Below, piece by piece: positions 1-64,000 of a DNA stretch of 64,000 nucleotides. The position numbers and the translations under genes are program-made. The stretch's first letter is position 1; the number at the start of each line of letters is the position of its first letter. The notes beneath the pieces are model-generated. The model saw only the letters and a list, made by a program, of their open reading frames with translations, was not told the DNA's origin and made no database searches. The DNA is from Basidiobolus meristosporus CBS 931.73 (Eukaryota; Fungi; Basidiobolomycota): assembly GCA_002104905.1 (NCBI GenBank), contig MCFE01000211.1, positions 1 to 64,000 of the forward strand. Direction: 5' to 3'.

Positions 1-688
1 GTTATTTCAATATCTTACATGTAATTTGTATTCTTCAATCCGTGAGGTAAAAGCAGCAAAATCACCTAACTTTATAATTGGCTATGGTCAGGAGAGTGGC
101 AGTATTGCGGACTTCTATCTTTTGACTAATACTTTTTGCAACCAAACTTAAATTTAAAATTTGCGGAGTTTGGAACTAGATATATCAAATCAATAGATGT
201 TGGCCTAGTGGAACCGACTAAATCGTCCAATAAATGATCTTTCGGAATATCAGGTTTCTCATGAGCCGATTAATTTAATCACCTAGTCGACTATAATATT
301 GATATGCAATTTGCCCATTTCTCAATAACAATGTCTTATCTGAAATAGCGCTATTGTTTAGCAAAGATCAAGATCAAGTAGAAACAAAGTAGACATGTAT
401 ATTAAGCTGGTCAATCAAGTGAATCGTAGTAACATATGATACAAACTCAAGTTGAGCAGCAAATACTCATCACCTGCCGATCACCGCAAATCCCTAATAT
501 CAAATGGGTTGACGACTAGTGTTTTCAGGTACGAGAACTTGTCTATCAATGAGAAGTTTACGCCAAATAACAAAGAGCCTCTATAGTAAGGAAGATGGTT
601 TTGACGACATGTCTATCTGCACTGTATAAATAGAAGCATTTCTGTGTACGGTTAGCCACAGTTGTCAGAACATACTCGCCTGGCAATA

Positions 689-3600
689 ATGCTACAGTAT
701 CTGGTTTCTACTAACCGCGCTTACCTACTCGGAGTATGGCTATACTTTTGGCTACTTCCTACTCGAGGCTCGGGAGCCTTTTTCTATCCAAATACCGGCG
801 GATCGCCTATTCTCACGTATCCCAATGCTGAGTTTACACCGGCGGTTTCCAATCTGACCCGGACCTACGAGCGTTCATACGCGGTAACAGCTATTGAGAT
901 GCCCATAGTGTATAATAAGTATGGGGATATCGACACCAATGGTGTAATGTTCACATTGGATCGAAATCGAAGCTATCTGCGAAGGGTTCGTAGCTCGATC
1001 CTCCGACAAATCAAAGAGTCGAAAGTCAGACCGCGTATGGAACCTTTAGTTCGGCCTTTGGTTCTCCGCTGCAATGAGGGAGAGCATATCCATGTTCGCC
1101 TGAAGAACGAAATCAGAGGTCGGCGAGTCAGCCTACATCCTCACCTTTTCGGCCAGGATATAGTGAATGATGGATCAGCAGCGGGGATGAATCCAGACAG
1201 TACAATTGCGTTCAATGAAGAGATACAATATCGCTGGCCATGTTTGAAGGAGGGAACCTACATGCTCTCCAACAATGGAGACTATGACGGAACAGACAAA
1301 GGAACTCACGTGCATGGGTTATTTGCAGCTTTGGTGGTTGAGCCGAAAGGATCTACCTGGACTGATCCGATTACAGGGCAACCTACTGATGACGGAGTTA
1401 TTGCTGATATTCACCCTGCAACGAAATATGGTGGCTGTCCTAAGCGAGGCTTTTATGAGGAAGAAGAAAAATTCACGCATCCCGATTGCTCATTTCGAGA
1501 ATTTGTGGCGATCTTCCATGACGAGACTGACATCAATCATTTCAATGCCCGCTCAATCGACCCATGCACCAACCAAACTGCTAAGCCAGAGCCAATGACC
1601 AACTCGCTCAACTACCGTTCTGAGCCTATGCGCAACCGGCAGTATGTACTCTACGACAAAATTCAACAAGGTGAAAAGCTGAATATCAATGGCGAAGAGC
1701 AGCATCACTCAAGCTGGATGTTTGGCGACCCAGCTACACCGGTATTTCGGGCATACGCTGGTGACCCAGTCAAATTTCGCGTGGTGCATGCCGGGGTTAA
1801 GGAGACTCATGTGTTTCATCTGCATGTGCACCAATGGAGTTCTTTACGTGGTGACCGTGAAAGCCTTACCATCGATTCCTTCTCTCTTTCACCACAAACA
1901 TCTTGGGATCTCGACATTCATTATGGTGCTGGCTCAAGACTGAAGTCGATTGGAGATGTTATTTGGCATTGTCATCTGTATCCGCACTTTGAGACCGGGA
2001 TGTGGGGCATATTTCGGGTGTTGGATCGATTTGAAGACGGAAAAGGAAAATATCCGGACGGAACACCAATTGAGAGATTATCCTCACTACCTACCAGGCC
2101 CCACCCGCCATTAAAGGATAAAGACCACCCAGGCTTCCCAAATTATATTGCGGGCACTGTAGGACGCAAGTCCCCACGAGTCCCATGGCCAGTTCAGCTT
2201 TTCGGTGGAATCCCAGAGGGGTCAGATTATCGGGCCGCTTCCAAGCTAGAGCTACTCAATATGAATCGAGATCCACAAGTAGGAAACCTATTCACACTGA
2301 TCCCTACTCCAAGACAGCCTAAGGTGGTAGAGGCCAATATTACTATAACCTTACGGCACTTCGAATACAACCAGCACGGCTGGCATTATCCCTACGGGCA
2401 TTTGTACATGCTAGAAGAAGAAGAAAAGGAGTCCAACCCGAGAATTCCGAGTAAATTCGAACCATTGGTATTACGAATGAGTGAAAATACTATTGGCATG
2501 AATAAGTTCACGAACAAGCTACCCAGGGTTGTTCCTGCCACTGCTTTCGACGAAGCCTTCCCTCGTTGTGAAGCGCTCAGCCACGCAGGTGAAGCCGGGA
2601 TGCATGTACACCTGGTGAAATTCGATGTGCTGGTTAGCGATGGGGCTTCAGTTGGATGGAACTACATAAGTGGCGCTAGTTTTGGGAAATACCTAATCAA
2701 TCGATGGTGGATCGATGATTCTCTTGGCCACATTTTCTTCCATGACCATCTTTTTGCCAACTATCGCCAAAAGAAAGGGCTTTATGGTCTAGCTCCTGTT
2801 GAGCCGGAGGGTTCAATCTACCTGAATCCCACTGACCTGACTCAGCAACGAAGATCCGGAGTGAGCTCCGTCATTCTAACACCCGACTCGGGGCAATCCT
2901 TCCGAGAGCAAGTTCAGTTCATTGGGGACTTTGCGCCGGCATTTGATGCACAGAACCATCCAATTAATGTTAACAGCGACCCCAACGAGGATCAGGGGAT
3001 CATGGTTTTCAACTACCGCAATGAGCCATTGGTGGAAAGAAGAGATGTGGATCCATCGCAGCAATTTAGCAGCAAAACAAAATATGGAGACCCCTCGACT
3101 ACACTTTTTGAAGCGTACCCCAAGGATAGAATAGTTGTTCGATTGGTGCAAGGCGCACACGAGGAGTCTCATAGCTTCCAGATCCACGGTATGCGGTGGT
3201 CGAGGTTTTTTTCGAATTCTGAAGTGCTGGTGTCAAACCAGCAAACTATCGGCATATCTGAAGGGTTCTCGTTGGATATTGTTCCTGACTACTCTCCAGG
3301 CGACCACCTCTACAAGCTATCTGGTATTGATGATATATGGATCGGATGTTGGGGAATAATCCGAGTTCACCAGGAACCACAAGCACATCTCCCACCCCTT
3401 CCAAATAACAACGACCCATTCGGCCATCATGGACACACCATGCAGTCATCTCCTTACCCAGAGCCTTCCAAATTGCGCGAATACCTGGTAGAGGCGCAGC
3501 AGCGGGTTCTCAACTACAATCATAAGAATTGGACCGACCCCTTCGCCATTGTATACTGCCTCAAGGTTACAAGGAGCCGATGGCAACCGATTGGGTAAAC

Positions 3601-4623
3601 GCTACAGGGAAGCATGATTGCTTCAACTATCACGATGGGCATCTAGAACCATTGATAATTCGCGGTCGTGCTGGAGAGTTTATTCAGGTCCACTTGAAAA
3701 ACAACCTGCCAAAAAAGCTCCATCCGGAGCCATTTGCGCCCCAAGTTCCTGCCGACAACCCTAGACGACAGGTCTCCAGCCATGTTTCTATCCATGCCGA
3801 TCTCCTCTTGTACGATGTTCGTGATGACGACGGAAGCAATGTCGGGCTCAACCCAGATCAAACTATACCACCTGGGCATATCAAGTCATACACCTGGTAT
3901 GCTGACCAACCGTTGGGCCCAGTTCTTCTCCAGGACTTTTCGGATGTGAGAAATCATAAGCACCATGGCTTAGTTGGTGCTCTGGTCATCCTAGGCGCGC
4001 ACGATCAGCCAGCCTCTTGGTACAAGACCGAGACAGATGTATATCACCACAGAGCAACACATTCATATACAAATGAGAAATTTGGAGCGCGCTCGCTGAT
4101 CTACCAAGATAAAGTGTTGATTATTCAAAGCGGCCTGCGTTTATTCGAGAATGGCGCGCTCGACAAACCGATACCGGATCTAGCAATCGATAGAAATGTT
4201 GAGGCTGACGCTGATGATGACTCCACTGGGTTTCCGTTTGTAGACTTCGAGGATCAAGGGCAAAAAGCCTATAATTACCGTAATCACCCAGCTGATGAAC
4301 CGGAATGGTTACGCACCGCTCATCCAGCTACCCATATTTTTGAAGCACAACCTGGTGTGTTGCAGCGCTTTCAAATCGTCGGTGGCCTGGATAAACCGAG
4401 AGCTGTCTCGTTCCATTTACACGGCCATGGTTGGCTCTCTCAGAATGCTCGACCTGGTCGTGAGTTTACCTCCGTAAACAATGCTGTTTCCCCCGGGTTC
4501 GCTCAAACCAACACCTTTTACGCAAGTCAGCATCGTGGTGATTGGGTGTATCGTGATGGCGTTCTTTTCACGAACATCCTTGATGGTTTGTGGGGCTTGT
4601 TCCGAGTCCAGGATTCTTCTTAA
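689..4623 (+). CDS. Large multicopper oxidase (six cupredoxin domains, MnxG/ceruloplasmin-like layout), split by an apparent 1-bp frameshift near 3556
   Basis: ORF 662-3598 (first ATG 689, hydrophobic N-terminus, TATAAA at 625-630) has Cu motifs SLHPH, THVHGL, HVFHLHVH, WHCHLYPHFETGM, MHVHL, FFHDH, HSFQIH. ORF 3529-4623 continues with EPLIIRG, SIHAD, NHKHHGLVGAL, FHLHGH. No intron is needed elsewhere. Confidence 0.85.
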
Positions 4624-4773
4624 ACGCAGTGACATAACATACATCTTAATCACTATTCATATATCTGCCCGCTTCTACGATTATACATTATACCCCTACT
4701 ACTTAGCAAACTCTGGAAGTAAATAATCAGCAACATAGCAAAGTAATAAACCTATCTGTGAGTCGGCCACGTT

Positions 4774-4858
4774 GTGACTTACTTACACCCAAAGGTGCAT
4801 TTTAATACCCATCAGTGACTTACTTTCACCCAAAGGTTGATTTTAATACCTATCAGTG
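4774..4858. repeat. 41-bp imperfect tandem duplication
   Basis: gtgacttacttacacccaaaggtgcattttaatacccatca followed by gtgacttactttcacccaaaggttgattttaatacctatca. Confidence 0.85.
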
Positions 4859-5189
4859 CCGCTAAGTATATATCTAAGTGACCAATTTGGGTAGTATGTT
4901 ACATCATTTCCACCTAGTGGCTGAGTGCTAACAATACTCATTGTTCGGCTGTAGACGGTCTCATACATAGTAATAAATTCTATTCATTGGCACGATGAGC
5001 ATGCCTTATCAAACAGTCACATATTTGTGACAGCGAACCAACAGCGGTACCACAATACAATCAGTGCTACCAATACGAGGTATACCAAGAGTTCCGATTA
5101 CATACCCGTAGATATCGTCGCACAAAATTGAAGGAAATGCCATCATGGAAACTTCGGCTGTCTGGAGTATGGTGTGCTTCGAAGTTTAT

Positions 5190-6268
5190 TCAGACGATCG
5201 ATTTGAGGATAGCTTTAGCCATGTAATGATGGGCGACGGTTGTCGGATGGGCTTCGTCCCAGAAGACTTTTTTCCCTGGGTGGTTACAAATGTCGGGTAC
5301 TTCCTCTAGTGAGCTAGGAGTTTCGGTGCATGCTATATCAGGCTTGGTGTACCAGGGATTGGCAAGCTGTTTGCCAAGAAATCTGTTCATGTCAAACATC
5401 TTGACGTTTAATTGGTTGTTTTTGAGCACAAGGGATTCTAGCGCCCGATTATGAATGATGCGATTGGCTTTCATCTTGTTTTGAATCGTGTTGTTTTGGC
5501 TCGTGAAGTAAGGGTAATGGTCCATGCCCATGTTAAAGTACAGAAAGGATTTCGCAGAGAACGGAGGCTTCGACAACTTCCTGGATGTTTTGTAGATATT
5601 CGTGGCCACTGAGCTCGGGTCTATATCCGGGCCACCATAAAAGTAATCGTTTCCGGCCAGCTCGATTACGTAAAAGGTGCGCCTAGGAGAAAACTCCATG
5701 GGATTCTTCAAGAGATTTTCTCGATGGGCTTCAATTTGATCAGCAATACTAGGAACCTTTACGTCATTTTTTGAACCAGAATATCCTTGGACAACTCTAT
5801 TGTTGGCTAGAGGAAGCCTACATTAGGGCCGATTGACTACAGAGCTTCGCGAAAACAAAAATACGTACCAGTAGCACCCCCGTATGCATAGTTGAAAACC
5901 TTCCAAGAAGTTAGCTCGTGCAGGTACTCCGACCACACTGGGCCATTAGAGAAGCGGCCATGGTAAAAATAGGGCTGAGGATAGGTTTTGTTAAGCAGAG
6001 AGTAAACTTTGCCGGTATCGCTGAAAGAGTCTCCGAAGACAACAAGAGCCTTGGCACTATTTACCGAGCTCGTTCTACTCCCAGATGGCATCGCGCACAC
6101 TACGGATATGAAACAGAGTGCATAGGCACATTGGTAACTTTGCTGGCAATCGTATTCTAATTTAAATTCTTTGTCCGCGTGTGAAACGCGTAGATTGGTG
6201 GATGAGTACCCCAGCCTTGCTTGTGGCACAGAATTCCCAAGGCCTATGGTGACGGCTAATTTTGGCAT
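5190..6268 (-). CDS. GDSL/SGNH lipase-esterase, probably secreted; start codon uncertain
   Basis: Block [20 protein letters not shown], block [10 protein letters not shown], block III AGNDY, block V WDEAHPT. Intron 5807-5868 (GTACGT..CTAAT..TAG) joins GGAT to ANNRVVQ in frame. Confidence 0.9.
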
Positions 6269-6358
6269 TTATGCATGCATAATGGGGGGTTCGTTTTTAA
6301 AAATTCTGGCATATTTATTACTCAGTATCCAGAGCCAAATAGCTCATTCATCCGTTGC

Positions 6359-7422
6359 TCAGCACCCCGAGCCTAATTTGATATCCCAAAATTGAGTGTG
6401 AGCACTGAAACCAAGTGGGATTGCAACCCCGACGATACAGTTTTGGTCCTCGGCTACTTTCCCGTTAACCACATCGGTGCAAACTACGGTGTTACCGTCT
6501 TTACGGATGTATACCTCATGAGGGTGTTGGAAATAATCTAGATTTTGAGGAGGGAGCCTTGAGACTGGATCATTTTTGTTGGTGATTCTTGTCAATCTCG
6601 ATTGAGTGCTGTTCAGCCCGAATGTATCATACACCAATTGAGCGAATTCCTTGTTGCCAGTCCTGGGTTGGCCGTAGGTATGTAGGTAAATTTGTGAGCG
6701 ATCGATAATCAGAAGATCCGATTGGAAGGATCTTCCACTCATGGGATTCAAATAGAACCTCTTGATGTCCATAGCACAAAAGGCCGCCACTGCTCCTCCC
6801 TGATTGGACTGTTGAATGGATGACTCGTTGAATGTGTATTATGCTGAACTTACCAGAGAGTGGCCAGTGATTACTAATTTGTATGATTCAGTCTGATCCT
6901 TCAGAGTTGTCAGCACCTGCTTAAGCCCAGCTCTGACTGTGCTCTCGACACTTGCGTAAGTCTCATAGAATCCGCTGTGTACTTTGACTTTGTCATTTGC
7001 AGTGGGGTAAACGAACGCTGTAGGAGTAACTCCCAAATTCTTAATCCAGTTAGCCAGATTTGAGGATCTAAAGAGGGAATTCGAGTTAGATCAAATGACT
7101 ACCTCAATGGGCGGTATATTTACCCTCGGAATGAGATAACGATCTTTTTGTCTTCCTTGCTATAGCCGATGTATCCTGCAATGCCCGAAGCCCCGCTGGA
7201 GAAGTAAGTGGTAACATTCAATTTCCCAACACAGCGTTCCCCGCATGTCCAGTTGGTCAATTTTTCCTGTGGGCAGTACGCAGCAGAAGCGTATTTAGCA
7301 TGAGTTTTGAGGATGGCCAGCTCTGAGCTCTCAAGTACTGGTAGACTTTGACGCCGAGTGATTGGACTGGCTAGAGTGGTATAGCTTAGCGCCAATACAA
7401 TGAACAATCTGAGCCAATTCAT
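6359..7422 (-). CDS. Secreted class-3 (fungal) triacylglycerol lipase, 3 exons
   Basis: Signal peptide, YASAAYC, IVISFRG, nucleophile elbow GHSL|GG split by a GTAAGT intron, TYGQPRTGN, RITNKNDPVSRLP, HPHEVYI, C-terminal His. Confidence 0.93.
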
Positions 7423-8152
7423 CAGATATAGAAGAGTGCCAGCGAGAGGACTTTCTTGCTGTGGCCGTATGAAGCTCCTCCGTATTTAAGCTATTCGAGC
7501 CCGAAGCTGCGTTGACTGGAAGCTCTTCAGTACACGATTACTAGATGCTTTGCCTATCACTTTCCATAGACGATACTACGTGCTACTACACTCTTTGTAC
7601 ATATCAATCAAGTTGTGGCAAGTTTCTGCGCGCAATATTCTCACTATTCCCAGAAATCTGTTAATGTGATAAAGCATTCAAGATCAGCATTGCCTCAAAG
7701 TGTGCAACTAGATTGATCCAAGCAATGGCAACACTGACTCTGATGGATCCTATATTTGGATAATCCTCCATTCAACCTACGAAAATTTCACACTCGCCAT
7801 AACAGCAGTTTTAAGTGGCTGTACTGTTGATCCATTTAAATGAAGTGATCTTCAAAAATAACCCATATATGTAATTAAACCTGTAGTTAGGCTTCTCACA
7901 TATATTGTGAGCAAACAACAATCCATCCAAGGCTACAGCATAAATCACCAACATTCCCCGGCGTTGGTATCAAATACCTAGACAGGCATTGGATGGTAGA
8001 AATGGTTTGGGAAGTGCTGAAACATCGTGCTACGTATTTTCTTCATGCTATTTGATTTATTCACTATGGGCCATTGCTTTCCGACGTAGCCGGCATTACT
8101 GTACGAGATCTTAAAAGGTTCTAATAGAAGTATTCAACGCGATGGAATTTAC

Positions 8153-11100
8153 TTAGATTTGACCCCATGTGAGTCGGGCCACATGGTCAGTCTTTCGGTT
8201 GGTGGACTTAATGAAGCCCATAAATTGAAGCTCGGCAATCGCCTTAATAAACCGTGCTCTACAAAGGATAGGAGTCAGACCTGGGTCGTAAAGATTACTG
8301 TGATTGCCAACTTACTGGATTTCTTGAGGCCCATGATTACGTTTCTCTTTTTCTACAACCATCTCAAATGATACAAACCAGTCATACAGATTGATCATTC
8401 GTCCGCACTCTAAATAGAGTCGATATGCAATGCTAGAATCCTCCAATTCTGAACTAAGCGCTTTACTACAGCATCGGCAGTTCAAGTAATGTTGCGGTTG
8501 ACCAAGTGCCGTTTGGATGGCAGCTCGTGGTTGTGCATTAAATGTCTAGTGTGATGAAGGTGAATCAAATTGGGCCAAAGAGAACGAACAATCTCAGAAA
8601 CCAACCTTTTCTAGCAGCTTAACATTAGAGAAATAGAAAAGCTCGTGCAGTGGCAACTCTGAGTAGCATTTGAGATTCTCTCTATATTGATAAATAGATA
8701 GAAGTTAATCTCTGCATTATCAAGGGCTCGACTAGGGGCATATACCTGAAGAAATTATTAAGGAATTCTATAACATCGTTCACCAGCAATGTGTAATATT
8801 GTACTTCCTCTGGTTCACTATCTATGGCATTCGTTCTACTAGATACTCTAGATTTACGTTTGTTTTCTGCATTGCTCGAAGCGATTAGGTTCTTTGTTTC
8901 TGATTCCGAGTCGGAGGTATCACTTCCAAAAGCCTCCTCAATAGTGTATAGCTTTTCCAGGAAATCCTGTACGTGTATCAACTCCGTGTCAAACGACACG
9001 AATTTTTCCTTCTTCTTCAAAACGTTCTCCAAGTCTTCGAGTAGCTTTTTCATTCCCTTTAGTTTCAGTTTCCTAGATGCAAGTTAGAGAAAGTTCATGC
9101 ATTACGCTGCCTACGCGAATTAATACAAACGCCCACTTACTTGGCCAGCATCAAGAGATTTTTGACATGTTGAGTATCGTATAGGTTATCGTTCAAGCCA
9201 TAGAAGTATAATATTCTCTTTGGTTTTTTCAACGCACCACCAACAAAAATATCCTGCAAAGTGCAAACGCATTCCAGTGCCTTTGCATATCTAGCATGGT
9301 ACTGTGTGAAATTTTGTAGGAATTCGGGTAGTTTTGCAACAAGGTAGTCATCATCATCCAGTAGCTTTTTGGTTTCGTCGGCATCATGCTTGACCGCCTC
9401 AACTACACTATTTAACAGGATATCAATGGATTGACATAGCAAACGGTGTACTGTTGGGCATACCTTCGAAATGATGGTTGCATCCGGATAAATTCACAAT
9501 GATCTTTGCTAAACACTGATCTAGGCGGGACTTTGAATTTTAAGGAAAGTACACTCAATGGGTTTGAGTAGAAATGCGACATGACTGCGTACTAAATCAA
9601 ACAAGGCGGGTATTCAATAAAAGAGGATTGTTGGAAGCGTTTCAGTCGGTCTACCTGTAAGCTGCACATAAAGGAATTCACCGAAAAATTGTGTTCGAAG
9701 AAATTTCCAGTTAACAGCTTATACGCGTCAACGCCTAATTTAAATCCAATATGGTCTCTAAGAAACACCTGAAGCCCAATGTCATTAGAGTAAGGAAGAG
9801 GGCACATTGCAGAGCTTTATGGATACCTCTTCGATAATAGAACCTAGAATTTCGTTTGGCCTTTGGAAATAGAATTTCTCTGCCCTTAATATCGTCAGAG
9901 TATCCTTCGATAGGGATTGGTGTAGTGCCTCAACAGATGTAGCAATACCCATGAGCAGCACAATAGGGATTCTATCACAATACTCACTGAAGTCGCAATG
10001 AGAAAAATACTCGCGGAAGAACTGTAACACTATATCATTACCTGCAAATCGTAATCAAATCGCCCAGTAATAGCGGATCAAAGCCCTCCATATCTTGAAT
10101 AACAATCACCAAGTGCTTCACTATTTGGTTCAAACACTTTGGTGTGAGCATCAAAGACCACGCTTATTCGGATGGATTATTTTCGTACCAGGCATTAGAT
10201 TGGTTTCTGGATTGGACACGGACTTGTACCATCCTTCAAGCACTTGCATATCATACGTAGAGATTTTGTAATCTACGGTCTGTCCATCTTCTTCATCAGA
10301 AATATCCACAATATCGGACACCTTAGCATCAGTGAAGGCTGTAAGCTTTTGCTGCTATTTAGCAGTAGATCAGTTTGGAATAGGTACCTTGGATCTGGAT
10401 TCAAGGAATTGAGAGATCAATAGCTTCATCGTAGTTTTTAGGTTATGGCAGTCTTTGGACTCCAGATTGGCAACGCAATGACCATCTTCATCCGAGAGTG
10501 TATCTCCAATTCTTTTGAATAGCAAGTGATTATCCGGGACATTGATACCTAAGCAATCAATGAGAGTGAGTGGCGCCCTAGCTGCTTTCTACAAAATAAT
10601 CTTCAAATACCGGCAAATATTAATCCGGTTGGAACTTCTTGGTACGGCCGGATAGAGAATCTATCAGCGAAGACGTCTTATTTTGCTGTATTTCATATCG
10701 AAGCTTTATCCATTACTAATACTAACTTGCTTTTCAGTCGCTTCTATAACAATTTCTAACAAACTCGGCAATCTCGCCAATGGCCTTGCTATTTAGACTG
10801 ACAACGAGCTCCTAAATCCAAAGCATTATCTTCAATGAGCGAAATAGACAAAATGCTCAAGGGTTGAAACTTACGTCTATCCTACTCCGGATACTGGCCC
10901 ATGTTTGTTGGTATAAATCATATCTGTATTTTACGTTGGCAAGGCCTTCTCTTCCAGAAAATAACTTTCGAAACCCGTCGAATTTTATGTGATTGATCCC
11001 GTCTACCAATTGACCTACGTTTCCCCGAAAATTATGTTAACGAAGCCATCTCATACAAATAAACGAGACGGAACAAACCTGTACTCTTCCTAGGCGGTAT

Positions 11101-11219
11101 TAAAAAGCAGCTCTATTCCACAATTAAAATATGAATGGTCGGTGTTTTGCTGGTCGAAACATTCTGGTATTATCACATACCTCTGACACAGAGTCATAAA
11201 CGTCTCTTTCGTTAGTCAT
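8153..11219 (-). CDS. ORC3: Origin recognition complex subunit 3, multi-exon
   Basis: Spliced exons give [93 protein letters not shown] and the C-terminal [32 protein letters not shown]. Confidence 0.9.
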
Positions 11220-11527
11220 GGATAGTTGATAGTATATGGATTCGTTGTGTTATATCTCTTGGAGTTCGGTCGTCTCCACTTAGCTAGTTGTTTAGTCAAA
11301 GCGCATGGGATATGAAAAAAGGATTTCATAGGATTTGATGATTGTTATCTCGCAAGTCACAACTACAACATTAAAACCAAAACAAATCCTGAGCATTCAT
11401 GATCGGACTTGGAGTATCACGTGAGTAAAATCTTGGACTAGCATGGTTACCATTACCATGTTCATAGTATTATCAAGACGTTATGCTTTATTTTATATAT
11501 GCTTCAATATTAGACGACTATCGCAAG

Positions 11528-12092
11528 CTAACTTTCATAAGTCGAGAGGGATTTGATATAGCGATTCAGTGCATTCTTAAAGTGTTCGTTGGTAATAAAC
11601 TCTCTGTCGACCTTGACAAGTGGATTCTTCACCACATACTCCACATATATCTGCCCGTATATCTGCCTCAATACTTCTCTCATGTTGTCTAGCCCTGGAT
11701 CAGTCATTAGCACGAATTTTAAGCCACTTAATGTTTCGTAGTAGTGTAGCTTGTACGTGTTTGTGCGATACGATAAGAAACCATCCCCGCTGCCGATGAA
11801 GCAACACCAATTAATAAGATTCAAATTAAGCAGGTAGATGTTTTAATAGAAATACGTACGGCTGCTTTGGCGATAACTTGTTGGCGAAGTTTCGAAGCGA
11901 TAATATTACTCCATAAATGAGCTTAGATTCCTCCTCATCCAAGGGCTCCTGACTCTCATTTGAAGTTATTTTTTCTGGATGTTCCGGATCTCGGGAGGAG
12001 AGAGAGGATTGAAAACTTAGGCGTTGTTTGTGCCAGCTTTGATAGAAAACACATTCACAATGTCTGTCAAAGATATACAAGTTGTATATCAT
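11528..12092 (-). CDS. BET5: TRAPP complex subunit Bet5/TRAPPC1 (longin fold), one intron
   Basis: MIYNLYIFDRHCECVFY, EESKLIYGVILSLRNFANKLS, FLSYRTNTYKLHYYETLSGLKFVLMTDP, IYVEYVVKNPL. Confidence 0.92.
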
Positions 12093-12350
12093 CTTTCAAC
12101 GTAGCAGCTGCCAGATGGATAGAAGAGCAATACGCATTGATTTTCGGTAGAATGAACAGACTATAATCAATTACTGCTGATTGTCTCATGGAGATTGTGC
12201 CTACTTGAGCCAACATGTTTAAATTTAGAACGGTGTTAATCACTCTTTTGAATTGTACATAATTGAAAATATAATGAACATAAGCCAAAGCTACTAGAAA
12301 TTTGTTTCACATACCACTGTCTGAGCTTGTGACGACTGTTTACTGTCTTA

Positions 12351-12732
12351 ATGGTACAGTAAGTTCGCTGAAGAACGCTTGCTCCGGCTATGTGCTAAAC
12401 AGTTTCATTTTAGGCTAACGGGCAAGATCGGCGATTAGGGGCGACTATTCTGGCTGTTAGTACTATTGTATTTCTGTATTATACAGTATGGGCTATGATT
12501 ATGGTAAATCCACTATCTTACGCGCGTGTGCGGCTTCACGAAAATAACAGTTTCTCTTAAGCCATTCGTCGATGAAGGTCATCTTTTACATGAGTATTTC
12601 CCCCCACCCGAATATGCAATTCGAATTCCTGTGGTATTATTGCTCTTTGGCTTAACAGTGGTGTTTACCTTTATATCGATGGTTATGATAAAATCTAACC
12701 AACGACGATTGCTTCTGAAGAAGTCCGGTTGA
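12351..12732 (+). CDS. DPM2: Dolichol-phosphate-mannose synthase regulatory subunit, 3 exons
   Basis: Splicing ATG|GTACAG..TAG|GCT and ATG|GTAAAT..AAG|CCA gives MANGQDRRLGATILAVSTIVFLYYTVWAMIMPFVDEGHLLHEYFPPPEYAIRIP.., a two-TM DPM2 pattern. Divergent from BET5 across ~260 bp. Confidence 0.88.
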
Positions 12733-13052
12733 ATTGAACTAGTATTCAATAACTGTATGATTGTAAAAAGACTCTTCAGCATCCAGTAACTAAACTTTAT
12801 GAAAGCCAAATATGTACCAAAACGATAAAGCTTCAAAATTATAAGATAGGGTAACTTTTCAAGAGCATTACTACGTAGGATTAATATTGTTCCTTGATCG
12901 AGGTTATAAGCATGCTGTACAAATGCCAGAAATATGTCTAGCAAGCAAGTATAGAATTCTTACTATGTTTATTGTTCAATGACTCGGCTGGATAAAGTTG
13001 GGTATATGTTCTGTAAATATGATTCTAGATAACTACAGCTTAAGAAACAACA

Positions 13053-14246
13053 TTACAAGTGGATCAGGATATCGGGCAAGCAAACCACTGCATCGACCTT
13101 GATGCCAAGTATGTTCGCGTGTGCTTTGATTGTCTCGCAGTACTCTCTACGTCTACCCTCAACATCTTTGCCAAGACTCACATCGTTAATCACTCCGCCG
13201 ATGAGTCTTTTAGGGCTATTGTCACCTCCATGCACGTTGAGATCGACCTTGATGAGGTTGCCAAGACACACTACTGCATCAGCATCAATCCCCAGCAGTT
13301 GACGAACCTTGACTGCAATATCTTCACACCGGCTAACGTCTGAGCCATTCCACTCCTCATCTTGGCCTGTATGGTCGTCAGAAGTATTCGATACATCGGG
13401 GATACTAGGCGAGCCGCGAGTTAGATCCTCAGTCACTCCAGCTGGACTCCCTATTCTATCTGATCCTTTTGACCCATTAATCGACTTGTCCCCCGGTAGT
13501 CCTCCAGCAATATTCTTGACCGTGTCCCCGACCTTGTCACTTGCAGGCCCACTTGGTAATCCATTGTGAGGTCTGGATGTGCCACCAGCACCCAATCCAA
13601 TGCAGATGTTCGCATTGATGCCGAGGAGGTCGGCTTTTGCATCCACAAGGTTTCCATGACATCTATCATTGCCCGATAGATTTGTCTCATCTCCTGACGG
13701 CTGACCACCTGGCTTAGAGGTGTCGTTGTTTGCTGGTGTACCACTGGCATCGCCATCAGTGGAGTGGCTGCCACCCTCATTGTCGTTGGTCAGGTCACCA
13801 TCACCACCAGCTGGCGATCCAGTGTGTGATGGTTGCTCTGGATGGTCAGTCTTCTTGTCATCCCTCTGACCCTCTCCCTTCCTATTATCACCATCATCCC
13901 CTCTGATCCCTCCATTCCTATCTTCAGTGTACTCCCAATCCTCGTCACCATTGTCTGACCCATGCCTGTATCTATCGTCGGAATGCTCGCGTTGATACTC
14001 ACCTCGACGGTGTGAGTCGTACACGAGATTGCCATCAAACCTGTCACTGTGGCGGTAGTCTCTCTCATCCCTGTAGTCAACATCCCGATATCTTTCTCCC
14101 TGGCGGTCATAATCACTCCTGTCATTTCTTGGTCCGTGGCGATCACCTTCCTCAGCAAGAGAGTAATCTCTCTCAGCTACACTAGCAGCTGATATTAGCG
14201 AAGCAGCAGAAAGAATGAACAACAACTGGTACGAGGTAAAATGCAT
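13053..14246 (-). CDS. Secreted Cys-motif repeat protein, array copy 1 (397 aa)
   Basis: Signal peptide, D/R/Y-rich region, G/S/D/N linker, three C..L[LI]GI..C motifs; intronless. Confidence 0.9.
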   Translation of the reverse strand: MHFTSYQLLFILSAASLISAASVAERDYSLAEEGDRHGPRNDRSDYDRQGERYRDVDYRDERDYRHSDRFDGNLVYDSHRRGEYQREHSDDRYRHGSDNGDEDWEYTEDRNGGIRGDDGDNRKGEGQRDDKKTDHPEQPSHTGSPAGGDGDLTNDNEGGSHSTDGDASGTPANNDTSKPGGQPSGDETNLSGNDRCHGNLVDAKADLLGINANICIGLGAGGTSRPHNGLPSGPASDKVGDTVKNIAGGLPGDKSINGSKGSDRIGSPAGVTEDLTRGSPSIPDVSNTSDDHTGQDEEWNGSDVSRCEDIAVKVRQLLGIDADAVVCLGNLIKVDLNVHGGDNSPKRLIGGVINDVSLGKDVEGRRREYCETIKAHANILGIKVDAVVCLPDILIHL

Positions 14247-15025
14247 CGGTGGATGAAGGTTGGATTCTATCTTTAGTTACACACACAAGTTGGCTTTTTA
14301 GCAAGTTAATATCTATACGAAGAGAGAACTAGGGAGAGTACTTGTGCTGAATATTGGCATATAAATCTATCCTTTTTATAGCAATTATAGAATGTGCATT
14401 AACGCATTATCAAATCGGGACAAACTCGTGAAAATGGAGTCATAGTCCTTGATACATCTCCGATATCTTACTCATTTCTTGCGAAATCCTGCTTTCATAT
14501 TTATATTCAAGGGAGCACGCCCTCCAGGTTGTGAAATAAGATAATACGTTTTGATACATAATGATTATGATCCTGGCTTGTTACTTGTTGATCGAAGCTG
14601 AGCAGACGAATTTATGTACTACTTCGCTGGCCACCACATTCAATATCAATATTGTTTTGGCCTCACTAACTCAATATACAAGTGTTGACAACTGTTATTC
14701 AATCAAGTACTGGAAGCAAGTAATTCAATGTTATTAGGTCACCGACTCCTAAAATATATAGTTTATTGGATATATCCGTATTTTGAGAAGCAGGTAAATA
14801 TTACAGTCCTTGGGATACAATAACTTTATGCCTGAGCATCATAGGGCGTAATCTCTATACGATCCATTTTCTCAAATGCCTATGTAAATATTTGAGATGT
14901 CAGAATCGTGGTTATTTGCTCATACATCAGTCAACAGTTTATTAGACACTTTTCATTTGGAATGACAGGTATACATTTCGGAGGTGGGGATACAATAACT
15001 CTAGGCGGAAATGAATACCCAGGTA

Positions 15026-16216
15026 TTACAAGTGGATCAGGATATCGGGCAAGCAAACCACTGCATCTACCTTGATGCCAAGTATGCTCGCATGTGCTTT
15101 GATTGTCTCGCAGTACTCTTTACGTCTACCCTCAACATCTTTGCCAAGGCTCACATTGTCAATCACTCCGCCGATGAGTCTTTTAGGGCTATTGTCACCT
15201 CCATGCACGTTGAGATCGACCTTGATGAGGTTGCCAAGACACACTACTGCATCAGCATCAATCCCCAGCAGTTGACGAACCTTGACTGCAATGTCTTCAC
15301 ACCGGCTAACGTCTGAGCCATTCCACTCCCCATCCTGGCCTGTATGGTCGCCAGAAGTATTCGATACATCGGGGATACTAGGCGAGCCGCGATTTAGGTC
15401 CTCGGTCACTCCAGCAGGGCTACCTGGTCCATCCGATCCCTTTGACCCATTGATTGACCTGTCCATTGGTAGTCCTCCAACAATGTTCTTGACCGTGTCC
15501 CCGACCTTGTCACTTGCAGGCCCACTTGGTAATCCATCGTGAGGTCTGGATGTGCCACCAGCACCCAATCCAATGCAGATGTCCGCATTGATGCCGAGGA
15601 GGTCGGCTTTTGCATCCACAAGGTTTCCATGACATCTATCATTGCCCGATAGATTTGTCTCATCTCCTGACGGCTGACCACCTGGCTTGGAGGTGTCGTT
15701 GTTTGCTGGTGTACCACCGGCATCACCATCAGTGGAGTGGCTGCCACCCTCATTGTCATTGGTCAGGTCACCATCACCACCAGCTGGTGATCCAGTGTGT
15801 GGTGACTGCTCTGAGTGACCGGTCTTGTTGTCATCCCTTTGGCCCTCTTCATTTCTACCTTGATCTTTACCATCACTTCTTCTATAGCTGTCATCAGTGT
15901 ACTCCCAATCCTCATCCCCATTGCCTGGTCCATGTCTGTAATTATCCCCGGAGTGCTCATGTTGATACTCACCTCGGCGGTGTGAGTCGTATTCGAGATC
16001 ATCATCAAACCTGCCACTATGGCGGTAGTCTCTCTCATCCCTGTAGTCAACATCCCGATATCTTCCTCCCTGACGGTCATAGTCCCTCCAGTCATCTCTT
16101 GGCCCGTAGCGGTCACCCTCATTTGCAGGTGAGTAATCCCTCTCAGCAACACTAGCGGCTGAGATTACCGAAGCAGCAGAGAGAATGAACAACAACTGGT
16201 ATGAGGTGAAATGCAT
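15026..16216 (-). CDS. Secreted Cys-motif repeat protein, array copy 2 (396 aa)
   Basis: Paralogue of copy 1 with the same architecture. Confidence 0.9.
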   Translation of the reverse strand: MHFTSYQLLFILSAASVISAASVAERDYSPANEGDRYGPRDDWRDYDRQGGRYRDVDYRDERDYRHSGRFDDDLEYDSHRRGEYQHEHSGDNYRHGPGNGDEDWEYTDDSYRRSDGKDQGRNEEGQRDDNKTGHSEQSPHTGSPAGGDGDLTNDNEGGSHSTDGDAGGTPANNDTSKPGGQPSGDETNLSGNDRCHGNLVDAKADLLGINADICIGLGAGGTSRPHDGLPSGPASDKVGDTVKNIVGGLPMDRSINGSKGSDGPGSPAGVTEDLNRGSPSIPDVSNTSGDHTGQDGEWNGSDVSRCEDIAVKVRQLLGIDADAVVCLGNLIKVDLNVHGGDNSPKRLIGGVIDNVSLGKDVEGRRKEYCETIKAHASILGIKVDAVVCLPDILIHL

Positions 16217-16853
16217 CTGTATATGAAATTTTGGATTCTAACTGCAAGCTCTTTGTGGAATTAGCGTCTTTTAGGTAAGCGAATATCTAAATGGGGAAGA
16301 TAAAGATTTGTTGAGTCTTGTACTGATTCTTAACATGGTTCTCTTATTATATAGCGAATTTAGAGCTGCGCGTTTACGCAACGTCGATTCGGGGTTAAAT
16401 CATAGAAAAATTATGGTCCATTGAAACTCTCCGATAAATCGCTCGGCTATTACATTGACCTACTGCTATGGTTTACTGCGGGACTGTCAGTATACAATGG
16501 GAAAAGTATAAGAGTCCCGCAACATAAATTTGTGCACTAAACTCGACATCGTTATTCGAAGTAAAATACACCATATACTGATAAAATTTGAAGTGCATGC
16601 GCGCCTGATTTGGCAAACAAATTCTTGGAAACTTATTTGGTAAATGGCCGACTCCTTACCATCTTATTGTTATTAGCGTTGCCACTATGGCTTTTATGGT
16701 CAGATGACCAAAGCCCCATGTAAGATTATAGAGTATAAGAAATATCTTATAAATTGGTCAATTGTTTATTCGATGGATCATTATTCTGAGAAGCGGGTAT
16801 ATGTTGCTGTTGTAAGGATACAATATTTTTAAGTGGGAATGAATATTCGGGAA

Positions 16854-18044
16854 TTACAAGTGGATCAGGATATCGGGCAAGCAAACCACTGCATCTACCT
16901 TGATGCCAAGTATGCTCGCATGTGCTTTGATTGTCTCGCAGTACTCTCTACGTCTACCCTCAACATCTTTGCCAAGGCTCACATTGTCAATCACTCCGCC
17001 GATGAGTCTTTTAGGGCCATTGTCACCTCCATGCACGTTGAGATCGACCTTGATGAGATTGCCAAGACACACTACTGCATCAGCATCAATCCCCAGCAGT
17101 TGACGAACCTTGACTGCAATATCTTCACACCGGCTAACGTCTGAGCCATTCCACTCCCCATCCTGGCCTGTATGGTCGCCAGAAGTATTCGATACATCGG
17201 GGATACTAGGCGAGCCGCGATTTAGGTCCTCGGTCACTCCAGCAGGGCTACCTGGTCCATCCGATCCCTTTGACCCATTGATTGACTTGTTCATTGGTAG
17301 TCCTCCAGCAATATTCTTGACCGTGTCCCCGACCTTGTCACTTGCAGGCCCACTTGGTAATCCATCGTGAGGTCTGGATGTGCCACCAGCACCGAATCCA
17401 ATGCAGATGTCCGCATTGATGCCGAGGAGGTCGACCTTTCCATCCACAAGGTTTCCATGGCATCTATCATTGCCCGATAGATTTGTCTCATCTCCTGACG
17501 GCTGACCACCTGGCTTGGAGGTGTCGTTGTTTGCTGGTGTACCACTGGCATCACCATCAGTGGAGTGGCTGCCACCCTCATTGTCCTTGGTCAGGTCACC
17601 ATCACCACCAGCTGGTGATCCAGTGTGTGGTGGTTGCTCTGAATGGTCAGTCTTGCTGTCATTCCACTGGCCCTCTTCATTTCTCCCTTGGTTTTTGTCA
17701 TCATTTCTTCCATACCTGTCATCAGTGTACTCCCAATCCTCGTCACCATCGTCTGACCCATGTCTGTACCTATCCCCAGAGTGCTCACGTTGATACTCAC
17801 CTCGGCGGTGTGAGTCGTATTCGAGATCATCATCAAACCTGTCACTGTTACGGTAGTCTCTCTCATCGCTGTAGTCAACATCCCGATATCTTCCTCCCTG
17901 GCGGTTATAATCACTCCAGTCATTTCTTGGTCCATAGCGGTCACCCTCGTTTGCAGGAGAGTAATCTCTCTCAGCAACACTAGCAGCTGAGATTACTGAA
18001 GCAGCAGAGAGAGTTAACAGCAACCGATATGAAGAGAAATGCAT
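16854..18044 (-). CDS. Secreted Cys-motif repeat protein, array copy 3 (396 aa)
   Basis: Paralogue of copy 1 with the same architecture. Confidence 0.9.
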   Translation of the reverse strand: MHFSSYRLLLTLSAASVISAASVAERDYSPANEGDRYGPRNDWSDYNRQGGRYRDVDYSDERDYRNSDRFDDDLEYDSHRRGEYQREHSGDRYRHGSDDGDEDWEYTDDRYGRNDDKNQGRNEEGQWNDSKTDHSEQPPHTGSPAGGDGDLTKDNEGGSHSTDGDASGTPANNDTSKPGGQPSGDETNLSGNDRCHGNLVDGKVDLLGINADICIGFGAGGTSRPHDGLPSGPASDKVGDTVKNIAGGLPMNKSINGSKGSDGPGSPAGVTEDLNRGSPSIPDVSNTSGDHTGQDGEWNGSDVSRCEDIAVKVRQLLGIDADAVVCLGNLIKVDLNVHGGDNGPKRLIGGVIDNVSLGKDVEGRRREYCETIKAHASILGIKVDAVVCLPDILIHL

Positions 18045-18755
18045 TGGTGGGTAAAGCCTGGATTTTCACTGCTGTGATACTCTGAAATTAGCGTTCCTGG
18101 TGAAAAATCTCTATCAAGGGAAGAGACAGCTTTGATGACTTAAGTATTGAATTTCAACAAAGTTCTCCGCATTATATAGCAAGTCTTGGCCTGCGCGTTA
18201 ATGTAAGGTCAAATCGGGATTTATTCGTGAAAATGATACTATAAATGATGCTAAATCTCCCATTGCTTGCCCAATTATTGCAACATATCGAGGAATGAGC
18301 TTTTTGTTAAAGCACTGTTCTTCTCTCGTGACTATAATGTGAAAGGCACGTTCTAACATGGAAAGTTGTGTTTCTCCATTTACGTGCTGGCTATCGAATA
18401 AGCTCAAGTAATGCCTTCACTGTAACGCAACATCCCAGACTTATCCATGCCATGTTGGATTCTGGAGATATGTTAATTAAATGGGAATCGAATTTTCACT
18501 TACTATAAAAATGAATATTATCCAAAGTTGTACTATTGTAATTAGTGTTTAAACTGGTCTGGTGTCCGTAGCTTTAAAAGCAAAATATATAGTCCAAAGA
18601 GATGCCAATGGATATCCAGAAATAGGTATCAAGCTTACGAATTGGAGAGATATTTATTCCATGTGTTATAAAGAAAACTGAAGGGTATACAAAGTGGTGA
18701 ATGCATCGCCGTAACTCTAGTCTAAGCGTGGCAACTGGATGTAGGTAAAATAGTG

Positions 18756-19952
18756 CTACAAGTGGATTAGGATATCTGGCAAACAAACCACTGCATCTAC
18801 CTTGATGCCAAGTATGTTCGCATGTGCTTTGATTATCTCGCAGTACTCTCTATGTCTACCCTCAACATCTTTGCCAAGACCCACATTGTCAATCACTCCG
18901 CCGATGAGTCTTTTAGGGCCACTGTCACCTCCATGCACGTTGAGATCGACCTTGATGAGGTTGCCGAGACACACTACTGCATCAGCATCAATCCCCAGCA
19001 GTTGACGAACCTTGACTGCAATGTCTTCACACCGGCTGACGTCTAAGCCACTCCACTCCCCGTCCTGGCCTGTATGACTGCCGGAAGTATTCGATACATC
19101 AGGAACACCTGTCGAGCCGTGAGTTAGATCCTCAGTCACTCCAGCTAGACTCCCTGTTCTATCTGATCCTTTTGACCCGTTGATCGATTTGTCCCCTGGT
19201 AGTCCTCCAGCAATATTCTTGACCGTGTCCCCGACCTTTTCACTTGCAGGCCCACTTGGTAATCCATCGTGAGGTCTGGATGTGCCGCCAGCACCCAATC
19301 CAATGCAGATGTCCGCATTGATGCCGAGGAGGTCGACCTTTCCATCCACAAGGTTTCCATGACATCTATCATTGCCCGATAGATTTGTCTCATCTCCTGT
19401 CGGCTGACCACCTGGCTTAGAGGTGTCGTTGTTTGCTGGTGTACCACCGGCATCGCCATCAGTGGAGTGGCTGCCACCCTCATTGTCGTTGGTCAGGTCA
19501 CCATCACCACCAGCTGGTGATCCAGTGTGTGGATGTTGCTCTGAATGGTCAGTCTTGCTACCATCCCTCTGGCCCTCTCTCTTGCTATCATCATCACCAT
19601 CATCTCCTCTGATCCCTCTATTCCTGTCTTCAATGTACTCCCAGTCTTCGTCACCATTGTCTGACCCATGTCTGTACCTATCCACGAAGTGCTCACGTTG
19701 ATACTCACCTCGGCGGTGTGAGTCGTACTCGAGATTGTCATCAAACCTGTCACTGTGGCGGTAGTCTCTCTCATCCCTGTAGTCAACATCCTGATATCTT
19801 TCTCCCTGACGGTCATAATCACTCCAGTCATTTCTTGGTCCATAGCGGTCACCCTCGTTTGCAGGAGAGTAATCTCTCTCAGCAACACTAGCAGCTGAGA
19901 TTACCGAAGCAGCAGAGAGAATGAACAACAACTGGTATGAGGTGAAATGCAT
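18756..19952 (-). CDS. Secreted Cys-motif repeat protein, array copy 4 (398 aa)
   Basis: Paralogue of copy 1 with the same architecture. Confidence 0.9.
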   Translation of the reverse strand: MHFTSYQLLFILSAASVISAASVAERDYSPANEGDRYGPRNDWSDYDRQGERYQDVDYRDERDYRHSDRFDDNLEYDSHRRGEYQREHFVDRYRHGSDNGDEDWEYIEDRNRGIRGDDGDDDSKREGQRDGSKTDHSEQHPHTGSPAGGDGDLTNDNEGGSHSTDGDAGGTPANNDTSKPGGQPTGDETNLSGNDRCHGNLVDGKVDLLGINADICIGLGAGGTSRPHDGLPSGPASEKVGDTVKNIAGGLPGDKSINGSKGSDRTGSLAGVTEDLTHGSTGVPDVSNTSGSHTGQDGEWSGLDVSRCEDIAVKVRQLLGIDADAVVCLGNLIKVDLNVHGGDSGPKRLIGGVIDNVGLGKDVEGRHREYCEIIKAHANILGIKVDAVVCLPDILIHL

Positions 19953-20612
19953 CCGAGAGTATAAGTTGTTCGCTAATTACAGGTATGCTTCACGGCGGAT
20001 GTCTACTAAGATCTACTTAGAAATGATAAGAATCTGATGAATGTTGGTCACTTGCAGAAATTCCGCACTTTTTATAGCAACAGTGTTATGCACCATGGTG
20101 CAAGGTTTGATCGGGACTAGATAGCAATGATTCAACCACAATTCAGAATAAATCTCCATTATCCTGCACATTCATTGTATATTACTGCTGCTAGAACTCA
20201 TAAGAACCACACGTGTAAAATTGAAGTCTCTTCATAGTAAGTCAAAGAATGAACTTGGAAGAATGCTTAAATACAATGGAATATATATACCTTTATTCTG
20301 CCGACACTGAAGTAAATAAATCGATGATGCGATTATAGTAATAATTGGTTACTACTTTGCCAGATGCTGTTATTTATATTTGCTATCGCCTACAGCACTC
20401 ATTCCCCCGGTAGCTATAGGTTGTAGCATCACGAGGTATTTCGAAACATGAGCGATTTTCTCGGATACTGATGTATATATTTGAGATGTCAGAAACGTAG
20501 TTATTCGATTATATATCTGTTAGCAGTTTATTAGATGCTTATCCTTTAGTAGGATGGGTATTTGTTGCGGTAGTGGAATTCAATAACTCTAAGCGGGAAT
20601 GAACATCAGGTA

Positions 20613-21803
20613 CTACAAGTGAATCAGGATATCGGGCAAGCAAACCACTGCATCTACCTTGATGCCAAGTATGTTCGCGTGTGCTTTGATTGTCTCGCAG
20701 TACTCTCTACGTCTACCCTCAACATCTTTGCCAAGACCCACATTGTCAATCACTCCGCCGATGAGTCCTTTATGGCCATTGTCACCTCCACGCACATTGA
20801 GATCGACCTTGATGAGATTGCCAAGACACACTACTGCATCAGCATCAATCCCCAGCAGTTGACGAACCTTGACTGCAATATCTTCACACCGGCTAACGTC
20901 TGAGCCATTCCACTCCTCATCCTGGCCTGTATGGTCGTCAGAAGTATTCGATACATCGGGGATACTAGGCGAGCCGCGATTTAGGTCCTCGGTCACTCCA
21001 GCAGGGCTACCTGGTCCATCCGATCCCTTTGGCCCATTGATCGACCCATCCCCTGGTAGTACTCCAGCAATATTCTTGACCGTGTCCCCGACCTTGTCAC
21101 TTGCAGGCCCACTTGGTAATCCATCGTGAGGTCTGGATGTGCCACCAGCACCGAATCCAATGCAGATGTCCGCATTGATGCCGAGGAGGTCGACCTTTCC
21201 ATCCACAAGGTTTCCATGACATCTATCATTGCCCGATAGATTTGCCTCATCTCCTGTCGGCTGACCACCTGGCTTGGAGGCGTCGTTGTTTGACGGTGTG
21301 CTACTGGTACCACCACCAGTGGAGTGGCTGCCACCCTCATTGTCCTTGGTCAGGTCACCATCACCACCAGCTGGTGATCCGGTGCGTGGTAGTTGCTCTG
21401 AATGGTCAGTCTTGATGTCATTCCTCTGGCCCTCTTCATTTCTCCCTTGGTTTTTGTCATCATTTCTTCCATACCTGTCATCAGTGTACTCCCAATCCTC
21501 GTCACCATTGTCTGACCCATGTCTGTACCTATCGTCGGAGTGTTCGCGTTGATACTCACCTCGGCGGTGTGAGTCGTACTCGAGATCGTCATCATACCTG
21601 TCACTGTTACGGTAGTCTCTCTCATCCCTGTAGTCAGCATCCCGATATCTTCCTCCCTGGCGGTCATAATCACTCCAGTCATTTCTTGGTCCGTAGCGAT
21701 CACCCTCGTTTGCAGGTGAGTAATCCCTCTCAGCAACGCTAGCACCTGAGATTACCGAAGCAGCAGAGAGAATGAACAGCAACTGATACGAGGAGAAATG
21801 CAT
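20613..21803 (-). CDS. Secreted Cys-motif repeat protein, array copy 5 (396 aa)
   Basis: Paralogue of copy 1 with the same architecture. Confidence 0.9.
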   Translation of the reverse strand: MHFSSYQLLFILSAASVISGASVAERDYSPANEGDRYGPRNDWSDYDRQGGRYRDADYRDERDYRNSDRYDDDLEYDSHRRGEYQREHSDDRYRHGSDNGDEDWEYTDDRYGRNDDKNQGRNEEGQRNDIKTDHSEQLPRTGSPAGGDGDLTKDNEGGSHSTGGGTSSTPSNNDASKPGGQPTGDEANLSGNDRCHGNLVDGKVDLLGINADICIGFGAGGTSRPHDGLPSGPASDKVGDTVKNIAGVLPGDGSINGPKGSDGPGSPAGVTEDLNRGSPSIPDVSNTSDDHTGQDEEWNGSDVSRCEDIAVKVRQLLGIDADAVVCLGNLIKVDLNVRGGDNGHKGLIGGVIDNVGLGKDVEGRRREYCETIKAHANILGIKVDAVVCLPDILIHL

Positions 21804-22424
21804 TTTAGGGCTAAGACCGGATTGTAACTAGCAAATACTTTCTAGAATTGAGGTCTGTTGAGCTGATAAATCACTTTAAAGAGAAGTGAACTTTTGAAAT
21901 TTTGGTGCTCATCCCCTCCATGGTAATTCTAATTTTATAGTGAACCCTCATATGCACATTGACGCTAGGTCAGATCGGGGGTTATTCATATAAATGATAT
22001 TTTTAGTCTACTTTAATTTCCTATATTCTGCTCAGACATCGTACTGTTCGGATGCATTACCTCATTATTGTGGATCTACACTTCACCAAAGGTTGAACAA
22101 ATACACACACGATCTGTTGAAAGTCTGGAGATAAATATTCATGAGAAAACAATATGGTATTCATTACTTTACCAATCAATTAAATGCACATGATAAATTG
22201 CTAGATCGCGGCATTCTTTTTGTTTGATACTGTCTAGCATTTCCGACTGTAGCATTATCTTATATTCTGCCATTTTTCAAACACCAATAGAAGAGTACAC
22301 AACGTTAAAAAAAGTCGTCTTGTAATTGATTCCGTTTATTATTTAGAGTCCGATCATTCAGAGGGATGGGTATTCATTTCGAGGGGGGGTATAATAACTC
22401 TAGGCGGGAATGAACACCCAGGTA

Positions 22425-23618
22425 TTACAAGTGGATCAGGATATCGGGCAAGCAAACCACTGCATCTACCTTGATGCCAAGTATGTTCGCGTGTGCTTTG
22501 ATTGTCTCGCAGTACTCTCTACGTCTACCCTCAACATCTTTGCCAAGGCTCACATTGTCAATCACTCCACCAATAAGTCTTTTAGGGCTATTGTCACCTC
22601 CATGCACGTTGAGATCGACCTTGATGAGATTGCCAAGACACACTACTGCATCAGCATCAATCCCCAGCAGTTGACGAACCTTGACTGCAATATCTTCACA
22701 CCGGCTAACGTCTGAGCCATTCCACTCCCCATCCTGGCCTGTATGGTCGCCAGAAGTATTCGATACATCGGGGATACTAGGCGAGCCGCGATTTAGGTCC
22801 TCGGTCACTCCAGCAGGGCTACCTGGTCCATCCGATCCCTTTGACCCATTGATTGACTTGTCCATTGGTAGTCCTCCAGCAATGTTCTTGACCGTGTCCC
22901 CGACCTTGTCACTTGCAGGCCCACTTGGTAGTCCATCGTGAGGTCTGGATGTGCCACCAGCACCCAATCCAATGCAAATGTCCGCATTGATGCCGAGGAG
23001 GTCGACCTTTCCATCCACAAGGTTTCCATGACATCTATCATTGCCCGATAGATTTGTCTCATCTCCTGATGGCTGACCACCTAGCTTGGAGGTGTCGTTG
23101 TTTGACGGTGTGCCACTGGCATCACCATCAGTGGAGTGGCTGCCACCCTCATTGTCATTGGTCAGGTCACCATCACCACCAGCTGGTGATGCAGTGTGTG
23201 GTGGTTGCTCTGAATGGTCAGTCTTGTTGCTATCCCTCTGATCCTCGCCCTTCATATCATCAGCATCAATTCCTCTGATCCCTCCATCCCTATCTTCAGT
23301 GTACTCCCATTCCTCGTCACCATTGCCTGACCCATGTCTGTACCTATCCCCGAAGTGCTCACGTTGATACTCACCTCGGCGGTGTGAGTCGTACTCGAGA
23401 TCGTCATCAAACCTGTCACTGTGGCGGTAGTCTCTCTCATCCCTGTAGTCAACATCCTGATATCTTCCTTCCTGACGGTCATAATCCGTCCAGCCATTTC
23501 TTGGTCGGTAGTGGTCACCCTCCTCAACAAGAGAGTAATCTCTCTCAGCAACACTAGCAGCTGAGATTACCGAAGCAGCAGAGAGAATGAACAACAACTG
23601 GTATGAGGTGAAATGCAT
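22425..23618 (-). CDS. Secreted Cys-motif repeat protein, array copy 6 (397 aa)
   Basis: Paralogue of copy 1 with the same architecture. Confidence 0.9.
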   Translation of the reverse strand: MHFTSYQLLFILSAASVISAASVAERDYSLVEEGDHYRPRNGWTDYDRQEGRYQDVDYRDERDYRHSDRFDDDLEYDSHRRGEYQREHFGDRYRHGSGNGDEEWEYTEDRDGGIRGIDADDMKGEDQRDSNKTDHSEQPPHTASPAGGDGDLTNDNEGGSHSTDGDASGTPSNNDTSKLGGQPSGDETNLSGNDRCHGNLVDGKVDLLGINADICIGLGAGGTSRPHDGLPSGPASDKVGDTVKNIAGGLPMDKSINGSKGSDGPGSPAGVTEDLNRGSPSIPDVSNTSGDHTGQDGEWNGSDVSRCEDIAVKVRQLLGIDADAVVCLGNLIKVDLNVHGGDNSPKRLIGGVIDNVSLGKDVEGRRREYCETIKAHANILGIKVDAVVCLPDILIHL

Positions 23619-24251
23619 CCGAGAGTATAAGTTGTGCGCTAATTATAGGTAAGCTCTAAAGTGAATATCTACCAAAATCTGTCTAGAGAAGATATGAATC
23701 TGATGAATGTTCGTCACTTACAGGAATCCCACACCTTTTATAGCAACAGTGTTATGCACCATGGTGCAAGGTTTGATCGGAATGAGCTAGTAGAGATTAA
23801 ACGACAATCCAGTATAATTCTCCTTTACCCAGCTCAATCATTATAGTTTGCTGTTTCTACAATTCATAGTAAACATATGCGTCTCGTCAACATGTGAAAA
23901 AAGGCATTTGATATCGATTCAATGAATGATTTAGAAGAATATTTGACTACCCCGAACTATAAAGGGCTGCCATTTTTTGGCATTTTGATCATTTGACGCA
24001 TGCCTTAATTTGAGTAATAACTGGTTACTACTTTGTTGAGTACTTTCTTGTATATTTTAAACTACCAGTAGCACCCATTTCTATAGCAGTTACAAGGTGT
24101 ATTATCTATACGGGCTTTTTTCCCAGTAGCCTATGTACATATTTGAGATGTCAGAATCGTAGTTATTCGTTTATATATCTGTCAGCAGTTTATTGGATGC
24201 TTATCGTTTAGAATGACGGGTATACATTTCGGAGGTGGGGATACAATAACT

Positions 24252-25458
24252 CTAGGCGGAAATGAATAACAAGTGGATCAGGATATCGGGCAAGCAAACC
24301 ACTGCATCTACCTTGATACCAAGTATGTTCGCGTGTGCTTTGATTGTCTCGCAGTACTCTCTACGTCTACCCTCAACATCTTTGCCAAGGCTCACATTGT
24401 CAATCACTCCGCCGATGAGTCCTTTATGGCCATTGTCACCTCCATGCACGTTGAGATCGACCTTGATGAGGTTGCCAAGACACACTACTGCATCAGCATC
24501 AATCCCCAGCAGTTGACGAACCTTGACTGCAATGCCCTCACATCGGCCAGCCTCAGATCCAGTCCAGTCACTGATCTGGCCCGTATTGTCACCGGAAGTA
24601 TTCGACCCATCAGGAATGCTAGGTGAGCCGCGGGTTAGGTCTTCGGACACTCCAGCTGGACTTCCTTGTCCATCTGATCCTTTTGACCCATTGATCAGCT
24701 TGTTCCCCGGTAGTCCACCAGCAATATTCTTGACTGTATCCCCGACCTTGTCACTTGCAGGCCCACTTGGTAATCCATCGTGAGGTCTGGATGTGCCACC
24801 AGCACCCAATCCAATGCAGATGTCCGCATTGATGCCGAGGAGGTCGACCTTTCCATCCACAAGGTTTCCATGACATCTATCATTGCCCAATAGATTTGTC
24901 TCATCTCCTGATGGCTGACCACCTGGCTTGGATGTGTCGTTGTTTGACGGTGTACCACCGGCATCATCACCAATGGAGTGACTGCCACCCTCATTGTCGT
25001 TGGTCAGGTCACCATCACCACCAGCTGGTGATCCAGTGCGTGGTAGTTGCTCTGAATGGTCAGTCTTGCTGTCATCCCTCCGGCCTCCGCCCTTCATATC
25101 ATCACCATCATCTCTTATCCCTCCATTCCTATCTTCAATGTACTCCCAGTCCTCGTCGCCATTGTCTGGCTCATGTCTGTATCTATCGTCAGAGTGCTCA
25201 CGTTGATACTCACCTCGGCGATATGATTCGTACTCGAGATCGATCATCAAACCTGTCACTGTGGCGGTAGTGTCTCTCATCCCTGTAGTCAACATCCCGA
25301 TATCTTCCTTCCTGACGGTCATAATCCCCCCAGTTATTTCTTGGTCCGTAGCGGTCATTTTGATTTGCAGGTGAATAATTTCTCTCAGCGACACTAGCTC
25401 CTGATATTACCGAAGCAGCTGAGAGAATGAATAGCAACCGGTATGAGGTGAAATGCAT
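24252..25458 (-). pseudogene. Array copy 7, frameshifted and missing its native stop
   Basis: ATG at 25458. Extra A at 25243 (tcgAtcatcaa vs tcgtcatcaa in copy 6) shifts the frame after ..DRFDD. A 10-bp deletion (cccaggtatt) relative to copies 2 and 8 removes the TAA, so the C-terminal frame ends IHLLFISA. Confidence 0.8.
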
Positions 25459-26103
25459 CTCTAAGTATAAGCTAGGTTCTAACTGTAATTGCACTCTGGA
25501 ATTGATGTTTCTTTGGCGGACAAGATCCTATCTATTTGGAGCAGAGAGAGTTTTGATGAGTTCTACTGATTCGATCATGAATCTTTCCATTTTATAATGA
25601 ACTTTCAGCTGCGCATAAACGCTAGATCAGGCCGGAGAAAATTCTTGTAAATGACAATAGATATTATATTAAGTCTCCTATATCTTATCGTGCTATCCTA
25701 ACAGGTTACCTTTTCATTGTGGTTCCACGCTCCGCCCATAATTCAGCATAAGTATACACATTCCAACCAAAAATGGGAAATACAAATCAATGAGAAATCA
25801 CCGCTAAGTAGTTGTTGCCTCATCTGTGTAAATATACACGTAAAAGTGTTTGGACTACCCATTCAATCATTCATGATAGTGTCTTGCATCGCTTTTTGTA
25901 TTATTAACATACCTTGGATAATTCGGTGAGTGGACTTCCACGAGACAACACAATATAGTGAGTAACCAGCTCATAAATCACAAAATAGTGGATAAACTTA
26001 TAAGTTGGTCAGTAGTTTATTTGATGCTTATCATTTAGAATGTTGGGTATACATTTCGGAAGTGGGGATACAATAACTCTAGGCGGAAATGAATACCCAG
26101 GTA

Positions 26104-27294
26104 TTACAAGTGGATCAGGATATCGGGCAAGCAAACCACTGCATCTACCTTGATGCCAAGTATGCTCGCATGTGCTTTGATTGTCTCGCAATACTCTCTA
26201 CGTCTACCCTCAACATCTTTGCCAAGGCTCACATTGTCAATCACTCCGCCGATGAGTCCTTTAGGGCCATTGTCACCTCCACGCACGTTGAGATCAACCT
26301 TGATGAGATTGCCAAGACACACTACTGCATCAGCATCAATCCCCAGCAGTTGACGAACCTTGACTGCAATGCCCTCACATCGGCCAGCCTCAGATCCAGT
26401 CCAGTCACTGACCTGGCCCGTATTGTCACCGGAAGTATTCGACCCATCAGGAATGCTAGGTGAGCCGCGGGTTAGGTCTTCGGTCACTCCAGCTGGACTT
26501 CCTTGTCCATCCGATCCTTTTGACCCATTGATCGACTTGCCCCCTGGTAGTCCTTCAGCAATATTCTTGACTGTATCCCCGACCTTGTCACTTGCAGGCC
26601 CACTTGGTAATCCATCGTGAGGTCTGGATGTGCCACCAGCACCCAATCCAATGCAGATGTCCGCATTGATGCCGAGGAGGTCGACTTTTCCATCCACAAG
26701 GTTTCCATGACATCTATCATTGCTCGATAGATTTGTCTCATCTCCTGATGGCTGACCACCTGGCTTAGAGGTGTCGTTTTTTGCTGGTGTGCCACTGGCA
26801 TCACCATCAGTGGAGTGACTGCCACCCTCATTGTCGTTGGTCAGGTCACCATCACCACCAGCTGGCGATCCAGTATGTGGAAGTTGCTCTGAATGGTCAG
26901 TCTTGCTGTCATCCCTCCGGCCCTCGCCATTCATATCATCACTATCATCTCTTATCCCTCCATACTTGTCATCAGTGTACTCCCAGTCTTCGTCACCATT
27001 GCCTGGCCCATATCTGTACCTACCCCCGTAGTGTTCGCGTTGATACTCACCTCGGCGATGTGAGTCGTACTCGAGATCGTCATCCAACCTGTCACTGTGG
27101 CGGTAGTCTCTCTCATCCCTGTAGTCAACATCCCGATATCTTTCTCCCTGGCGGTCATAATCACTCCAGTCATTTCTTGGTCCATGTCTATTACCCTCAT
27201 AGGCGGGGAAGTAATCTCTCTCAGCAACACTAGCGCCTGATATAACAGAGGCTGCGGAAATCAGAAATAACAACTTGAATGAAGTGAGATGCAT
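26104..27294 (-). CDS. Secreted Cys-motif repeat protein, array copy 8 (396 aa from MHLTSF)
   Basis: Paralogue. ATG 27294 aligns with the other copies; the upstream in-frame ATG at 27354 is probably not used. Confidence 0.88.
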   Translation of the reverse strand: MHLTSFKLLFLISAASVISGASVAERDYFPAYEGNRHGPRNDWSDYDRQGERYRDVDYRDERDYRHSDRLDDDLEYDSHRRGEYQREHYGGRYRYGPGNGDEDWEYTDDKYGGIRDDSDDMNGEGRRDDSKTDHSEQLPHTGSPAGGDGDLTNDNEGGSHSTDGDASGTPAKNDTSKPGGQPSGDETNLSSNDRCHGNLVDGKVDLLGINADICIGLGAGGTSRPHDGLPSGPASDKVGDTVKNIAEGLPGGKSINGSKGSDGQGSPAGVTEDLTRGSPSIPDGSNTSGDNTGQVSDWTGSEAGRCEGIAVKVRQLLGIDADAVVCLGNLIKVDLNVRGGDNGPKGLIGGVIDNVSLGKDVEGRRREYCETIKAHASILGIKVDAVVCLPDILIHL

Positions 27295-27868
27295 TGAGAA
27301 ATAATCTTGTTGGCAATTCTTTGGAATGTAGCTGGTATAAAACACTTTGTCCAAGGACTGATGATATTGACATATGGTATTGAAGTAGCCATTTTATATT
27401 TCTTCATGAGCGCCGCCCAGGAGATTTCCAAGCACTGATGCTTCCCATACAAATTTTTCCAGGTGGAAAATACTGCAAGGGTATTGTTCATAGATAACTT
27501 GGCACGTGTAAATACAGTAAAGTCGCTATAATGAACCGTTTTTTACACTCATTCCAGCATTATCACAATATTTCCGAACACTGTGAAGCGGATTGTATTT
27601 TATGTCACCTACTATTATACGGCTTGTTGATTGCCTTTACTACAATGAAATGAGTAAACAATAGAATTGCGCCGTAGGAAACAGAATTCTAAATTTTCCC
27701 CACTTTTATTAGATGGCGTTAATCTCTAAGCCACTTGGTAGGAATAAAGTGGGATTTCTGGCTGATGGCATAGCTATTTTGAAATCGTATCCAAGCCATG
27801 TGGTCTGAGCTCAGCTGTATGAATGTATCATCAAAGTATTGCTGTGAATCCGGCATGTACTACTCAGT

Positions 27869-29571
27869 TCAGACAAATAGGTTATCGACATAGCGAACCA
27901 GTTCCCTAGTTAAGCTTACATGCCCGTCGGGATTTTCCGCAATATGGACTGTTCTCAAACGACGGCACTTCTCAAGGAAGTCCTTGACCTCATTGTCGGA
28001 TATGCACTGGTTTTCCGTGAAACTGAGCACTTCCAAACTCTCGGTCGAGGTTTTGGCCAGCATCTGGAACAGCATGTTGTTAATAGGCAATCCGTCTACT
28101 TTTAACTCCCGCAGTCTCCCTCCTTGTCTTCTCAAAAACACGCCAGCAAACACCATAGGATCCAAGTATGGAGAGCCATAAATCAAAGAAAGATCAAGAA
28201 CCTCCAACGCCTTGCAAAAAGTCAAGACTGAGTTGATTCCGTATTCATTGATCTCGGTTTGGCTGAGGTTGAGAATTCGCAGGTCTTTGCCGATCCTCTT
28301 CACCAGTTGCGTGACCGATGCTGTGTCCAAGGTGGTGTTGTGTGCAGAGAATTCAACTAGCTGGGTACAGCAAGCCCCTATCAGGTCCCCCAAGCCATCT
28401 GGTAACATCCCGTCTTCAATATGTAGATGAGTCAGCTGGCCTCCGAAATTCTTCAAAGCCACTTCCCAGAACTCAATAGGTGGTGGGTCGTAGTTCGCTA
28501 ATCTGCGGAATGTGACCTTGCGCAGTGCAGGGAGTTCTTTTAACTCTGCAGTGACAAACTCTTTGCGAAGGTCTATTCCTGATATCAGTAGATCCTGCAA
28601 TTGATCCGACTGAGTATTTAATATATCAATCACTTGCCCCGGGCTTAATACGCAGCTCTTGTCCAACTCCAAATGGAATTTTTGGAATTTAAACGATTCT
28701 CTCTGTTTGAAGAACTCCACGAGAAGCTCGGGTGAATCAGCGATCTTTCCAAGCTCCAAGTATTTCACCGAATCCGGCAGAGTATATTGTAGCGATGGGA
28801 TGAAAGCTATCTTGGTTGCTGACTTTACAGTTATACTCTCCGCATTGGGCACACGCTTAATGAACGAGCAAATCACTTCCTCAGGAATACACTCGCCAAC
28901 CAGGCTGAAATCTCTAAGCTTATCTAGGTTGGGTAAATTTTCTAGCAAGTGCAAGCTACTCAAATCAACATCCTCGGCTTCTATCACAACACCCAAGGAT
29001 TCAATCGTCTTAGCAGAGTTTAGTAGCTGGACGAGCTTCAAGATATGCTCGCTTCCGAGCTGCACCTTTAGGTACCGAAATTCTTTGATGTTGGCCAGAT
29101 TATTTGCAATTCCGTCCTGTATGATGGTATCTATGGGTACGCTCATATCGGCGGAGGTTCGGAAGGAAATAAGGGAATCCAGGTATACAAGTGATTCGGA
29201 TAGCTCGGCTACCACACAACTCTTATATTCGGTCAAATCCAGAGCTGTTACAAGTGAAGCAACTATCAGGAGCGACGGCAAAGAGGGAATGGTTTAAGGC
29301 AAGTTTCTCTGTTTAGGAGGATATCCGCTAGAAAGAAACTACATAGGATGGTCTTACGTTCTTTGTTCTCCTCTATTATGCTCCTAAACTGCTCACATTC
29401 GCGTCTCGTAGTGAATCTTGGGGCGTTCCATAATAGTGGCTTAGCAAGCTCATACCATTTCCTATTTACAAGCAAACAGCTATGTAACGTCGGTAAATGT
29501 GCTTTCTCCAGATATTTGAAGAGCAGTGTCAAAGTGGTATCGTTCAGGTGTGTGTCTTCGTATTGTGGCAT
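27869..29571 (-). CDS. F-box-like / RNI-type leucine-rich repeat protein, 2 exons
   Basis: LFKYL..LHSCLLVNRKWYELAKPLLW F-box-like motif. Intron 29263-29357 gives EENKELASLVTALDL. C-terminal LRRs (LRILNLSQTEI, LEVLDLS, LRELKV). Confidence 0.85.
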
Positions 29572-29837
29572 GGTATCGTATGTTCTAAAGCGCTACTTTC
29601 CGAGTAATTGTGTTGAATGACGTCTCATCGATTTAAAATTTTTCCGAATCAATTTGATTTGCCTTTAATATCCTAACCCTGAACTGAAGAAGGGCCTGAG
29701 CAAGAACAACCTAGACCCAGCATCAAGCATGAAGAATACATAGAATACCATCAAAATCAGGATGTATCAGGGATTTATATATTTCTATTTCACAAAATCT
29801 ACTAGATAAATACATTTTCAACGTTGGTTATAAAGCT

Positions 29838-31608
29838 CTAGAAAAGAAATTTCTGTAGTGTGTTAAATATACGTGACACCGCCCCCGATTTTACTAGATA
29901 ATCGGAACCAGTCTCCAGCTTCTGCTCGAAGATCTCCCCGAGTTTCCTGTCAATCGAGGAGAGCGCGTCGTCGAGCTGACGGTCGGCGGTTTTATTGACA
30001 TGGCTTGGTGTATATTCGTATGTTTGCAAGCATGAGTTTAGACTTGGGTCCAAGTAGAACTTCTTCTCCCAAGGATAGCATGCAGGCAGTTGGTACGGAT
30101 CCTCTCCTGCGTTAGTATTTGTTAGGAAGGTGGGATGAGGTGAATAGGCAATCGCATTCCAATCGATGTTTCTAAATAGAGGCTGCTCTTTGATGGAGGT
30201 GATATTCAAACGTCTCTGGACATCAAAAATTAGCAAGTGCTCCAGGAAATCTATGAGCTCCGGCTCGAAGTAGGGTGGATATTTTTTTGGGATTTCATAT
30301 ACAGATTGATCCGACTTGGTCTCAATAAAGAAGGGAGCAAAGTCATCTCCTTGGGCCGCTACACTCTGAGGGTTGTTGGCAGCATACGCCTGCATATACA
30401 TCCAGTACACCGTGGCACCCACGCTGAACCAGTCAGCAGAGGTGCGTGGGTGTTGGTAATCATCCGTATACACCTCAGGGGCAGTGGCGACTTCGTTAAA
30501 CACTATGACATCGCTCCAAAGATCGCCATGAATCGGTTGAACCCCGCCATAATCAATTAGCTTGATATGATCACGGTGCACTCTGTCGGTGAACATCAGG
30601 TTATTGGGCTTTATATCACCATGGACGGCCCCGGTGATCGTATGGAAATCATCCACTGCCTGAACAAACTGGGCCACCAGCTTGCGAAGCTGACCGTTGG
30701 ATAGCCCGCGGAAAGCGTTCGTGCGACTGATGTCTTCTCCAGCTAGATACTCGTAAAACACGAACGGGATCCCATCGTCCTCTTGTCCATGGCACCACAT
30801 GCCGGCGATATACGGCGAGGTCTCTTTAGCAGCCAGCAGCGTGTACATAATCTCCATCTCCATATGATAACAATGCATCTCTTCTTTATCCGTTACATTG
30901 AAGCGCTTCTTGATGAATTCCTTGCCACTATCCCGGTGTCGCATCCTCTCGATAGCACGGCGGCAATATTTCTGCGTACATATGTTCTCAGTAACCGTCT
31001 CAAACTCCTCACTGATACATCCGGGAAGGAAGCGGCCAACATTCTAAGGCAGGTGAGGATGATTTAGTTGCGAGTTATGATCACACAAGCTTCTGATGCA
31101 CGGCAATTACCTCGTATATTTCATTCATGGTACCGTCCACATCGAGCGTATTGTCCGAATCTTCCGAGTCGTCCAGGCCGAATTCCTCCGGATGATCCTT
31201 GAGCTGCATAGCCAACTTTTGCTCCCAATCGGAACCCAGATTCCCGCCGGGATTCTTCTCCAGAATCTTGACCATCAGTCGCCTTTCCCGTGAACTCAAG
31301 TCATTCCACAGCTTGGTACTCTCTTCATCGAACTCCTCCAGTATCGACCGAGCACGGCGCGATTGCTGCTGTGGATTCAGGGACAGCGAGTTTGGTTGGA
31401 GTAGAAGCTGGTCAATCGGGTTGGAGTCGCCATATAGATGGGGAGGTTGACTGAGTGGGGAATCTGTCCAACCGAGGTTCACTTGAGAAAACAGTGGGTC
31501 CTGAAGTGGTTTATCAAGGCCCGGTATATCCACATCCAATAGATCGCCACTTCCGATCAAGCCAAGAAGAACGATCGCTTGGGAGAACACTGGGACCCAG
31601 CAAAGCAT
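29838..31608 (-). CDS. Ser/Thr protein kinase-like protein with N-terminal signal peptide (567 aa, 2 exons)
   Basis: Intron 31044-31110 (GTAATT..CTAAAT..TAG) joins ORF 31081-31608 in frame to ORF 29838-30944. Motifs: FIKK, EMEI, YEYLAGEDI, HGDIKPNN, DYG, TAPE, DWFSVG. Confidence 0.85.
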
Positions 31609-32439
31609 ATGTATATACGCTGTCTATGAGGAATGAAGGCGCTGGAAAGGTTGAGGTCTTGAGATATCAAATGTAATCAACAATAAGCCAAACTATCGTT
31701 TCTTTGGGTGAACCTGATTGCCGGTCACCCGCGTCCTACCGCCGACTTAAATAGGCGCGGTGCTCATGCACGGTTTTGCTCAACGGTTTTCATCCGAACA
31801 CTAGTCGTTTCGAACATCCGAGGCCTAAGTCCCGGTTTTAGTTGGCTTCTGTTTACATGTTCTACGGATCCGGTATCCAAATGGACTGTTTTCGGCGATT
31901 TTCTTTTTATATGGCGAAACTAGGATCTACTCAATCGATCCAACGGTTTCACTACGCTAGTGTTGTTGAGTGAGTTCGAGCGCAAGTGTGGGTGTGAGAC
32001 AAGTGCGAGTGCGGGTCGAGGGTAGATGTGAGTGCGAGTGTGAGTGTGTTGATGTGTATGCCAGCACGTATGCATGCCAGTTTGATATTCCTCGGAAAAT
32101 AGATGGATGATGAAATGAACACCAACGAACGCAAGATCGGCCCAAAGAAATTTGGCCAGAACCGACCACTGGCAACCCAACCACTGAATGACCATTAGGG
32201 TGACAAACATCGCACAACTTGCCGCCATAAATTTCGAACAAGGATTTTATATATGGGGTTGGCACAGATCAGACAAACATGGTTTCCTAATAAAAGCTCA
32301 CTTGGTGACGGATTGGGTGAAAGGATGGACTTCCAACAGCATGCCAGCGTCGAAATAGAAGAATTAGATGAAGTGTGATCAGGTATACATGCTATTAACT
32401 CCGGTGTTAAAGTAGGAAGACAACACTGGGCGGCACTTG

Positions 32440-33063
32440 TTACAAGTACTTCCTGGTGCTTTCAAGAGTGGAGCGCAACTCCTTGTTATCAGGCTCAAAC
32501 ATGACCGCGTACTCGAAGGCCTCAACGGCCTCGGGATATCTCTCCAGGCCAACCAGAGCCTTACCCTTACGGAAATGGCCCTTGGCCCAATTTCTACGAA
32601 GCTGGGTGACTGCCTCTGTGTCGTAATACGCCTCGAGGTACTTCTTCATCTCCAAGTAGCAAGCGGCGCGGTTGCAGAGTAACACGGTGGATTCCTCAAG
32701 CAGCAACTGTGAGGCATCCCACACTGGACGAAGGTTGCTGAACTCAATGGCCTGAGTGTAACATTTGACTGCATCCTCGTATCTCTTGTTCTTATAACAC
32801 TCGTTGCCTTGAGTCTTCAACTGATTGATGGCCTCACCCTGTTGTGGGTTAGGTGGAGGGATTTCTCCACGGTTAAGTTGCATAATCTTGCAGATATGGT
32901 TCAGGTCGTGGAAATCAACCCCGCATGGCTCACAAACATCAAGATTGTGCGCCTTACAATAACTCATACCTTCCTTGGTGGTTACTTGGGAAAGGTCGAA
33001 GCCTTGAACCTTCTTACTGTGTAAGAGATCTTCGTTGCTCATCAGATAGCTTGGTACAGACAT
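32440..33063 (-). CDS. SEC72: TPR protein, Sec72-like subunit of the ER Sec63 complex
   Basis: PPPNPQQGEAINQLKTQGNECYKNKRY, RPVWD..LLEESTVLLCNRAACY, WAKGHFRKGKAL; ATG preceded by TATAT box. Confidence 0.72.
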   Translation of the reverse strand: MSVPSYLMSNEDLLHSKKVQGFDLSQVTTKEGMSYCKAHNLDVCEPCGVDFHDLNHICKIMQLNRGEIPPPNPQQGEAINQLKTQGNECYKNKRYEDAVKCYTQAIEFSNLRPVWDASQLLLEESTVLLCNRAACYLEMKKYLEAYYDTEAVTQLRRNWAKGHFRKGKALVGLERYPEAVEAFEYAVMFEPDNKELRSTLESTRKYL

Positions 33064-33490
33064 CTCGTCGGAGGATATATAAAAGGAGTGTGCGTAAGAT
33101 TAGGGATAGTTGAAAGAGTGTAAGTGGAGGAAGCAAAGGTAAAGATAGGAGTCTCAAGGATGGTTTAACTATGCTAGCCGACTCCCTTTTGTTAAGGGAA
33201 TTTTTGGGCTCGTGTCATCTGCATTGTTGCCATCTAACATGGAACATAGTATCTGGTTGTTGCAACGTTGACGATCGCTTCAAGTGCGTGGAATTCCCAT
33301 GTTGCAAATCCCTTCCCAATGATTTATCAGGCTGCTAGATTTTTAGCCAAACATAGATGGCCAAGACACGACCAAGCATATCCCAATTGCTGGAAAATTT
33401 GGCCAATCAGCGAGGGTCAAGTGGCATGAAGTGTTGTGATTAAGCAGATTGGCCAAGGTGGGCCATGTTTACCGATATAAAGCAGATTTG

Positions 33491-33536
33491 GGTAGCCAAG
33501 GTACACTCTGTTAGGTAGCCAAGGTAGACTCTGTTT
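33491..33536. repeat. 23-bp tandem duplication within a GCCAAG-rich degenerate repeat region
   Basis: ggtagccaaggtacactctgtta / ggtagccaaggtagactctgttt. Confidence 0.8.
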
Positions 33537-33651
33537 ATTGATGCAAACCAGATCTGTGCACATGGGCCAAGGTAGCTTATGTTTATTGATGTTGGGATGT
33601 CAGATGGGTGATTACTCTATGTGGGGAGTGGTGGAGAGAACACCGATGAAA

Positions 33652-34356
33652 CTAGCGGAGTACAGTATTAAATCCGAAATAGCTGGGTTCAGCAACAACG
33701 AAAATAAGCATGGAAATCGCCGAAAACATGATGAATAGCAGGCACATGGTTCGGTTCCGACCACGCCAGATATAGTCCTCCCCGGTGATTTTGCTCTGAG
33801 AGGGAAGGTAGATTGACCCGTAAACCCAGGCAGGAAATAATAAGAATCCAACGAAGAAGAGGATCTTGGCAACGGGGCAGGCTGTGATATGTGAAGTGAT
33901 TGGGCTCTGGCGACGTTTTTCTAGCTTGAGCGATTTCGAGTTGGGCAGAAAGGTGGCCAGATCTAAGGAAGTGATTGAATCGAACTTGATTGAATAAAGT
34001 GCCATGTAGGGATCAAAGTTTTCTTTGGCATTGTCGTCTCGGCTGCACAGCGTTTTTTCATCGAACTCACCAAGCCTTCTCAACCCTAGGAAACTAGATC
34101 GAATCGAATCCTTACGCCGCGAGCTTATTGGCCTGCCATCATGCTGCTCTTCTTGCTCACCCAGCGGGGAATTTACCGTGGAGGAGCTGGTAGAATATCT
34201 ACTGCAACCATTCTCATTGGAAGACTCTAGATCATCACAAATTTGGACTCCATCCTCCCATCGACTACAGATGGGCAGGCCTGCTGGAGTCCCCTTGATA
34301 TTAGTGTATGACTTAGCTGAATACCCCGAATCGATGGAATTCCGTGTATCAATCAT
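33652..34356 (-). CDS. Uncharacterised protein with Ser-rich N-terminus and two C-terminal TM helices
   Basis: Intronless ORF, first ATG at 34356; LFFVGFLLFPAWVYG and WRGRNRTMCLLFIMFSAISMLIFVV hydrophobic segments. Confidence 0.75.
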   Translation of the reverse strand: MIDTRNSIDSGYSAKSYTNIKGTPAGLPICSRWEDGVQICDDLESSNENGCSRYSTSSSTVNSPLGEQEEQHDGRPISSRRKDSIRSSFLGLRRLGEFDEKTLCSRDDNAKENFDPYMALYSIKFDSITSLDLATFLPNSKSLKLEKRRQSPITSHITACPVAKILFFVGFLLFPAWVYGSIYLPSQSKITGEDYIWRGRNRTMCLLFIMFSAISMLIFVVAEPSYFGFNTVLR

Positions 34357-35098
34357 CGCTACCAGGCTTAATACCAGCAGAGTAGATATTAAACCCAACT
34401 GAGTCTAACCAAAGCCCACTGGATGCAATATCAATGTTTCGAGAGACTCTTCTTGAGCAGAACAATCCACCAGGAGTCCGCTTCGTGAATAAAGGAGTAT
34501 TTAGGCAAGGATGGCAGAGGAACTTGAATGTCTTCAGTACTGGCACTCCGGTCACCGGAAGGCATAAATCAATCGAATGTGCGAAACTCAGTCGTTAAAG
34601 TGTTGTAAGCCCGCTTTATATTCGATTTGTGCAAGTCCCTCGTCATCTGCATTACCTGCTTCAACTGTCAATAGTCTAGGTCAAGATTCCAGAATTTGTT
34701 TGGTGCAGCTGCAATGCTGTAATGATATCAACCATGTGCGCTAATTTTACATAAGCTGAGCTAGTTACTGCTGTTTGACCTTTGTTGATGTCAACTCACA
34801 CTCTTCTGGAAATTGGGGCCAATCTCCTTTCCGTTACCTTGAACACCCAGCAATGAAATTCCCCACTTTTATTCTTTTGTTACATATCTACAACACCTTC
34901 CCAGTCAACCACATCAATTAATATAGAACGATTATAAAGAGTACTATTGTACAAATATGTGGACATCGTGGGGCGAGTCCTCCCAAAAAAGTGTAACAGC
35001 GATCTACACTAGATTCGCAGTAATGGACCACCTCTCTCGCGGTAAGGGCCTGCGAGGTGCTTAAGATGCTTGCCACCTTTTCTGCGTCTCGGACTGGC

Positions 35099-36697
35099 TT
35101 AGGATGAGCCTTTGCGTCGCTTCAGTGTGTCGTATGTGCGAGGCAAGTCAAAATCGACTTGGAAAAATAAGGGATTTGGCAAAACCAGCGGGACCTCGTT
35201 GGCTCTCCTAGTGATCGAGTGTCGCTTAATTGTAGCAAGTAAGATATAGGAATCCATTATATTGGGCGTTGGTGCGGGCGGCTCCACAGAAGTAGGCGCT
35301 GCTTCGGATGTAGGATCATTTGCCCTCTGTCGGGGTACATGGGACATTCTATTGGTGCGTGTTCTCTTGTTGATCTTCAGATGATGCAGCTCCTCCATCA
35401 TGAGACGCTTTTTGTATTCCTGATGGGCGAGGAGTTCCTGCTCTCTGTTCTTCATTTTCTTCTCCGTTAGCTCATGCTTTCGGTGTCGCTTTTCATAAGC
35501 CGCGTTCGAAATATCCTCCTGTTTGTTTGGCCAATTAGTAATAGAGCCATTGAGTGGGGCTTGGCGCAAAGAAAAGGTAGATTACCATATTTTCCGGCTC
35601 CAAGTGTTGTTTTCGTCGACTTCGCCTGATATTCCCTGCGGTAATATCAATCGGCACAAAATGGGGAATCTCTATGTCCATATTAGTCACTCGGACCTGC
35701 TCCTCATATTCTCCACCAACATCCTCGTTAATTTGACATTCTTCTAGAATGGCTTTGTCCTCTGTGATGTAAAAACAAATATCATTCAACCTTATTTCGG
35801 GATGAATCTCTAATAAAAAAATCAATCAAGTTTCAATTTCAAAATGGCAGATCCAGTGCTGTCTGATAGAAACTTACTTGGTATATTGGGCTCAATCCTC
35901 TCATCAGTCGATTTTTTGGAGATCTCCTTGGCATTACTTTCGCGTGCTGGCTCGTCTGGCACGATGGCTTCCGGGGCGAGTGTGCTCACCAGAATGCCTT
36001 TTTGTACCTTCTCTTGTGGCGGAATGGGCTTCTCCGAATGTTTTGGGCTTTTTTGTTTGTTCGCGGGCTTCTTTGCAGATTTATCCGGGGCCTCGGAAGC
36101 CTTGCGTTTGATTTCAGCTGGCTTCTGGCGGGGTTTCTTTGCCTGCGGTTCTGACGGGACAACGTTTTCTTCCTCGATGTTCTCGTTTAATATCAAGGCT
36201 TCTTTGTGCTTCGATTTCTCCTTGGTGTTCAGTTTGCTAGAACTTTTGGACTTCTTGAGTGGCTGGATAGGCTCTGTGGGTGGCGTTTTCGAAGGTTTCT
36301 TCGTCGATTTAGCGCTAGGTTCCTTGATTTTGGCCATTTCAACTGGAGCTGGCAGGTCAGTGGATGTATCAAGTGGAGGTTGTTCGCGTGATTTTCGTTT
36401 GCGTTTTTCCGGACGACTTTTTGGTTTCTCAGATGGCGGTTTTGACTTTACGCCTTTTTGCACCACTTTATCTGGCTTCTTTCTAAAAAAGCAAGTATGA
36501 ATTAGAAGTCGCGCGAAAAAGGTAGAAGACAACAAGTTTTAGAGAGACTAGTGGATTACTGGGAGGAACATCAGGATGACAATCCTCCCCAACAAACAAG
36601 CAAGGAAAAACCAACAAGATGACGGGGAGATTTCCTGGTGACAGTACCTTGGTTGCCGGGTTTCAGAAGGCGGTTTGGGTTGCAGTCTAGTTTTCAT
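35099..36697 (-). CDS. Lys/Pro-rich nuclear protein with C-terminal PEHE/Sas4-like motif (MYST acetyltransferase adaptor-like), multi-exon
   Basis: ATG 36697 (MKTRLQPKP), intron ~36483-36647, K-rich exon, then DIEIPHFVPIDI and EDISNAAYEKRHRKHELTEKKMKNREQELLAHQEY. Confidence 0.7.
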
Positions 36698-37296
36698 ATT
36701 ATGTTATAACGTAGGGATGATGTTTGGGCAACTTTGTGATGACATCAGATGGTTTTGAGCAAAAATACCGCTGTCTACGAAATGAAGTTTGGGAGCTGTG
36801 GACCTTGAGGTGTCTGCCGCAAGCGATATGAATTGGGTCTTTAAAGTAAACACTATGGTAAATCAAAATAAGATAATTCCACAAAGATGCTGTATAAATG
36901 ATCATGTAAAATATGCCAGCAACACTCCTTGAATGACTCCGCAGATTAATATGCAATGTTGATAGCCAACTAGTAGCGCGTTTCCAAACACGTGACGTCA
37001 CATATTTGGAGGTGATTTGTGTGGGTTGGATCAAAGGTGATGAAGATGGATGGCAAGCAGCCAAGAAATATATATCAGTTGTGATTGCATCTTTAGAACA
37101 GTATCCGCTTTGCCACCGCAACAAACATCGAAGATTGATCACTTCCAAGATGAAAGCGTACCTTTTGTCTCGATCGACAATACCATCGAGTAAACTTCAT
37201 CCTTTTGATTAGCATCAATAAAACCATGTTCAAACCTGGTCGACTGGGCTCGATAAATACTCGAGTCACCGGTGGAATCCAAGAAGTGAAGAAGAC

Positions 37297-38283
37297 ATGC
37301 TAGATACTCTTCTGGAGGTAGCAAACCAATTAGAACTTGGCAGTCAGCCCCACATTTGCGAAAGAGCGCGGCATTTGCTCTGGGAGCTAGATGTTCAATT
37401 ATCACGCTTGGTGTTCCCCAAACCAGACATTACCAAGCCGGCTATATGCTTGCAACTAGCGTGTGAAAGGTAAGCTGTTCACTGAACCATTTAGCTTAAG
37501 CACCCAATCAACCAAATCCAGTTTCAAGGAGCATTTCGACCTGCAATCGGCGTATAGATTAACCAGATCCCCACGACTAACGTACATACGCTTGCTAAAT
37601 ACCGCTCGGCTAGCTCTGGGGTTTGATTTGACTTGCCTAAGTAGAATGCTCAAAGAATTCCCGTTCATCAAGCCACATATGCTGCCCGACATCCGGAATA
37701 TCTACTTTACGTTCAGGATTAACTACTCAAAGGCGCTATGGAAGACTGGCCGTGTGGCGAATTGGACGTCTCCGAAATACTTATATATCATAATTTATCT
37801 ATACTGCCAACTATTCCACCCAAACTCACTAAGGTGCAATCCATTGCAGCAGTGCCGGATCCAAATACCAGAATTCGCTAGAACCCTTGAGGTGGTTCAA
37901 CGCTATAGTAGAGATATTCTGAGCCATATACAGTGTCAACTTGAGTTAAGTCTTGAAATCGGTGAGGTCACCAGGGTTTACAGGGGTCGCAAGAGACCCT
38001 GCGTACATCAACAGTCAACTGCTACGGAAAGCGCCAAGATGCCAAAGAGAAGTCACATCACGACAACTGAGCAGACACCGGCCCAGCTTGGAAAATCCCG
38101 GCACATACCAAGGAGGACGGTAGGTTTGGCATGAAGGCTTCTGTAAGCTATCTGTACTAAGCACAAATTTAGATGCAACACCAGTACTTTAGAGAAACGC
38201 AGGACTACCGCGATTATCTTATCTGGAAGCGGCGGATTATTCAGCAATTCTCAGGTGAAGACAAACAATCACCGCCAGTATGA
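37297..38283 (+). CDS. ORC6: Origin recognition complex subunit 6, 3 exons
   Basis: Introns 37470-37521 and 38120-38172 give MLDTLLEVANQLELG..ERARHLL..KPAICLQLACES..LALG..TQDYRDYLIWKRRIIQQF, matching the ORC6 N-terminus and the C-terminal DY..WK..I helix. Confidence 0.82.
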
Positions 38284-38484
38284 TCATGACATGCGGAGGG
38301 TGAATGAAACAGGGTGTCTGACAGCGCTACCAAGAATGTAGCACTCTGCCCATCAATGCACTCAGGCTAGCTATCACTCAGCACACCTGCTGATTTTTAT
38401 TCAATAAAGGAAATGATTTTGAATGCTGCGACGTCACCAATATTCTATTTGCTACCGAAAACCGTTTATTTGTTCTAAAACTGG

Positions 38485-39470
38485 TTATTGTTTCAAACTC
38501 TTGCGATCACTCACCCAGGATTTCACCTTGTCACCACCGAAAACAATGCACACGGTCTGCCAAATGCCGAGGCCGATACGAGGAGTGACCCCGCGGTAGA
38601 ATCCCTTCATTCCATGACTTTCGTAGATATACTTGGCTGCCGAGGAGATTGTCATCTTATCTGGGCGTCCTGGGCTCTTGATTTGAGATTGCATTTCCAC
38701 ACGAATCACCTCGATCGGTTGATTCCAGCAGGAAAGCGCGCCTGCCACGGCCGAGGCACCAATCTTCTCCAGGTTGGTTAGAGGAGTATGGCTATCCGTA
38801 CTTTGACGGAATTTCATGATCATCCCTTCAGCAAGACGAGACAGACCGAACCGACTACCCCAATTGGTGCACTGGCGTACAGCTACTGCATTCACTCCCT
38901 TGTTGATTCCTCGAATCCCCTCTCTTCGGATAACATCGGCAGCTACGGTCCAGGTGGATGTTTTAGGCCCGGCCTCCTTTTGTCGAGTGATCTCCACAGT
39001 CTTCATGAAAGTACAGAATCCCATGGTAAAGTATGCCTGGGTCAGGCCACCAACCATGCCTCCACTAATGCCAGCTACTGCCGGTGAGAAGCCCCAAGTG
39101 CTCATCCGATACTCGACCTCTGACGCAGTAAACATCAGGCAGGCACCTTTTGTGCTGGCCTCGATCCACGCCCATGGAATTAGTCCTTGGTAAAAACCTG
39201 TGAATCCACCTCTCTGCCAGATCTTTTTGAAGGCAGTTGTAAGGTTATCATTGCGATTGGCAGCAAGGTGTGTCTTCAGTACTTCAAAGGGTTGACTAAG
39301 GGTGGTCACCTCAAACAATGTCACTCCAGCACCTATACTGTTGCTCGCGTGTTATCTCAAAGAAGGGTACATGACTAGAGTAGAAAGCTGACTTACGCTA
39401 AGTTGGACCAGGAGACGTTCTTTTTTACAACGGGTGTCTGGAGAGGAGAGACAACGACAGTTTGATTCAT
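38485..39470 (-). CDS. YHM2: Mitochondrial citrate/oxoglutarate carrier, one intron
   Basis: SWSNL.. GAG..LFEVTTLSQPFEVLKT, GFYQGLIPWAWIEASTKGA, WNQPIEVIRVEMQS, GFYRGVTPRIGLG. Confidence 0.92.
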
Positions 39471-40095
39471 GATGTGATGAGCCTTGGCCAAGTTGGGGTA
39501 TGTGTGGAGGATGACTGCGCAGTATATATATATATGTGTCGCCTTGAATAATCTCCTAGTTGGAGGAGACCTATGGACAAGTCGAGGAGATCTAATGAAA
39601 CCGATTTATACGCGGGAAGTATTGCTTAATGCGAATCTTTTCGATGCCTGCAATAAAAGGGGTGCTCTAGTGTATCTCGAGTGGGAGAGTGGATTGGGTA
39701 GTATAAGAGATATACAAATATGTATCAGCTGGCATTATTCAGGCCAAAGTAGTACCCGTTTTCTGTTACACAGAGTCTGGAGATAAACCTAACCACTCGG
39801 TGCTACATGGATAATTTCTGATTAATCATTCGGGTAAAATGGTGGGTTAACACATACCCAACGGTGACAGGTACGTGGAATGCAATTAATCACAGACCAG
39901 CTGCGTTATAAAAGGATGTCCGATGTCTACTCCCCAATCGGTGTTCTGGGCAAGGTGTGTCAAATAATTCCCACTAAGCATCCGAATTTTGGAACCGATA
40001 TGTCATCAAACAATGGTTGTAGTAGCGAGCCGAGAAACAATGCTCTCATTTACTCATTTATACCGGCCAGCAAAGAATAATCCAATAGTAGATAT

Positions 40096-40136
40096 GATAA
40101 TCCTAGTCAACAGTGGATAATCCCAGTCAACAGTGG
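40096..40136. repeat. 20-bp tandem duplication
   Basis: gataatcctagtcaacagtg / gataatcccagtcaacagtg. Confidence 0.75.
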
Positions 40137-40231
40137 GTGAACTGAAGCATATTTATATTCCAACACAATCATGATGAGTCACACGGGAATCGGGGGCTTT
40201 ATTAGTGATATATTATCGAAGTGCAATCGGC

Positions 40232-41367
40232 TCATAATTTTTCTTGTGCGAACCCAATCTGGCATTTGTAACCCTCCTCTACAACATCTAATAGCTTGAC
40301 TACTGTCCTAATGCTATTGGGGGACTGGCGTGCAAAGATCTCCTGAGCGTCCCGAGCGATTTTTTCGAAATTGTCAGTGGCTAGGGCAAGGACGGTGGGA
40401 CCTGCGCCACTCAAGCAAATCCCCACCAGGCCTGGGTGGGAGCTTGGTGTCATCGTTTCTATAATCTCGGGTAGTCCAGGTATCTGGAGATTGAATGGGA
40501 TTTAACAGGCTGATAAAATCAGAGCTGGAACTGTGGTCTGACATACCAAGTGTTTGCGATATGGTTGATGTATTTTGTCCTGCATAGCTTCATAAATCTT
40601 CTCAACATTTGGAGGGGAGTGACTCAATGCATTGGCGAGAATCGTCAGCCGTTGCAAATTAAAGATCTGACAGTAATTAATGTGCGGCTTCGCGAGCCTG
40701 ACGACTTATTGAACGAAGTACTAACCACATCCTCCTTCTGATAATTTACGGGCAACGCCTTCCTGGCCTTTTCAGTCGCTAGCTCAAACTGCGGGATGAT
40801 TGCAATTGCTTTAATCTCTTTCGCCCAGCCTAAGCGCGCGTAGGAGCCAACTCCAACTGGAGGCTGAGTGTCGTTTGTTTGTGGGGGATTGCGCAAGTAG
40901 CCCGCCACGAAGCCTCCCATAAGTGCGGCAACAACATTATCTGGGTGACTCTCGATTTGCAAAATGTAATCCAACATCCTCTCTTTGCTAAGATTCAAGT
41001 TCCCAACAAAGTTGGCCAGTGCTACACCAGCGACTACCGCGGATCCAGAGGAACCCAAGCCTCGACCTAATGGGATGGGGTTGTTGATGTGGATAGCAAT
41101 AGGCTTTGGGAGATCAAGACCGAAGCACGATAAAACATACAGTGCAGTCTTGGTGATTAGGTTTTTCTCTGGGATTAGACACATTGTCTCAGCACCATCA
41201 CCTTCGTATGTGAGTTTCACCGAGGCTTCATTATCGAGGCCGGGTGGATAGACGGTCACCTCTACAGTCAGATACAGGGACAGAGCAAGTCCAAGCACAT
41301 CAAACCCTGGACCAATGTTAGCCGAAGTAGCTGGTACAGTGATTTTTGCATAAGAGGTGCGAGTCAT
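40232..41367 (-). CDS. THR1: Homoserine kinase (GHMP family), 3 exons
   Basis: VPATSANIGPGFDVLG, PLGRGLGSSG, ESHPDNV, MQDKIHQPYR, CLSGAGPT. Confidence 0.95.
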
Positions 41368-41472
41368 GGCAACTGATAGGAGGAAGGTTGTATACAAAAC
41401 CTACCTACCACTAGCATCTTTATATAAAGTGATGCTAAAGAGTAGGGCGATTAGATTTGATATCTCAACAAC

Positions 41473-41685
41473 TCATGTTACACAAGATTTGCTTGCACTG
41501 GGATCTATCTGGTCGTAGATTAGATCCACCTGCGCATTCTGATAAATGCAACAAAAGAAACGACATACTTTGTTGGTTACATCATTCCCAGTTGACCTTG
41601 ACCCATTGGATGATTCCCCGGTGTCACTAATGCCTCTGTCGCGTGCACTCGATGATGCATGAAGGTTTTTTTTGAATGTTTCCAT
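41473..41685 (-). CDS. Candidate ~50-aa spliced microprotein or upstream ORF
   Basis: A-rich ATG context (cacaaacgaaaATG) and a canonical in-frame 60-nt intron 41509-41568 (GTATGT..CTAAT..CAG). No homology recognised. Confidence 0.3.
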   Translation of the reverse strand: METFKKNLHASSSARDRGISDTGESSNGSRSTGNDVTNKVCRFFCCIYQNAQVDLIYDQIDPSASKSCVT

Positions 41686-42570
41686 TTTCGTTTGTGTTGA
41701 AGTTTATTTCTCTCGTCATGAACGTTCTTCTCGTATGGTGTTGTGTGGTTGGCAAAAAGTGAGGCGAAAACAATTGGCGATTCCCATATTATCAACCATG
41801 ATTGGCTAATTTTGAGATAACCTTTTGGTGTTGACCAGATCACGCAGTAAGACCGTTGAGTAGGTGTGCAGTAAAAATAGGATCATGGGCGAGGAATTAC
41901 CGAGCTTCCGTGTGGAAGAACAGTTAAACCTAAGGCTGATGTAGAGTCGTACCGTGTCTTCCTGAGGCTGGAGTCAATGACTCTTATGTGACAGAGACTC
42001 GGGTTAGTGGTTTTGTGTCGAATCGAGTTTGACAGTGTGAGGGTCAGTACACTCAGCATCCCCACTCAACATACACAACTGCAAGTATCTATACTCAACC
42101 TTTGTTAACCGAATAAATCGCATCCCGGGACAGGGAATATACTAGATTGCTAGTCAAACACAAATTGAGTGTTTAAAATAAGAAATTGAATGTAAACCAG
42201 ACATCGAATAATACTCCACAAATTGAATAACAATCATATTTATGAACCGCAATTACACCATCAACCCTACTCTAATCCAATGCCAATGCATTTGATGATT
42301 AGCGGTTGAGACAGGGTGGATCGAACCAACCACCATTTTTTCTCACGACTCCATCTCCTAACACACAGTATAGTTCAATCCGGCCGAATGTCTAGGGAAA
42401 ATATCGGAGTCTAGATCAATAGCATTCGATCCAAGCCTACTATAGAAATCCATCCAACGGATTCAAAATTTTAATTCGCGCCTTCTCTCTATTCTGGACT
42501 AATCCTTCATCAATTTTGATTGGTAGAATCGTAGGGGAGTCATCTATATAAGGTTCCCCAACAACATTTC

Positions 42571-43935
42571 ATGAGAATCACACTAATGAATTCAAATATG
42601 CATCTATCACCTTTAGCTACAAGAGGAGTCTTGCGTTGGATCAAAGATGATATCCAAACACTTACGTCCTGTGTCCTAGTTGACCAGCTCTGGAGTCATT
42701 GCGCAATCGACTTCCTGTATCGTAACCCCTGGAGATTTCTTGTATCCGACGATTCCGACAAGCAAGCGAAAGCACTCATCAAACTGCTCAGGACGTTGGA
42801 AAGAAGCGTCAAAACACCGTATCTTCACTACCATACACACTTGAAAGCCATTGACCTTGGCTGGATCGAATCGGTTCTGGGCTCCAACTGCAACCGTACA
42901 GCTTATGGTAATCAGATCGCCCAGTTATTGTGGTCACTGATTTCCAGCGAGTGCTCTGGCAGTCTTGTCGATCTCCGGACATACAATACCTCACTTGCAG
43001 GCCTCTTACCAGGTAGCCTGGTCCTCCCATCTTTGAAAACACTATCGGCCCATGCCGATACCCTGGACGAAGCTGCTGCATCCACTATTCTACGAGCATG
43101 CCCCAGTCTACGCCACCTACGTATTAACACCGAGGTGATGTATGGTGAGCAACTGGCTCGAGTCATTGTTGAGCTGGGTGAGAATAGGTTGGAGGAACTG
43201 CAAATCAAATGCACCACCGTCTCTACTCTCCACACTGCTGTTGAAGCGCTGGCTGATCATCAAAACGAAAGCCTCACATCTCTGTCAATCGACGTTGATC
43301 GTTTCCACATAAACCAAATCAATGAAGTCGACGCTCAACAGATCTGCTGCGCTTTTGCCAGATTAAGGGAGTGTTCCAACCTTCAAAGGCTCCAACTTCG
43401 CGGCTTGGCACATCTGAACGATGACTGTATGACTCAGATCTTCAATCATACTTGGCGTCTACAGGAGGTGGCGCTGGAAGGCCTTAGCATCACCAGCATT
43501 ACTTGGAATCGTCTATTGGCCAAATCCTCGGAGCACCTGAAGTGCTTGACCTTGAACTCCAGAGATGGAAATATCACCAGCGTGCTTCCAGCCCTCAAGA
43601 AGTTTGGCAAAGGGCTGTCCTCGTTAGATGTCAGCGGCATGGTGCTCCTTCCAAAGGAGTTCCAAGAAATGCTCGCTTGTTGCCCCCAGTTACGGGAACT
43701 ATATCTTGGCCAGTTCAAGAACGTGAACTCCCATGTTGGCGATCGCCTTGTGTTCGAAGTTTTGTTTAGGTGCCCACTGGCACATACACTCAACCTCGGT
43801 GACCTTAAATTCACGAAACATGGTCTTACATGGCTGGCTGGCAAATCACATCTGAAGGAAGTGACTGCCTCTAAATCAGTGGAGAAATTTATCAAAACCA
43901 ACCAGCTACCCAATTGCAAGCTAAGACTTTTGTAG
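42571..43935 (+). CDS. F-box-like / RNI-type LRR protein, intronless
   Basis: TLTSCVLVDQLWSHCAIDFLYRNPW motif, LRRs (CPSLRHLRI, LQRLQL, CPQLRELYL), TATA ~42545. Confidence 0.85.
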   Translation: MRITLMNSNMHLSPLATRGVLRWIKDDIQTLTSCVLVDQLWSHCAIDFLYRNPWRFLVSDDSDKQAKALIKLLRTLERSVKTPYLHYHTHLKAIDLGWIESVLGSNCNRTAYGNQIAQLLWSLISSECSGSLVDLRTYNTSLAGLLPGSLVLPSLKTLSAHADTLDEAAASTILRACPSLRHLRINTEVMYGEQLARVIVELGENRLEELQIKCTTVSTLHTAVEALADHQNESLTSLSIDVDRFHINQINEVDAQQICCAFARLRECSNLQRLQLRGLAHLNDDCMTQIFNHTWRLQEVALEGLSITSITWNRLLAKSSEHLKCLTLNSRDGNITSVLPALKKFGKGLSSLDVSGMVLLPKEFQEMLACCPQLRELYLGQFKNVNSHVGDRLVFEVLFRCPLAHTLNLGDLKFTKHGLTWLAGKSHLKEVTASKSVEKFIKTNQLPNCKLRLL

Positions 43936-44384
43936 GTTAATTCTTGGCTAACCTAATCACCAAGTTTCGGCATCGACATGATAGGCTGGCAACATCATCT
44001 AATAGTGCTATAATATAGAACACATTAATGTACAATAAACCATTCATTTAATCCAAATCCCAGCCAACTTGACTGCAATCCGTCTTCTAACCATGAAATG
44101 GGCACCACCCCTCGCTGATTTCTGGGGAGGACCCACCCACGTAAACTCCAACATTCAACAGCTGCTGGGTCTATGTGTGGGTTTGGACTGATTTTCATTT
44201 GGAAATGCTTTCCTTCGTACTTAAGCCTCAAATTTTGGGGAATCAATACGGCCCCACACGTGACAGACACCCCAGTAAGGTGGCCGGGCTCTGAGGAACT
44301 ACTCAAGTAACTTGGCTGGTTGACATATCTGCCTTTGTCACCTGAATACTTCGGCTAGTCTTCCAAATTTGCCTTACTCCGAAA

Positions 44385-45560
44385 ATGTTCGCTGTCACTC
44401 GCGTTGCCACTACCGCCTCTCGCGGCGCTGCTAGGTACTGTAACCTCTTCAATGTTTGCGTTTGTACAGCCCATTTGACCAACCCAGCGGGATTCGATAC
44501 CGACTTGTGTGTTTGGGTGGAGAGGGGATTATTTGAGAATGTGGAATGCTTCGAAGTTATTTGTTATACGTCTGTCGAATATCCTTAGCTAACCGAGGTT
44601 TTGTCTTATCGAATGTAGCATCCAAACCAGAAACATGGCCACCCTTAAAGAAAGTAAGTCGATTCTTCAGCGCCCAACCTGTTTTCCGAAAACTAACCCC
44701 TGGTCTAATAGTTCAGCTTCGTCTCAAGTCGGTTTCTAACATCGCCAAGATCACCAAATCCATGAAGATGATTGCTTCCACCAAACTCAACCGTGCCCAA
44801 AGAAACATGAACAATGCCCGTGTCTATGGCAAAACCGCTGTTGGTATGGGGATTATATTAGGGTATTTCATCACAGCACCAACTCACAGTACGATATTTC
44901 CTAGAAATTTACAAGCAATCCGAGGTTAGCTCCCCTGCTGATGCCAAGGAGGTTTTCATCACTGTTTCCTCTGATCGTGGTCTCTGCGGTGGTATTCACA
45001 GCAGTGTGTCCAAGGCTACCAAGAACTTGCTTGCTACCAAGCCCGAATCTCCTATTGTTGTTTTGGGTGACAAGGCCAAGCCTCAGATCGCCCGTAGTGC
45101 CAAGGAAAGCATTGCTTTGTCCTTCAACCAACTGGGCAAAGCCAACCCCACCTTCAGCGAAGCCTGCGCCATCGTTGATACCATGAGAACCTCCGATGTT
45201 GAATTCGACACCGCCCAAATCATCTACAACAAGTTTACATCTGCCATCGCCTACGAGGCCGATACCATCCCAGTATACTCCGAGGAGGTCATCAAGACCG
45301 GTCCTAAATTCGCCGAATATGAACTAGAGGAAGATGAGGTCCTTCAAAACTTGAAGGAGTTCACCTTCGCCAACGCACTTTACTGGGGTCTTGCCGAAGG
45401 CCACGCTTCCGAGATGTCCGCCAAGATGACTGCTATGGAGAACGCCACCAAGAACGCCGGTGAGATGATCGACAAACTTACCCTAACCTATAACCGTGGT
45501 CGTCAAGCCGTCATTACCAACGAGTTGATTGACATTATCACCGGTGCCTCCGCCCTCTAA
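44385..45560 (+). CDS. ATP3: Mitochondrial F1-ATP synthase gamma subunit, multi-exon
   Basis: Presequence, ATLKE|[76 protein letters not shown]. Confidence 0.97.
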
Positions 45561-46415
45561 ACCCTCCCATCAATCATATATTTTCATTAAAGTATCTCAC
45601 GTCTTCATTTCCTAAAGGTTCCCCACCTATGCTTCCGCTTTAGATTTGTTAAAGTTGTCTCGTACCGAGAGGGTGATCGGAATTTAGGTGATACTCTTCA
45701 TGGTCCAACATCAGCAAGTCATCTAAATGTAACATGCATGCATAATTCCAATTTTTTCCTAGTTCCAAATAAAATGCGAAAGCCATCATGGAGCAGCAGA
45801 ATCAGTCGTGATCGAGACTAATGTCGAACAAGCAAGTCTACTGGCGTGGTCCAATTGAGGGATTTGGAATGATGCTCTTCAGCCGAAGATCCGCATTGAT
45901 CAGTTAAGTGAATACAGTCGAGAGTTACACTTGGGGATCAAAGACATGAAATGGTTCTCAAACCATTGCACGACTGAGTGTGAATCCAGTACTCCCTTGT
46001 CCACTGCATCCATCACTTCCTATGCTATTGGGCCTAAACATGGCCAATGGGGGATGGTACTGTCGGGGGCTGTTAAGTGTCCGTTCGGCTGATCAAAATA
46101 TACCGATTTTTCTCATACTCCGCAAGAATCTAGTGACTGTCTCAATAAGCCACACGTTGATCCTGATGCTATTGGTATGGTCGATTTTATAAGAAACGTT
46201 TGGAAAAATGTACATATTTGAAGAGGGGAAATTTTGGGTGGAGCCAGGAGGCCGATTTTAAGTGGTTAGTGGTCATGAAATGTACTTTCTGGATTGCTGG
46301 GCTGTGTTTATGAAGAAACCATACATTCGGGGGACTTTTACATTAAGGGAGACACCAGGGCGGGGGTTTCGAAGAGGTGGAGGTGAAGAATCGGGCACTG
46401 ACGCAGATTCTTCTT

Positions 46416-46718
46416 TTAAATAAAACTGGACTTGTAGTCGGAGCCACCTAGGTGAAAATTGGGCGGTGATATCTTATTGCTCCTCCCTCTAGAGATGTAG
46501 GTGACTGGAGAGAGTGGCGGGGATGGTAGATACGCTTTAAACGACGGGCTTCGCACACCAGTAGTGCTGAAAGCGTTGGATCGTTTGCGTTGGTAAGTAA
46601 GACCAGCTGGAACCATATCCAGAGTTGCGGAATCTTGAAGACGACACATGGCGCTACAATATAAATCATCATCAAAAGCGACGTGCTTGTCACAAACTGT
46701 ACACCAGTTGGTATCCAT
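46416..46718 (-). CDS. Ecl1/2/3-family small zinc-binding protein, paralogue A
   Basis: WCTVCDK..LYCSAMCRLQD four-Cys motif followed by a Ser/Pro-rich tail. Confidence 0.85.
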   Translation of the reverse strand: MDTNWCTVCDKHVAFDDDLYCSAMCRLQDSATLDMVPAGLTYQRKRSNAFSTTGVRSPSFKAYLPSPPLSPVTYISRGRSNKISPPNFHLGGSDYKSSFI

Positions 46719-48170
46719 GTTATACGTAGAGTATCGGGAACTGCGACGCTGAATTAAATACTACTGCGGGAGCAAATTATGGCAAGCCGAATAGAAAACG
46801 CCCTCAAGTGACTTAAGGAGAGGAAAGGTCTATACAATCGCTATGGTTGGCGGCGAAGAGGCCGGTTCGGCCAAGGGCGAATATTTATAAAGCTTGGTGC
46901 TAACCGTGAGCACGACTTGCTCTAATCCAATCGTGTGATTGATGGCAAGAATGTGATCTGAATTGACATCACTCCTCCTATCACTTGATTTAGTTAAGAC
47001 GAGTGAAGAATGAGTGGCTGTTAATGAAGTTTTTAATATCTTCACATCAAGCCCAAACCCACCATCATCCTGAAACCGACTCTGAATGGCTTAATACTGA
47101 TATCTTGGAATGCCTGTAATAATCACCACATGCACGACATTAATCATCGCATTCACCCTGGGTATCAACAACAATGTCAGTGAACGGTCACCATGGCTGT
47201 GCTCGCTGTAGTAACTTTGACAAGGATGCTTAAACGTATGACAGGTGCAACATTCGGTATAGATGCGAGTAAGCAGTGGGTAATTCGCAAGAGGAACCCA
47301 CAGCGTTATCCTCGTAGCAGATTTGCTCTCGCTCTGATCAACACCTATGGCGAAACTGCGTTACCCTACAGGCGCGTGTATGCTCGTCGAACCTGAAATC
47401 ATTAATTTCTCTTGAAAATGGTACCTGTTGGTGGCCAAATGACGTCTTGACGCTGCGACGTCATTGCGAACTACTCACTGTTTGTTACGAGGGGAGCTGT
47501 GAAGTCACCTGCAATGGCGTCATCCAGTGATTGGCTTCATTTATGTTGACTAATAAATTTACGCACCATTGGAATGATTTAATCGCAATGGATATCAGCA
47601 ATTTTATCTATCTGATAACAAGATTATCGAATGACGAAGATTTCCGCTCCAATCGACTCTTGCTTAGGATAGGGAGATTTCGGAGGTCAAATCTTCTTGT
47701 ATATTTATATATATGCAATTTACTGTACAATATGAACACCAAATGAGGAAAATTATGGGCGAGGATCGCGTGATACATGGAACTAGACAAGGCGGGAAAA
47801 CTAGTGTGGAAATAAGGTCAAGATGCGCCGAATACAGTAGAGCCGAGGGCGGGCGAGCGTCGTAAGCGGATGGGATTTGCGAATGGTGGGTGAGAGCGGG
47901 ATGTTGCCTATCCGCCTCACAGGTTGTCCGCCATCGAACCATATCCACCCGCAAGGGAGTTTTTCACAACGGTTGTTTATGTAATAGCGCAATTGTAGGA
48001 AGCTATGATATGTAGGGGTTTTTGGGATTTTGGAATTTTTTTCCATTTTACAGAATTAGGTGTGGTGTGGGGTCGGAATGAAACGAACGCATCGATTGAA
48101 AGAAACGAAGAAACTGTACAAAGATTCAAAAATAGAGTAACTCACTGAATTGATAAAAAATGTCCATGGG

Positions 48171-48186
48171 TGTGTGTGTGTGTGTG
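48171..48186. repeat. (TG)8 microsatellite
   Basis: tgtgtgtgtgtgtgtg just downstream of Ecl1 paralogue B. Confidence 0.8.
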
Positions 48187-48218
48187 AATTGCTGAAGATT
48201 CGGAATTACTGGCTTTTC

Positions 48219-48542
48219 TTACACTGCGTATAGGCGTTTGGCGAAAGTTGGCGATACCTTCCCGTACGAGCGTCCACAATGTTGGCTCAAGGAAAAGTGA
48301 GGCGGTGAGATCTTTTCGGAAGGATATGATCGGTAAACAGGTGAGAGCGGTGGCGACGAGAAACCAATTTTGGGAGAGGTGGGTGAGCGAACACTGCAAA
48401 TGCTGGTGCGGCGGTTCTCGTATGTCAGCGTAGGAGAGCAGCTGGGATCTGACTTGGCGTCTTGCAGGCGGCACTGCTGACTGCAATAGAGACCATCGAA
48501 ATCGATGTGCTTGTCACAAACGGTGCACCAATTGGTATCCAT
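48219..48542 (-). CDS. Ecl1/2/3-family small zinc-binding protein, paralogue B
   Basis: MDTNWCTVCDKHIDFDGLYCSQQCRLQD; shares SPPLSP and KISPP with paralogue A. Confidence 0.85.
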   Translation of the reverse strand: MDTNWCTVCDKHIDFDGLYCSQQCRLQDAKSDPSCSPTLTYENRRTSICSVRSPTSPKIGFSSPPLSPVYRSYPSEKISPPHFSLSQHCGRSYGKVSPTFAKRLYAV

Positions 48543-50392
48543 AGTAATACTAAGCAAAGACGGTATAAATCGAGTATAGTCTGATGATATAAACGCTGCG
48601 AGAGACGTTTTGGTATGCGGAGTTGTGACTGACTTCGCGGGTAGACACCTGATTTGTCTTTGACAGAGGATTTATCGCGGAAGCGAAGATGCGGATTATT
48701 CTTGGCTTGGTCCAGCTTTTATATGAGCCGTGGTCGTGATCATTGAATGACTCAGGGATACTCAAAGAGACGGATCATGAGATTGGGCATGACATGAAAA
48801 GTCACTGGTGATTGATTGGTACCCTCGGATAACTCCCACAGGTTCACCCCAAATCCATTCTCTCGGCGAAACCGACACGGGAGTAGTAGCACGTCATTAG
48901 CCAACCAGCATTCTAAATCCATGGTTATCTCTGATGAGCGTCCAATAAACATTGACTTTTCGGAAAGTGCACTTATTCTAGGATAAATGTGTCCAAAAGG
49001 TATCATGAACTTCGTAAATTGGCTAATATTTCGATCCATGATCCGTGCTATTCGTTAGTCCGCCTGAGAAATATTGTTTAGCACGAATCGCTGACAGCCA
49101 ATCCATTCCCGCACCGCAAGCCAAGTGGGAATCTGATTTGACGAGCTAATAGAGTACAAATTGAGGATTTTGATGCAAGGCGAATGGTGTAATCCTTAGA
49201 TGAAATAAGATTTGAGGCTGGATGCAAGAATCTAATTCACTACATCTAGAACTGCCTCACCCATCTGAATCAAACCCAGAATCCTCGCTCTGTGCTACTC
49301 CCTCCCAACAATGAAAGTTTGGCTTATCCAGGCTTCAGGATCTTGCGAATCCCACTCTTCTTTATTTCAGCATGTTCTTGAGCAATAAGCTGGTAGGCAC
49401 ACTACTGGCTCCATCTGGTGAGGTGGATGGGTCTCGTTGGATTGGTGGACTACTCCCTTGTATTGTCCACATTAGCTGACATATTCCCTCCATAAGCTAG
49501 CAATCGCCCATATCCTCTCATGCTGAGTAAATATGACTCATTGGGATCTATTAATAAACACATTCCGGGTACTACCAATAGGGGTTGGCATGCCACCCAA
49601 TTTCTGGTGTATATTACTCTCAATCTATGAAATGAGTTTAACTTCGTAATTAATAGCACACGTATTGTCCCGATGGGACAGTTCGAAATCCACGGAGATT
49701 CAGTGTTCCTGGGTCACCAACTCTCGGATTACTGGTTTAACTTCAGTTGAGTTATTATGTCAAGAGCTAGGTCATCACAGACTAACCAGAGTTTGTGCAG
49801 AGTGGCATCATTGATGATAGGATGCTGGTACCTATCGACTAATTCAGAATGAGTTGACGTCGTGCATATAGAAGCTGGTTCAAACCACCCCTTGGTCTGT
49901 GGATTGTTCCATGAGACATAGTATGCGGTAGTTGATAGATGTCCAGTGATCTTGATTAAGCGCATTGATTACCCAGAAGTAAAGCAGAGTGGGTAATGCT
50001 TATTCACTGCTGCTATCATTGAATCTCCCATCAAATTTCGGCGCAATATATGTATGTTTGGTCATGATCAAGACGAGCATCTTATTCATCATATTTAGTA
50101 GCGACATGGTACGCATACTGTCTGGTATTGGAGCGTTCCTCAAGGATAGGGTAAGATTGAAGGTTACAGACAAGGTGATTCGGAATATGTTACAGGATGG
50201 GTTGCTGTTCAATAGGTAATAAATAGAAACCATAGATGACGCGCGACACTTCAGGGTCGATGGAGATAGTAAAAAGCGAAGGTTGTGAGATGCAAGCGCG
50301 GGGAGGAGAGACTGTGATATATTACATGGTGGAATTGCCAATGAGGCACGGTACGTCGGTCAAACACAGGTTAGATCCATGCCAACATCGAC

Positions 50393-51536
50393 TTACCAAC
50401 CCAGCCCGTAGTAGCCAGGGCTAGCGACGAGGCTTTCTTCCGACTTGGTGAAGGTTTGTTGTCGACGGCAGGGGCGACAGAAATGCTCATGCTGCTGACG
50501 TTGCCAAAGGACGTTTTGATGTAGGCTCTCGGACAGCTCCTTAGCAAGCGGATCCTGCTCGTAGTTGCCATCCAGTGCCCCTAATGTACACAAACCCTTG
50601 AAAAGCGATGGTTTGGAGTGTGGAGCTGAGGGGGAAGAACACTTTTGAAAGAGCGTTGAGAGCAGTGATGGCTTGGAGGGCTCATAATGTATCGTTTGTT
50701 TCGGCACTTCAATTTTCTCAAACACACAGCTACTGGCGGTGGATAAGGTGGATTGGTAGCTAGAAGAGATCGACTCCCAGTCCTCGTCCTCATTGGCAAA
50801 GCTTCCAGAACCCAAATCTCCATCATCCTCTGGGGTGTTTTGACCTGAGATTTGGGTTAAGCTTTGTAAATCCATGACGGTACGTGAACTTTTCAATCTG
50901 TCGAATACTTCGCTGCGTGCACTGCCTTCTTCCTCGTACGAGTCGGCAATAAAGAAGATCTTGCGTTTCCTATCGTGGACCGCAACATCCAGCGGAGATG
51001 CAGAATCTTCTAGTTTCGTAGGCTCAAACGCATTATCTGAGACAAATCCAATGGTTTCTGGAGGACCATCTAGATCCGATTCATCGTGATACGTGGTGGC
51101 TAATTCCAACTTTGAGGAATTCGAGCTGGCAAGGTCATGAAGACAAGAAGTTGAGTGTTGCCGACATAGGGCATTCAGTGTAGTTCGATCGTCCCCGGTA
51201 GTTGGGGCGTTCCTGCTGAATGTTGGTGGATCCAGATCCAGGTTCAGTTCCTTTCCATATTCAACAGTGATTTGTGGGGAGGAGCTTCGCTTGGTAGAGC
51301 TCTGACGAAACCACAAACGCCAGGAAAGATTCTCCAGTCTTTCACCGTTCAAGAGGGTTTCCTTACATTTGCTGAATACTAATAAACCAAAGACATCAGA
51401 ATCTGCCCAGGTGTGGAAGCACAGGAAAATCTTTACCTGTCCACATGGAAAGTAAGTTTTCGCAATCTATACCTCGAAGTTTATGAACGTTATCAAATGT
51501 GAGTGTCAACACTGGCTCGGATATGAGACTAGGCAT
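50393..51536 (-). CDS. DUF1752 (AreA N-terminal-like) plus DUF3295-type protein, Mks1-like regulator, 2 exons
   Basis: SMWT|VFSKCKETLLNGERLENLSWRLW at the N-terminus; KELSESLHQNVLWQRQ and YYGLGW at the C-terminus. Confidence 0.8.
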
Positions 51537-54500
51537 TGTGGAGAGGTAAGGAGCGTTGGAGTAGAGCGACGATGGTGGAGAGCTTCAGGCTATGGCGATA
51601 GGTAACGGATATCAGGTGGCTACAGCTAAGCGTGCAACAAAAGCAGCTTCAAGTCTCTAACGATACTTCCAGTGTATTTTCATTGACCAAAGTCGTCCAG
51701 AGTCGAGAGGGACGAGGAGGGAATTTATATGTCAGCGAGTCGGAATTGTTGGCGGATGTTAATCTTACAACAATATGATCAATATAAACAATTCGGCAAT
51801 TTTGTAGCGACCATACGTCAGTAAATTGATTGGGGATCATAGAGTGTGTTGATTGATGTTGACATCCAGTTGGACTACTCCAGCTTAATACACCACATTA
51901 CATTGAAGGCTAGTTGTTGTATCATTCACAGTAATGTACAGATCATCGATAACCTGTTCCAAGCCTCAAGCCGAAACATCAAGTGTGGCAAATCCATTAA
52001 GTTACAACCCCATTTCTTATCTTGAGCCCCTAGCGTGAATTAATTCAATCGATAAGTAATCCGTCACACTAACCGCTGTAGATGTAGTCCATTCTCTATT
52101 CCACAAGGATTATGATCCAGTTTGGCTGGATTCCGGGAATAATGGACGGGCTACCACTAGGACAAAGAGTTCATTCTATATGTGGATCGATGCTTCTTCC
52201 ACCAGTCAATGTTATGAAAATCACCATATCTCCCTATAACAACGTGCTTTCTACTACCTTGCCACACTTAGAACTTACTGAGACGTGATGGGGGTTCTCC
52301 AGCTGATGGTCCAATCATTGAGCCTCTCTTGATCCACACGACCTTCCAGCATTGATTCGAAGTGCTAAGCCACTCTTAACCAGTATTGACGAGGTACAAC
52401 ATGTTGTGCCACCCTAATGAGTGAGTATAGGCGCAAAAATACACCTACCCAGCCAATATTTCGCTTCGGATCAAGATTTTTTCTACTTGCCAGTAGTTAG
52501 ACAACGAGTTACTTCGGAACCAAGCTGTTTCATGGAGACCTCCTAATCAAAGCTGATCTTTCCTCGTTGTGTCGTGCATGTGTTTGATAGGTGGGACAGA
52601 GATCTATCCTTGATCCACACTAGGTGCATGGGAAACAGGCTCGCTTAGCCATAGCTGATTTGAACGATTTTCCCACTTGCTTCCCATATGTTCTCGATGA
52701 TTGGAAGCTTCTGCTCACGAGAGTACTGCACACGGGGTTAAGCATTGTTAGTGTCCCCTACAATCTCAATCATATCAATGATTCTATCGCAGTGATAAGT
52801 GCCTGTCGTGTTCCCGTCCTGATTGCAATATTGTCTCTCCTGTTTACTTTACATCACAGAAGGATAATGTGGAGGATGAGCAATGTATATATTGTTAGCT
52901 TGAAGGATGTCATGGACGACATGGTTCTTCGAATCATTGGTTTCAGGCCTTGAGTAAACGGCTTTCGTTATCACTTTTCTGGCTCACCATTTGTGTGCAA
53001 GTGTATACGGCTAGGAGTAGTATAATCGAGCTTCTTAAACGCATTTTGTTATCTAGAAATCAATTAGTCAATTTAAATATGCTGCTACAGCGACAACCTC
53101 AAAAATAGTAGCGTTCTTACAACAATAGCACAACCCGATCATAATATTAGCAACTGTCTAGCCGATATCTCAGTGATCACCCAGATATTAGACACTCATC
53201 ATGATTAGCAATTGACCTTCAACAACTAGCCCCATACCTTCAACAATTAACCCCTGCCTTTCAAATCAGGAAGGGAAGCAGCAAAGCCTGAGTAGAGTTT
53301 ATGCATAAATCTAATTAAAGATAATCGCCTGCTTCACTGTTGTTTAATCAATCGCTAAGCTTGGAAGTTCTAGATTGAATTCTATAAGCTTGACACAATT
53401 CCAACAATCAATTTAGTTGAGGTCTCATTACAACCTTCAATTACAGTATCATTGCAAGGGTATTACATCACCATATATGAACGGTTGTTGGTGCGCATTA
53501 TGTTCATTGTCTTGGCATACTATCAAAGTCTATAACCTCATAGTGAGGTGCATTCTTACTTCAGAGTTCATTCAGTAATGAGCTATTAACATATGGAGCC
53601 AGGAATTTATATGAAATAGTAGACCATGGATCAAAAATTAAAAACAAGGCATGCTTGATGTTGCTCTTCATTCTTCACATAACACTCATTAATACTTGAA
53701 CAAAACTTCGGAAATTGTGGAGGTACTGAAAGAATAGAACGGAGTAGACTTGATACGTTTGTTTTTAAAAGAAGTCTCTAGCATTATCTATACTTGACCT
53801 GATTTGAATATGCCGATAAGTAAGCTCATATCTTCCTCCCAATGCTCTGTATCACTTCCCTTTAACTTGAAGCAAGTGGAAATGGGAACTGAGAAGGATT
53901 TTTCACTACAGGAGCCATTCTTTTGGAAACTATATTATGGCTAAATTGATGAACAATTAAGGAATCATCAAAAAAAGAGTTTCCTATATTCTGGATAGTT
54001 TTATGAAATCAAAGAACGCCTGTCATAGCATATAGGCAAACTGATACTAGATAGTTCGTTTCCTCAGTATCAAGGGTGAGTTTCTGCATCATCTAGCTAG
54101 CATTTGCACCCGCGTAACGGCAAATCACTGTTCAACGCCCTTGCACCAAGTTTCAACCCCACCCTAGCGTTCATACTTGTAACTATTCCTTAATTGGATT
54201 TCGCTGACTCTGTCGATCGGCGAATCGGTTTTCCATCCTTGTTGGTTACATCCTGTACAGGTCACGTTGTATAAGCATAGGAGAGAGATTATGGTGAATT
54301 CAGCAAAAGCCATCTGAGATCAATTTGGCATCATTTAACATTAGAGCATATATATGGTGATTATGAGTAGATTGCGAATTTATAAACGTATAAGCGTCTT
54401 TCTGGTGATATAATATCCTTCTGAGGGAGTTTGAATCCCTCAAAATCGGACCCAAGTGGTGGCTGCGCGAGACTATGTTCTACCGTCCTACCATTGATTT

Positions 54501-55765
54501 GTCATGCAGTTTCATGGCCTCATCGAGAGAAGGAATTCTGATAGCATCATGTGAATGTTATGGTTACCGATCAGATAGTCTTTGGAGGTGTGAGAAATTT
54601 CTCTCTCTAAAAGGTAGTATTGCACCTACTCACCAACAAATCAGGATTCCAAGTGGATCAGGCCATCTCATAGCAGCTATTACCAACTTGCCCTAGTGCA
54701 GAAATTCTTCGCTTGCGGAGTCGATGTCACGTGCCCTATTACATCAACCCCATATACTGTTCATTGCAGCCTCTAATTTGGTCAGGTCGTTTGATTCCAC
54801 TCTTTAAAAATAGTCATTCAGCTGTGGATTGCTCCAGATTCAGCATCGAAAGCAATATACAGAGTAGATGGCGCTAATTGATTCAAAACCGCCGAACCCA
54901 ATCTAGGCATATGTCACGAACCCACATCAGCAGAGCAGTACTTGCGGATTTCTAGCCGGGTGTAACGGGTCGGAGAATCGATCTATCCCGCTAGGAAGCA
55001 GTGCATAGTACAGGCAACTAAAATGCTGAGTCTCGTTTGGCGACAGGGCAGTGAGGGCCCACTTAGGAAAGATGCTATGATTATCAGAGGGAATGTAAGT
55101 TGGTCGAAAAGGGCTCGAGATCATGCTGATTGAAAGCAAGCGGATGGTGAAACCTTTGGCTCTAGATCGGTTTCGCTCACCAAAATTCTCGAGATGGCGC
55201 ATGGATGGGAGCGAATCGAGGTGAAAACTGCTAGTCCTACACCGTGGGGCATTTGTCTAGAGCAAAGGAAGGAGTGCTAAGTGCTAAAACTATGGTTCTA
55301 TCACCCAGTGATACAAGCCAATCATGATTTGGTGGTATTCTGTACCATTGCGACAAGACAATAACTAAACCAACATTGGGGGTTTCCATCTCTCATTTGC
55401 TAGAATTGGCCCATTCTACTCCATTGGATCTTGGATCAATTACAGACTCAGGTCAAACAATCATCGAAAAAGGTTACCTGATCAGCAAAGGAGTCATCTC
55501 TTAATACAGCGCCATATATAGCAAAGTATCGTCAGCATTTTTTTCGAATAAGGGATCCTTCCGTCTCTGTTTGCAATGTCATTTGACAGGAAGTTTCATG
55601 AAGAGTAGGCCCGATTATGAATCTTCGATTACCTTCATATCTTTATTTTCCATGTTGGACCACAGTGTGCCAACGGTGAATCCGATTCCATCATATATAA
55701 ATAGTCTTAGCCAAGATGTCATGTATATTCACCGCCTACACTCAGCAACCTAAATCCTATATATC

Positions 55766-57112
55766 ATGGTCACCAAACAACCCGATCCGTATTTTGTTGA
55801 TTCGTCAATTTCCAACTTAAATATGTCATTTCCTCATAACGCTTACTCCGCCCATGCTCAGCAGTACCCGACAGAAGCTGCCAGCGACCCTCCTTACAAA
55901 TCTAGGAAGAAGAGACAACAAGTCAAAAATGCCTGTGGTAAGTGCACATCTCACCTTCCCACCTTTCCTGGTTGCTTTCCATATACACCCCCACGTGTTG
56001 CTCCTCCACCTCCTCGCCCGACCCCAATCCCTCCTGCCTCGAGGATGCTGAGTGTACGATTTGCCCATGTGTGCACCACACTATCCTCCTCAGCTATCCT
56101 CCGCATCCTCTCACCATCGTTGAGTGGGTCGGCAACACCACCACCACTAGCAGCAACCACCCCACCCCCAAACATGACATCAAGAGCATTGCACTAATTG
56201 AGCCTCCATTGTGCAGTCAACTGCCAGAAAGCCTGTAAGAAATGCAATGAAGGAAGGCCTTGCTCACGGTGTATCAAGTACGGGTTGACTGACACATGTG
56301 TCGACTCGCCACGCAAAGCCAGGAAGAAGGGAGTGAAGAGAGGCCCATACAAGCGCAGAAAGGCTTTGGGGAAAGGGATGGAAAACAAGGCCGGGAGACA
56401 GACAGGAGCAGTGATGGTCGATGCAAAGACCACTCCATTCACCCAAGCCCAGGTGAACATGGAGCCCAGCCAGGCATCAGGACTAGCACCAGCTCCCTAC
56501 TTCGCAAGACCATCAGCATTCTCACCAGTACCAAGTCAACCATTATTCGAACAGGCTAATCCGAGGATTTCTTCAGACAGCGAATACGAGCAAGTGGACA
56601 GTGTAGGGACTCTGATGAACCCGCAAAATCAAGAATTACAACGACCACAAGCTCGACGATTCTCTGTCGAACTTCCACTGCTATCCAAAGTGGATGTCAT
56701 GCCGCGCGCATCCTCAGTTGATCGTAACTACCACTCCGACTACCACCATGAGTTGCGACAGAACCAAAATTCGAGCGAATTGAGGAATATAAAGATGCTC
56801 ACCATCGAGCTACCAAGTATAGCCACCATTACCTCAAGAGTAAACCAACCTCCGACGCCTGTAGCAGTACTCCCACCACTGACGAATCTGGTGATGCAGG
56901 TTCGTGAACGAGAGGTGAAGGTGGAGGGAGGAGCACGTAGACGGTCAATCTCACCAAGTGAAAGTGAGAACTCGTTGCCAGCGTCGCCAATAGATCTAGG
57001 TTGGCAATTTCAACATGGTATGGAAATGCAAAGCCGCCTACCACCTATTAGCATTAAGTCTAGCGCTTTTCATCATCTAAAACCCTATCAAAATCGAAAC
57101 TTGATATCATGA
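55766..57112 (+). CDS. Zn(II)2Cys6 transcription factor, paralogue A (intron 55938-56216)
   Basis: Spliced QVKNAC|VNCQKACKKCNEGRPCSRCIKYGLTDTC = C-x2-C-x6-C-x5-C-x2-C-x8-C, then RKKGVKRGPYKRR. TATA ~55695; start could be 55823. Confidence 0.88.
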
Positions 57113-59638
57113 CCACTTCACCCCTCTACGCAAACCTCGCTGTCATTGTACATAACGTTCAAATAATGTAGATTAATATGGCCTCCGTTAAATAAGGAAT
57201 TGTCCCAGGTGACTCATCTCTCAATCATGACTTCAATAGATCCTTCGAGATGAGGCAAATAACACTGGAGCTTAATAAAACTAGGTCCGTGATACAAATG
57301 ATCGTCCAAAGAATGCTTGAATTGTATGTAATCACATTTTCATTCTCTGGATTGTTGTACCCACGGGTTAGGAAACCTCCACTAGTCCTTTTTAACTCGG
57401 ATGAACTGGTGGGCCCCTTTACACTGAATAGGAAGCGCCTCATCATTCGCGCTGTCTTTGCATTGAGCCCGAAACGAAACAACAATGTAGCCATGGATAG
57501 TGCGGATTCACCACCGATCTTCATACTTTCGAATACATCTAAATGTTTATCGAGACTTGAGCAATCCACGACCTCCATGTATCATGATCTATATTAGGAT
57601 CCTCTCGCGAGTGCAAGATATGACGACTCATGCTCACCATGTGGTAAACTAAACATTTCCTAGCTGGGAGTTGGCTGATTTGTCAAGACCAAGTATCACT
57701 TGAGCGTGAGGTAGGCTGATTGGTCATCCATTTCGGAATGGTGTAATGATTACGCCGAGTTTTGCAAGTGGCCCGACATCATTTTTCGGGATTATACAAG
57801 CATGCGGAATGGTGGAAGTAATTGGCGGTGGATGGAGATGGAGTACGAACACCTGGTACTTTTTGGGTTGCTTCGCCAACACATGATGTGTGCTGAGATT
57901 AGTCTGTCATTGTTACTATGTAAACTGCGATTCCACTGCCATCCTCAATCTCTCGCTACACTGACAGATTTCAAGGAGTATCTGAAATCGTGAGTCTGCT
58001 ACAGGTCAGTTGATTTTATGCTGAGCTGGCTGACTTCCCGATTTGGCCACTTAGGAGGGTATTTCATCCAATAGGCAAGCGATAGCGGTAAATATCAGGA
58101 GATCGCTCATCCGTTAATCGCCATATTAAGTGCACAACTAGTGCATATTATCTAGGTTATCCTTCCATACAAATGGTAGAGGGATCTTTGATCGCATTTG
58201 AGGTGAATTTATTATTGTTACATTTCAATTGAAGCGCTACTAATACAATTACTGAAAATTTCTCGCTTAAATCAGCATGCGTAAGTATACATATAATACA
58301 ACTTTTGTGATTGCATCTGATCTGGCTATGAATACTATACCATATATATATATGTATATATACTTGCTTGTATTTCTACATAGAGATCTGCAGCATTTCA
58401 GACTCTATTGGTGAAGGGCGACTGATCAATAAAGAAGTCAAGTCCCATTTTGTTGAAACCGCCGTTCATGGCTGACGATGTACAGCTCCTGATAGGCGAA
58501 AAACGGTCCTGCATTGTCTCGTTGTGTTGAAATTGCCAGCCTAGATCTACTGGTGACGCTGGCAATGAATTTTCGCTTTCACTTGGTGAGATTGACCGTC
58601 TACGGCCTACCGCATCGGCCATTACATTTTCACTTGGCTTATCCATGTGAACCCCGCTAGCCGGAAGGATGTTTGTCAATGGTGGGAGTTGTGCTATAGG
58701 AGTTGGGGGCTGATTTACTCTTGCGGTAATGGTGGTGATACTCGGTAACTTCGGCAACTTGATGGTAAGCTCTCTTGTATTTCCTTCCCTTGTACTTTGG
58801 TTCTGTCGCAACTCATGGTGGTAGTCGGAGTGGTAGTTACGATCAACTGAGGATGCGCGCGGCATGACATCCACTTTGGATAGCAGTGGAAGTTGGACAG
58901 AGAAGCGTCGAGCTTGTGGTCGTTGTAATTCTTGATTTTGCGGGTTCATCAGAGCCTGTAGACTAGCCTGTTGGGACGCTGGCTTACTTGGCACTGGTGA
59001 GAATGCTGATGGTCTTGTGAAGTAGGGAGCTGGTGCTAGTCCTGATGCCTGGCTGGGCTCCATGTTCACCTGGGCTTGGGTGAATGGAGTGGTCTTTGCA
59101 TCGACCATCGCTGCTCCTGTCTGTCTCCCGGCTTTGTTTTCCATCCCTTTCCCCAAAGCCTTTCTGCGCTTGTATGGGCCTCTCTTCACTCCCTTCTTCC
59201 TGGCTTTGCGTGGCGAGTCGACACATGTGTCAGTCAACCCGTACTTGATACACCGTGAGCAAGGCCTTCCTTCATCGCATTTCTTACAGGCTTTCTGGCA
59301 GTTGACTACACAATGGAGGCTCAATTAGTGCAATGCTCTTGATGTCATGTTTGGAGGTGGGGTGGTTGCTGCTAGTGGTGGTGGTGGTATTCCCGACCCA
59401 CTCAACGATGGTGAGAGGATGCGGAGGATGGCCGAGGAGGATAGTGTGGTGCACACATGGGCAAATCGTACACTCAGCATCCTCGAGGCAGGAGGGATTG
59501 GGGTCGGGCGAGGAGGTGGAGGAGCAACACGTGGGGGTGTATATGGAAAGCAACCAGGAAAGGTGGGAAGGTGAGATGTGCACTTACCACAGGCATTTTT
59601 GACTTGTTGTCTCTTCTTCCTAGGTTTGTAAGGAGGAT
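55890..59638. repeat. Inverted repeat formed by the two Zn2Cys6 genes
   Basis: ~55890-56536 is near-identical to the reverse complement of ~58988-59638; ~56610-56769 to ~58797-58954. Confidence 0.9.
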
Positions 59639-59759
59639 CAATAGCTGCTGCCTCCGCCATACGTTTTTCGGCTCTAGCCATGATTACATCTGAAGGCATG
59701 TACATTAAGTCTGATCCTGTAGAGTTTTGATAATGTCGACTCTCAATATAGCTATTCAT
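58398..59759 (-). CDS. Zn(II)2Cys6 transcription factor, paralogue B (convergent inverted copy)
   Basis: Same cluster and same intron; ATG 59759 (MNSYIES) downstream of TATAAAA ~59816-59822. Confidence 0.88.
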
Positions 59760-60944
59760 TGTATCTGAAAATGTAGTAAAACTGATAATGAATGTATCGG
59801 GGATTCTCACCAGCTTTTATAAGAAAAACCTTTCGAAAGCGGATCAATTGACACTACTCCATCTCAATCATGAATAATGATTCAGCCATACCATCCATAT
59901 GACATCATGATTGAGATAATGTTGTGGTCGTATCCGAGCAGACTTGGATAGTAAGCCATATCGGATAAAAAGTGACGGCACATCACTATATATGGAGATT
60001 TTGGGGGAAAACCTAATTCGGCCTGTGATATAGCGTTTGGACCTAGCATGATGCCACTTGCGCACCCCGACTAATCCTTTTGTTGAATTCATAAGAAATG
60101 TTTAAAGGAATATACAGAGAAATCAAATCTACGCAACATTGAACAAGCGGATAATAAAAACAAGGCTATTACAGGTGAAATTTAGAACCAATAAAGGATC
60201 AGGAGAGATCAATTGGATGAACTTGAGATTTTCATCAACATTACAGTGAGCTTACTCATCCAGCTTGAAAAGGTTTCTGCAGTCTCATTGCTATGTAAGC
60301 AACGTGGTGACTCAAAAGTGGGATTATTTTAGTTAAACTAAAATGGGTTCCAGGAGTACACTAAAATATACAATGATGGCTTGATCACCCAACATCGGGA
60401 CCCTGACTTTGAAAACTTGGGAGTTACTGAAACCATAAAACTGATTACGAGATCTATTCTTTAGTGTTTATCTCACGTCTCCATCGGATACTATGATTGG
60501 CTTGACCGTCAGAAATCATAGCAAGTATAGCAAGGTAGTTGGGGTTACACTTGCACCAGTTTTACCTGAATATTGGTAGACATCGTTGTAGCTGGATAAT
60601 TGTAATGTCATTTACTTTTTCGGGGATCAATGATGACTGTGGATGTAAGAACACTGACAGGGCCAGAACTCTTTAAACCAACTGCTCAGGATAATAAACC
60701 ACTTCGATTAAATTTGCAATTTCAGTTAATCAGAATGAGGTGGCCTAGTCACATAAGGTTTGTTAAACACCTTTTCAATAATAGATTTAAGATTGCGCTA
60801 ATGTTGCTTAAATACTGTTGGCTTGTATATGCCTAGAATATACAAGTTGGATGGGTGACGTTTATCTCAGTTAATTTTGTCCTATTAATTTACCTTGAGT
60901 CGTTGAGCCTCGTCTTACTACAATTCCCAGAGGTCCATCTTTCT

Positions 60945-63900
60945 ATGTTCGAGAAAAACCTAACAGACTTAATTCGCGGCCTGCGAGCGAACAAAAAGAA
61001 TGAGGCCAAGTACATAGCCACGTGCATTGAAGAGATTCGCCGCGAGTTGAAAGGGAACGATCCCGATTTGAAGGCTATAGCAATCTCCAAATTGACTTAC
61101 GTTAGTATCTCGTATTTTGTAAGTATTCATGCACGTACCCCGGGAACCAACCATCTTTTCATGAAATAGCTGCAAATGCTGGGCTTCGACATGGGTTGGG
61201 CATCCTTTCAAGTGGTGGAGGTTATGGCGTCCCCAAAGTTCGTCAACAAGCGGATTGGCTATCTAGCTGCAGCACAGTCTTTTCGACAAGATACCGAAGT
61301 GCTCATGTTGACAACGAATCTTATCAAGAAAGTAGGTTGATGCTTATGTTTCACTTGCCTTCCGGATGCTAACTATCCCCTTTTTGGTACTTAGGACTTG
61401 GCTTCGTCAAATTACATAGAGGTTGGAATCACCATCGATGGCTTATCCCATATTTTAACACCGGATCTTGCGAGGGATTTGTCCTCGGATCTCATCTCTA
61501 TGCTAACACATTCTCGGCCTTATATCCGGAAAAAAGTCATTCTTGTGTTGTACAAAGTATTCTTGAAGTTTCCAGATGGCTTGAGATACAGTTTTCCACG
61601 GTTGAAGGAACGGCTTGATGACCCGGATCCATGTAAGGTGTATTCAGGAGTGCCCACAGACCTCAGTCGACTAAATTTTGATTGTTCTAGCTGTTGTATG
61701 CGCTTCAATCAATGTGATCTGCGAGTTGGCTCGAATGAATCCGAAAAACTATCTTTCGTTGGCGCCACAGTTGTTCAAGTTGCTAACCACATCGTCGAAT
61801 AATTGGATGCTGATCAAAATCATCAAGCTGGCAAGTGATACATGGCGTTTCCACCCCAGTTATCTATATTCATCTCTTACAACATTAGTTTGCTGCCCTA
61901 ACCCCGTTGGAGCCCAGGTTGGCAAAGAAACTGGTTGCGCCAATTAAATCTTTGATACAGACCACGCCGGCCATGTCATTGCTATACGAGTGTATACAAA
62001 CGGTCATTTCTGGAGGCATGCTCACCCTAAATTCCGAGTCTGGCGAGGCTAGTAGCGCCAGTGATGTTGCTCTTGCCGCATTATGCGCATCAAAGCTGAA
62101 GAAATTCCTGGAGGACCCAGATCAAAACTGTATGTAAGATACCAATGTTGGGGATCACACATAGCCTCTAACCATGATCCTCCGTTTTCCAGTGAAATAT
62201 GTTGGACTCCTGGCAATGGGAAAACTCCTGACTATCTATCCCAAAGCTGTCGTGGAGCATCGAGACCTTATCCTCAATTGTGTCGAGGATTCTGATATCA
62301 GTATACGCTTGAGAGCATTGGACCTTGTTGTTGGCATGGTAAAGTGGCTCAATACAGAATGACCGAAGCGTATCACGATTCTAACATCCGTTGCTGCAGA
62401 CGTCCAAGAAAACACTCATGGATATCGTCAAGAGATTGATGACTCAACTCATGCCTCCTCCTGTTCCAACTGCCGCCTTCCCCACTGCAACTGCTTTCCA
62501 GGACCCATCCTACCGACGAATCATTGTCGACCGCATTTTGTCGATCTGTTCTCATAATTCATACTCGAACATCACGAATTTCGGATGGTATATCGCGGTG
62601 TTGGTTGATTTGGTGTACATATCTGAAGTCAATGTCGGCTCCCAGCTGAGTGCGCAAATCGTTGATGTCGGAGTTAGAGTGAAGAGTGTTAGGCAATATT
62701 GCGTGAAGATGATGGTATGTACATTTGGGGATTCTTATCTCGTTCCACCATATTGACCGGCCAGTTCCACCCGATCTAGTCACGCCTTTTATCCGATATC
62801 GCTCTTGTCGAGTCCACAGGCCGACCAGAATCCAATTCTGACATTCTTTACGGCGCAGCCTGGATATGCGGCGAGTATTGCAAGTAGGTGGCATGCAAAC
62901 GATCCTAACCATTGGCTAGGCTCTAACTTCTCCGTAGTTATTTGTCTTCAATTCCCAATACGGTCAAGGCACTCTTAAGGCCCGAAGCCTTGAGATTAAC
63001 CCCTACTGTTCAGCAGATCTATCTACATAATGTAGTCAAGATATATGCTTACTGGAGCAGACAAATTGCTGAGGATTGGAGTCATGATTCATGGAAGGAG
63101 TTCCTTGACACCACTAACACCGCAATGGAGCTGGTGCAGCCATTCTGCCACAGCAATGACTTGGAAGTCCAAGAGAGAGTGAGTATTTCCAGATTAAATG
63201 GATGGGGTCACCCGTATTGATAATTGATATTTCCTTAGGCTTATGGTGCTAGAGAGATCTTCAGGATCGTTCACTCTAAAGTCGACACGTTTACTGAGAA
63301 TCCTTCTCCTATTCTTGTAAATCTCTCGGATCTATTTTTCTCGACGGAATTGAACCCTGTTGCCCCTAAGGCTCAGAGGAAGGTGCCCATCCCTGAAGGG
63401 CTTGATATTGATGAATGGATCAACGAGCCGATTCCTGAGAGTGACAGTGAGGAAGAGGTTGATGCATACGGGGACAACAGCTTCCTTGACGATCAGTACC
63501 CCAATTCTGACAGAAAGAAAGGAGAGCCAATCGCTGAAGATCCGGAGGTTCAAAAGAGGGTAAGGCCTTGTACACATCCAGCGAAAGAGTCGTTCTAATC
63601 ATCGTACTTTACTGCAGCGTCGTGCTCAACGCGCAGAAAAGTTGAAGAATGATCCATTCTACATCTCTACCGAAGCGAACTCCATTCCTTCTTCGCCAAT
63701 TTCGGAGATCGATGTTGATTCGATACCTATTGTTGAGCTCACCATTGACGAGAAGCCTAGCTTGAAAAGCGATCGATGTAAGTGTCGTCTCTACCTTTCG
63801 TGTAAGACCATGGAACTGATATGTCTATTAGTCAACAAAAAAGGAAAGAGGAAGTCTAAGAAGAAGGATCGCTCACCGTCCCCAGAGTTGGCCCCTATTG

Positions 63901-64000
63901 TTTTCCAACCTGAGGAGATGCCTGAAGATGCTATGGGCTCCGGAAGTGATGACGATTCTAAGCTAGCCAAACCCGTGGCCAAGGCTGGGCTTCTGGATCA
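60945..64000 (+). CDS. APL5: AP-3 adaptor complex delta subunit, multi-exon, 3' end outside the window
   Basis: MFEKNLTDLIRGLRANK, KLTY|LQMLG, KRIGYLAAAQSF..EVLMLTTNLIKK, RPYIRKK, NNWMLIKIIKL, EPRLAKKL, DQNL|KYVGLLAM, NDLEVQER, ELNPVAPKAQRKVPIPEGLDIDEWIN. Confidence 0.95.

What the first reader, a model, noticed from the sequence alone, without database searches (positions are those of the whole stretch)
689..4623. Bacterial MnxG-like six-domain multicopper oxidase in a fungal genome
Seen: ~1,310 aa with six cupredoxin-type halves, only one complete type-1 Cu site (HCHLYPHFETGM in domain 2), degenerate sites elsewhere, a hydrophobic N-terminus and no introns, while neighbouring housekeeping genes are intron-rich. 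Established: fungal laccases and ferroxidases are ~550-aa three-domain enzymes; the six-domain layout with these motifs is typical of Bacillus spore MnxG manganese oxidases, which work with MnxE/MnxF encoded in an operon. Inference: a horizontally acquired, eukaryotised secreted Mn/metal oxidase that lacks local MnxE/F partners.
Basis: partly seen in the sequence, partly recalled or inferred. Interest (0 to 1): 0.75.

Follow-up and report, generated by a model that had tools for sequence, protein, structure and literature searches.

The report
Fungal MnxG-type six-domain copper oxidase
The fungus Basidiobolus meristosporus carries an intron-free gene for a very large copper enzyme of the type that Bacillus spores use to turn dissolved manganese into mineral; the gene belongs to a small, apparently undescribed fungal branch of this bacterial family, shared only with some soil chytrids, and its activity is untested.

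Summary
Window 689-4623 (+) encodes a 1,311-codon homologue of Bacillus MnxG (PDB 9bxa: E 4e-191; fold TM 0.80). All six domains are collinear. It has one type-1 copper site and a complete trinuclear cluster between domains 2 and 3. It is gene K493DRAFT_374135 of Basidiobolus meristosporus CBS 931.73 and lies beside intron-split lipase and ORC3 genes.

1. The reading frame breaks once, with one base missing in a G run at 3566-3567. The B. ranarum orthologue reads straight through, and both sides are under purifying selection. This is probably a PacBio homopolymer error. The public 122-nt "intron" is an artefact that deletes 41 conserved residues.
2. The transfer is neither recent nor from Bacillus. 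All 13 fungal copies form one clade (100/100): Basidiobolus plus Spizellomycetales and Rhizophlyctidales chytrids. In an outgroup-rooted tree this clade is nested in bacteria, next to cyanobacterial, actinobacterial and alphaproteobacterial genes.
3. Those bacterial relatives also lack MnxE/F, so the absence of these partners is normal.

Fungal copies gained N-terminal secretion leaders. Chytrid copies carry 13-22 introns and Basidiobolus copies none. Manganese oxidation is inferred, not shown. The scan had already flagged this genome's two tandem paralogues (s1-212429).

The parts
689..3565 (+). Coding part in frame A: leader, domains 1-4 and the start of domain 5 (residues 1-959)
   Evidence: Open frame; 9bxa_A MnxG E 4e-191; AF2 model pLDDT 88.4, Foldseek 9bxa_A TM 0.80
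689..775 (+). Probable signal peptide (about 29 residues, hydrophobic aromatic-rich core, then G-S-G before A). Bacterial homologues have no such extension
   Evidence: Bacterial proteins start directly at domain 1; all well-modelled fungal ones have a hydrophobic leader. Modelled as a low-confidence helix 2-22. No signal-peptide predictor was available
866..1423 (+). Cupredoxin domain 1 (approximate, residues 60-245)
   Evidence: Alignment to MnxG and the strands of the model
1481..2029 (+). Cupredoxin domain 2 (approximate, residues 265-447). Carries the only type-1 copper site and half of the trinuclear cluster
   Evidence: Pfam Cu-oxidase_2; two-domain laccase matches at 348-447
1808..1825 (+). 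HxxHxH motif: H374 (type 1), H377 and H379 (trinuclear)
   Evidence: Invariant in 187 bacterial and 12 fungal rows
1967..2002 (+). HCHxxxHxxxxM motif: H427, C428, H429, H433, M438. H433 corresponds to MnxG H340, the residue mutated in 9bxa
2321..2803 (+). Cupredoxin domain 3 (approximate, residues 545-705). Carries the other four trinuclear His: H639, H641 (2603-2611) and H685, H687 (2741-2749)
   Evidence: Invariant columns
2816..3373 (+). Cupredoxin domain 4 (approximate, residues 710-895). Remnant His motif, no Cys
3566..3567 (+). Frame break: two bases (GT) where the B. ranarum orthologue has a Gly codon (GGG). One base is missing in a G run
3566..3687 (+). The public gene model's 122-nt 'intron'. 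An artefact: it removes 41 residues that are conserved in fungal and nearest bacterial homologues
3568..4623 (+). Coding part in frame B: rest of domain 5 (to about 4017), domain 6 (about 4075-4611) and the stop codon
   Evidence: 9bxa_A E 4.6e-45, residues 878-1205; pN 0.14 against pS 0.79 versus B. ranarum
5190..6268 (-). Neighbour: GDSL lipase gene split over two ORFs
6359..7422 (-). Neighbour: class-3 lipase gene split over several ORFs
8682..10030 (-). Neighbour: ORC3, a eukaryote-specific gene, split over several ORFs. No N between it and the oxidase gene

Best explanation
This is a nuclear gene of Basidiobolus meristosporus for a secreted, stand-alone, six-domain multicopper oxidase of the MnxG family. 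It is one of three paralogues in this genome.

Origin. The family entered fungi from bacteria once, long ago. The donor was related to the stand-alone enzymes of cyanobacteria, actinobacteria and alphaproteobacteria. The family now survives only in Basidiobolus and in two orders of soil chytrids.

Changes in the fungus. The protein acquired an N-terminal secretory leader, and the gene acquired host-like base composition.

Proposed mechanism (inferred). The substrate gives up electrons one at a time at the single type-1 copper in domain 2 (H374, C428, H433, M438). The electrons pass through the H-C-H bridge to the trinuclear copper cluster between domains 2 and 3 (H377, H379, H427, H429, H639, H641, H685, H687). 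There O2 is reduced to water. The most likely substrate is Mn(II), or another metal ion, oxidised outside the cell or in the wall. No MnxE/F cap is involved.

The frame break. The single break at 3566-3567 is most likely a homopolymer error of the PacBio assembly, and the gene is probably intact.

What is shown and what is inferred. Shown: homology, fold, ligand set, genomic integration, phylogeny, leader, lack of introns. Inferred: secretion, substrate, intactness.
For: Homology and fold: E 4e-191 and 4.6e-45 to 9bxa_A; pLDDT 88.4; TM 0.80 to Mnx against 0.48 or less for ceruloplasmin and 0.22 for laccases.

Copper sites: all 12 ligands are kept, as are 78 of 83 family-invariant charged or aromatic columns.

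Identity and integration: 100% match to K493DRAFT_374135 on a 127.7-kb contig. The neighbours are intron-split lipases and ORC3, with no N in between. GC3 is 0.48, within the neighbours' 0.45-0.55.

Phylogeny: the fungi form one clade at 100/100 in three careful trees. With haloarchaeal, Rubrobacter and Nonomuraea outgroups this clade sits inside bacteria beneath three nodes with 97/95 to 100/100 support. A profile search found no other eukaryote carrying the family. At least 581 bacterial species genomes carry it.

Frame break: the orthologue reads through the break. The segment after the break is conserved in chytrids and in the sister bacteria. pN/pS is about 0.13 before the break and 0.17 after it. 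The assembly is PacBio (PMC7466969). The paralogue P0006 shows a similar single break.

Secretion: leaders are present in fungal proteins only.

Accessory proteins: MnxE/F-like ORFs are absent from the window, from the paralogue locus and from the Geodermatophilus and Oculatella loci. They are present next to the B. albus gene.
Against: No expression data: no RNA run could be listed.

The frame break could be real, which would make this copy a young pseudogene.

In Bacillus sp. PL-12, mnxE, mnxF and mnxG are all required for activity (PMC5622069). Activity of a lone MnxG-type protein has therefore never been shown.

Identity to the only characterised enzyme is about 45% over domains 1-4 and lower over domains 5-6.

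Many bacterial homologues sit in anaerobic gut Clostridia, so Mn oxidation cannot be assumed for the whole family.

The window protein's leader is less hydrophobic than those of its paralogues, and no signal-peptide predictor was run.

The NCBIfam MnxG equivalog model is matched far below its cut-off: 211 against 3100 bits.
Confidence: 0.8

Rival explanations
1. The frame break is real. The window copy is then a recently inactivated paralogue (a young pseudogene), and its two tandem relatives carry the function.
For: The assembled sequence has the break. The family is multi-copy in this genome, so loss of one copy would be tolerated. No reads could be laid to check the base.
Against: It is the only defect in 1,311 codons. 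Downstream codons show pN 0.14 against pS 0.79 versus B. ranarum. The missing base lies in a G run of a PacBio assembly. A second paralogue shows the same kind of single break, which fits an error-prone assembly better than two independent young pseudogenes.
Confidence: 0.27
2. The enzyme is active but is not a manganese oxidase. It might be a laccase-like phenol oxidase that cross-links or pigments spore or zygospore walls, as CotA does. It might instead be a cuprous or ferrous oxidase for metal handling.
For: Only one member of this large family has been assayed. Homologues abound in anaerobic spore-forming Clostridia, where a spore-coat role is more plausible than Mn mineralisation. The fungal proteins lack the MnxE3F3 ring through which Mn(IV) leaves the Bacillus complex (PMC13689576).
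Against: 78 of 83 family-invariant polar or aromatic positions, shared with the Bacillus enzyme, are kept. The fold match to Mnx is far better than to any laccase or ferroxidase.
Confidence: 0.4
3. Basidiobolus and the chytrids acquired the gene separately, or one fungus passed it to the other. This would replace a single ancient acquisition followed by vertical descent and many losses.
For: The distribution is extremely patchy: three lineages among all fungi sampled. The divergent Fimicolochytrium paralogue P0017 branches outside Basidiobolus plus the other chytrids, and the AU test rejects chytrid monophyly (p 0.006). P0017 nevertheless shares three intron positions and phases with the other chytrid genes, while all Basidiobolus copies are intron-free. 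That combination would fit an intron-less copy derived from a chytrid-like gene.
Against: Within the core chytrids the gene tree follows the species tree. Basidiobolus and the core chytrids are reciprocally monophyletic, with long stems. P0017 is a long branch (1.1 changes per column), so its position may be an artefact. No bacterial sequence among 5.8 billion proteins breaks up the fungal clade.
Confidence: 0.45
4. Bacterial contamination, or a chimeric join of bacterial DNA to a fungal contig.
For: The gene is intron-free and its closest characterised relative is bacterial.
Against: It lies on one gap-free stretch with intron-split eukaryotic genes, including ORC3. An orthologue with 80% protein identity exists in an independent B. 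ranarum assembly. Two paralogues sit among DEAD helicase, RabGAP, Arf and FancD2 genes. GC3 is host-like. The eukaryote-type leader is absent from bacteria. The best bacterial identity is only 44%.
Confidence: 0.01

Closest known systems
MnxG of Bacillus sp. PL-12, the catalytic subunit of the Mnx manganese-oxidase complex (PDB 9bxa)
   Same: Six collinear cupredoxin domains. A single type-1 copper in domain 2. A trinuclear cluster between domains 2 and 3. About 45% identity over domains 1-4. Fold TM 0.80.
   Different: The fungal protein has a roughly 60-residue N-terminal extension with a secretory leader. It has an insertion of about 16 residues at the start of domain 5, shared with fungal and cyanobacterial or actinobacterial relatives. 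There are no MnxE/MnxF genes, whereas the Bacillus enzyme needs them. It is eukaryotic and nuclear, not part of an operon and not a spore exosporium protein.
Uncharacterised stand-alone MnxG-like oxidases of cyanobacteria (Oculatella, Leptolyngbya), Actinomycetota (Geodermatophilus, MAGs) and Alphaproteobacteria (Belnapia, Roseomonas)
   Same: Sister group in every tree (100/99). They share the domain-5 insertion and have no adjacent MnxE/F.
   Different: 37-44% identity. The bacterial proteins start directly at domain 1, without a leader. None has been characterised.
Ceruloplasmin, hephaestin and coagulation factors V and VIII (eukaryotic six-domain cupredoxin proteins)
   Same: Six cupredoxin domains in one chain.
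   Different: Fold TM is only 0.44-0.48 and identity about 10%. From general knowledge, ceruloplasmin places its trinuclear cluster between domains 1 and 6 and has type-1 sites in domains 2, 4 and 6. Here the cluster ligands lie in domains 2 and 3 and there is one type-1 site.
Fungal three-domain laccases and Fet3-type ferroxidases
   Same: The same copper-ligand motifs and the same chemistry of O2 reduction.
   Different: They are about 500-560 residues with three domains. Fold TM is 0.22. They are not the nearest relatives in any search.
Bacterial-origin genes of Basidiobolus described by Tabima et al. 2020 (PMC7466969)
   Same: Intron-free, with host-like composition, on scaffolds with fungal genes. 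This matches the general signature reported for about 5% of B. meristosporus genes.
   Different: That study concerns secondary-metabolite genes and attributes the transfers to gut bacteria. This family is shared with soil chytrids and is therefore older. It is not mentioned in the text of that paper or in the Ciach et al. survey, including the supplements held for the latter.

Membership tests
MnxG-type six-domain multicopper oxidase | Six cupredoxin domains collinear with MnxG | tested here: met
   phmmer to 9bxa_A covers MnxG 3-786 and 878-1205. The AF2 model of residues 1-959 gives Foldseek 9bxa_A E 1.4e-90 and TM 0.80.
MnxG-type six-domain multicopper oxidase | A single type-1 copper site (His, Cys, His, Met) in domain 2 | tested here: met
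   H374, C428, H433 and M438. This is the only HCH in the protein, and the columns are invariant in 199 homologues.
MnxG-type six-domain multicopper oxidase | Eight-His trinuclear cluster contributed by domains 2 and 3 | tested here: met
   H377, H379, H427, H429, H639, H641, H685 and H687 are all present.
MnxG-type six-domain multicopper oxidase | Placement inside the family in a rooted tree | tested here: met
   Careful IQ-TREE (LG+C20) with distant outgroups nests the fungal clade three supported nodes deep.
MnxG-type six-domain multicopper oxidase | Score above the NCBIfam equivalog cut-off (NF041487, 3100 bits) | tested here: not met
   210.7 and 49 bits. The model has 1,894 positions, much longer than the 1,227-residue Bacillus protein, so it appears to describe a longer MnxG type. 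The window protein is a family member, not an equivalog of that model.
Mnx complex (MnxE3F3-MnxG) of Bacillus | mnxE and mnxF accessory genes next to mnxG | tested here: not met
   MnxE/F homologues were identified beside B. albus mnxG and used as queries. tblastn, phmmer and iterated profiles gave no hit in the window, in L001, in L002 or in the sister-group loci. Hits appeared in only 2 of 80 bacterial species loci. The rest of the Basidiobolus genome was not searched.
Mnx complex (MnxE3F3-MnxG) of Bacillus | Oxidation of Mn(II) to Mn(IV) oxide | not testable with these tools
   Needs an enzyme assay.
Ceruloplasmin-type six-domain oxidase | Type-1 sites in domains 2, 4 and 6, and a trinuclear cluster between domains 1 and 6 | tested here: not met
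   One HCH only, and the cluster ligands lie in domains 2 and 3. Fold TM is 0.48 or less.
Fungal laccase / Fet3 three-domain oxidase | About 550 residues and three domains | tested here: not met
   1,311 residues. Fold TM is 0.22 to laccases.

The most novel reading that the evidence does not exclude
Early-diverging soil fungi (Basidiobolus, Spizellomycetales, Rhizophlyctidales) secrete an accessory-protein-independent MnxG-type enzyme that mineralises Mn(II) to Mn(IV) oxide. This would be a second, bacterial-derived route of fungal manganese oxidation, unrelated to laccases and Mn peroxidases. In addition, the intron-free Basidiobolus copies may descend from an intron-bearing chytrid-like gene through an RNA intermediate.
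Probability: 0.25. Interest if true: 0.75.

Novelty: new member of a known kind. Interest (0 to 1): 0.5.

Why it matters
Enzymatic manganese oxidation by fungi is currently attributed to laccase-like three-domain oxidases and peroxidases of Dikarya. A MnxG-type enzyme in chytrids and Basidiobolus would add a new enzyme class and new organisms to soil manganese cycling. It would also offer a naturally stand-alone, secreted, eukaryote-expressed relative of an enzyme that is hard to produce without its MnxE/F partners. For evolution, it is a clean case of an old bacterial gene fully domesticated in fungi, with a leader peptide and up to 22 introns in chytrids. Its odd distribution and intron pattern can test vertical loss against fungus-to-fungus transfer. 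On the practical side, the public gene models of at least three Basidiobolus copies are wrong: false introns bridge frame breaks or trim the reading frame.

Tried and rejected
1. A 47-nt intron (3566-3612) that I proposed because it restores Bacillus-like spacing, and the public 122-nt intron (3566-3687). Both are rejected. The B. ranarum orthologue is one uninterrupted ORF across the site, and the 'intron' encodes a segment conserved in chytrids and sister bacteria.

2. RNA evidence. No RNA run could be listed.

3. The cryo-EM paper (JACS 2024) and the PNAS 2013 paper are not held. The Mn-binding and MnxE/F-contact residues of MnxG therefore could not be compared.

4. Literature searches linking MnxG or manganese oxidation with Basidiobolus or the chytrid genera found nothing. 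Two HGT surveys do not mention the genes. The supplements of Tabima et al. are not held.

5. The unrooted trees alone could not give the direction of transfer, because the fungi, the sister group and the rest meet at one node. This was solved with distant plasmid-borne homologues used as an outgroup.

6. Protein Atlas look-alikes were all bacterial clusters and added nothing.

7. The third word-index search and the large representative search were left unused because they were not needed.

8. The two frame pieces were handed to search and fold tools separately, by reference. The joined read-through, with X at the break, was used only inside scripts for alignment and numbering. The trees used the stored public model P0001.

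Full report
WHAT IS THERE

On the + strand, window 689-4623 holds two overlapping open frames: 662/689-3598 and 3529-4623. The first piece matches the catalytic subunit MnxG of the Bacillus sp. PL-12 manganese oxidase (PDB 9bxa_A) at E 4e-191, with residues 62-896 aligned to MnxG 3-786. The second piece matches at E 4.6e-45, with residues 40-362 aligned to MnxG 878-1205. It also matches, more weakly, the two earlier domain pairs, which shows the three-fold repeat of a two-domain unit. Pfam sees only weak Cu-oxidase domains. The NCBIfam MnxG equivalog model is hit at 211 bits against a 3,100-bit cut-off. An AlphaFold model of residues 1-959, built with a 60-row alignment, has pLDDT 88.4 and pTM 0.87. 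Its best structural match is 9bxa_A (E 1.4e-90, TM 0.80). Ceruloplasmin and factors V/VIII follow at TM 0.44-0.48, and three-domain laccases at 0.22.

COPPER SITES

I aligned the protein with 187 bacterial and 12 fungal homologues. It keeps all twelve canonical ligands:
- Type-1 copper: H374, C428, H433, M438.
- Trinuclear cluster: H377, H379, H427, H429 from domain 2, and H639, H641, H685, H687 from domain 3.

There is only one HCH motif. Of 83 family-invariant charged or aromatic columns, 78 are kept. H433 corresponds to H340 of MnxG, the residue mutated to Ala in the deposited 9bxa structure. The protein looks catalytically competent.

THE FRAME BREAK IS NOT AN INTRON

The window is 100% identical to K493DRAFT_374135 of Basidiobolus meristosporus CBS 931.73, a 1,270-residue protein annotated 'hypothetical protein / Cupredoxin' on a 127.7-kb contig. 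That public model joins 3565 to 3688 through a 122-nt intron. I first favoured a 47-nt intron with the same donor. Both are wrong, for these reasons:
- In B. ranarum the orthologue is one uninterrupted ORF of at least 1,169 codons that runs off its contig (L001 2767-6273).
- The orthologue reads AAG GGG TAT where the window reads AAG GT TAC.
- In the second frame, the residues that follow (YKEPMATDWVNAT...) are conserved in chytrids (AYKEPGTTKWIEV) and in the nearest bacterial relatives. They are an insertion relative to Bacillota MnxG.
- Against B. ranarum, non-synonymous differences are few on both sides of the break (pN 0.11 and 0.14), while synonymous sites are saturated (pS 0.86 and 0.79).

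One base is therefore missing from a G run. The assembly is PacBio (PMC7466969). The tandem paralogue K493DRAFT_409940 shows the same kind of single break, again bridged by dubious introns in the public model. I put about 65-70% on an assembly error and 25-30% on a very young pseudogene. Read through, the protein has 1,311 residues. The public model omits 41 of them.

GENOMIC SETTING

Downstream on the opposite strand lie a GDSL lipase, a class-3 lipase and ORC3. Each is split over several ORFs, as intron-bearing genes are, and there is no N in the window. GC3 of the oxidase gene (0.48) lies within the neighbours' range (0.45-0.55). It is far from Geodermatophilus (0.91) and B. albus (0.23). 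Two paralogues lie head to tail on another contig among DEAD helicase, RabGAP, Arf and FancD2 genes, and one of them is an intact intron-free ORF of 1,342 codons. Contamination or misjoining is excluded.

RELATIVES AND PHYLOGENY

The word-index search returned the following, in order:
- Basidiobolus copies: the B. ranarum orthologue at 83% identity and paralogues at 54-58%.
- Chytrid proteins at 45-49%: Rhizophlyctis rosea, Borealophlyctis, Spizellomyces punctatus, Powellomyces hirtus, Fimicolochytrium jonesii.
- Bacteria at 44% or less.

A search with a profile of the fungal proteins added only a second Fimicolochytrium copy. It showed a score gap between the fungi (1,723 bits or more) and the best bacterium (1,466 bits). 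No other eukaryote appeared. In bacteria the family is very broad: two peptide patterns alone found relatives in at least 581 species-level genomes of cyanobacteria, Actinomycetota, Alphaproteobacteria, Myxococcota, Bacteroidota and, above all, Clostridia.

The trees gave these results:
- FastTree on 120 rows, and careful IQ-TREE (LG+C20) on 46 and 41 rows, give one fungal clade at 100/100.
- Basidiobolus (100/100) and six core chytrid genes (100/100) are reciprocally monophyletic.
- The core chytrids follow the species tree: Spizellomycetales against Rhizophlyctidales.
- The whole fungal clade is sister to a cyanobacterial, actinobacterial, alphaproteobacterial and Bacteroidota group at 100/99.

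These trees are unrooted, so I added distant full-length homologues found on plasmids and megaplasmids as an outgroup: two haloarchaea, Rubrobacter and Nonomuraea, at 26-28% identity. The fungal clade then sits inside bacteria beneath three nodes with 100/100, 97/95 and 100/99 support, far from the Bacillota that include Bacillus. The gene is thus of bacterial origin. The transfer is old and shared among fungi, and the donor was not Bacillus-like.

HOW THE FUNGI GOT IT REMAINS OPEN

Chytrid copies are thoroughly eukaryotic. I resolved 19-22 GT-AG introns in Spizellomyces, Powellomyces and Borealophlyctis, and 15 and 13 in the two Fimicolochytrium genes. At least eight positions are shared between the two chytrid orders. 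The reliably modelled Basidiobolus reading frames have none: the window gene, K493DRAFT_380874 and the B. ranarum orthologue. The introns in the public models of two further copies look like artefacts.

The divergent Fimicolochytrium paralogue P0017 branches outside Basidiobolus plus the core chytrids, and the AU test rejects chytrid monophyly (p 0.006). P0017 nevertheless shares three intron positions, with identical phase, with the core chytrid genes. By my own rough estimate, not a tool result, chance would give about 0.15 such matches. Two readings fit:
- P0017 is misplaced by long-branch attraction, and the introns arose on the chytrid stem.
- The Basidiobolus genes descend from an intron-bearing ancestor and lost every intron.

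I cannot decide between an ancient acquisition with many losses, fungus-to-fungus transfer, and parallel acquisition from unsampled sister donors.

DOMESTICATION

Bacterial homologues start directly at the first cupredoxin strand. Every well-modelled fungal protein carries an N-terminal extension with a hydrophobic segment. In the window protein, its paralogues, Spizellomyces and Powellomyces it looks like a cleavable signal peptide. In Rhizophlyctis and Borealophlyctis it looks like a signal anchor. One Fimicolochytrium copy adds a Ser/Thr-rich tail and a C-terminal hydrophobic anchor. An extracellular or wall location is therefore likely. This is inferred, because no predictor was available.

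MnxE/F

In Bacillus sp. PL-12, mnxE, mnxF and mnxG are all needed for activity, and an E3F3 ring caps MnxG (PMC5622069; PMC13689576, which cites the 2024 cryo-EM work). I identified MnxE and MnxF homologues beside the B. albus gene (9bxa_B E 3e-22; 9bxa_E E 4e-15) and used them as queries, with iterated profiles. There is no hit in the window, in the paralogue locus, in the B. ranarum locus or in the Geodermatophilus and Oculatella loci. Among 80 bacterial species loci with 3-kb flanks, only an Ammonifex and a Eubacteriales MAG have them. Lack of MnxE/F is the normal state of the family and not a peculiarity of the fungal gene.

FUNCTION

Shown: a complete multicopper oxidase electron path and strong purifying selection.

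Inferred: the substrate. Mn(II) is the only substrate demonstrated for any member of the family, so it is the best single guess (about 40%). A wall or spore phenol-oxidase role, or a metal-homeostasis role, is about equally likely. Homologues are plentiful in anaerobic gut Clostridia, which cautions against extending the Bacillus function to the whole family.

NOVELTY

No paper in the held library links MnxG with these fungi. A 2013 survey of six-domain copper proteins found MnxG relatives only in bacteria and two haloarchaea (PMC3600357). The two surveys of bacterial genes in early-diverging fungi do not mention the family. The public records call the proteins hypothetical. Within this scan, the two tandem paralogues were already flagged, and a follow-up reached the same general reading (s1-212429, s1-209627). 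The present gene is the third copy in the genome.

I class the finding as a new member of a known kind. It has moderate interest as a testable lead for fungal manganese oxidation and as a well-resolved old bacterial-to-fungal transfer.

Noticed in passing
L002 4823-9408 (B. meristosporus MCFE01000386, paralogue K493DRAFT_409940): The public model has four 5' introns and no leader. In tblastn with the neighbouring paralogue the gene is collinear and intron-free, with one frame change near 6313-6319 and a normal leader-bearing start near 5342. The model probably bridges an assembly indel.
   Followed up: partly
L001 2767-6273 (B. ranarum JASJQH010008115): The public model K7432_013123 (1,042 aa) starts at 3001 and contains an 82-nt intron. 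The DNA holds one uninterrupted ORF of 1,169 codons, starting with a leader similar to the window's and running off the contig end.
   Followed up: partly
L008 10001-15182 (+) and 16568-22313 (-) (Fimicolochytrium jonesii): Two convergently oriented family members lie on one contig. The divergent one (1,608 aa) has a Ser/Thr-rich C-terminal tail ending in a hydrophobic anchor, which suggests a membrane- or wall-tethered form.
   Followed up: partly
L020-L087 (GTDB species loci): MnxG-like six-domain oxidases are very common in gut Lachnospiraceae, Oscillospiraceae and Ruminococcus MAGs, which are strict anaerobes. The role of an O2-reducing copper oxidase there is unexplained; a spore-coat role is one possibility.
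   Followed up: no
L091, L092 (Halalkalicoccus jeotgali and Haladaptatus pallidirubidus plasmids): Full-length distant homologues (26-28% identity) are carried on haloarchaeal megaplasmids. Bacillus cereus-group, Priestia and Microvirga plasmids carry closer ones, so the family is plasmid-mobile in prokaryotes.
   Followed up: partly
L004 8540-12195 (Geodermatophilus sp.): The actinobacterial homologue is followed by three transposase or integrase genes (DDE_3, rve, DDE_Tnp_1), which hints at a mobile context.
   Followed up: no
window 5190-7422 (-): Two different lipase genes (GDSL type and class 3) lie back to back immediately downstream of the oxidase gene. Both are intron-split.
   Followed up: no
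L006 6001-10865 (Spizellomyces punctatus SPPG_09220): The public 1,180-aa model is shorter than its relatives, and my exon mapping left a few residues unplaced around 372-376. The model may miss or mis-splice a short exon.
   Followed up: no

Follow-up and report, generated by a model that had tools for sequence, protein, structure and literature searches.

Members of the genus Basidiobolus live in amphibian and reptile guts, cause occasional human infections, and form unusual conidia, both ballistic conidia and adhesive capilliconidia. To our knowledge, next to nothing has been established about their surface and matrix proteins. An array of eight related genes in B. meristosporus CBS 931.73, located in the first 64,000 nucleotides of contig MCFE01000211.1 (the window), raises the question of what protein is encoded in so many copies and what it may do outside the cell. 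The first-pass annotation, in which no protein family was recognised, had suggested a hydrophobin-analogue coat, adhesin or amyloid system, amplified for dosage and diversified.

The array consists of eight homologous, intronless ORFs, all on the minus strand and arranged head-to-tail, at 13053-27294 (Table 1). Start-to-start spacings are 1970, 1828, 1908, 1851, 1815, 1840, and 1836 bp, and the mean of 1864 bp agrees with the same-strand period of ~1.86 kb that had been noticed earlier. Tandem Repeats Finder, applied to 10-30 kb, reported nothing, the array period being above its 500-bp limit, and BLAST and alignments were used. Eight uninterrupted homologous ORFs on one strand are indeed present, as had been described, but only seven of the supposed ~397-aa paralogues are intact (396-398 aa each); protein identity among the array copies, from the alignment, is 79-89%. 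Copy 7 is broken by a 1-nt insertion at ~25242, which shifts the frame and leads to a premature stop ~10 codons further on; its normal stop codon is also lost, making the frame 5 codons longer, and in tblastn the copy splits into 25458-25243 and 25241-24270. Among the Logan contigs of two DNA runs, neither a contig contradicting the extra base nor an indel variant was found. The TTG start of copy 8 at 27354, present in the ORF listing, is an artefact. Genes for a TRAPP sybindin-type subunit and ORC3 border the array on one side, and an LRR-protein gene and a protein kinase gene border it on the other; lipase and multicopper oxidase genes lie farther off.

Table 1. Array copies, and sub-features of copy 6, with their positions in the window.
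Feature	Position	Strand	Description
Copy 1	13053..14246	-	Intact, 397 aa; ORF and alignment
Copy 2	15026..16216	-	Intact, 396 aa; ORF and alignment
Copy 3	16854..18044	-	Intact, 396 aa; ORF and alignment
Copy 4	18756..19952	-	Intact, 398 aa; RHR replaces RRR before module 3
Copy 5	20613..21803	-	Intact, 396 aa; ORF and alignment
Copy 6	22425..23618	-	Intact, 397 aa; reference copy for sub-features
Copy 7	24252..25458	-	Broken; ATG (25458) and signal peptide still there; DNA alignment and tblastn
Copy 8	26104..27294	-	Intact, 396 aa; most upstream copy along the direction of transcription
Core promoter (copy 6)	23619..23800	-	TATAAAA at -124; palindrome and CCGAT element upstream of TATA
Signal-peptide-like N-terminus (copy 6)	23553..23618	-	Residues 1-22; by eye: hydrophobic core, small residues before predicted cut
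Asp/Arg/Glu/Tyr-rich acidic block (copy 6)	23214..23552	-	Residues 23-135; net charge -17
Module 1 (copy 6)	22971..23033	-	C196-x18-C215; most degenerate of the three
Module 2 (copy 6)	22608..22700	-	C307-x19-C327 and next strand
Module 3 (copy 6)	22428..22511	-	C370-x18-C389 and hydrophobic C-terminus

The copies are separate loci, and an assembly artefact is rejected. Their coding regions differ by 2-17%, the spacers are only ~60% alike, and sequencing depth agrees: in Logan contigs of the two DNA runs, the spacers were at single-copy depth (~180-280), while coding stretches common to the copies had a several-fold summed depth. Between copies, the coding regions are 83-98% identical (89-98% in their 3' 600 nt), as against ~60% for the spacers and 51% for shuffled sequence used as a control. 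The similarity forms a mosaic: the upstream region and the 5' part of the coding region are common to copies 4 and 6, whereas in its 3' part copy 6 shows 98% identity with copies 2 and 3. The copies also cluster in species-specific clades, although the B. ranarum homologues are tandem as well. The coding regions have been homogenised by gene conversion, and the spacers have diverged almost to random.

Pairs of array copies gave dN/dS values of 0.25-0.61 (mean 0.32), and the copies are kept by purifying selection, with dN/dS at ~0.3. The N-terminal block, earlier called variable, does have a higher dN than the rest of the protein (0.116 vs. 0.042), but its dN/dS of 0.34 is similar to that of the remaining protein, so diversifying selection on it is not indicated. 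Positive selection on the block was rejected on the basis of this value. The description of the array as diversified cannot be upheld, since dN/dS is ~0.3 throughout and gene conversion holds the 3' ends of the genes at the high identity given above; dosage amplification fares better, because tandem copies under purifying selection fit a need for dosage. A TATA box is kept upstream of all eight genes: six of the eight upstream regions contain TATAAAA between -104 and -138 (expectation from shuffles, 0.12 7-mers of this kind), and TATATAA takes its place upstream of copies 2 and 3. The palindrome upstream of the copy 6 TATA box is of the TGCAC-CATG-GTGCA type. Elements equivalent to those of the copy 6 promoter precede copies 1-7, while copy 8 has a TATA box only, at -104. 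Should the function of the product prove ordinary, the array would still provide a clear case of gene conversion that is limited to coding sequence.

The encoded protein consists of a signal-peptide-like N-terminus, an acidic block, Gly/Ser/Asp/Asn/Thr/Pro linkers, and three two-Cys motifs, referred to here as modules 1-3. The signal peptide claimed earlier corresponds to a signal-peptide-like N-terminus, judged by eye, on every copy, and the reported Asp/Arg/Tyr-rich block and Gly/Ser/Asp/Asn linkers are borne out by composition across all copies. The mature chain of 375 residues has a pI of ~4.6 and a GRAVY of ~-1.0, and half of it (50%) is made up of G/S/D/N/T/P. The two Cys of modules 1, 2, and 3 are separated by 18, 19, and 18 residues, with six Cys in all and no CC doublet, and the linkers between the modules are 90 and 40 residues long. 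Modules 2 and 3 are nearly invariant in comparison with the B. ranarum homologues, whose overall identity is 38-40%; the mature N-terminus next to the signal-peptide-like segment is also conserved there. AlphaFold2 returned a pLDDT of 37 for the whole protein (10 sequences; ~300-325 of 397 residues below 50) and of 49 for the two-module domain (14 diverse sequences). Module 1 was modelled as a low-confidence hairpin, and module 2 as a helix and hairpin with pLDDT of 60-69. Apart from its modules, the mature protein is predicted to be disordered. There are no aromatic residues in the modules, which argues against a carbohydrate-binding module, a candidate that was rejected for this reason, and in favor of protein-protein contacts. 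The GGDGD stretch was rejected as a Ca-binding repeat of RTX type, Leu being found at the consensus Asp position. A GPI anchor was also rejected, the C-terminal hydrophobic stretch being only ~12 residues long and broken by Asp and His; inspection of the array protein for wall-anchoring signals revealed neither a GPI-type tail nor a Pir repeat.

As in the first-pass annotation, no recognised family emerged from the searches. Pfam gave none for the whole protein (E<=1), or for separate modules, the C-terminal half or the acidic block at E<=10, a threshold at which only chance matches appeared. NCBIfam yielded only sub-threshold, probably chance matches, and the two-module alignment, searched as a profile against PDB sequences, produced 0 matches at E<=10. 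Foldseek of the low-confidence two-module model against AFDB clusters gave only matches of no significance (E ~1, TM <0.5), and in a feature search of a protein atlas no neighbor scored >0.72, scores <0.9 being leads only. The N-terminal 140 residues, used as a query for homologues, recovered the array's own proteins only. The two most conserved peptides, used as patterns against 185,579 genomes of bacteria and archaea, gave 308 matches but 0 relatives, and horizontal transfer from bacteria was rejected on this basis. No description of the array family was found in the literature on Basidiobolus hydrophobins, secretome, proteome, and adhesives. A profile search of 1.84 billion protein representatives returned 12 matches, all from B. 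ranarum or B. meristosporus, and a second module profile returned 9, again only from these two species; the family is confined to them, with no characterised match. The array protein family is real and undescribed.

The only close homologues of the array subfamily are the B. ranarum proteins (38-40% identity), which are encoded directly in tandem there. The module, which can be defined as C-x(18,19)-C-[LI] with the core [IV]-x(3)-[LV]-x(2)-LG-[IL]-x-[VA]-[DN]-A-x-[VI], is found three times in each copy, and is a repeated unit present in 2-14 copies per protein among relatives. A profile built from the array modules matched multi-module Basidiobolus proteins in up to 10 stretches each. Relatives with the same Cys-bracketed module (profile E 1e-6 to 1e-23), all of them hypothetical proteins, include ORX77975.1, ORX80994.1, and ORX93878.1 of B. 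meristosporus and KAK9704127.1 and KAK9719531.1 of B. ranarum, and small members of the family have the C-terminal two-module unit in common with the array proteins. Every full-length member starts with a hydrophobic N-terminus, and two sets of paralogues lie on shared contigs. The array subfamily differs from the other module proteins in having only three modules and a unique Asp/Arg/Tyr-rich N-terminal block. The array genes encode a single subfamily of proteins, putatively of the secretory pathway, within a superfamily that is restricted to Basidiobolus and defined by C-x18/19-C-[LI]. A genus-restricted, putatively secreted superfamily is thereby newly defined, built on a new 20-residue disulfide-closed module, and one of its subfamilies is maintained by purifying selection and concerted evolution in an array of eight genes. 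Module relatives carry PPxYPP stretches like those of extensins and tails rich in Gly, Tyr, and Asn, or have FPGRIPGG-type (elastin-like) repeats following the same N-terminal block. Structural repeats of this kind accompany the module in relatives but not in the array subfamily.

The combination, in relatives, of the same module with repeats of extensin-like, elastin-like or Gly/Tyr-rich type makes a role in a coat, as an adhesin or in a matrix seem the most plausible class for the array protein. The coat or adhesin idea advanced earlier is thus retained as a class, but not in its hydrophobin-analogue, water-repellent form. We favor, tentatively and short of calling it probable, an extracellular matrix or surface protein that associates via its C-terminal modules and has been amplified for dosage. 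Such a protein would be exported to become a component of the extracellular matrix or surface, where its ~300 acidic, probably glycosylated, disordered residues would form a hydrated, negatively charged chain. The C-terminal modules, Ile/Val/Leu-rich and disulfide-stapled, would be unable to bury their hydrophobic residues alone, and may for this reason pair mutually or with the modules of other molecules, so that the chains would be tethered or cross-linked. Eight promoters of a single type could provide the dosage for a bulk need, e.g., in conidia, capilliconidia, zygospores or gut passage. The sequencing runs returned for the array sequence were only ones labelled 'DNA?'. In run X3, which carries another organism label and may be RNA or DNA, a 207-nt contig (depth ~10) matched the 5' end of copy 7 at every position.

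A different use of the protein would centre on the acidic block. This block (D23, R17, E13, G12, Y10 over 113 residues) contains degenerate [DER]-Y-x repeats, has no Pfam match, and with its ten Tyr in [DER]-Y-x contexts is compositionally conserved in B. ranarum. It could be a substrate for dityrosine-type cross-linking by a secreted oxidase, or bind Ca2+, and so harden a spore or zygospore wall, the modules being only folding or targeting units. The Gly/Tyr-rich tails of the relatives are in line with this, as is a large multicopper oxidase gene at 662-4623 of the window, ~8 kb from the array; yet unrelated genes (lipases, ORC3, TRAPP subunit) separate the oxidase from the array, and the modules, rather than the Tyr block, are the best-conserved parts of the protein. 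We regard such oxidative or ionic cross-linking of the protein as very improbable.

Basic residues in front of module 3 raise the matter of processing. In 6 of 7 intact copies, and also in B. ranarum P0003, P0004, P0006, and P0015, an RR[RK] site lies 3-4 residues ahead of the first module 3 Cys; copy 4 has RHR at this site, and the distant members P0007, P0010, P0011, and P0012 have no basic site there. Kex2 cleavage after RR[RK], and possibly at other basic sites, could free a ~30-residue disulfide-stapled peptide from a long acidic pro-region; the peptide might be a signal, a pheromone-like factor or a gut antimicrobial, and the array would raise its output, as happens with other fungal Kex2-processed repeat proteins (KEPs) and with animal peptide-precursor arrays. 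The order of signal peptide, acidic region, basic site, and C-terminal Cys peptide resembles that of peptide precursors, and alpha-factor precursors were among the weak atlas neighbors (score 0.56). KEP richness of the species also speaks for such a precursor: according to PMC7329392, B. meristosporus is the fungus richest in KEPs (43), seven of which are of type S-3, with repeats rich in Tyr and Asp. However, clear tandem repeats, each split by KR or RR as in KEPs, are lacking in the array protein: shared dibasic sites number only two or three (~residue 80, 346 in four of seven copies, and 365 in six of seven), the modules are not regularly flanked by them, and multi-module relatives have no basic sites between modules. 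A pro-region of ~340 residues, with two conserved modules itself, seems excessive as a carrier, and the peptide, hydrophobic and with a net negative charge, would differ from antimicrobial peptides, which are typically cationic. A processed precursor, the main rival of the matrix or surface reading, is, in our estimation, rather unlikely.

Hydrophobins are rare outside Dikarya; their ~100 residues form a compact barrel and include eight Cys, among them two CC doublets. The C-CC-C-C-CC-C arrangement is not present in the array protein (Cys of copy 6 at 196, 215, 307, 327, 370, and 389), and neither PF01185 nor PF06766 matched the whole protein and its relatives (E<=1) or isolated modules (E<=10), in keeping with the earlier statement that this is not a hydrophobin. 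The chaplin model PF03777 likewise matched neither the whole protein (E<=1) nor isolated modules (E<=10). UniRef automatically names the module proteins P0013, P0019, P0020, P0022, and P0023 'Hydrophobin', a name unsupported by the Pfam hydrophobin models, which, like the chaplin model, do not match these relatives. Hydrophobins are small (~70-150 aa), compact, and amphiphilic; the intact 375-residue array protein, being acidic, hydrophilic, and mostly of low pLDDT (<50 for ~300/397 residues), is the opposite, and the label of hydrophobin analogue does not suit it. Neither hydrophobins nor chaplins nor repellents are related to the array protein by descent, and in its intact form it does not look surfactant-like. 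A hydrophobin- or chaplin-like interface-active, possibly amyloid coat could nevertheless be imagined, in which the Cys modules, taking the place of hydrophobins, assemble on spores or aerial structures into a layer that repels water or adheres. The modules are Ile/Val/Leu-rich, disulfide-closed, and followed by strands of alternating polarity, and the second halves of modules 1 and 3 have strand-type periodicity (p of about 0.01 and 0.07, respectively). Hydrophobin clusters were weak atlas neighbors (0.54-0.56, scores <0.9 being leads only), and hydrophobins are scarce in Zoopagomycota (bioRxiv 10.1101/2022.08.19.504535). Against this, helical and strand hydrophobic moments of the modules were mostly no higher than those of shuffles, helical amphipathicity not exceeding them, so that of the three amphipathic two-Cys motifs proposed earlier, the motifs are confirmed but their amphipathic nature is not. 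Such a coat appears improbable.

The matrix or surface role that we prefer can be extended to the module at large. A self-assembling extracellular material specific to Basidiobolus (adhesive, spore coat or matrix) may be built from the C-x18/19-C module, and would have evolved independently of hydrophobins, chaplins, and repellents; the array would provide its bulk acidic component, module pairing would polymerise the chains, and the Tyr-rich block would allow oxidative hardening. This proposal is speculative, and we consider it doubtful in its entirety. The array is nonetheless a concrete candidate for a hydrophobin or adhesin stand-in in the Basidiobolus lineage, or alternatively for processed peptides of a new class.

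Several known systems resemble the array protein in part. Short chaplins of Streptomyces also have a short hydrophobic domain with one disulfide, with one or more domains per protein, and module 1 (C-x-G-N-x-V-D ... L-L ... N-A ... C) bears what we take to be a loose resemblance to them; unlike chaplins, the array modules are predicted to form a helix and hairpin, and the pattern scan gave no bacterial or archaeal relative for them. Multi-module matrix proteins such as peritrophins (CBM14) and hevein-type CBM18 proteins are secreted beads on a string, with short disulfide modules on mucin-like, Pro/Gly/Ser/Thr-rich linkers, an architecture that the putatively secreted array protein shares. Modules of the CBM14/CBM18 type have 6-8 Cys and conserved chitin-binding aromatic residues, whereas the Basidiobolus module has 2 Cys, no conserved aromatic residue, and no Pfam match. 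With KEPs such as the Ustilago maydis repellent Rep1 (PMC7329392), the array protein shares a lineage-restricted distribution and, putatively, a signal peptide, along with a possible Kex2 site and a possible surface role. Rep1 and other KEPs contain many near-identical repeats, each flanked by Kex2 sites, while the array protein has one conserved basic site, and not in all copies. Like hydrophobins, finally, it is a fungal protein, putatively secreted, with conserved disulfides and hydrophobic stretches, a type of protein often encoded in multiple copies; hydrophobins, however, are compact and have two CC doublets, while the array protein carries three separate x18/19 loops in an acidic, hydrophilic chain.

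Eight homologous ORFs were found in the ORF list on the minus strand between positions 13053 and 27294. Seven are uninterrupted from ATG to stop and code for 396–398 residues each; the proteins encoded by the other copies are 79–89% identical to that of copy 1. Successive starts are separated by 1970, 1828, 1908, 1851, 1815, 1840, and 1836 bp, in agreement with the ~1.86-kb period reported in the first-pass annotation. The eight-copy array described there stands as a set of homologous same-strand ORFs but not as eight intact genes, as copy 7 is broken. It retains its ATG (25458) and signal-peptide codons, while one additional base at ~25242 shifts the frame and leads to a stop about 10 codons further on; the normal stop codon is also gone. 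A 380-aa ORF with a GTG start is the downstream part of copy 7 read from a false start, and a TTG start at 27354 for copy 8 is an ORF-caller artefact. Logan contigs from two DNA runs showed no alternative to the copy 7 insertion; these contigs probably derive from the assembled sample and so do not support the insertion independently.

The eight copies are separate loci, not an assembly artefact. Their coding regions differ by 2–17%, and the 620–780-bp spacers are only ~60% alike, compared with 51% in a shuffled control. In the Logan contigs of the two DNA runs, the depth of spacers and flank was ~180–280x, and that of coding stretches common to several copies summed to as much as 1200–1600x. 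At position 24089, which falls in the copy 6–copy 7 spacer, one assembly base is absent from the contigs of both runs, which may reflect an assembly error or a polymorphism. Two short contigs of depth ~9–10 came from run X3, which belongs to the same study as the main DNA runs, carries another organism label, and could be RNA or derive from the same or a related strain. One (207 nt) is identical to the 5' end of copy 7 (25251–25457), and the other (206 nt) has four differences from the 3' end of copy 8 (26109–26313).

Selection on the array is purifying, and no evidence of a diversifying component was seen. Mean dN/dS over all pairs (Nei-Gojobori) was 0.32, with 0.27 in the C-terminal half and 0.34 in the Asp/Arg/Tyr block, and the initial description of the copies as "diversified" is not supported. 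Synonymous divergence was only ~0.2, while the spacers are nearly randomised. Similarity between copies is mosaic: copies 4 and 6 are 74% alike in the upstream region and 91% in the 5' coding part, copy 6 matches copies 2 and 3 at 98% identity over its final 600 nt, and the coding region of copy 7 pairs with copy 8, its downstream flank resembling that of copy 5. Mosaic similarity and low synonymous divergence next to near-random spacers are the signature of gene conversion limited to the coding region.

A TATA box lies at −104 to −138 in all eight copies. Just 5' of it, ~150–175 nt upstream of the ATG, copies 1–7 contain a palindrome, TGCRY-N4-6-RYGCA (for example, TGCAC-CATG-GTGCA), and a CCGAT motif (CCCGAT or TCCGAT), both kept within otherwise randomised spacers (14247–27480). 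These elements are a candidate site for a common regulator, and the copies look like similarly regulated transcription units.

Segments of the array protein in N- to C-terminal order (residue numbers of copy 6) and genes neighboring the array
Feature	Position	Strand	Description
Signal-peptide-like N-terminus	residues 1–22		
Acidic block			113 residues; D23, R17, E13, G12, Y10; net charge −17; degenerate [DER]-Y-x repeats
First linker			Gly/Ser/Asp/Asn/Thr/Pro; between acidic block and module 1
Module 1			C-x18-C
Linker, module 1 to 2			90 residues
Module 2			C-x19-C and the strand after it
Linker, module 2 to 3			32 residues
Module 3			C-x18-C with hydrophobic C-terminus
Multicopper oxidase, large	662–4623	+	two long ORFs with Cu-oxidase_2 and Cu-oxidase_3 domains; ~8 kb from array
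GDSL lipase, secreted-type	5190–5711, 5837–6268 (ORFs)	−	with introns
Class-3 lipase, secreted-type	6359–6790, 7120–7422 (ORFs)	−	with introns; ORF 7120–7422 begins signal-peptide-like
LRR protein	27869–29281	−	directly upstream of array; weak LRR_4 and F-box-associated LRR matches
Protein kinase	29838–30944	−	upstream of array; Pkinase, E 1.6e-23; labeled "secreted-type" in the first-pass annotation

G, S, D, N, T, and P together account for half of the mature protein, whose pI is ~4.6 and GRAVY ~−1.0. In an AlphaFold2 model, pLDDT was below 50 for 325 of the 397 residues; modules 2 and 3 were predicted as a helix and then a short hairpin (pLDDT 60–69). A second AlphaFold2 run, on the two-module domain alone and with 14 diverse sequences as input, returned the same secondary structure at a mean pLDDT of 49. 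The modules had been described as amphipathic; this is not established, since their hydrophobic moments are mostly no higher than those of shuffled sequences. A PDB sequence-profile search, an AFDB fold search, and a protein atlas yielded nothing usable. Opposite the part of copies 2, 3, and 8 that encodes the Asp/Arg/Tyr block and first linker, the plus strand contains antisense His-/Cys-rich ORFs of 150–181 aa (15610–16155, 17483–17983, and 26781–27233). Rather than being genes, these most likely reflect codon skew in the sense strand.

A word-indexed search matched the window's own proteins and three B. ranarum proteins (37–40% identity), and nothing else. B. ranarum has at least two copies in tandem on one short contig (JASJQH010008930.1). 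The second gene there (3245–4241, beside that for relative P0004) encodes a signal peptide and an acidic Tyr-rich block that are the same as in P0004, followed by FPGRIPGG/LPGDLPNG-type tandem repeats in the place of the Cys modules; the contig end falls inside the repeats. The tree contained species-specific clades (support 98/97 and 100/99), as expected under concerted evolution or separate expansion in each species.

When 1.84 billion representatives were searched exhaustively by HMMER, the C-terminal profile returned 12 proteins at E≤1e-3; B. ranarum and B. meristosporus CBS 931.73 were their only sources. Nine proteins from these two species were found with another profile, constructed from multi-module members. 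The first reading of the family as unrecognised is correct. A pattern scan of bacterial and archaeal genomes for the two most conserved peptides found no relatives. Between 2 and 14 modules of the form C-x18/19-C-[LI] occur in every profile-found protein. Small members (134–291 aa) are made up of a polar N-terminal part and just two C-terminal modules, corresponding to modules 2 and 3, which are therefore the ancestral unit; in further members, modules are joined to extensin-like PPxYPP stretches and Gly/Tyr/Asn-rich tails. This extends the first reading: the array proteins belong to a module superfamily confined to Basidiobolus, within which they form a subfamily distinguished by an N-terminal block of its own.

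The analyses thus establish, at the level of sequence, a tandemly arrayed family of predicted secretory-pathway proteins limited to one genus and subject to purifying selection and concerted evolution, with conserved C-terminal Cys modules and a long acidic region for which disorder is predicted. As to function, a coat or matrix role in the broad sense is the leading hypothesis. In the specific form that we tentatively put forward, and to which we give less than even weight, the protein would belong to the surface or extracellular matrix. The modules, rich in Ile/Val/Leu and stapled by disulfides, would be unable to bury hydrophobic residues singly and would for that reason pair, within or between molecules, tethering or cross-linking the acidic chains; the gene array would supply dosage. 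Strong conservation of the module and its position next to structural-type repeats in relatives argue for a matrix or surface role, and the absence of aromatic residues from the modules speaks against sugar binding. The Tyr content of the acidic block and the multicopper oxidase would also suit a substrate of oxidative cross-linking, perhaps by that enzyme; we consider this improbable. Both lipase genes (5190–7422) sit between the oxidase and the array.

The hydrophobin analogy drawn in the first-pass annotation fails for the intact protein on Cys pattern, Pfam models, size, and hydropathy. Five B. meristosporus and B. ranarum relatives (P0013, P0019, P0020, P0022, and P0023) are called "Hydrophobin" in UniRef. 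All five have C-x18-C modules and extensin-like Pro-rich stretches, with Gly/Tyr/Asn-rich tails in P0013 and P0019, and P0013, the one scanned, did not match Pfam hydrophobin models; the name is probably an unsupported automatic label, i.e., an annotation artefact. A hydrophobin-like interfacial or amyloid coat is rather improbable. The array protein also differs from chaplins, having neither a model match nor a bacterial relative.

Comparison with Ustilago maydis-type repellents and other Kex2-processed repeat proteins (KEPs) bears on whether the array protein is a precursor from which Kex2 frees a stapled C-terminal peptide of ~30 residues. Only one dibasic site is conserved: RR[RK], ahead of module 3, occurs in six of the seven intact copies as well as the B. 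ranarum homologues; it is absent from more distant family members, and the array proteins do not have the regular repeats flanked by Kex2 sites that characterize KEPs. We regard such processing as unlikely; functions not yet imagined take up the remaining probability. B. meristosporus is reported in PMC7329392 to have 43 KEPs, including seven of the Tyr- and Asp-rich type S-3; the seven intact copies with their Tyr-/Asp-rich block parallel these suggestively and may correspond to them. The protein family and its module are previously undescribed; in genomic terms they are of a familiar kind, as lineage-specific secreted proteins amplified in tandem.
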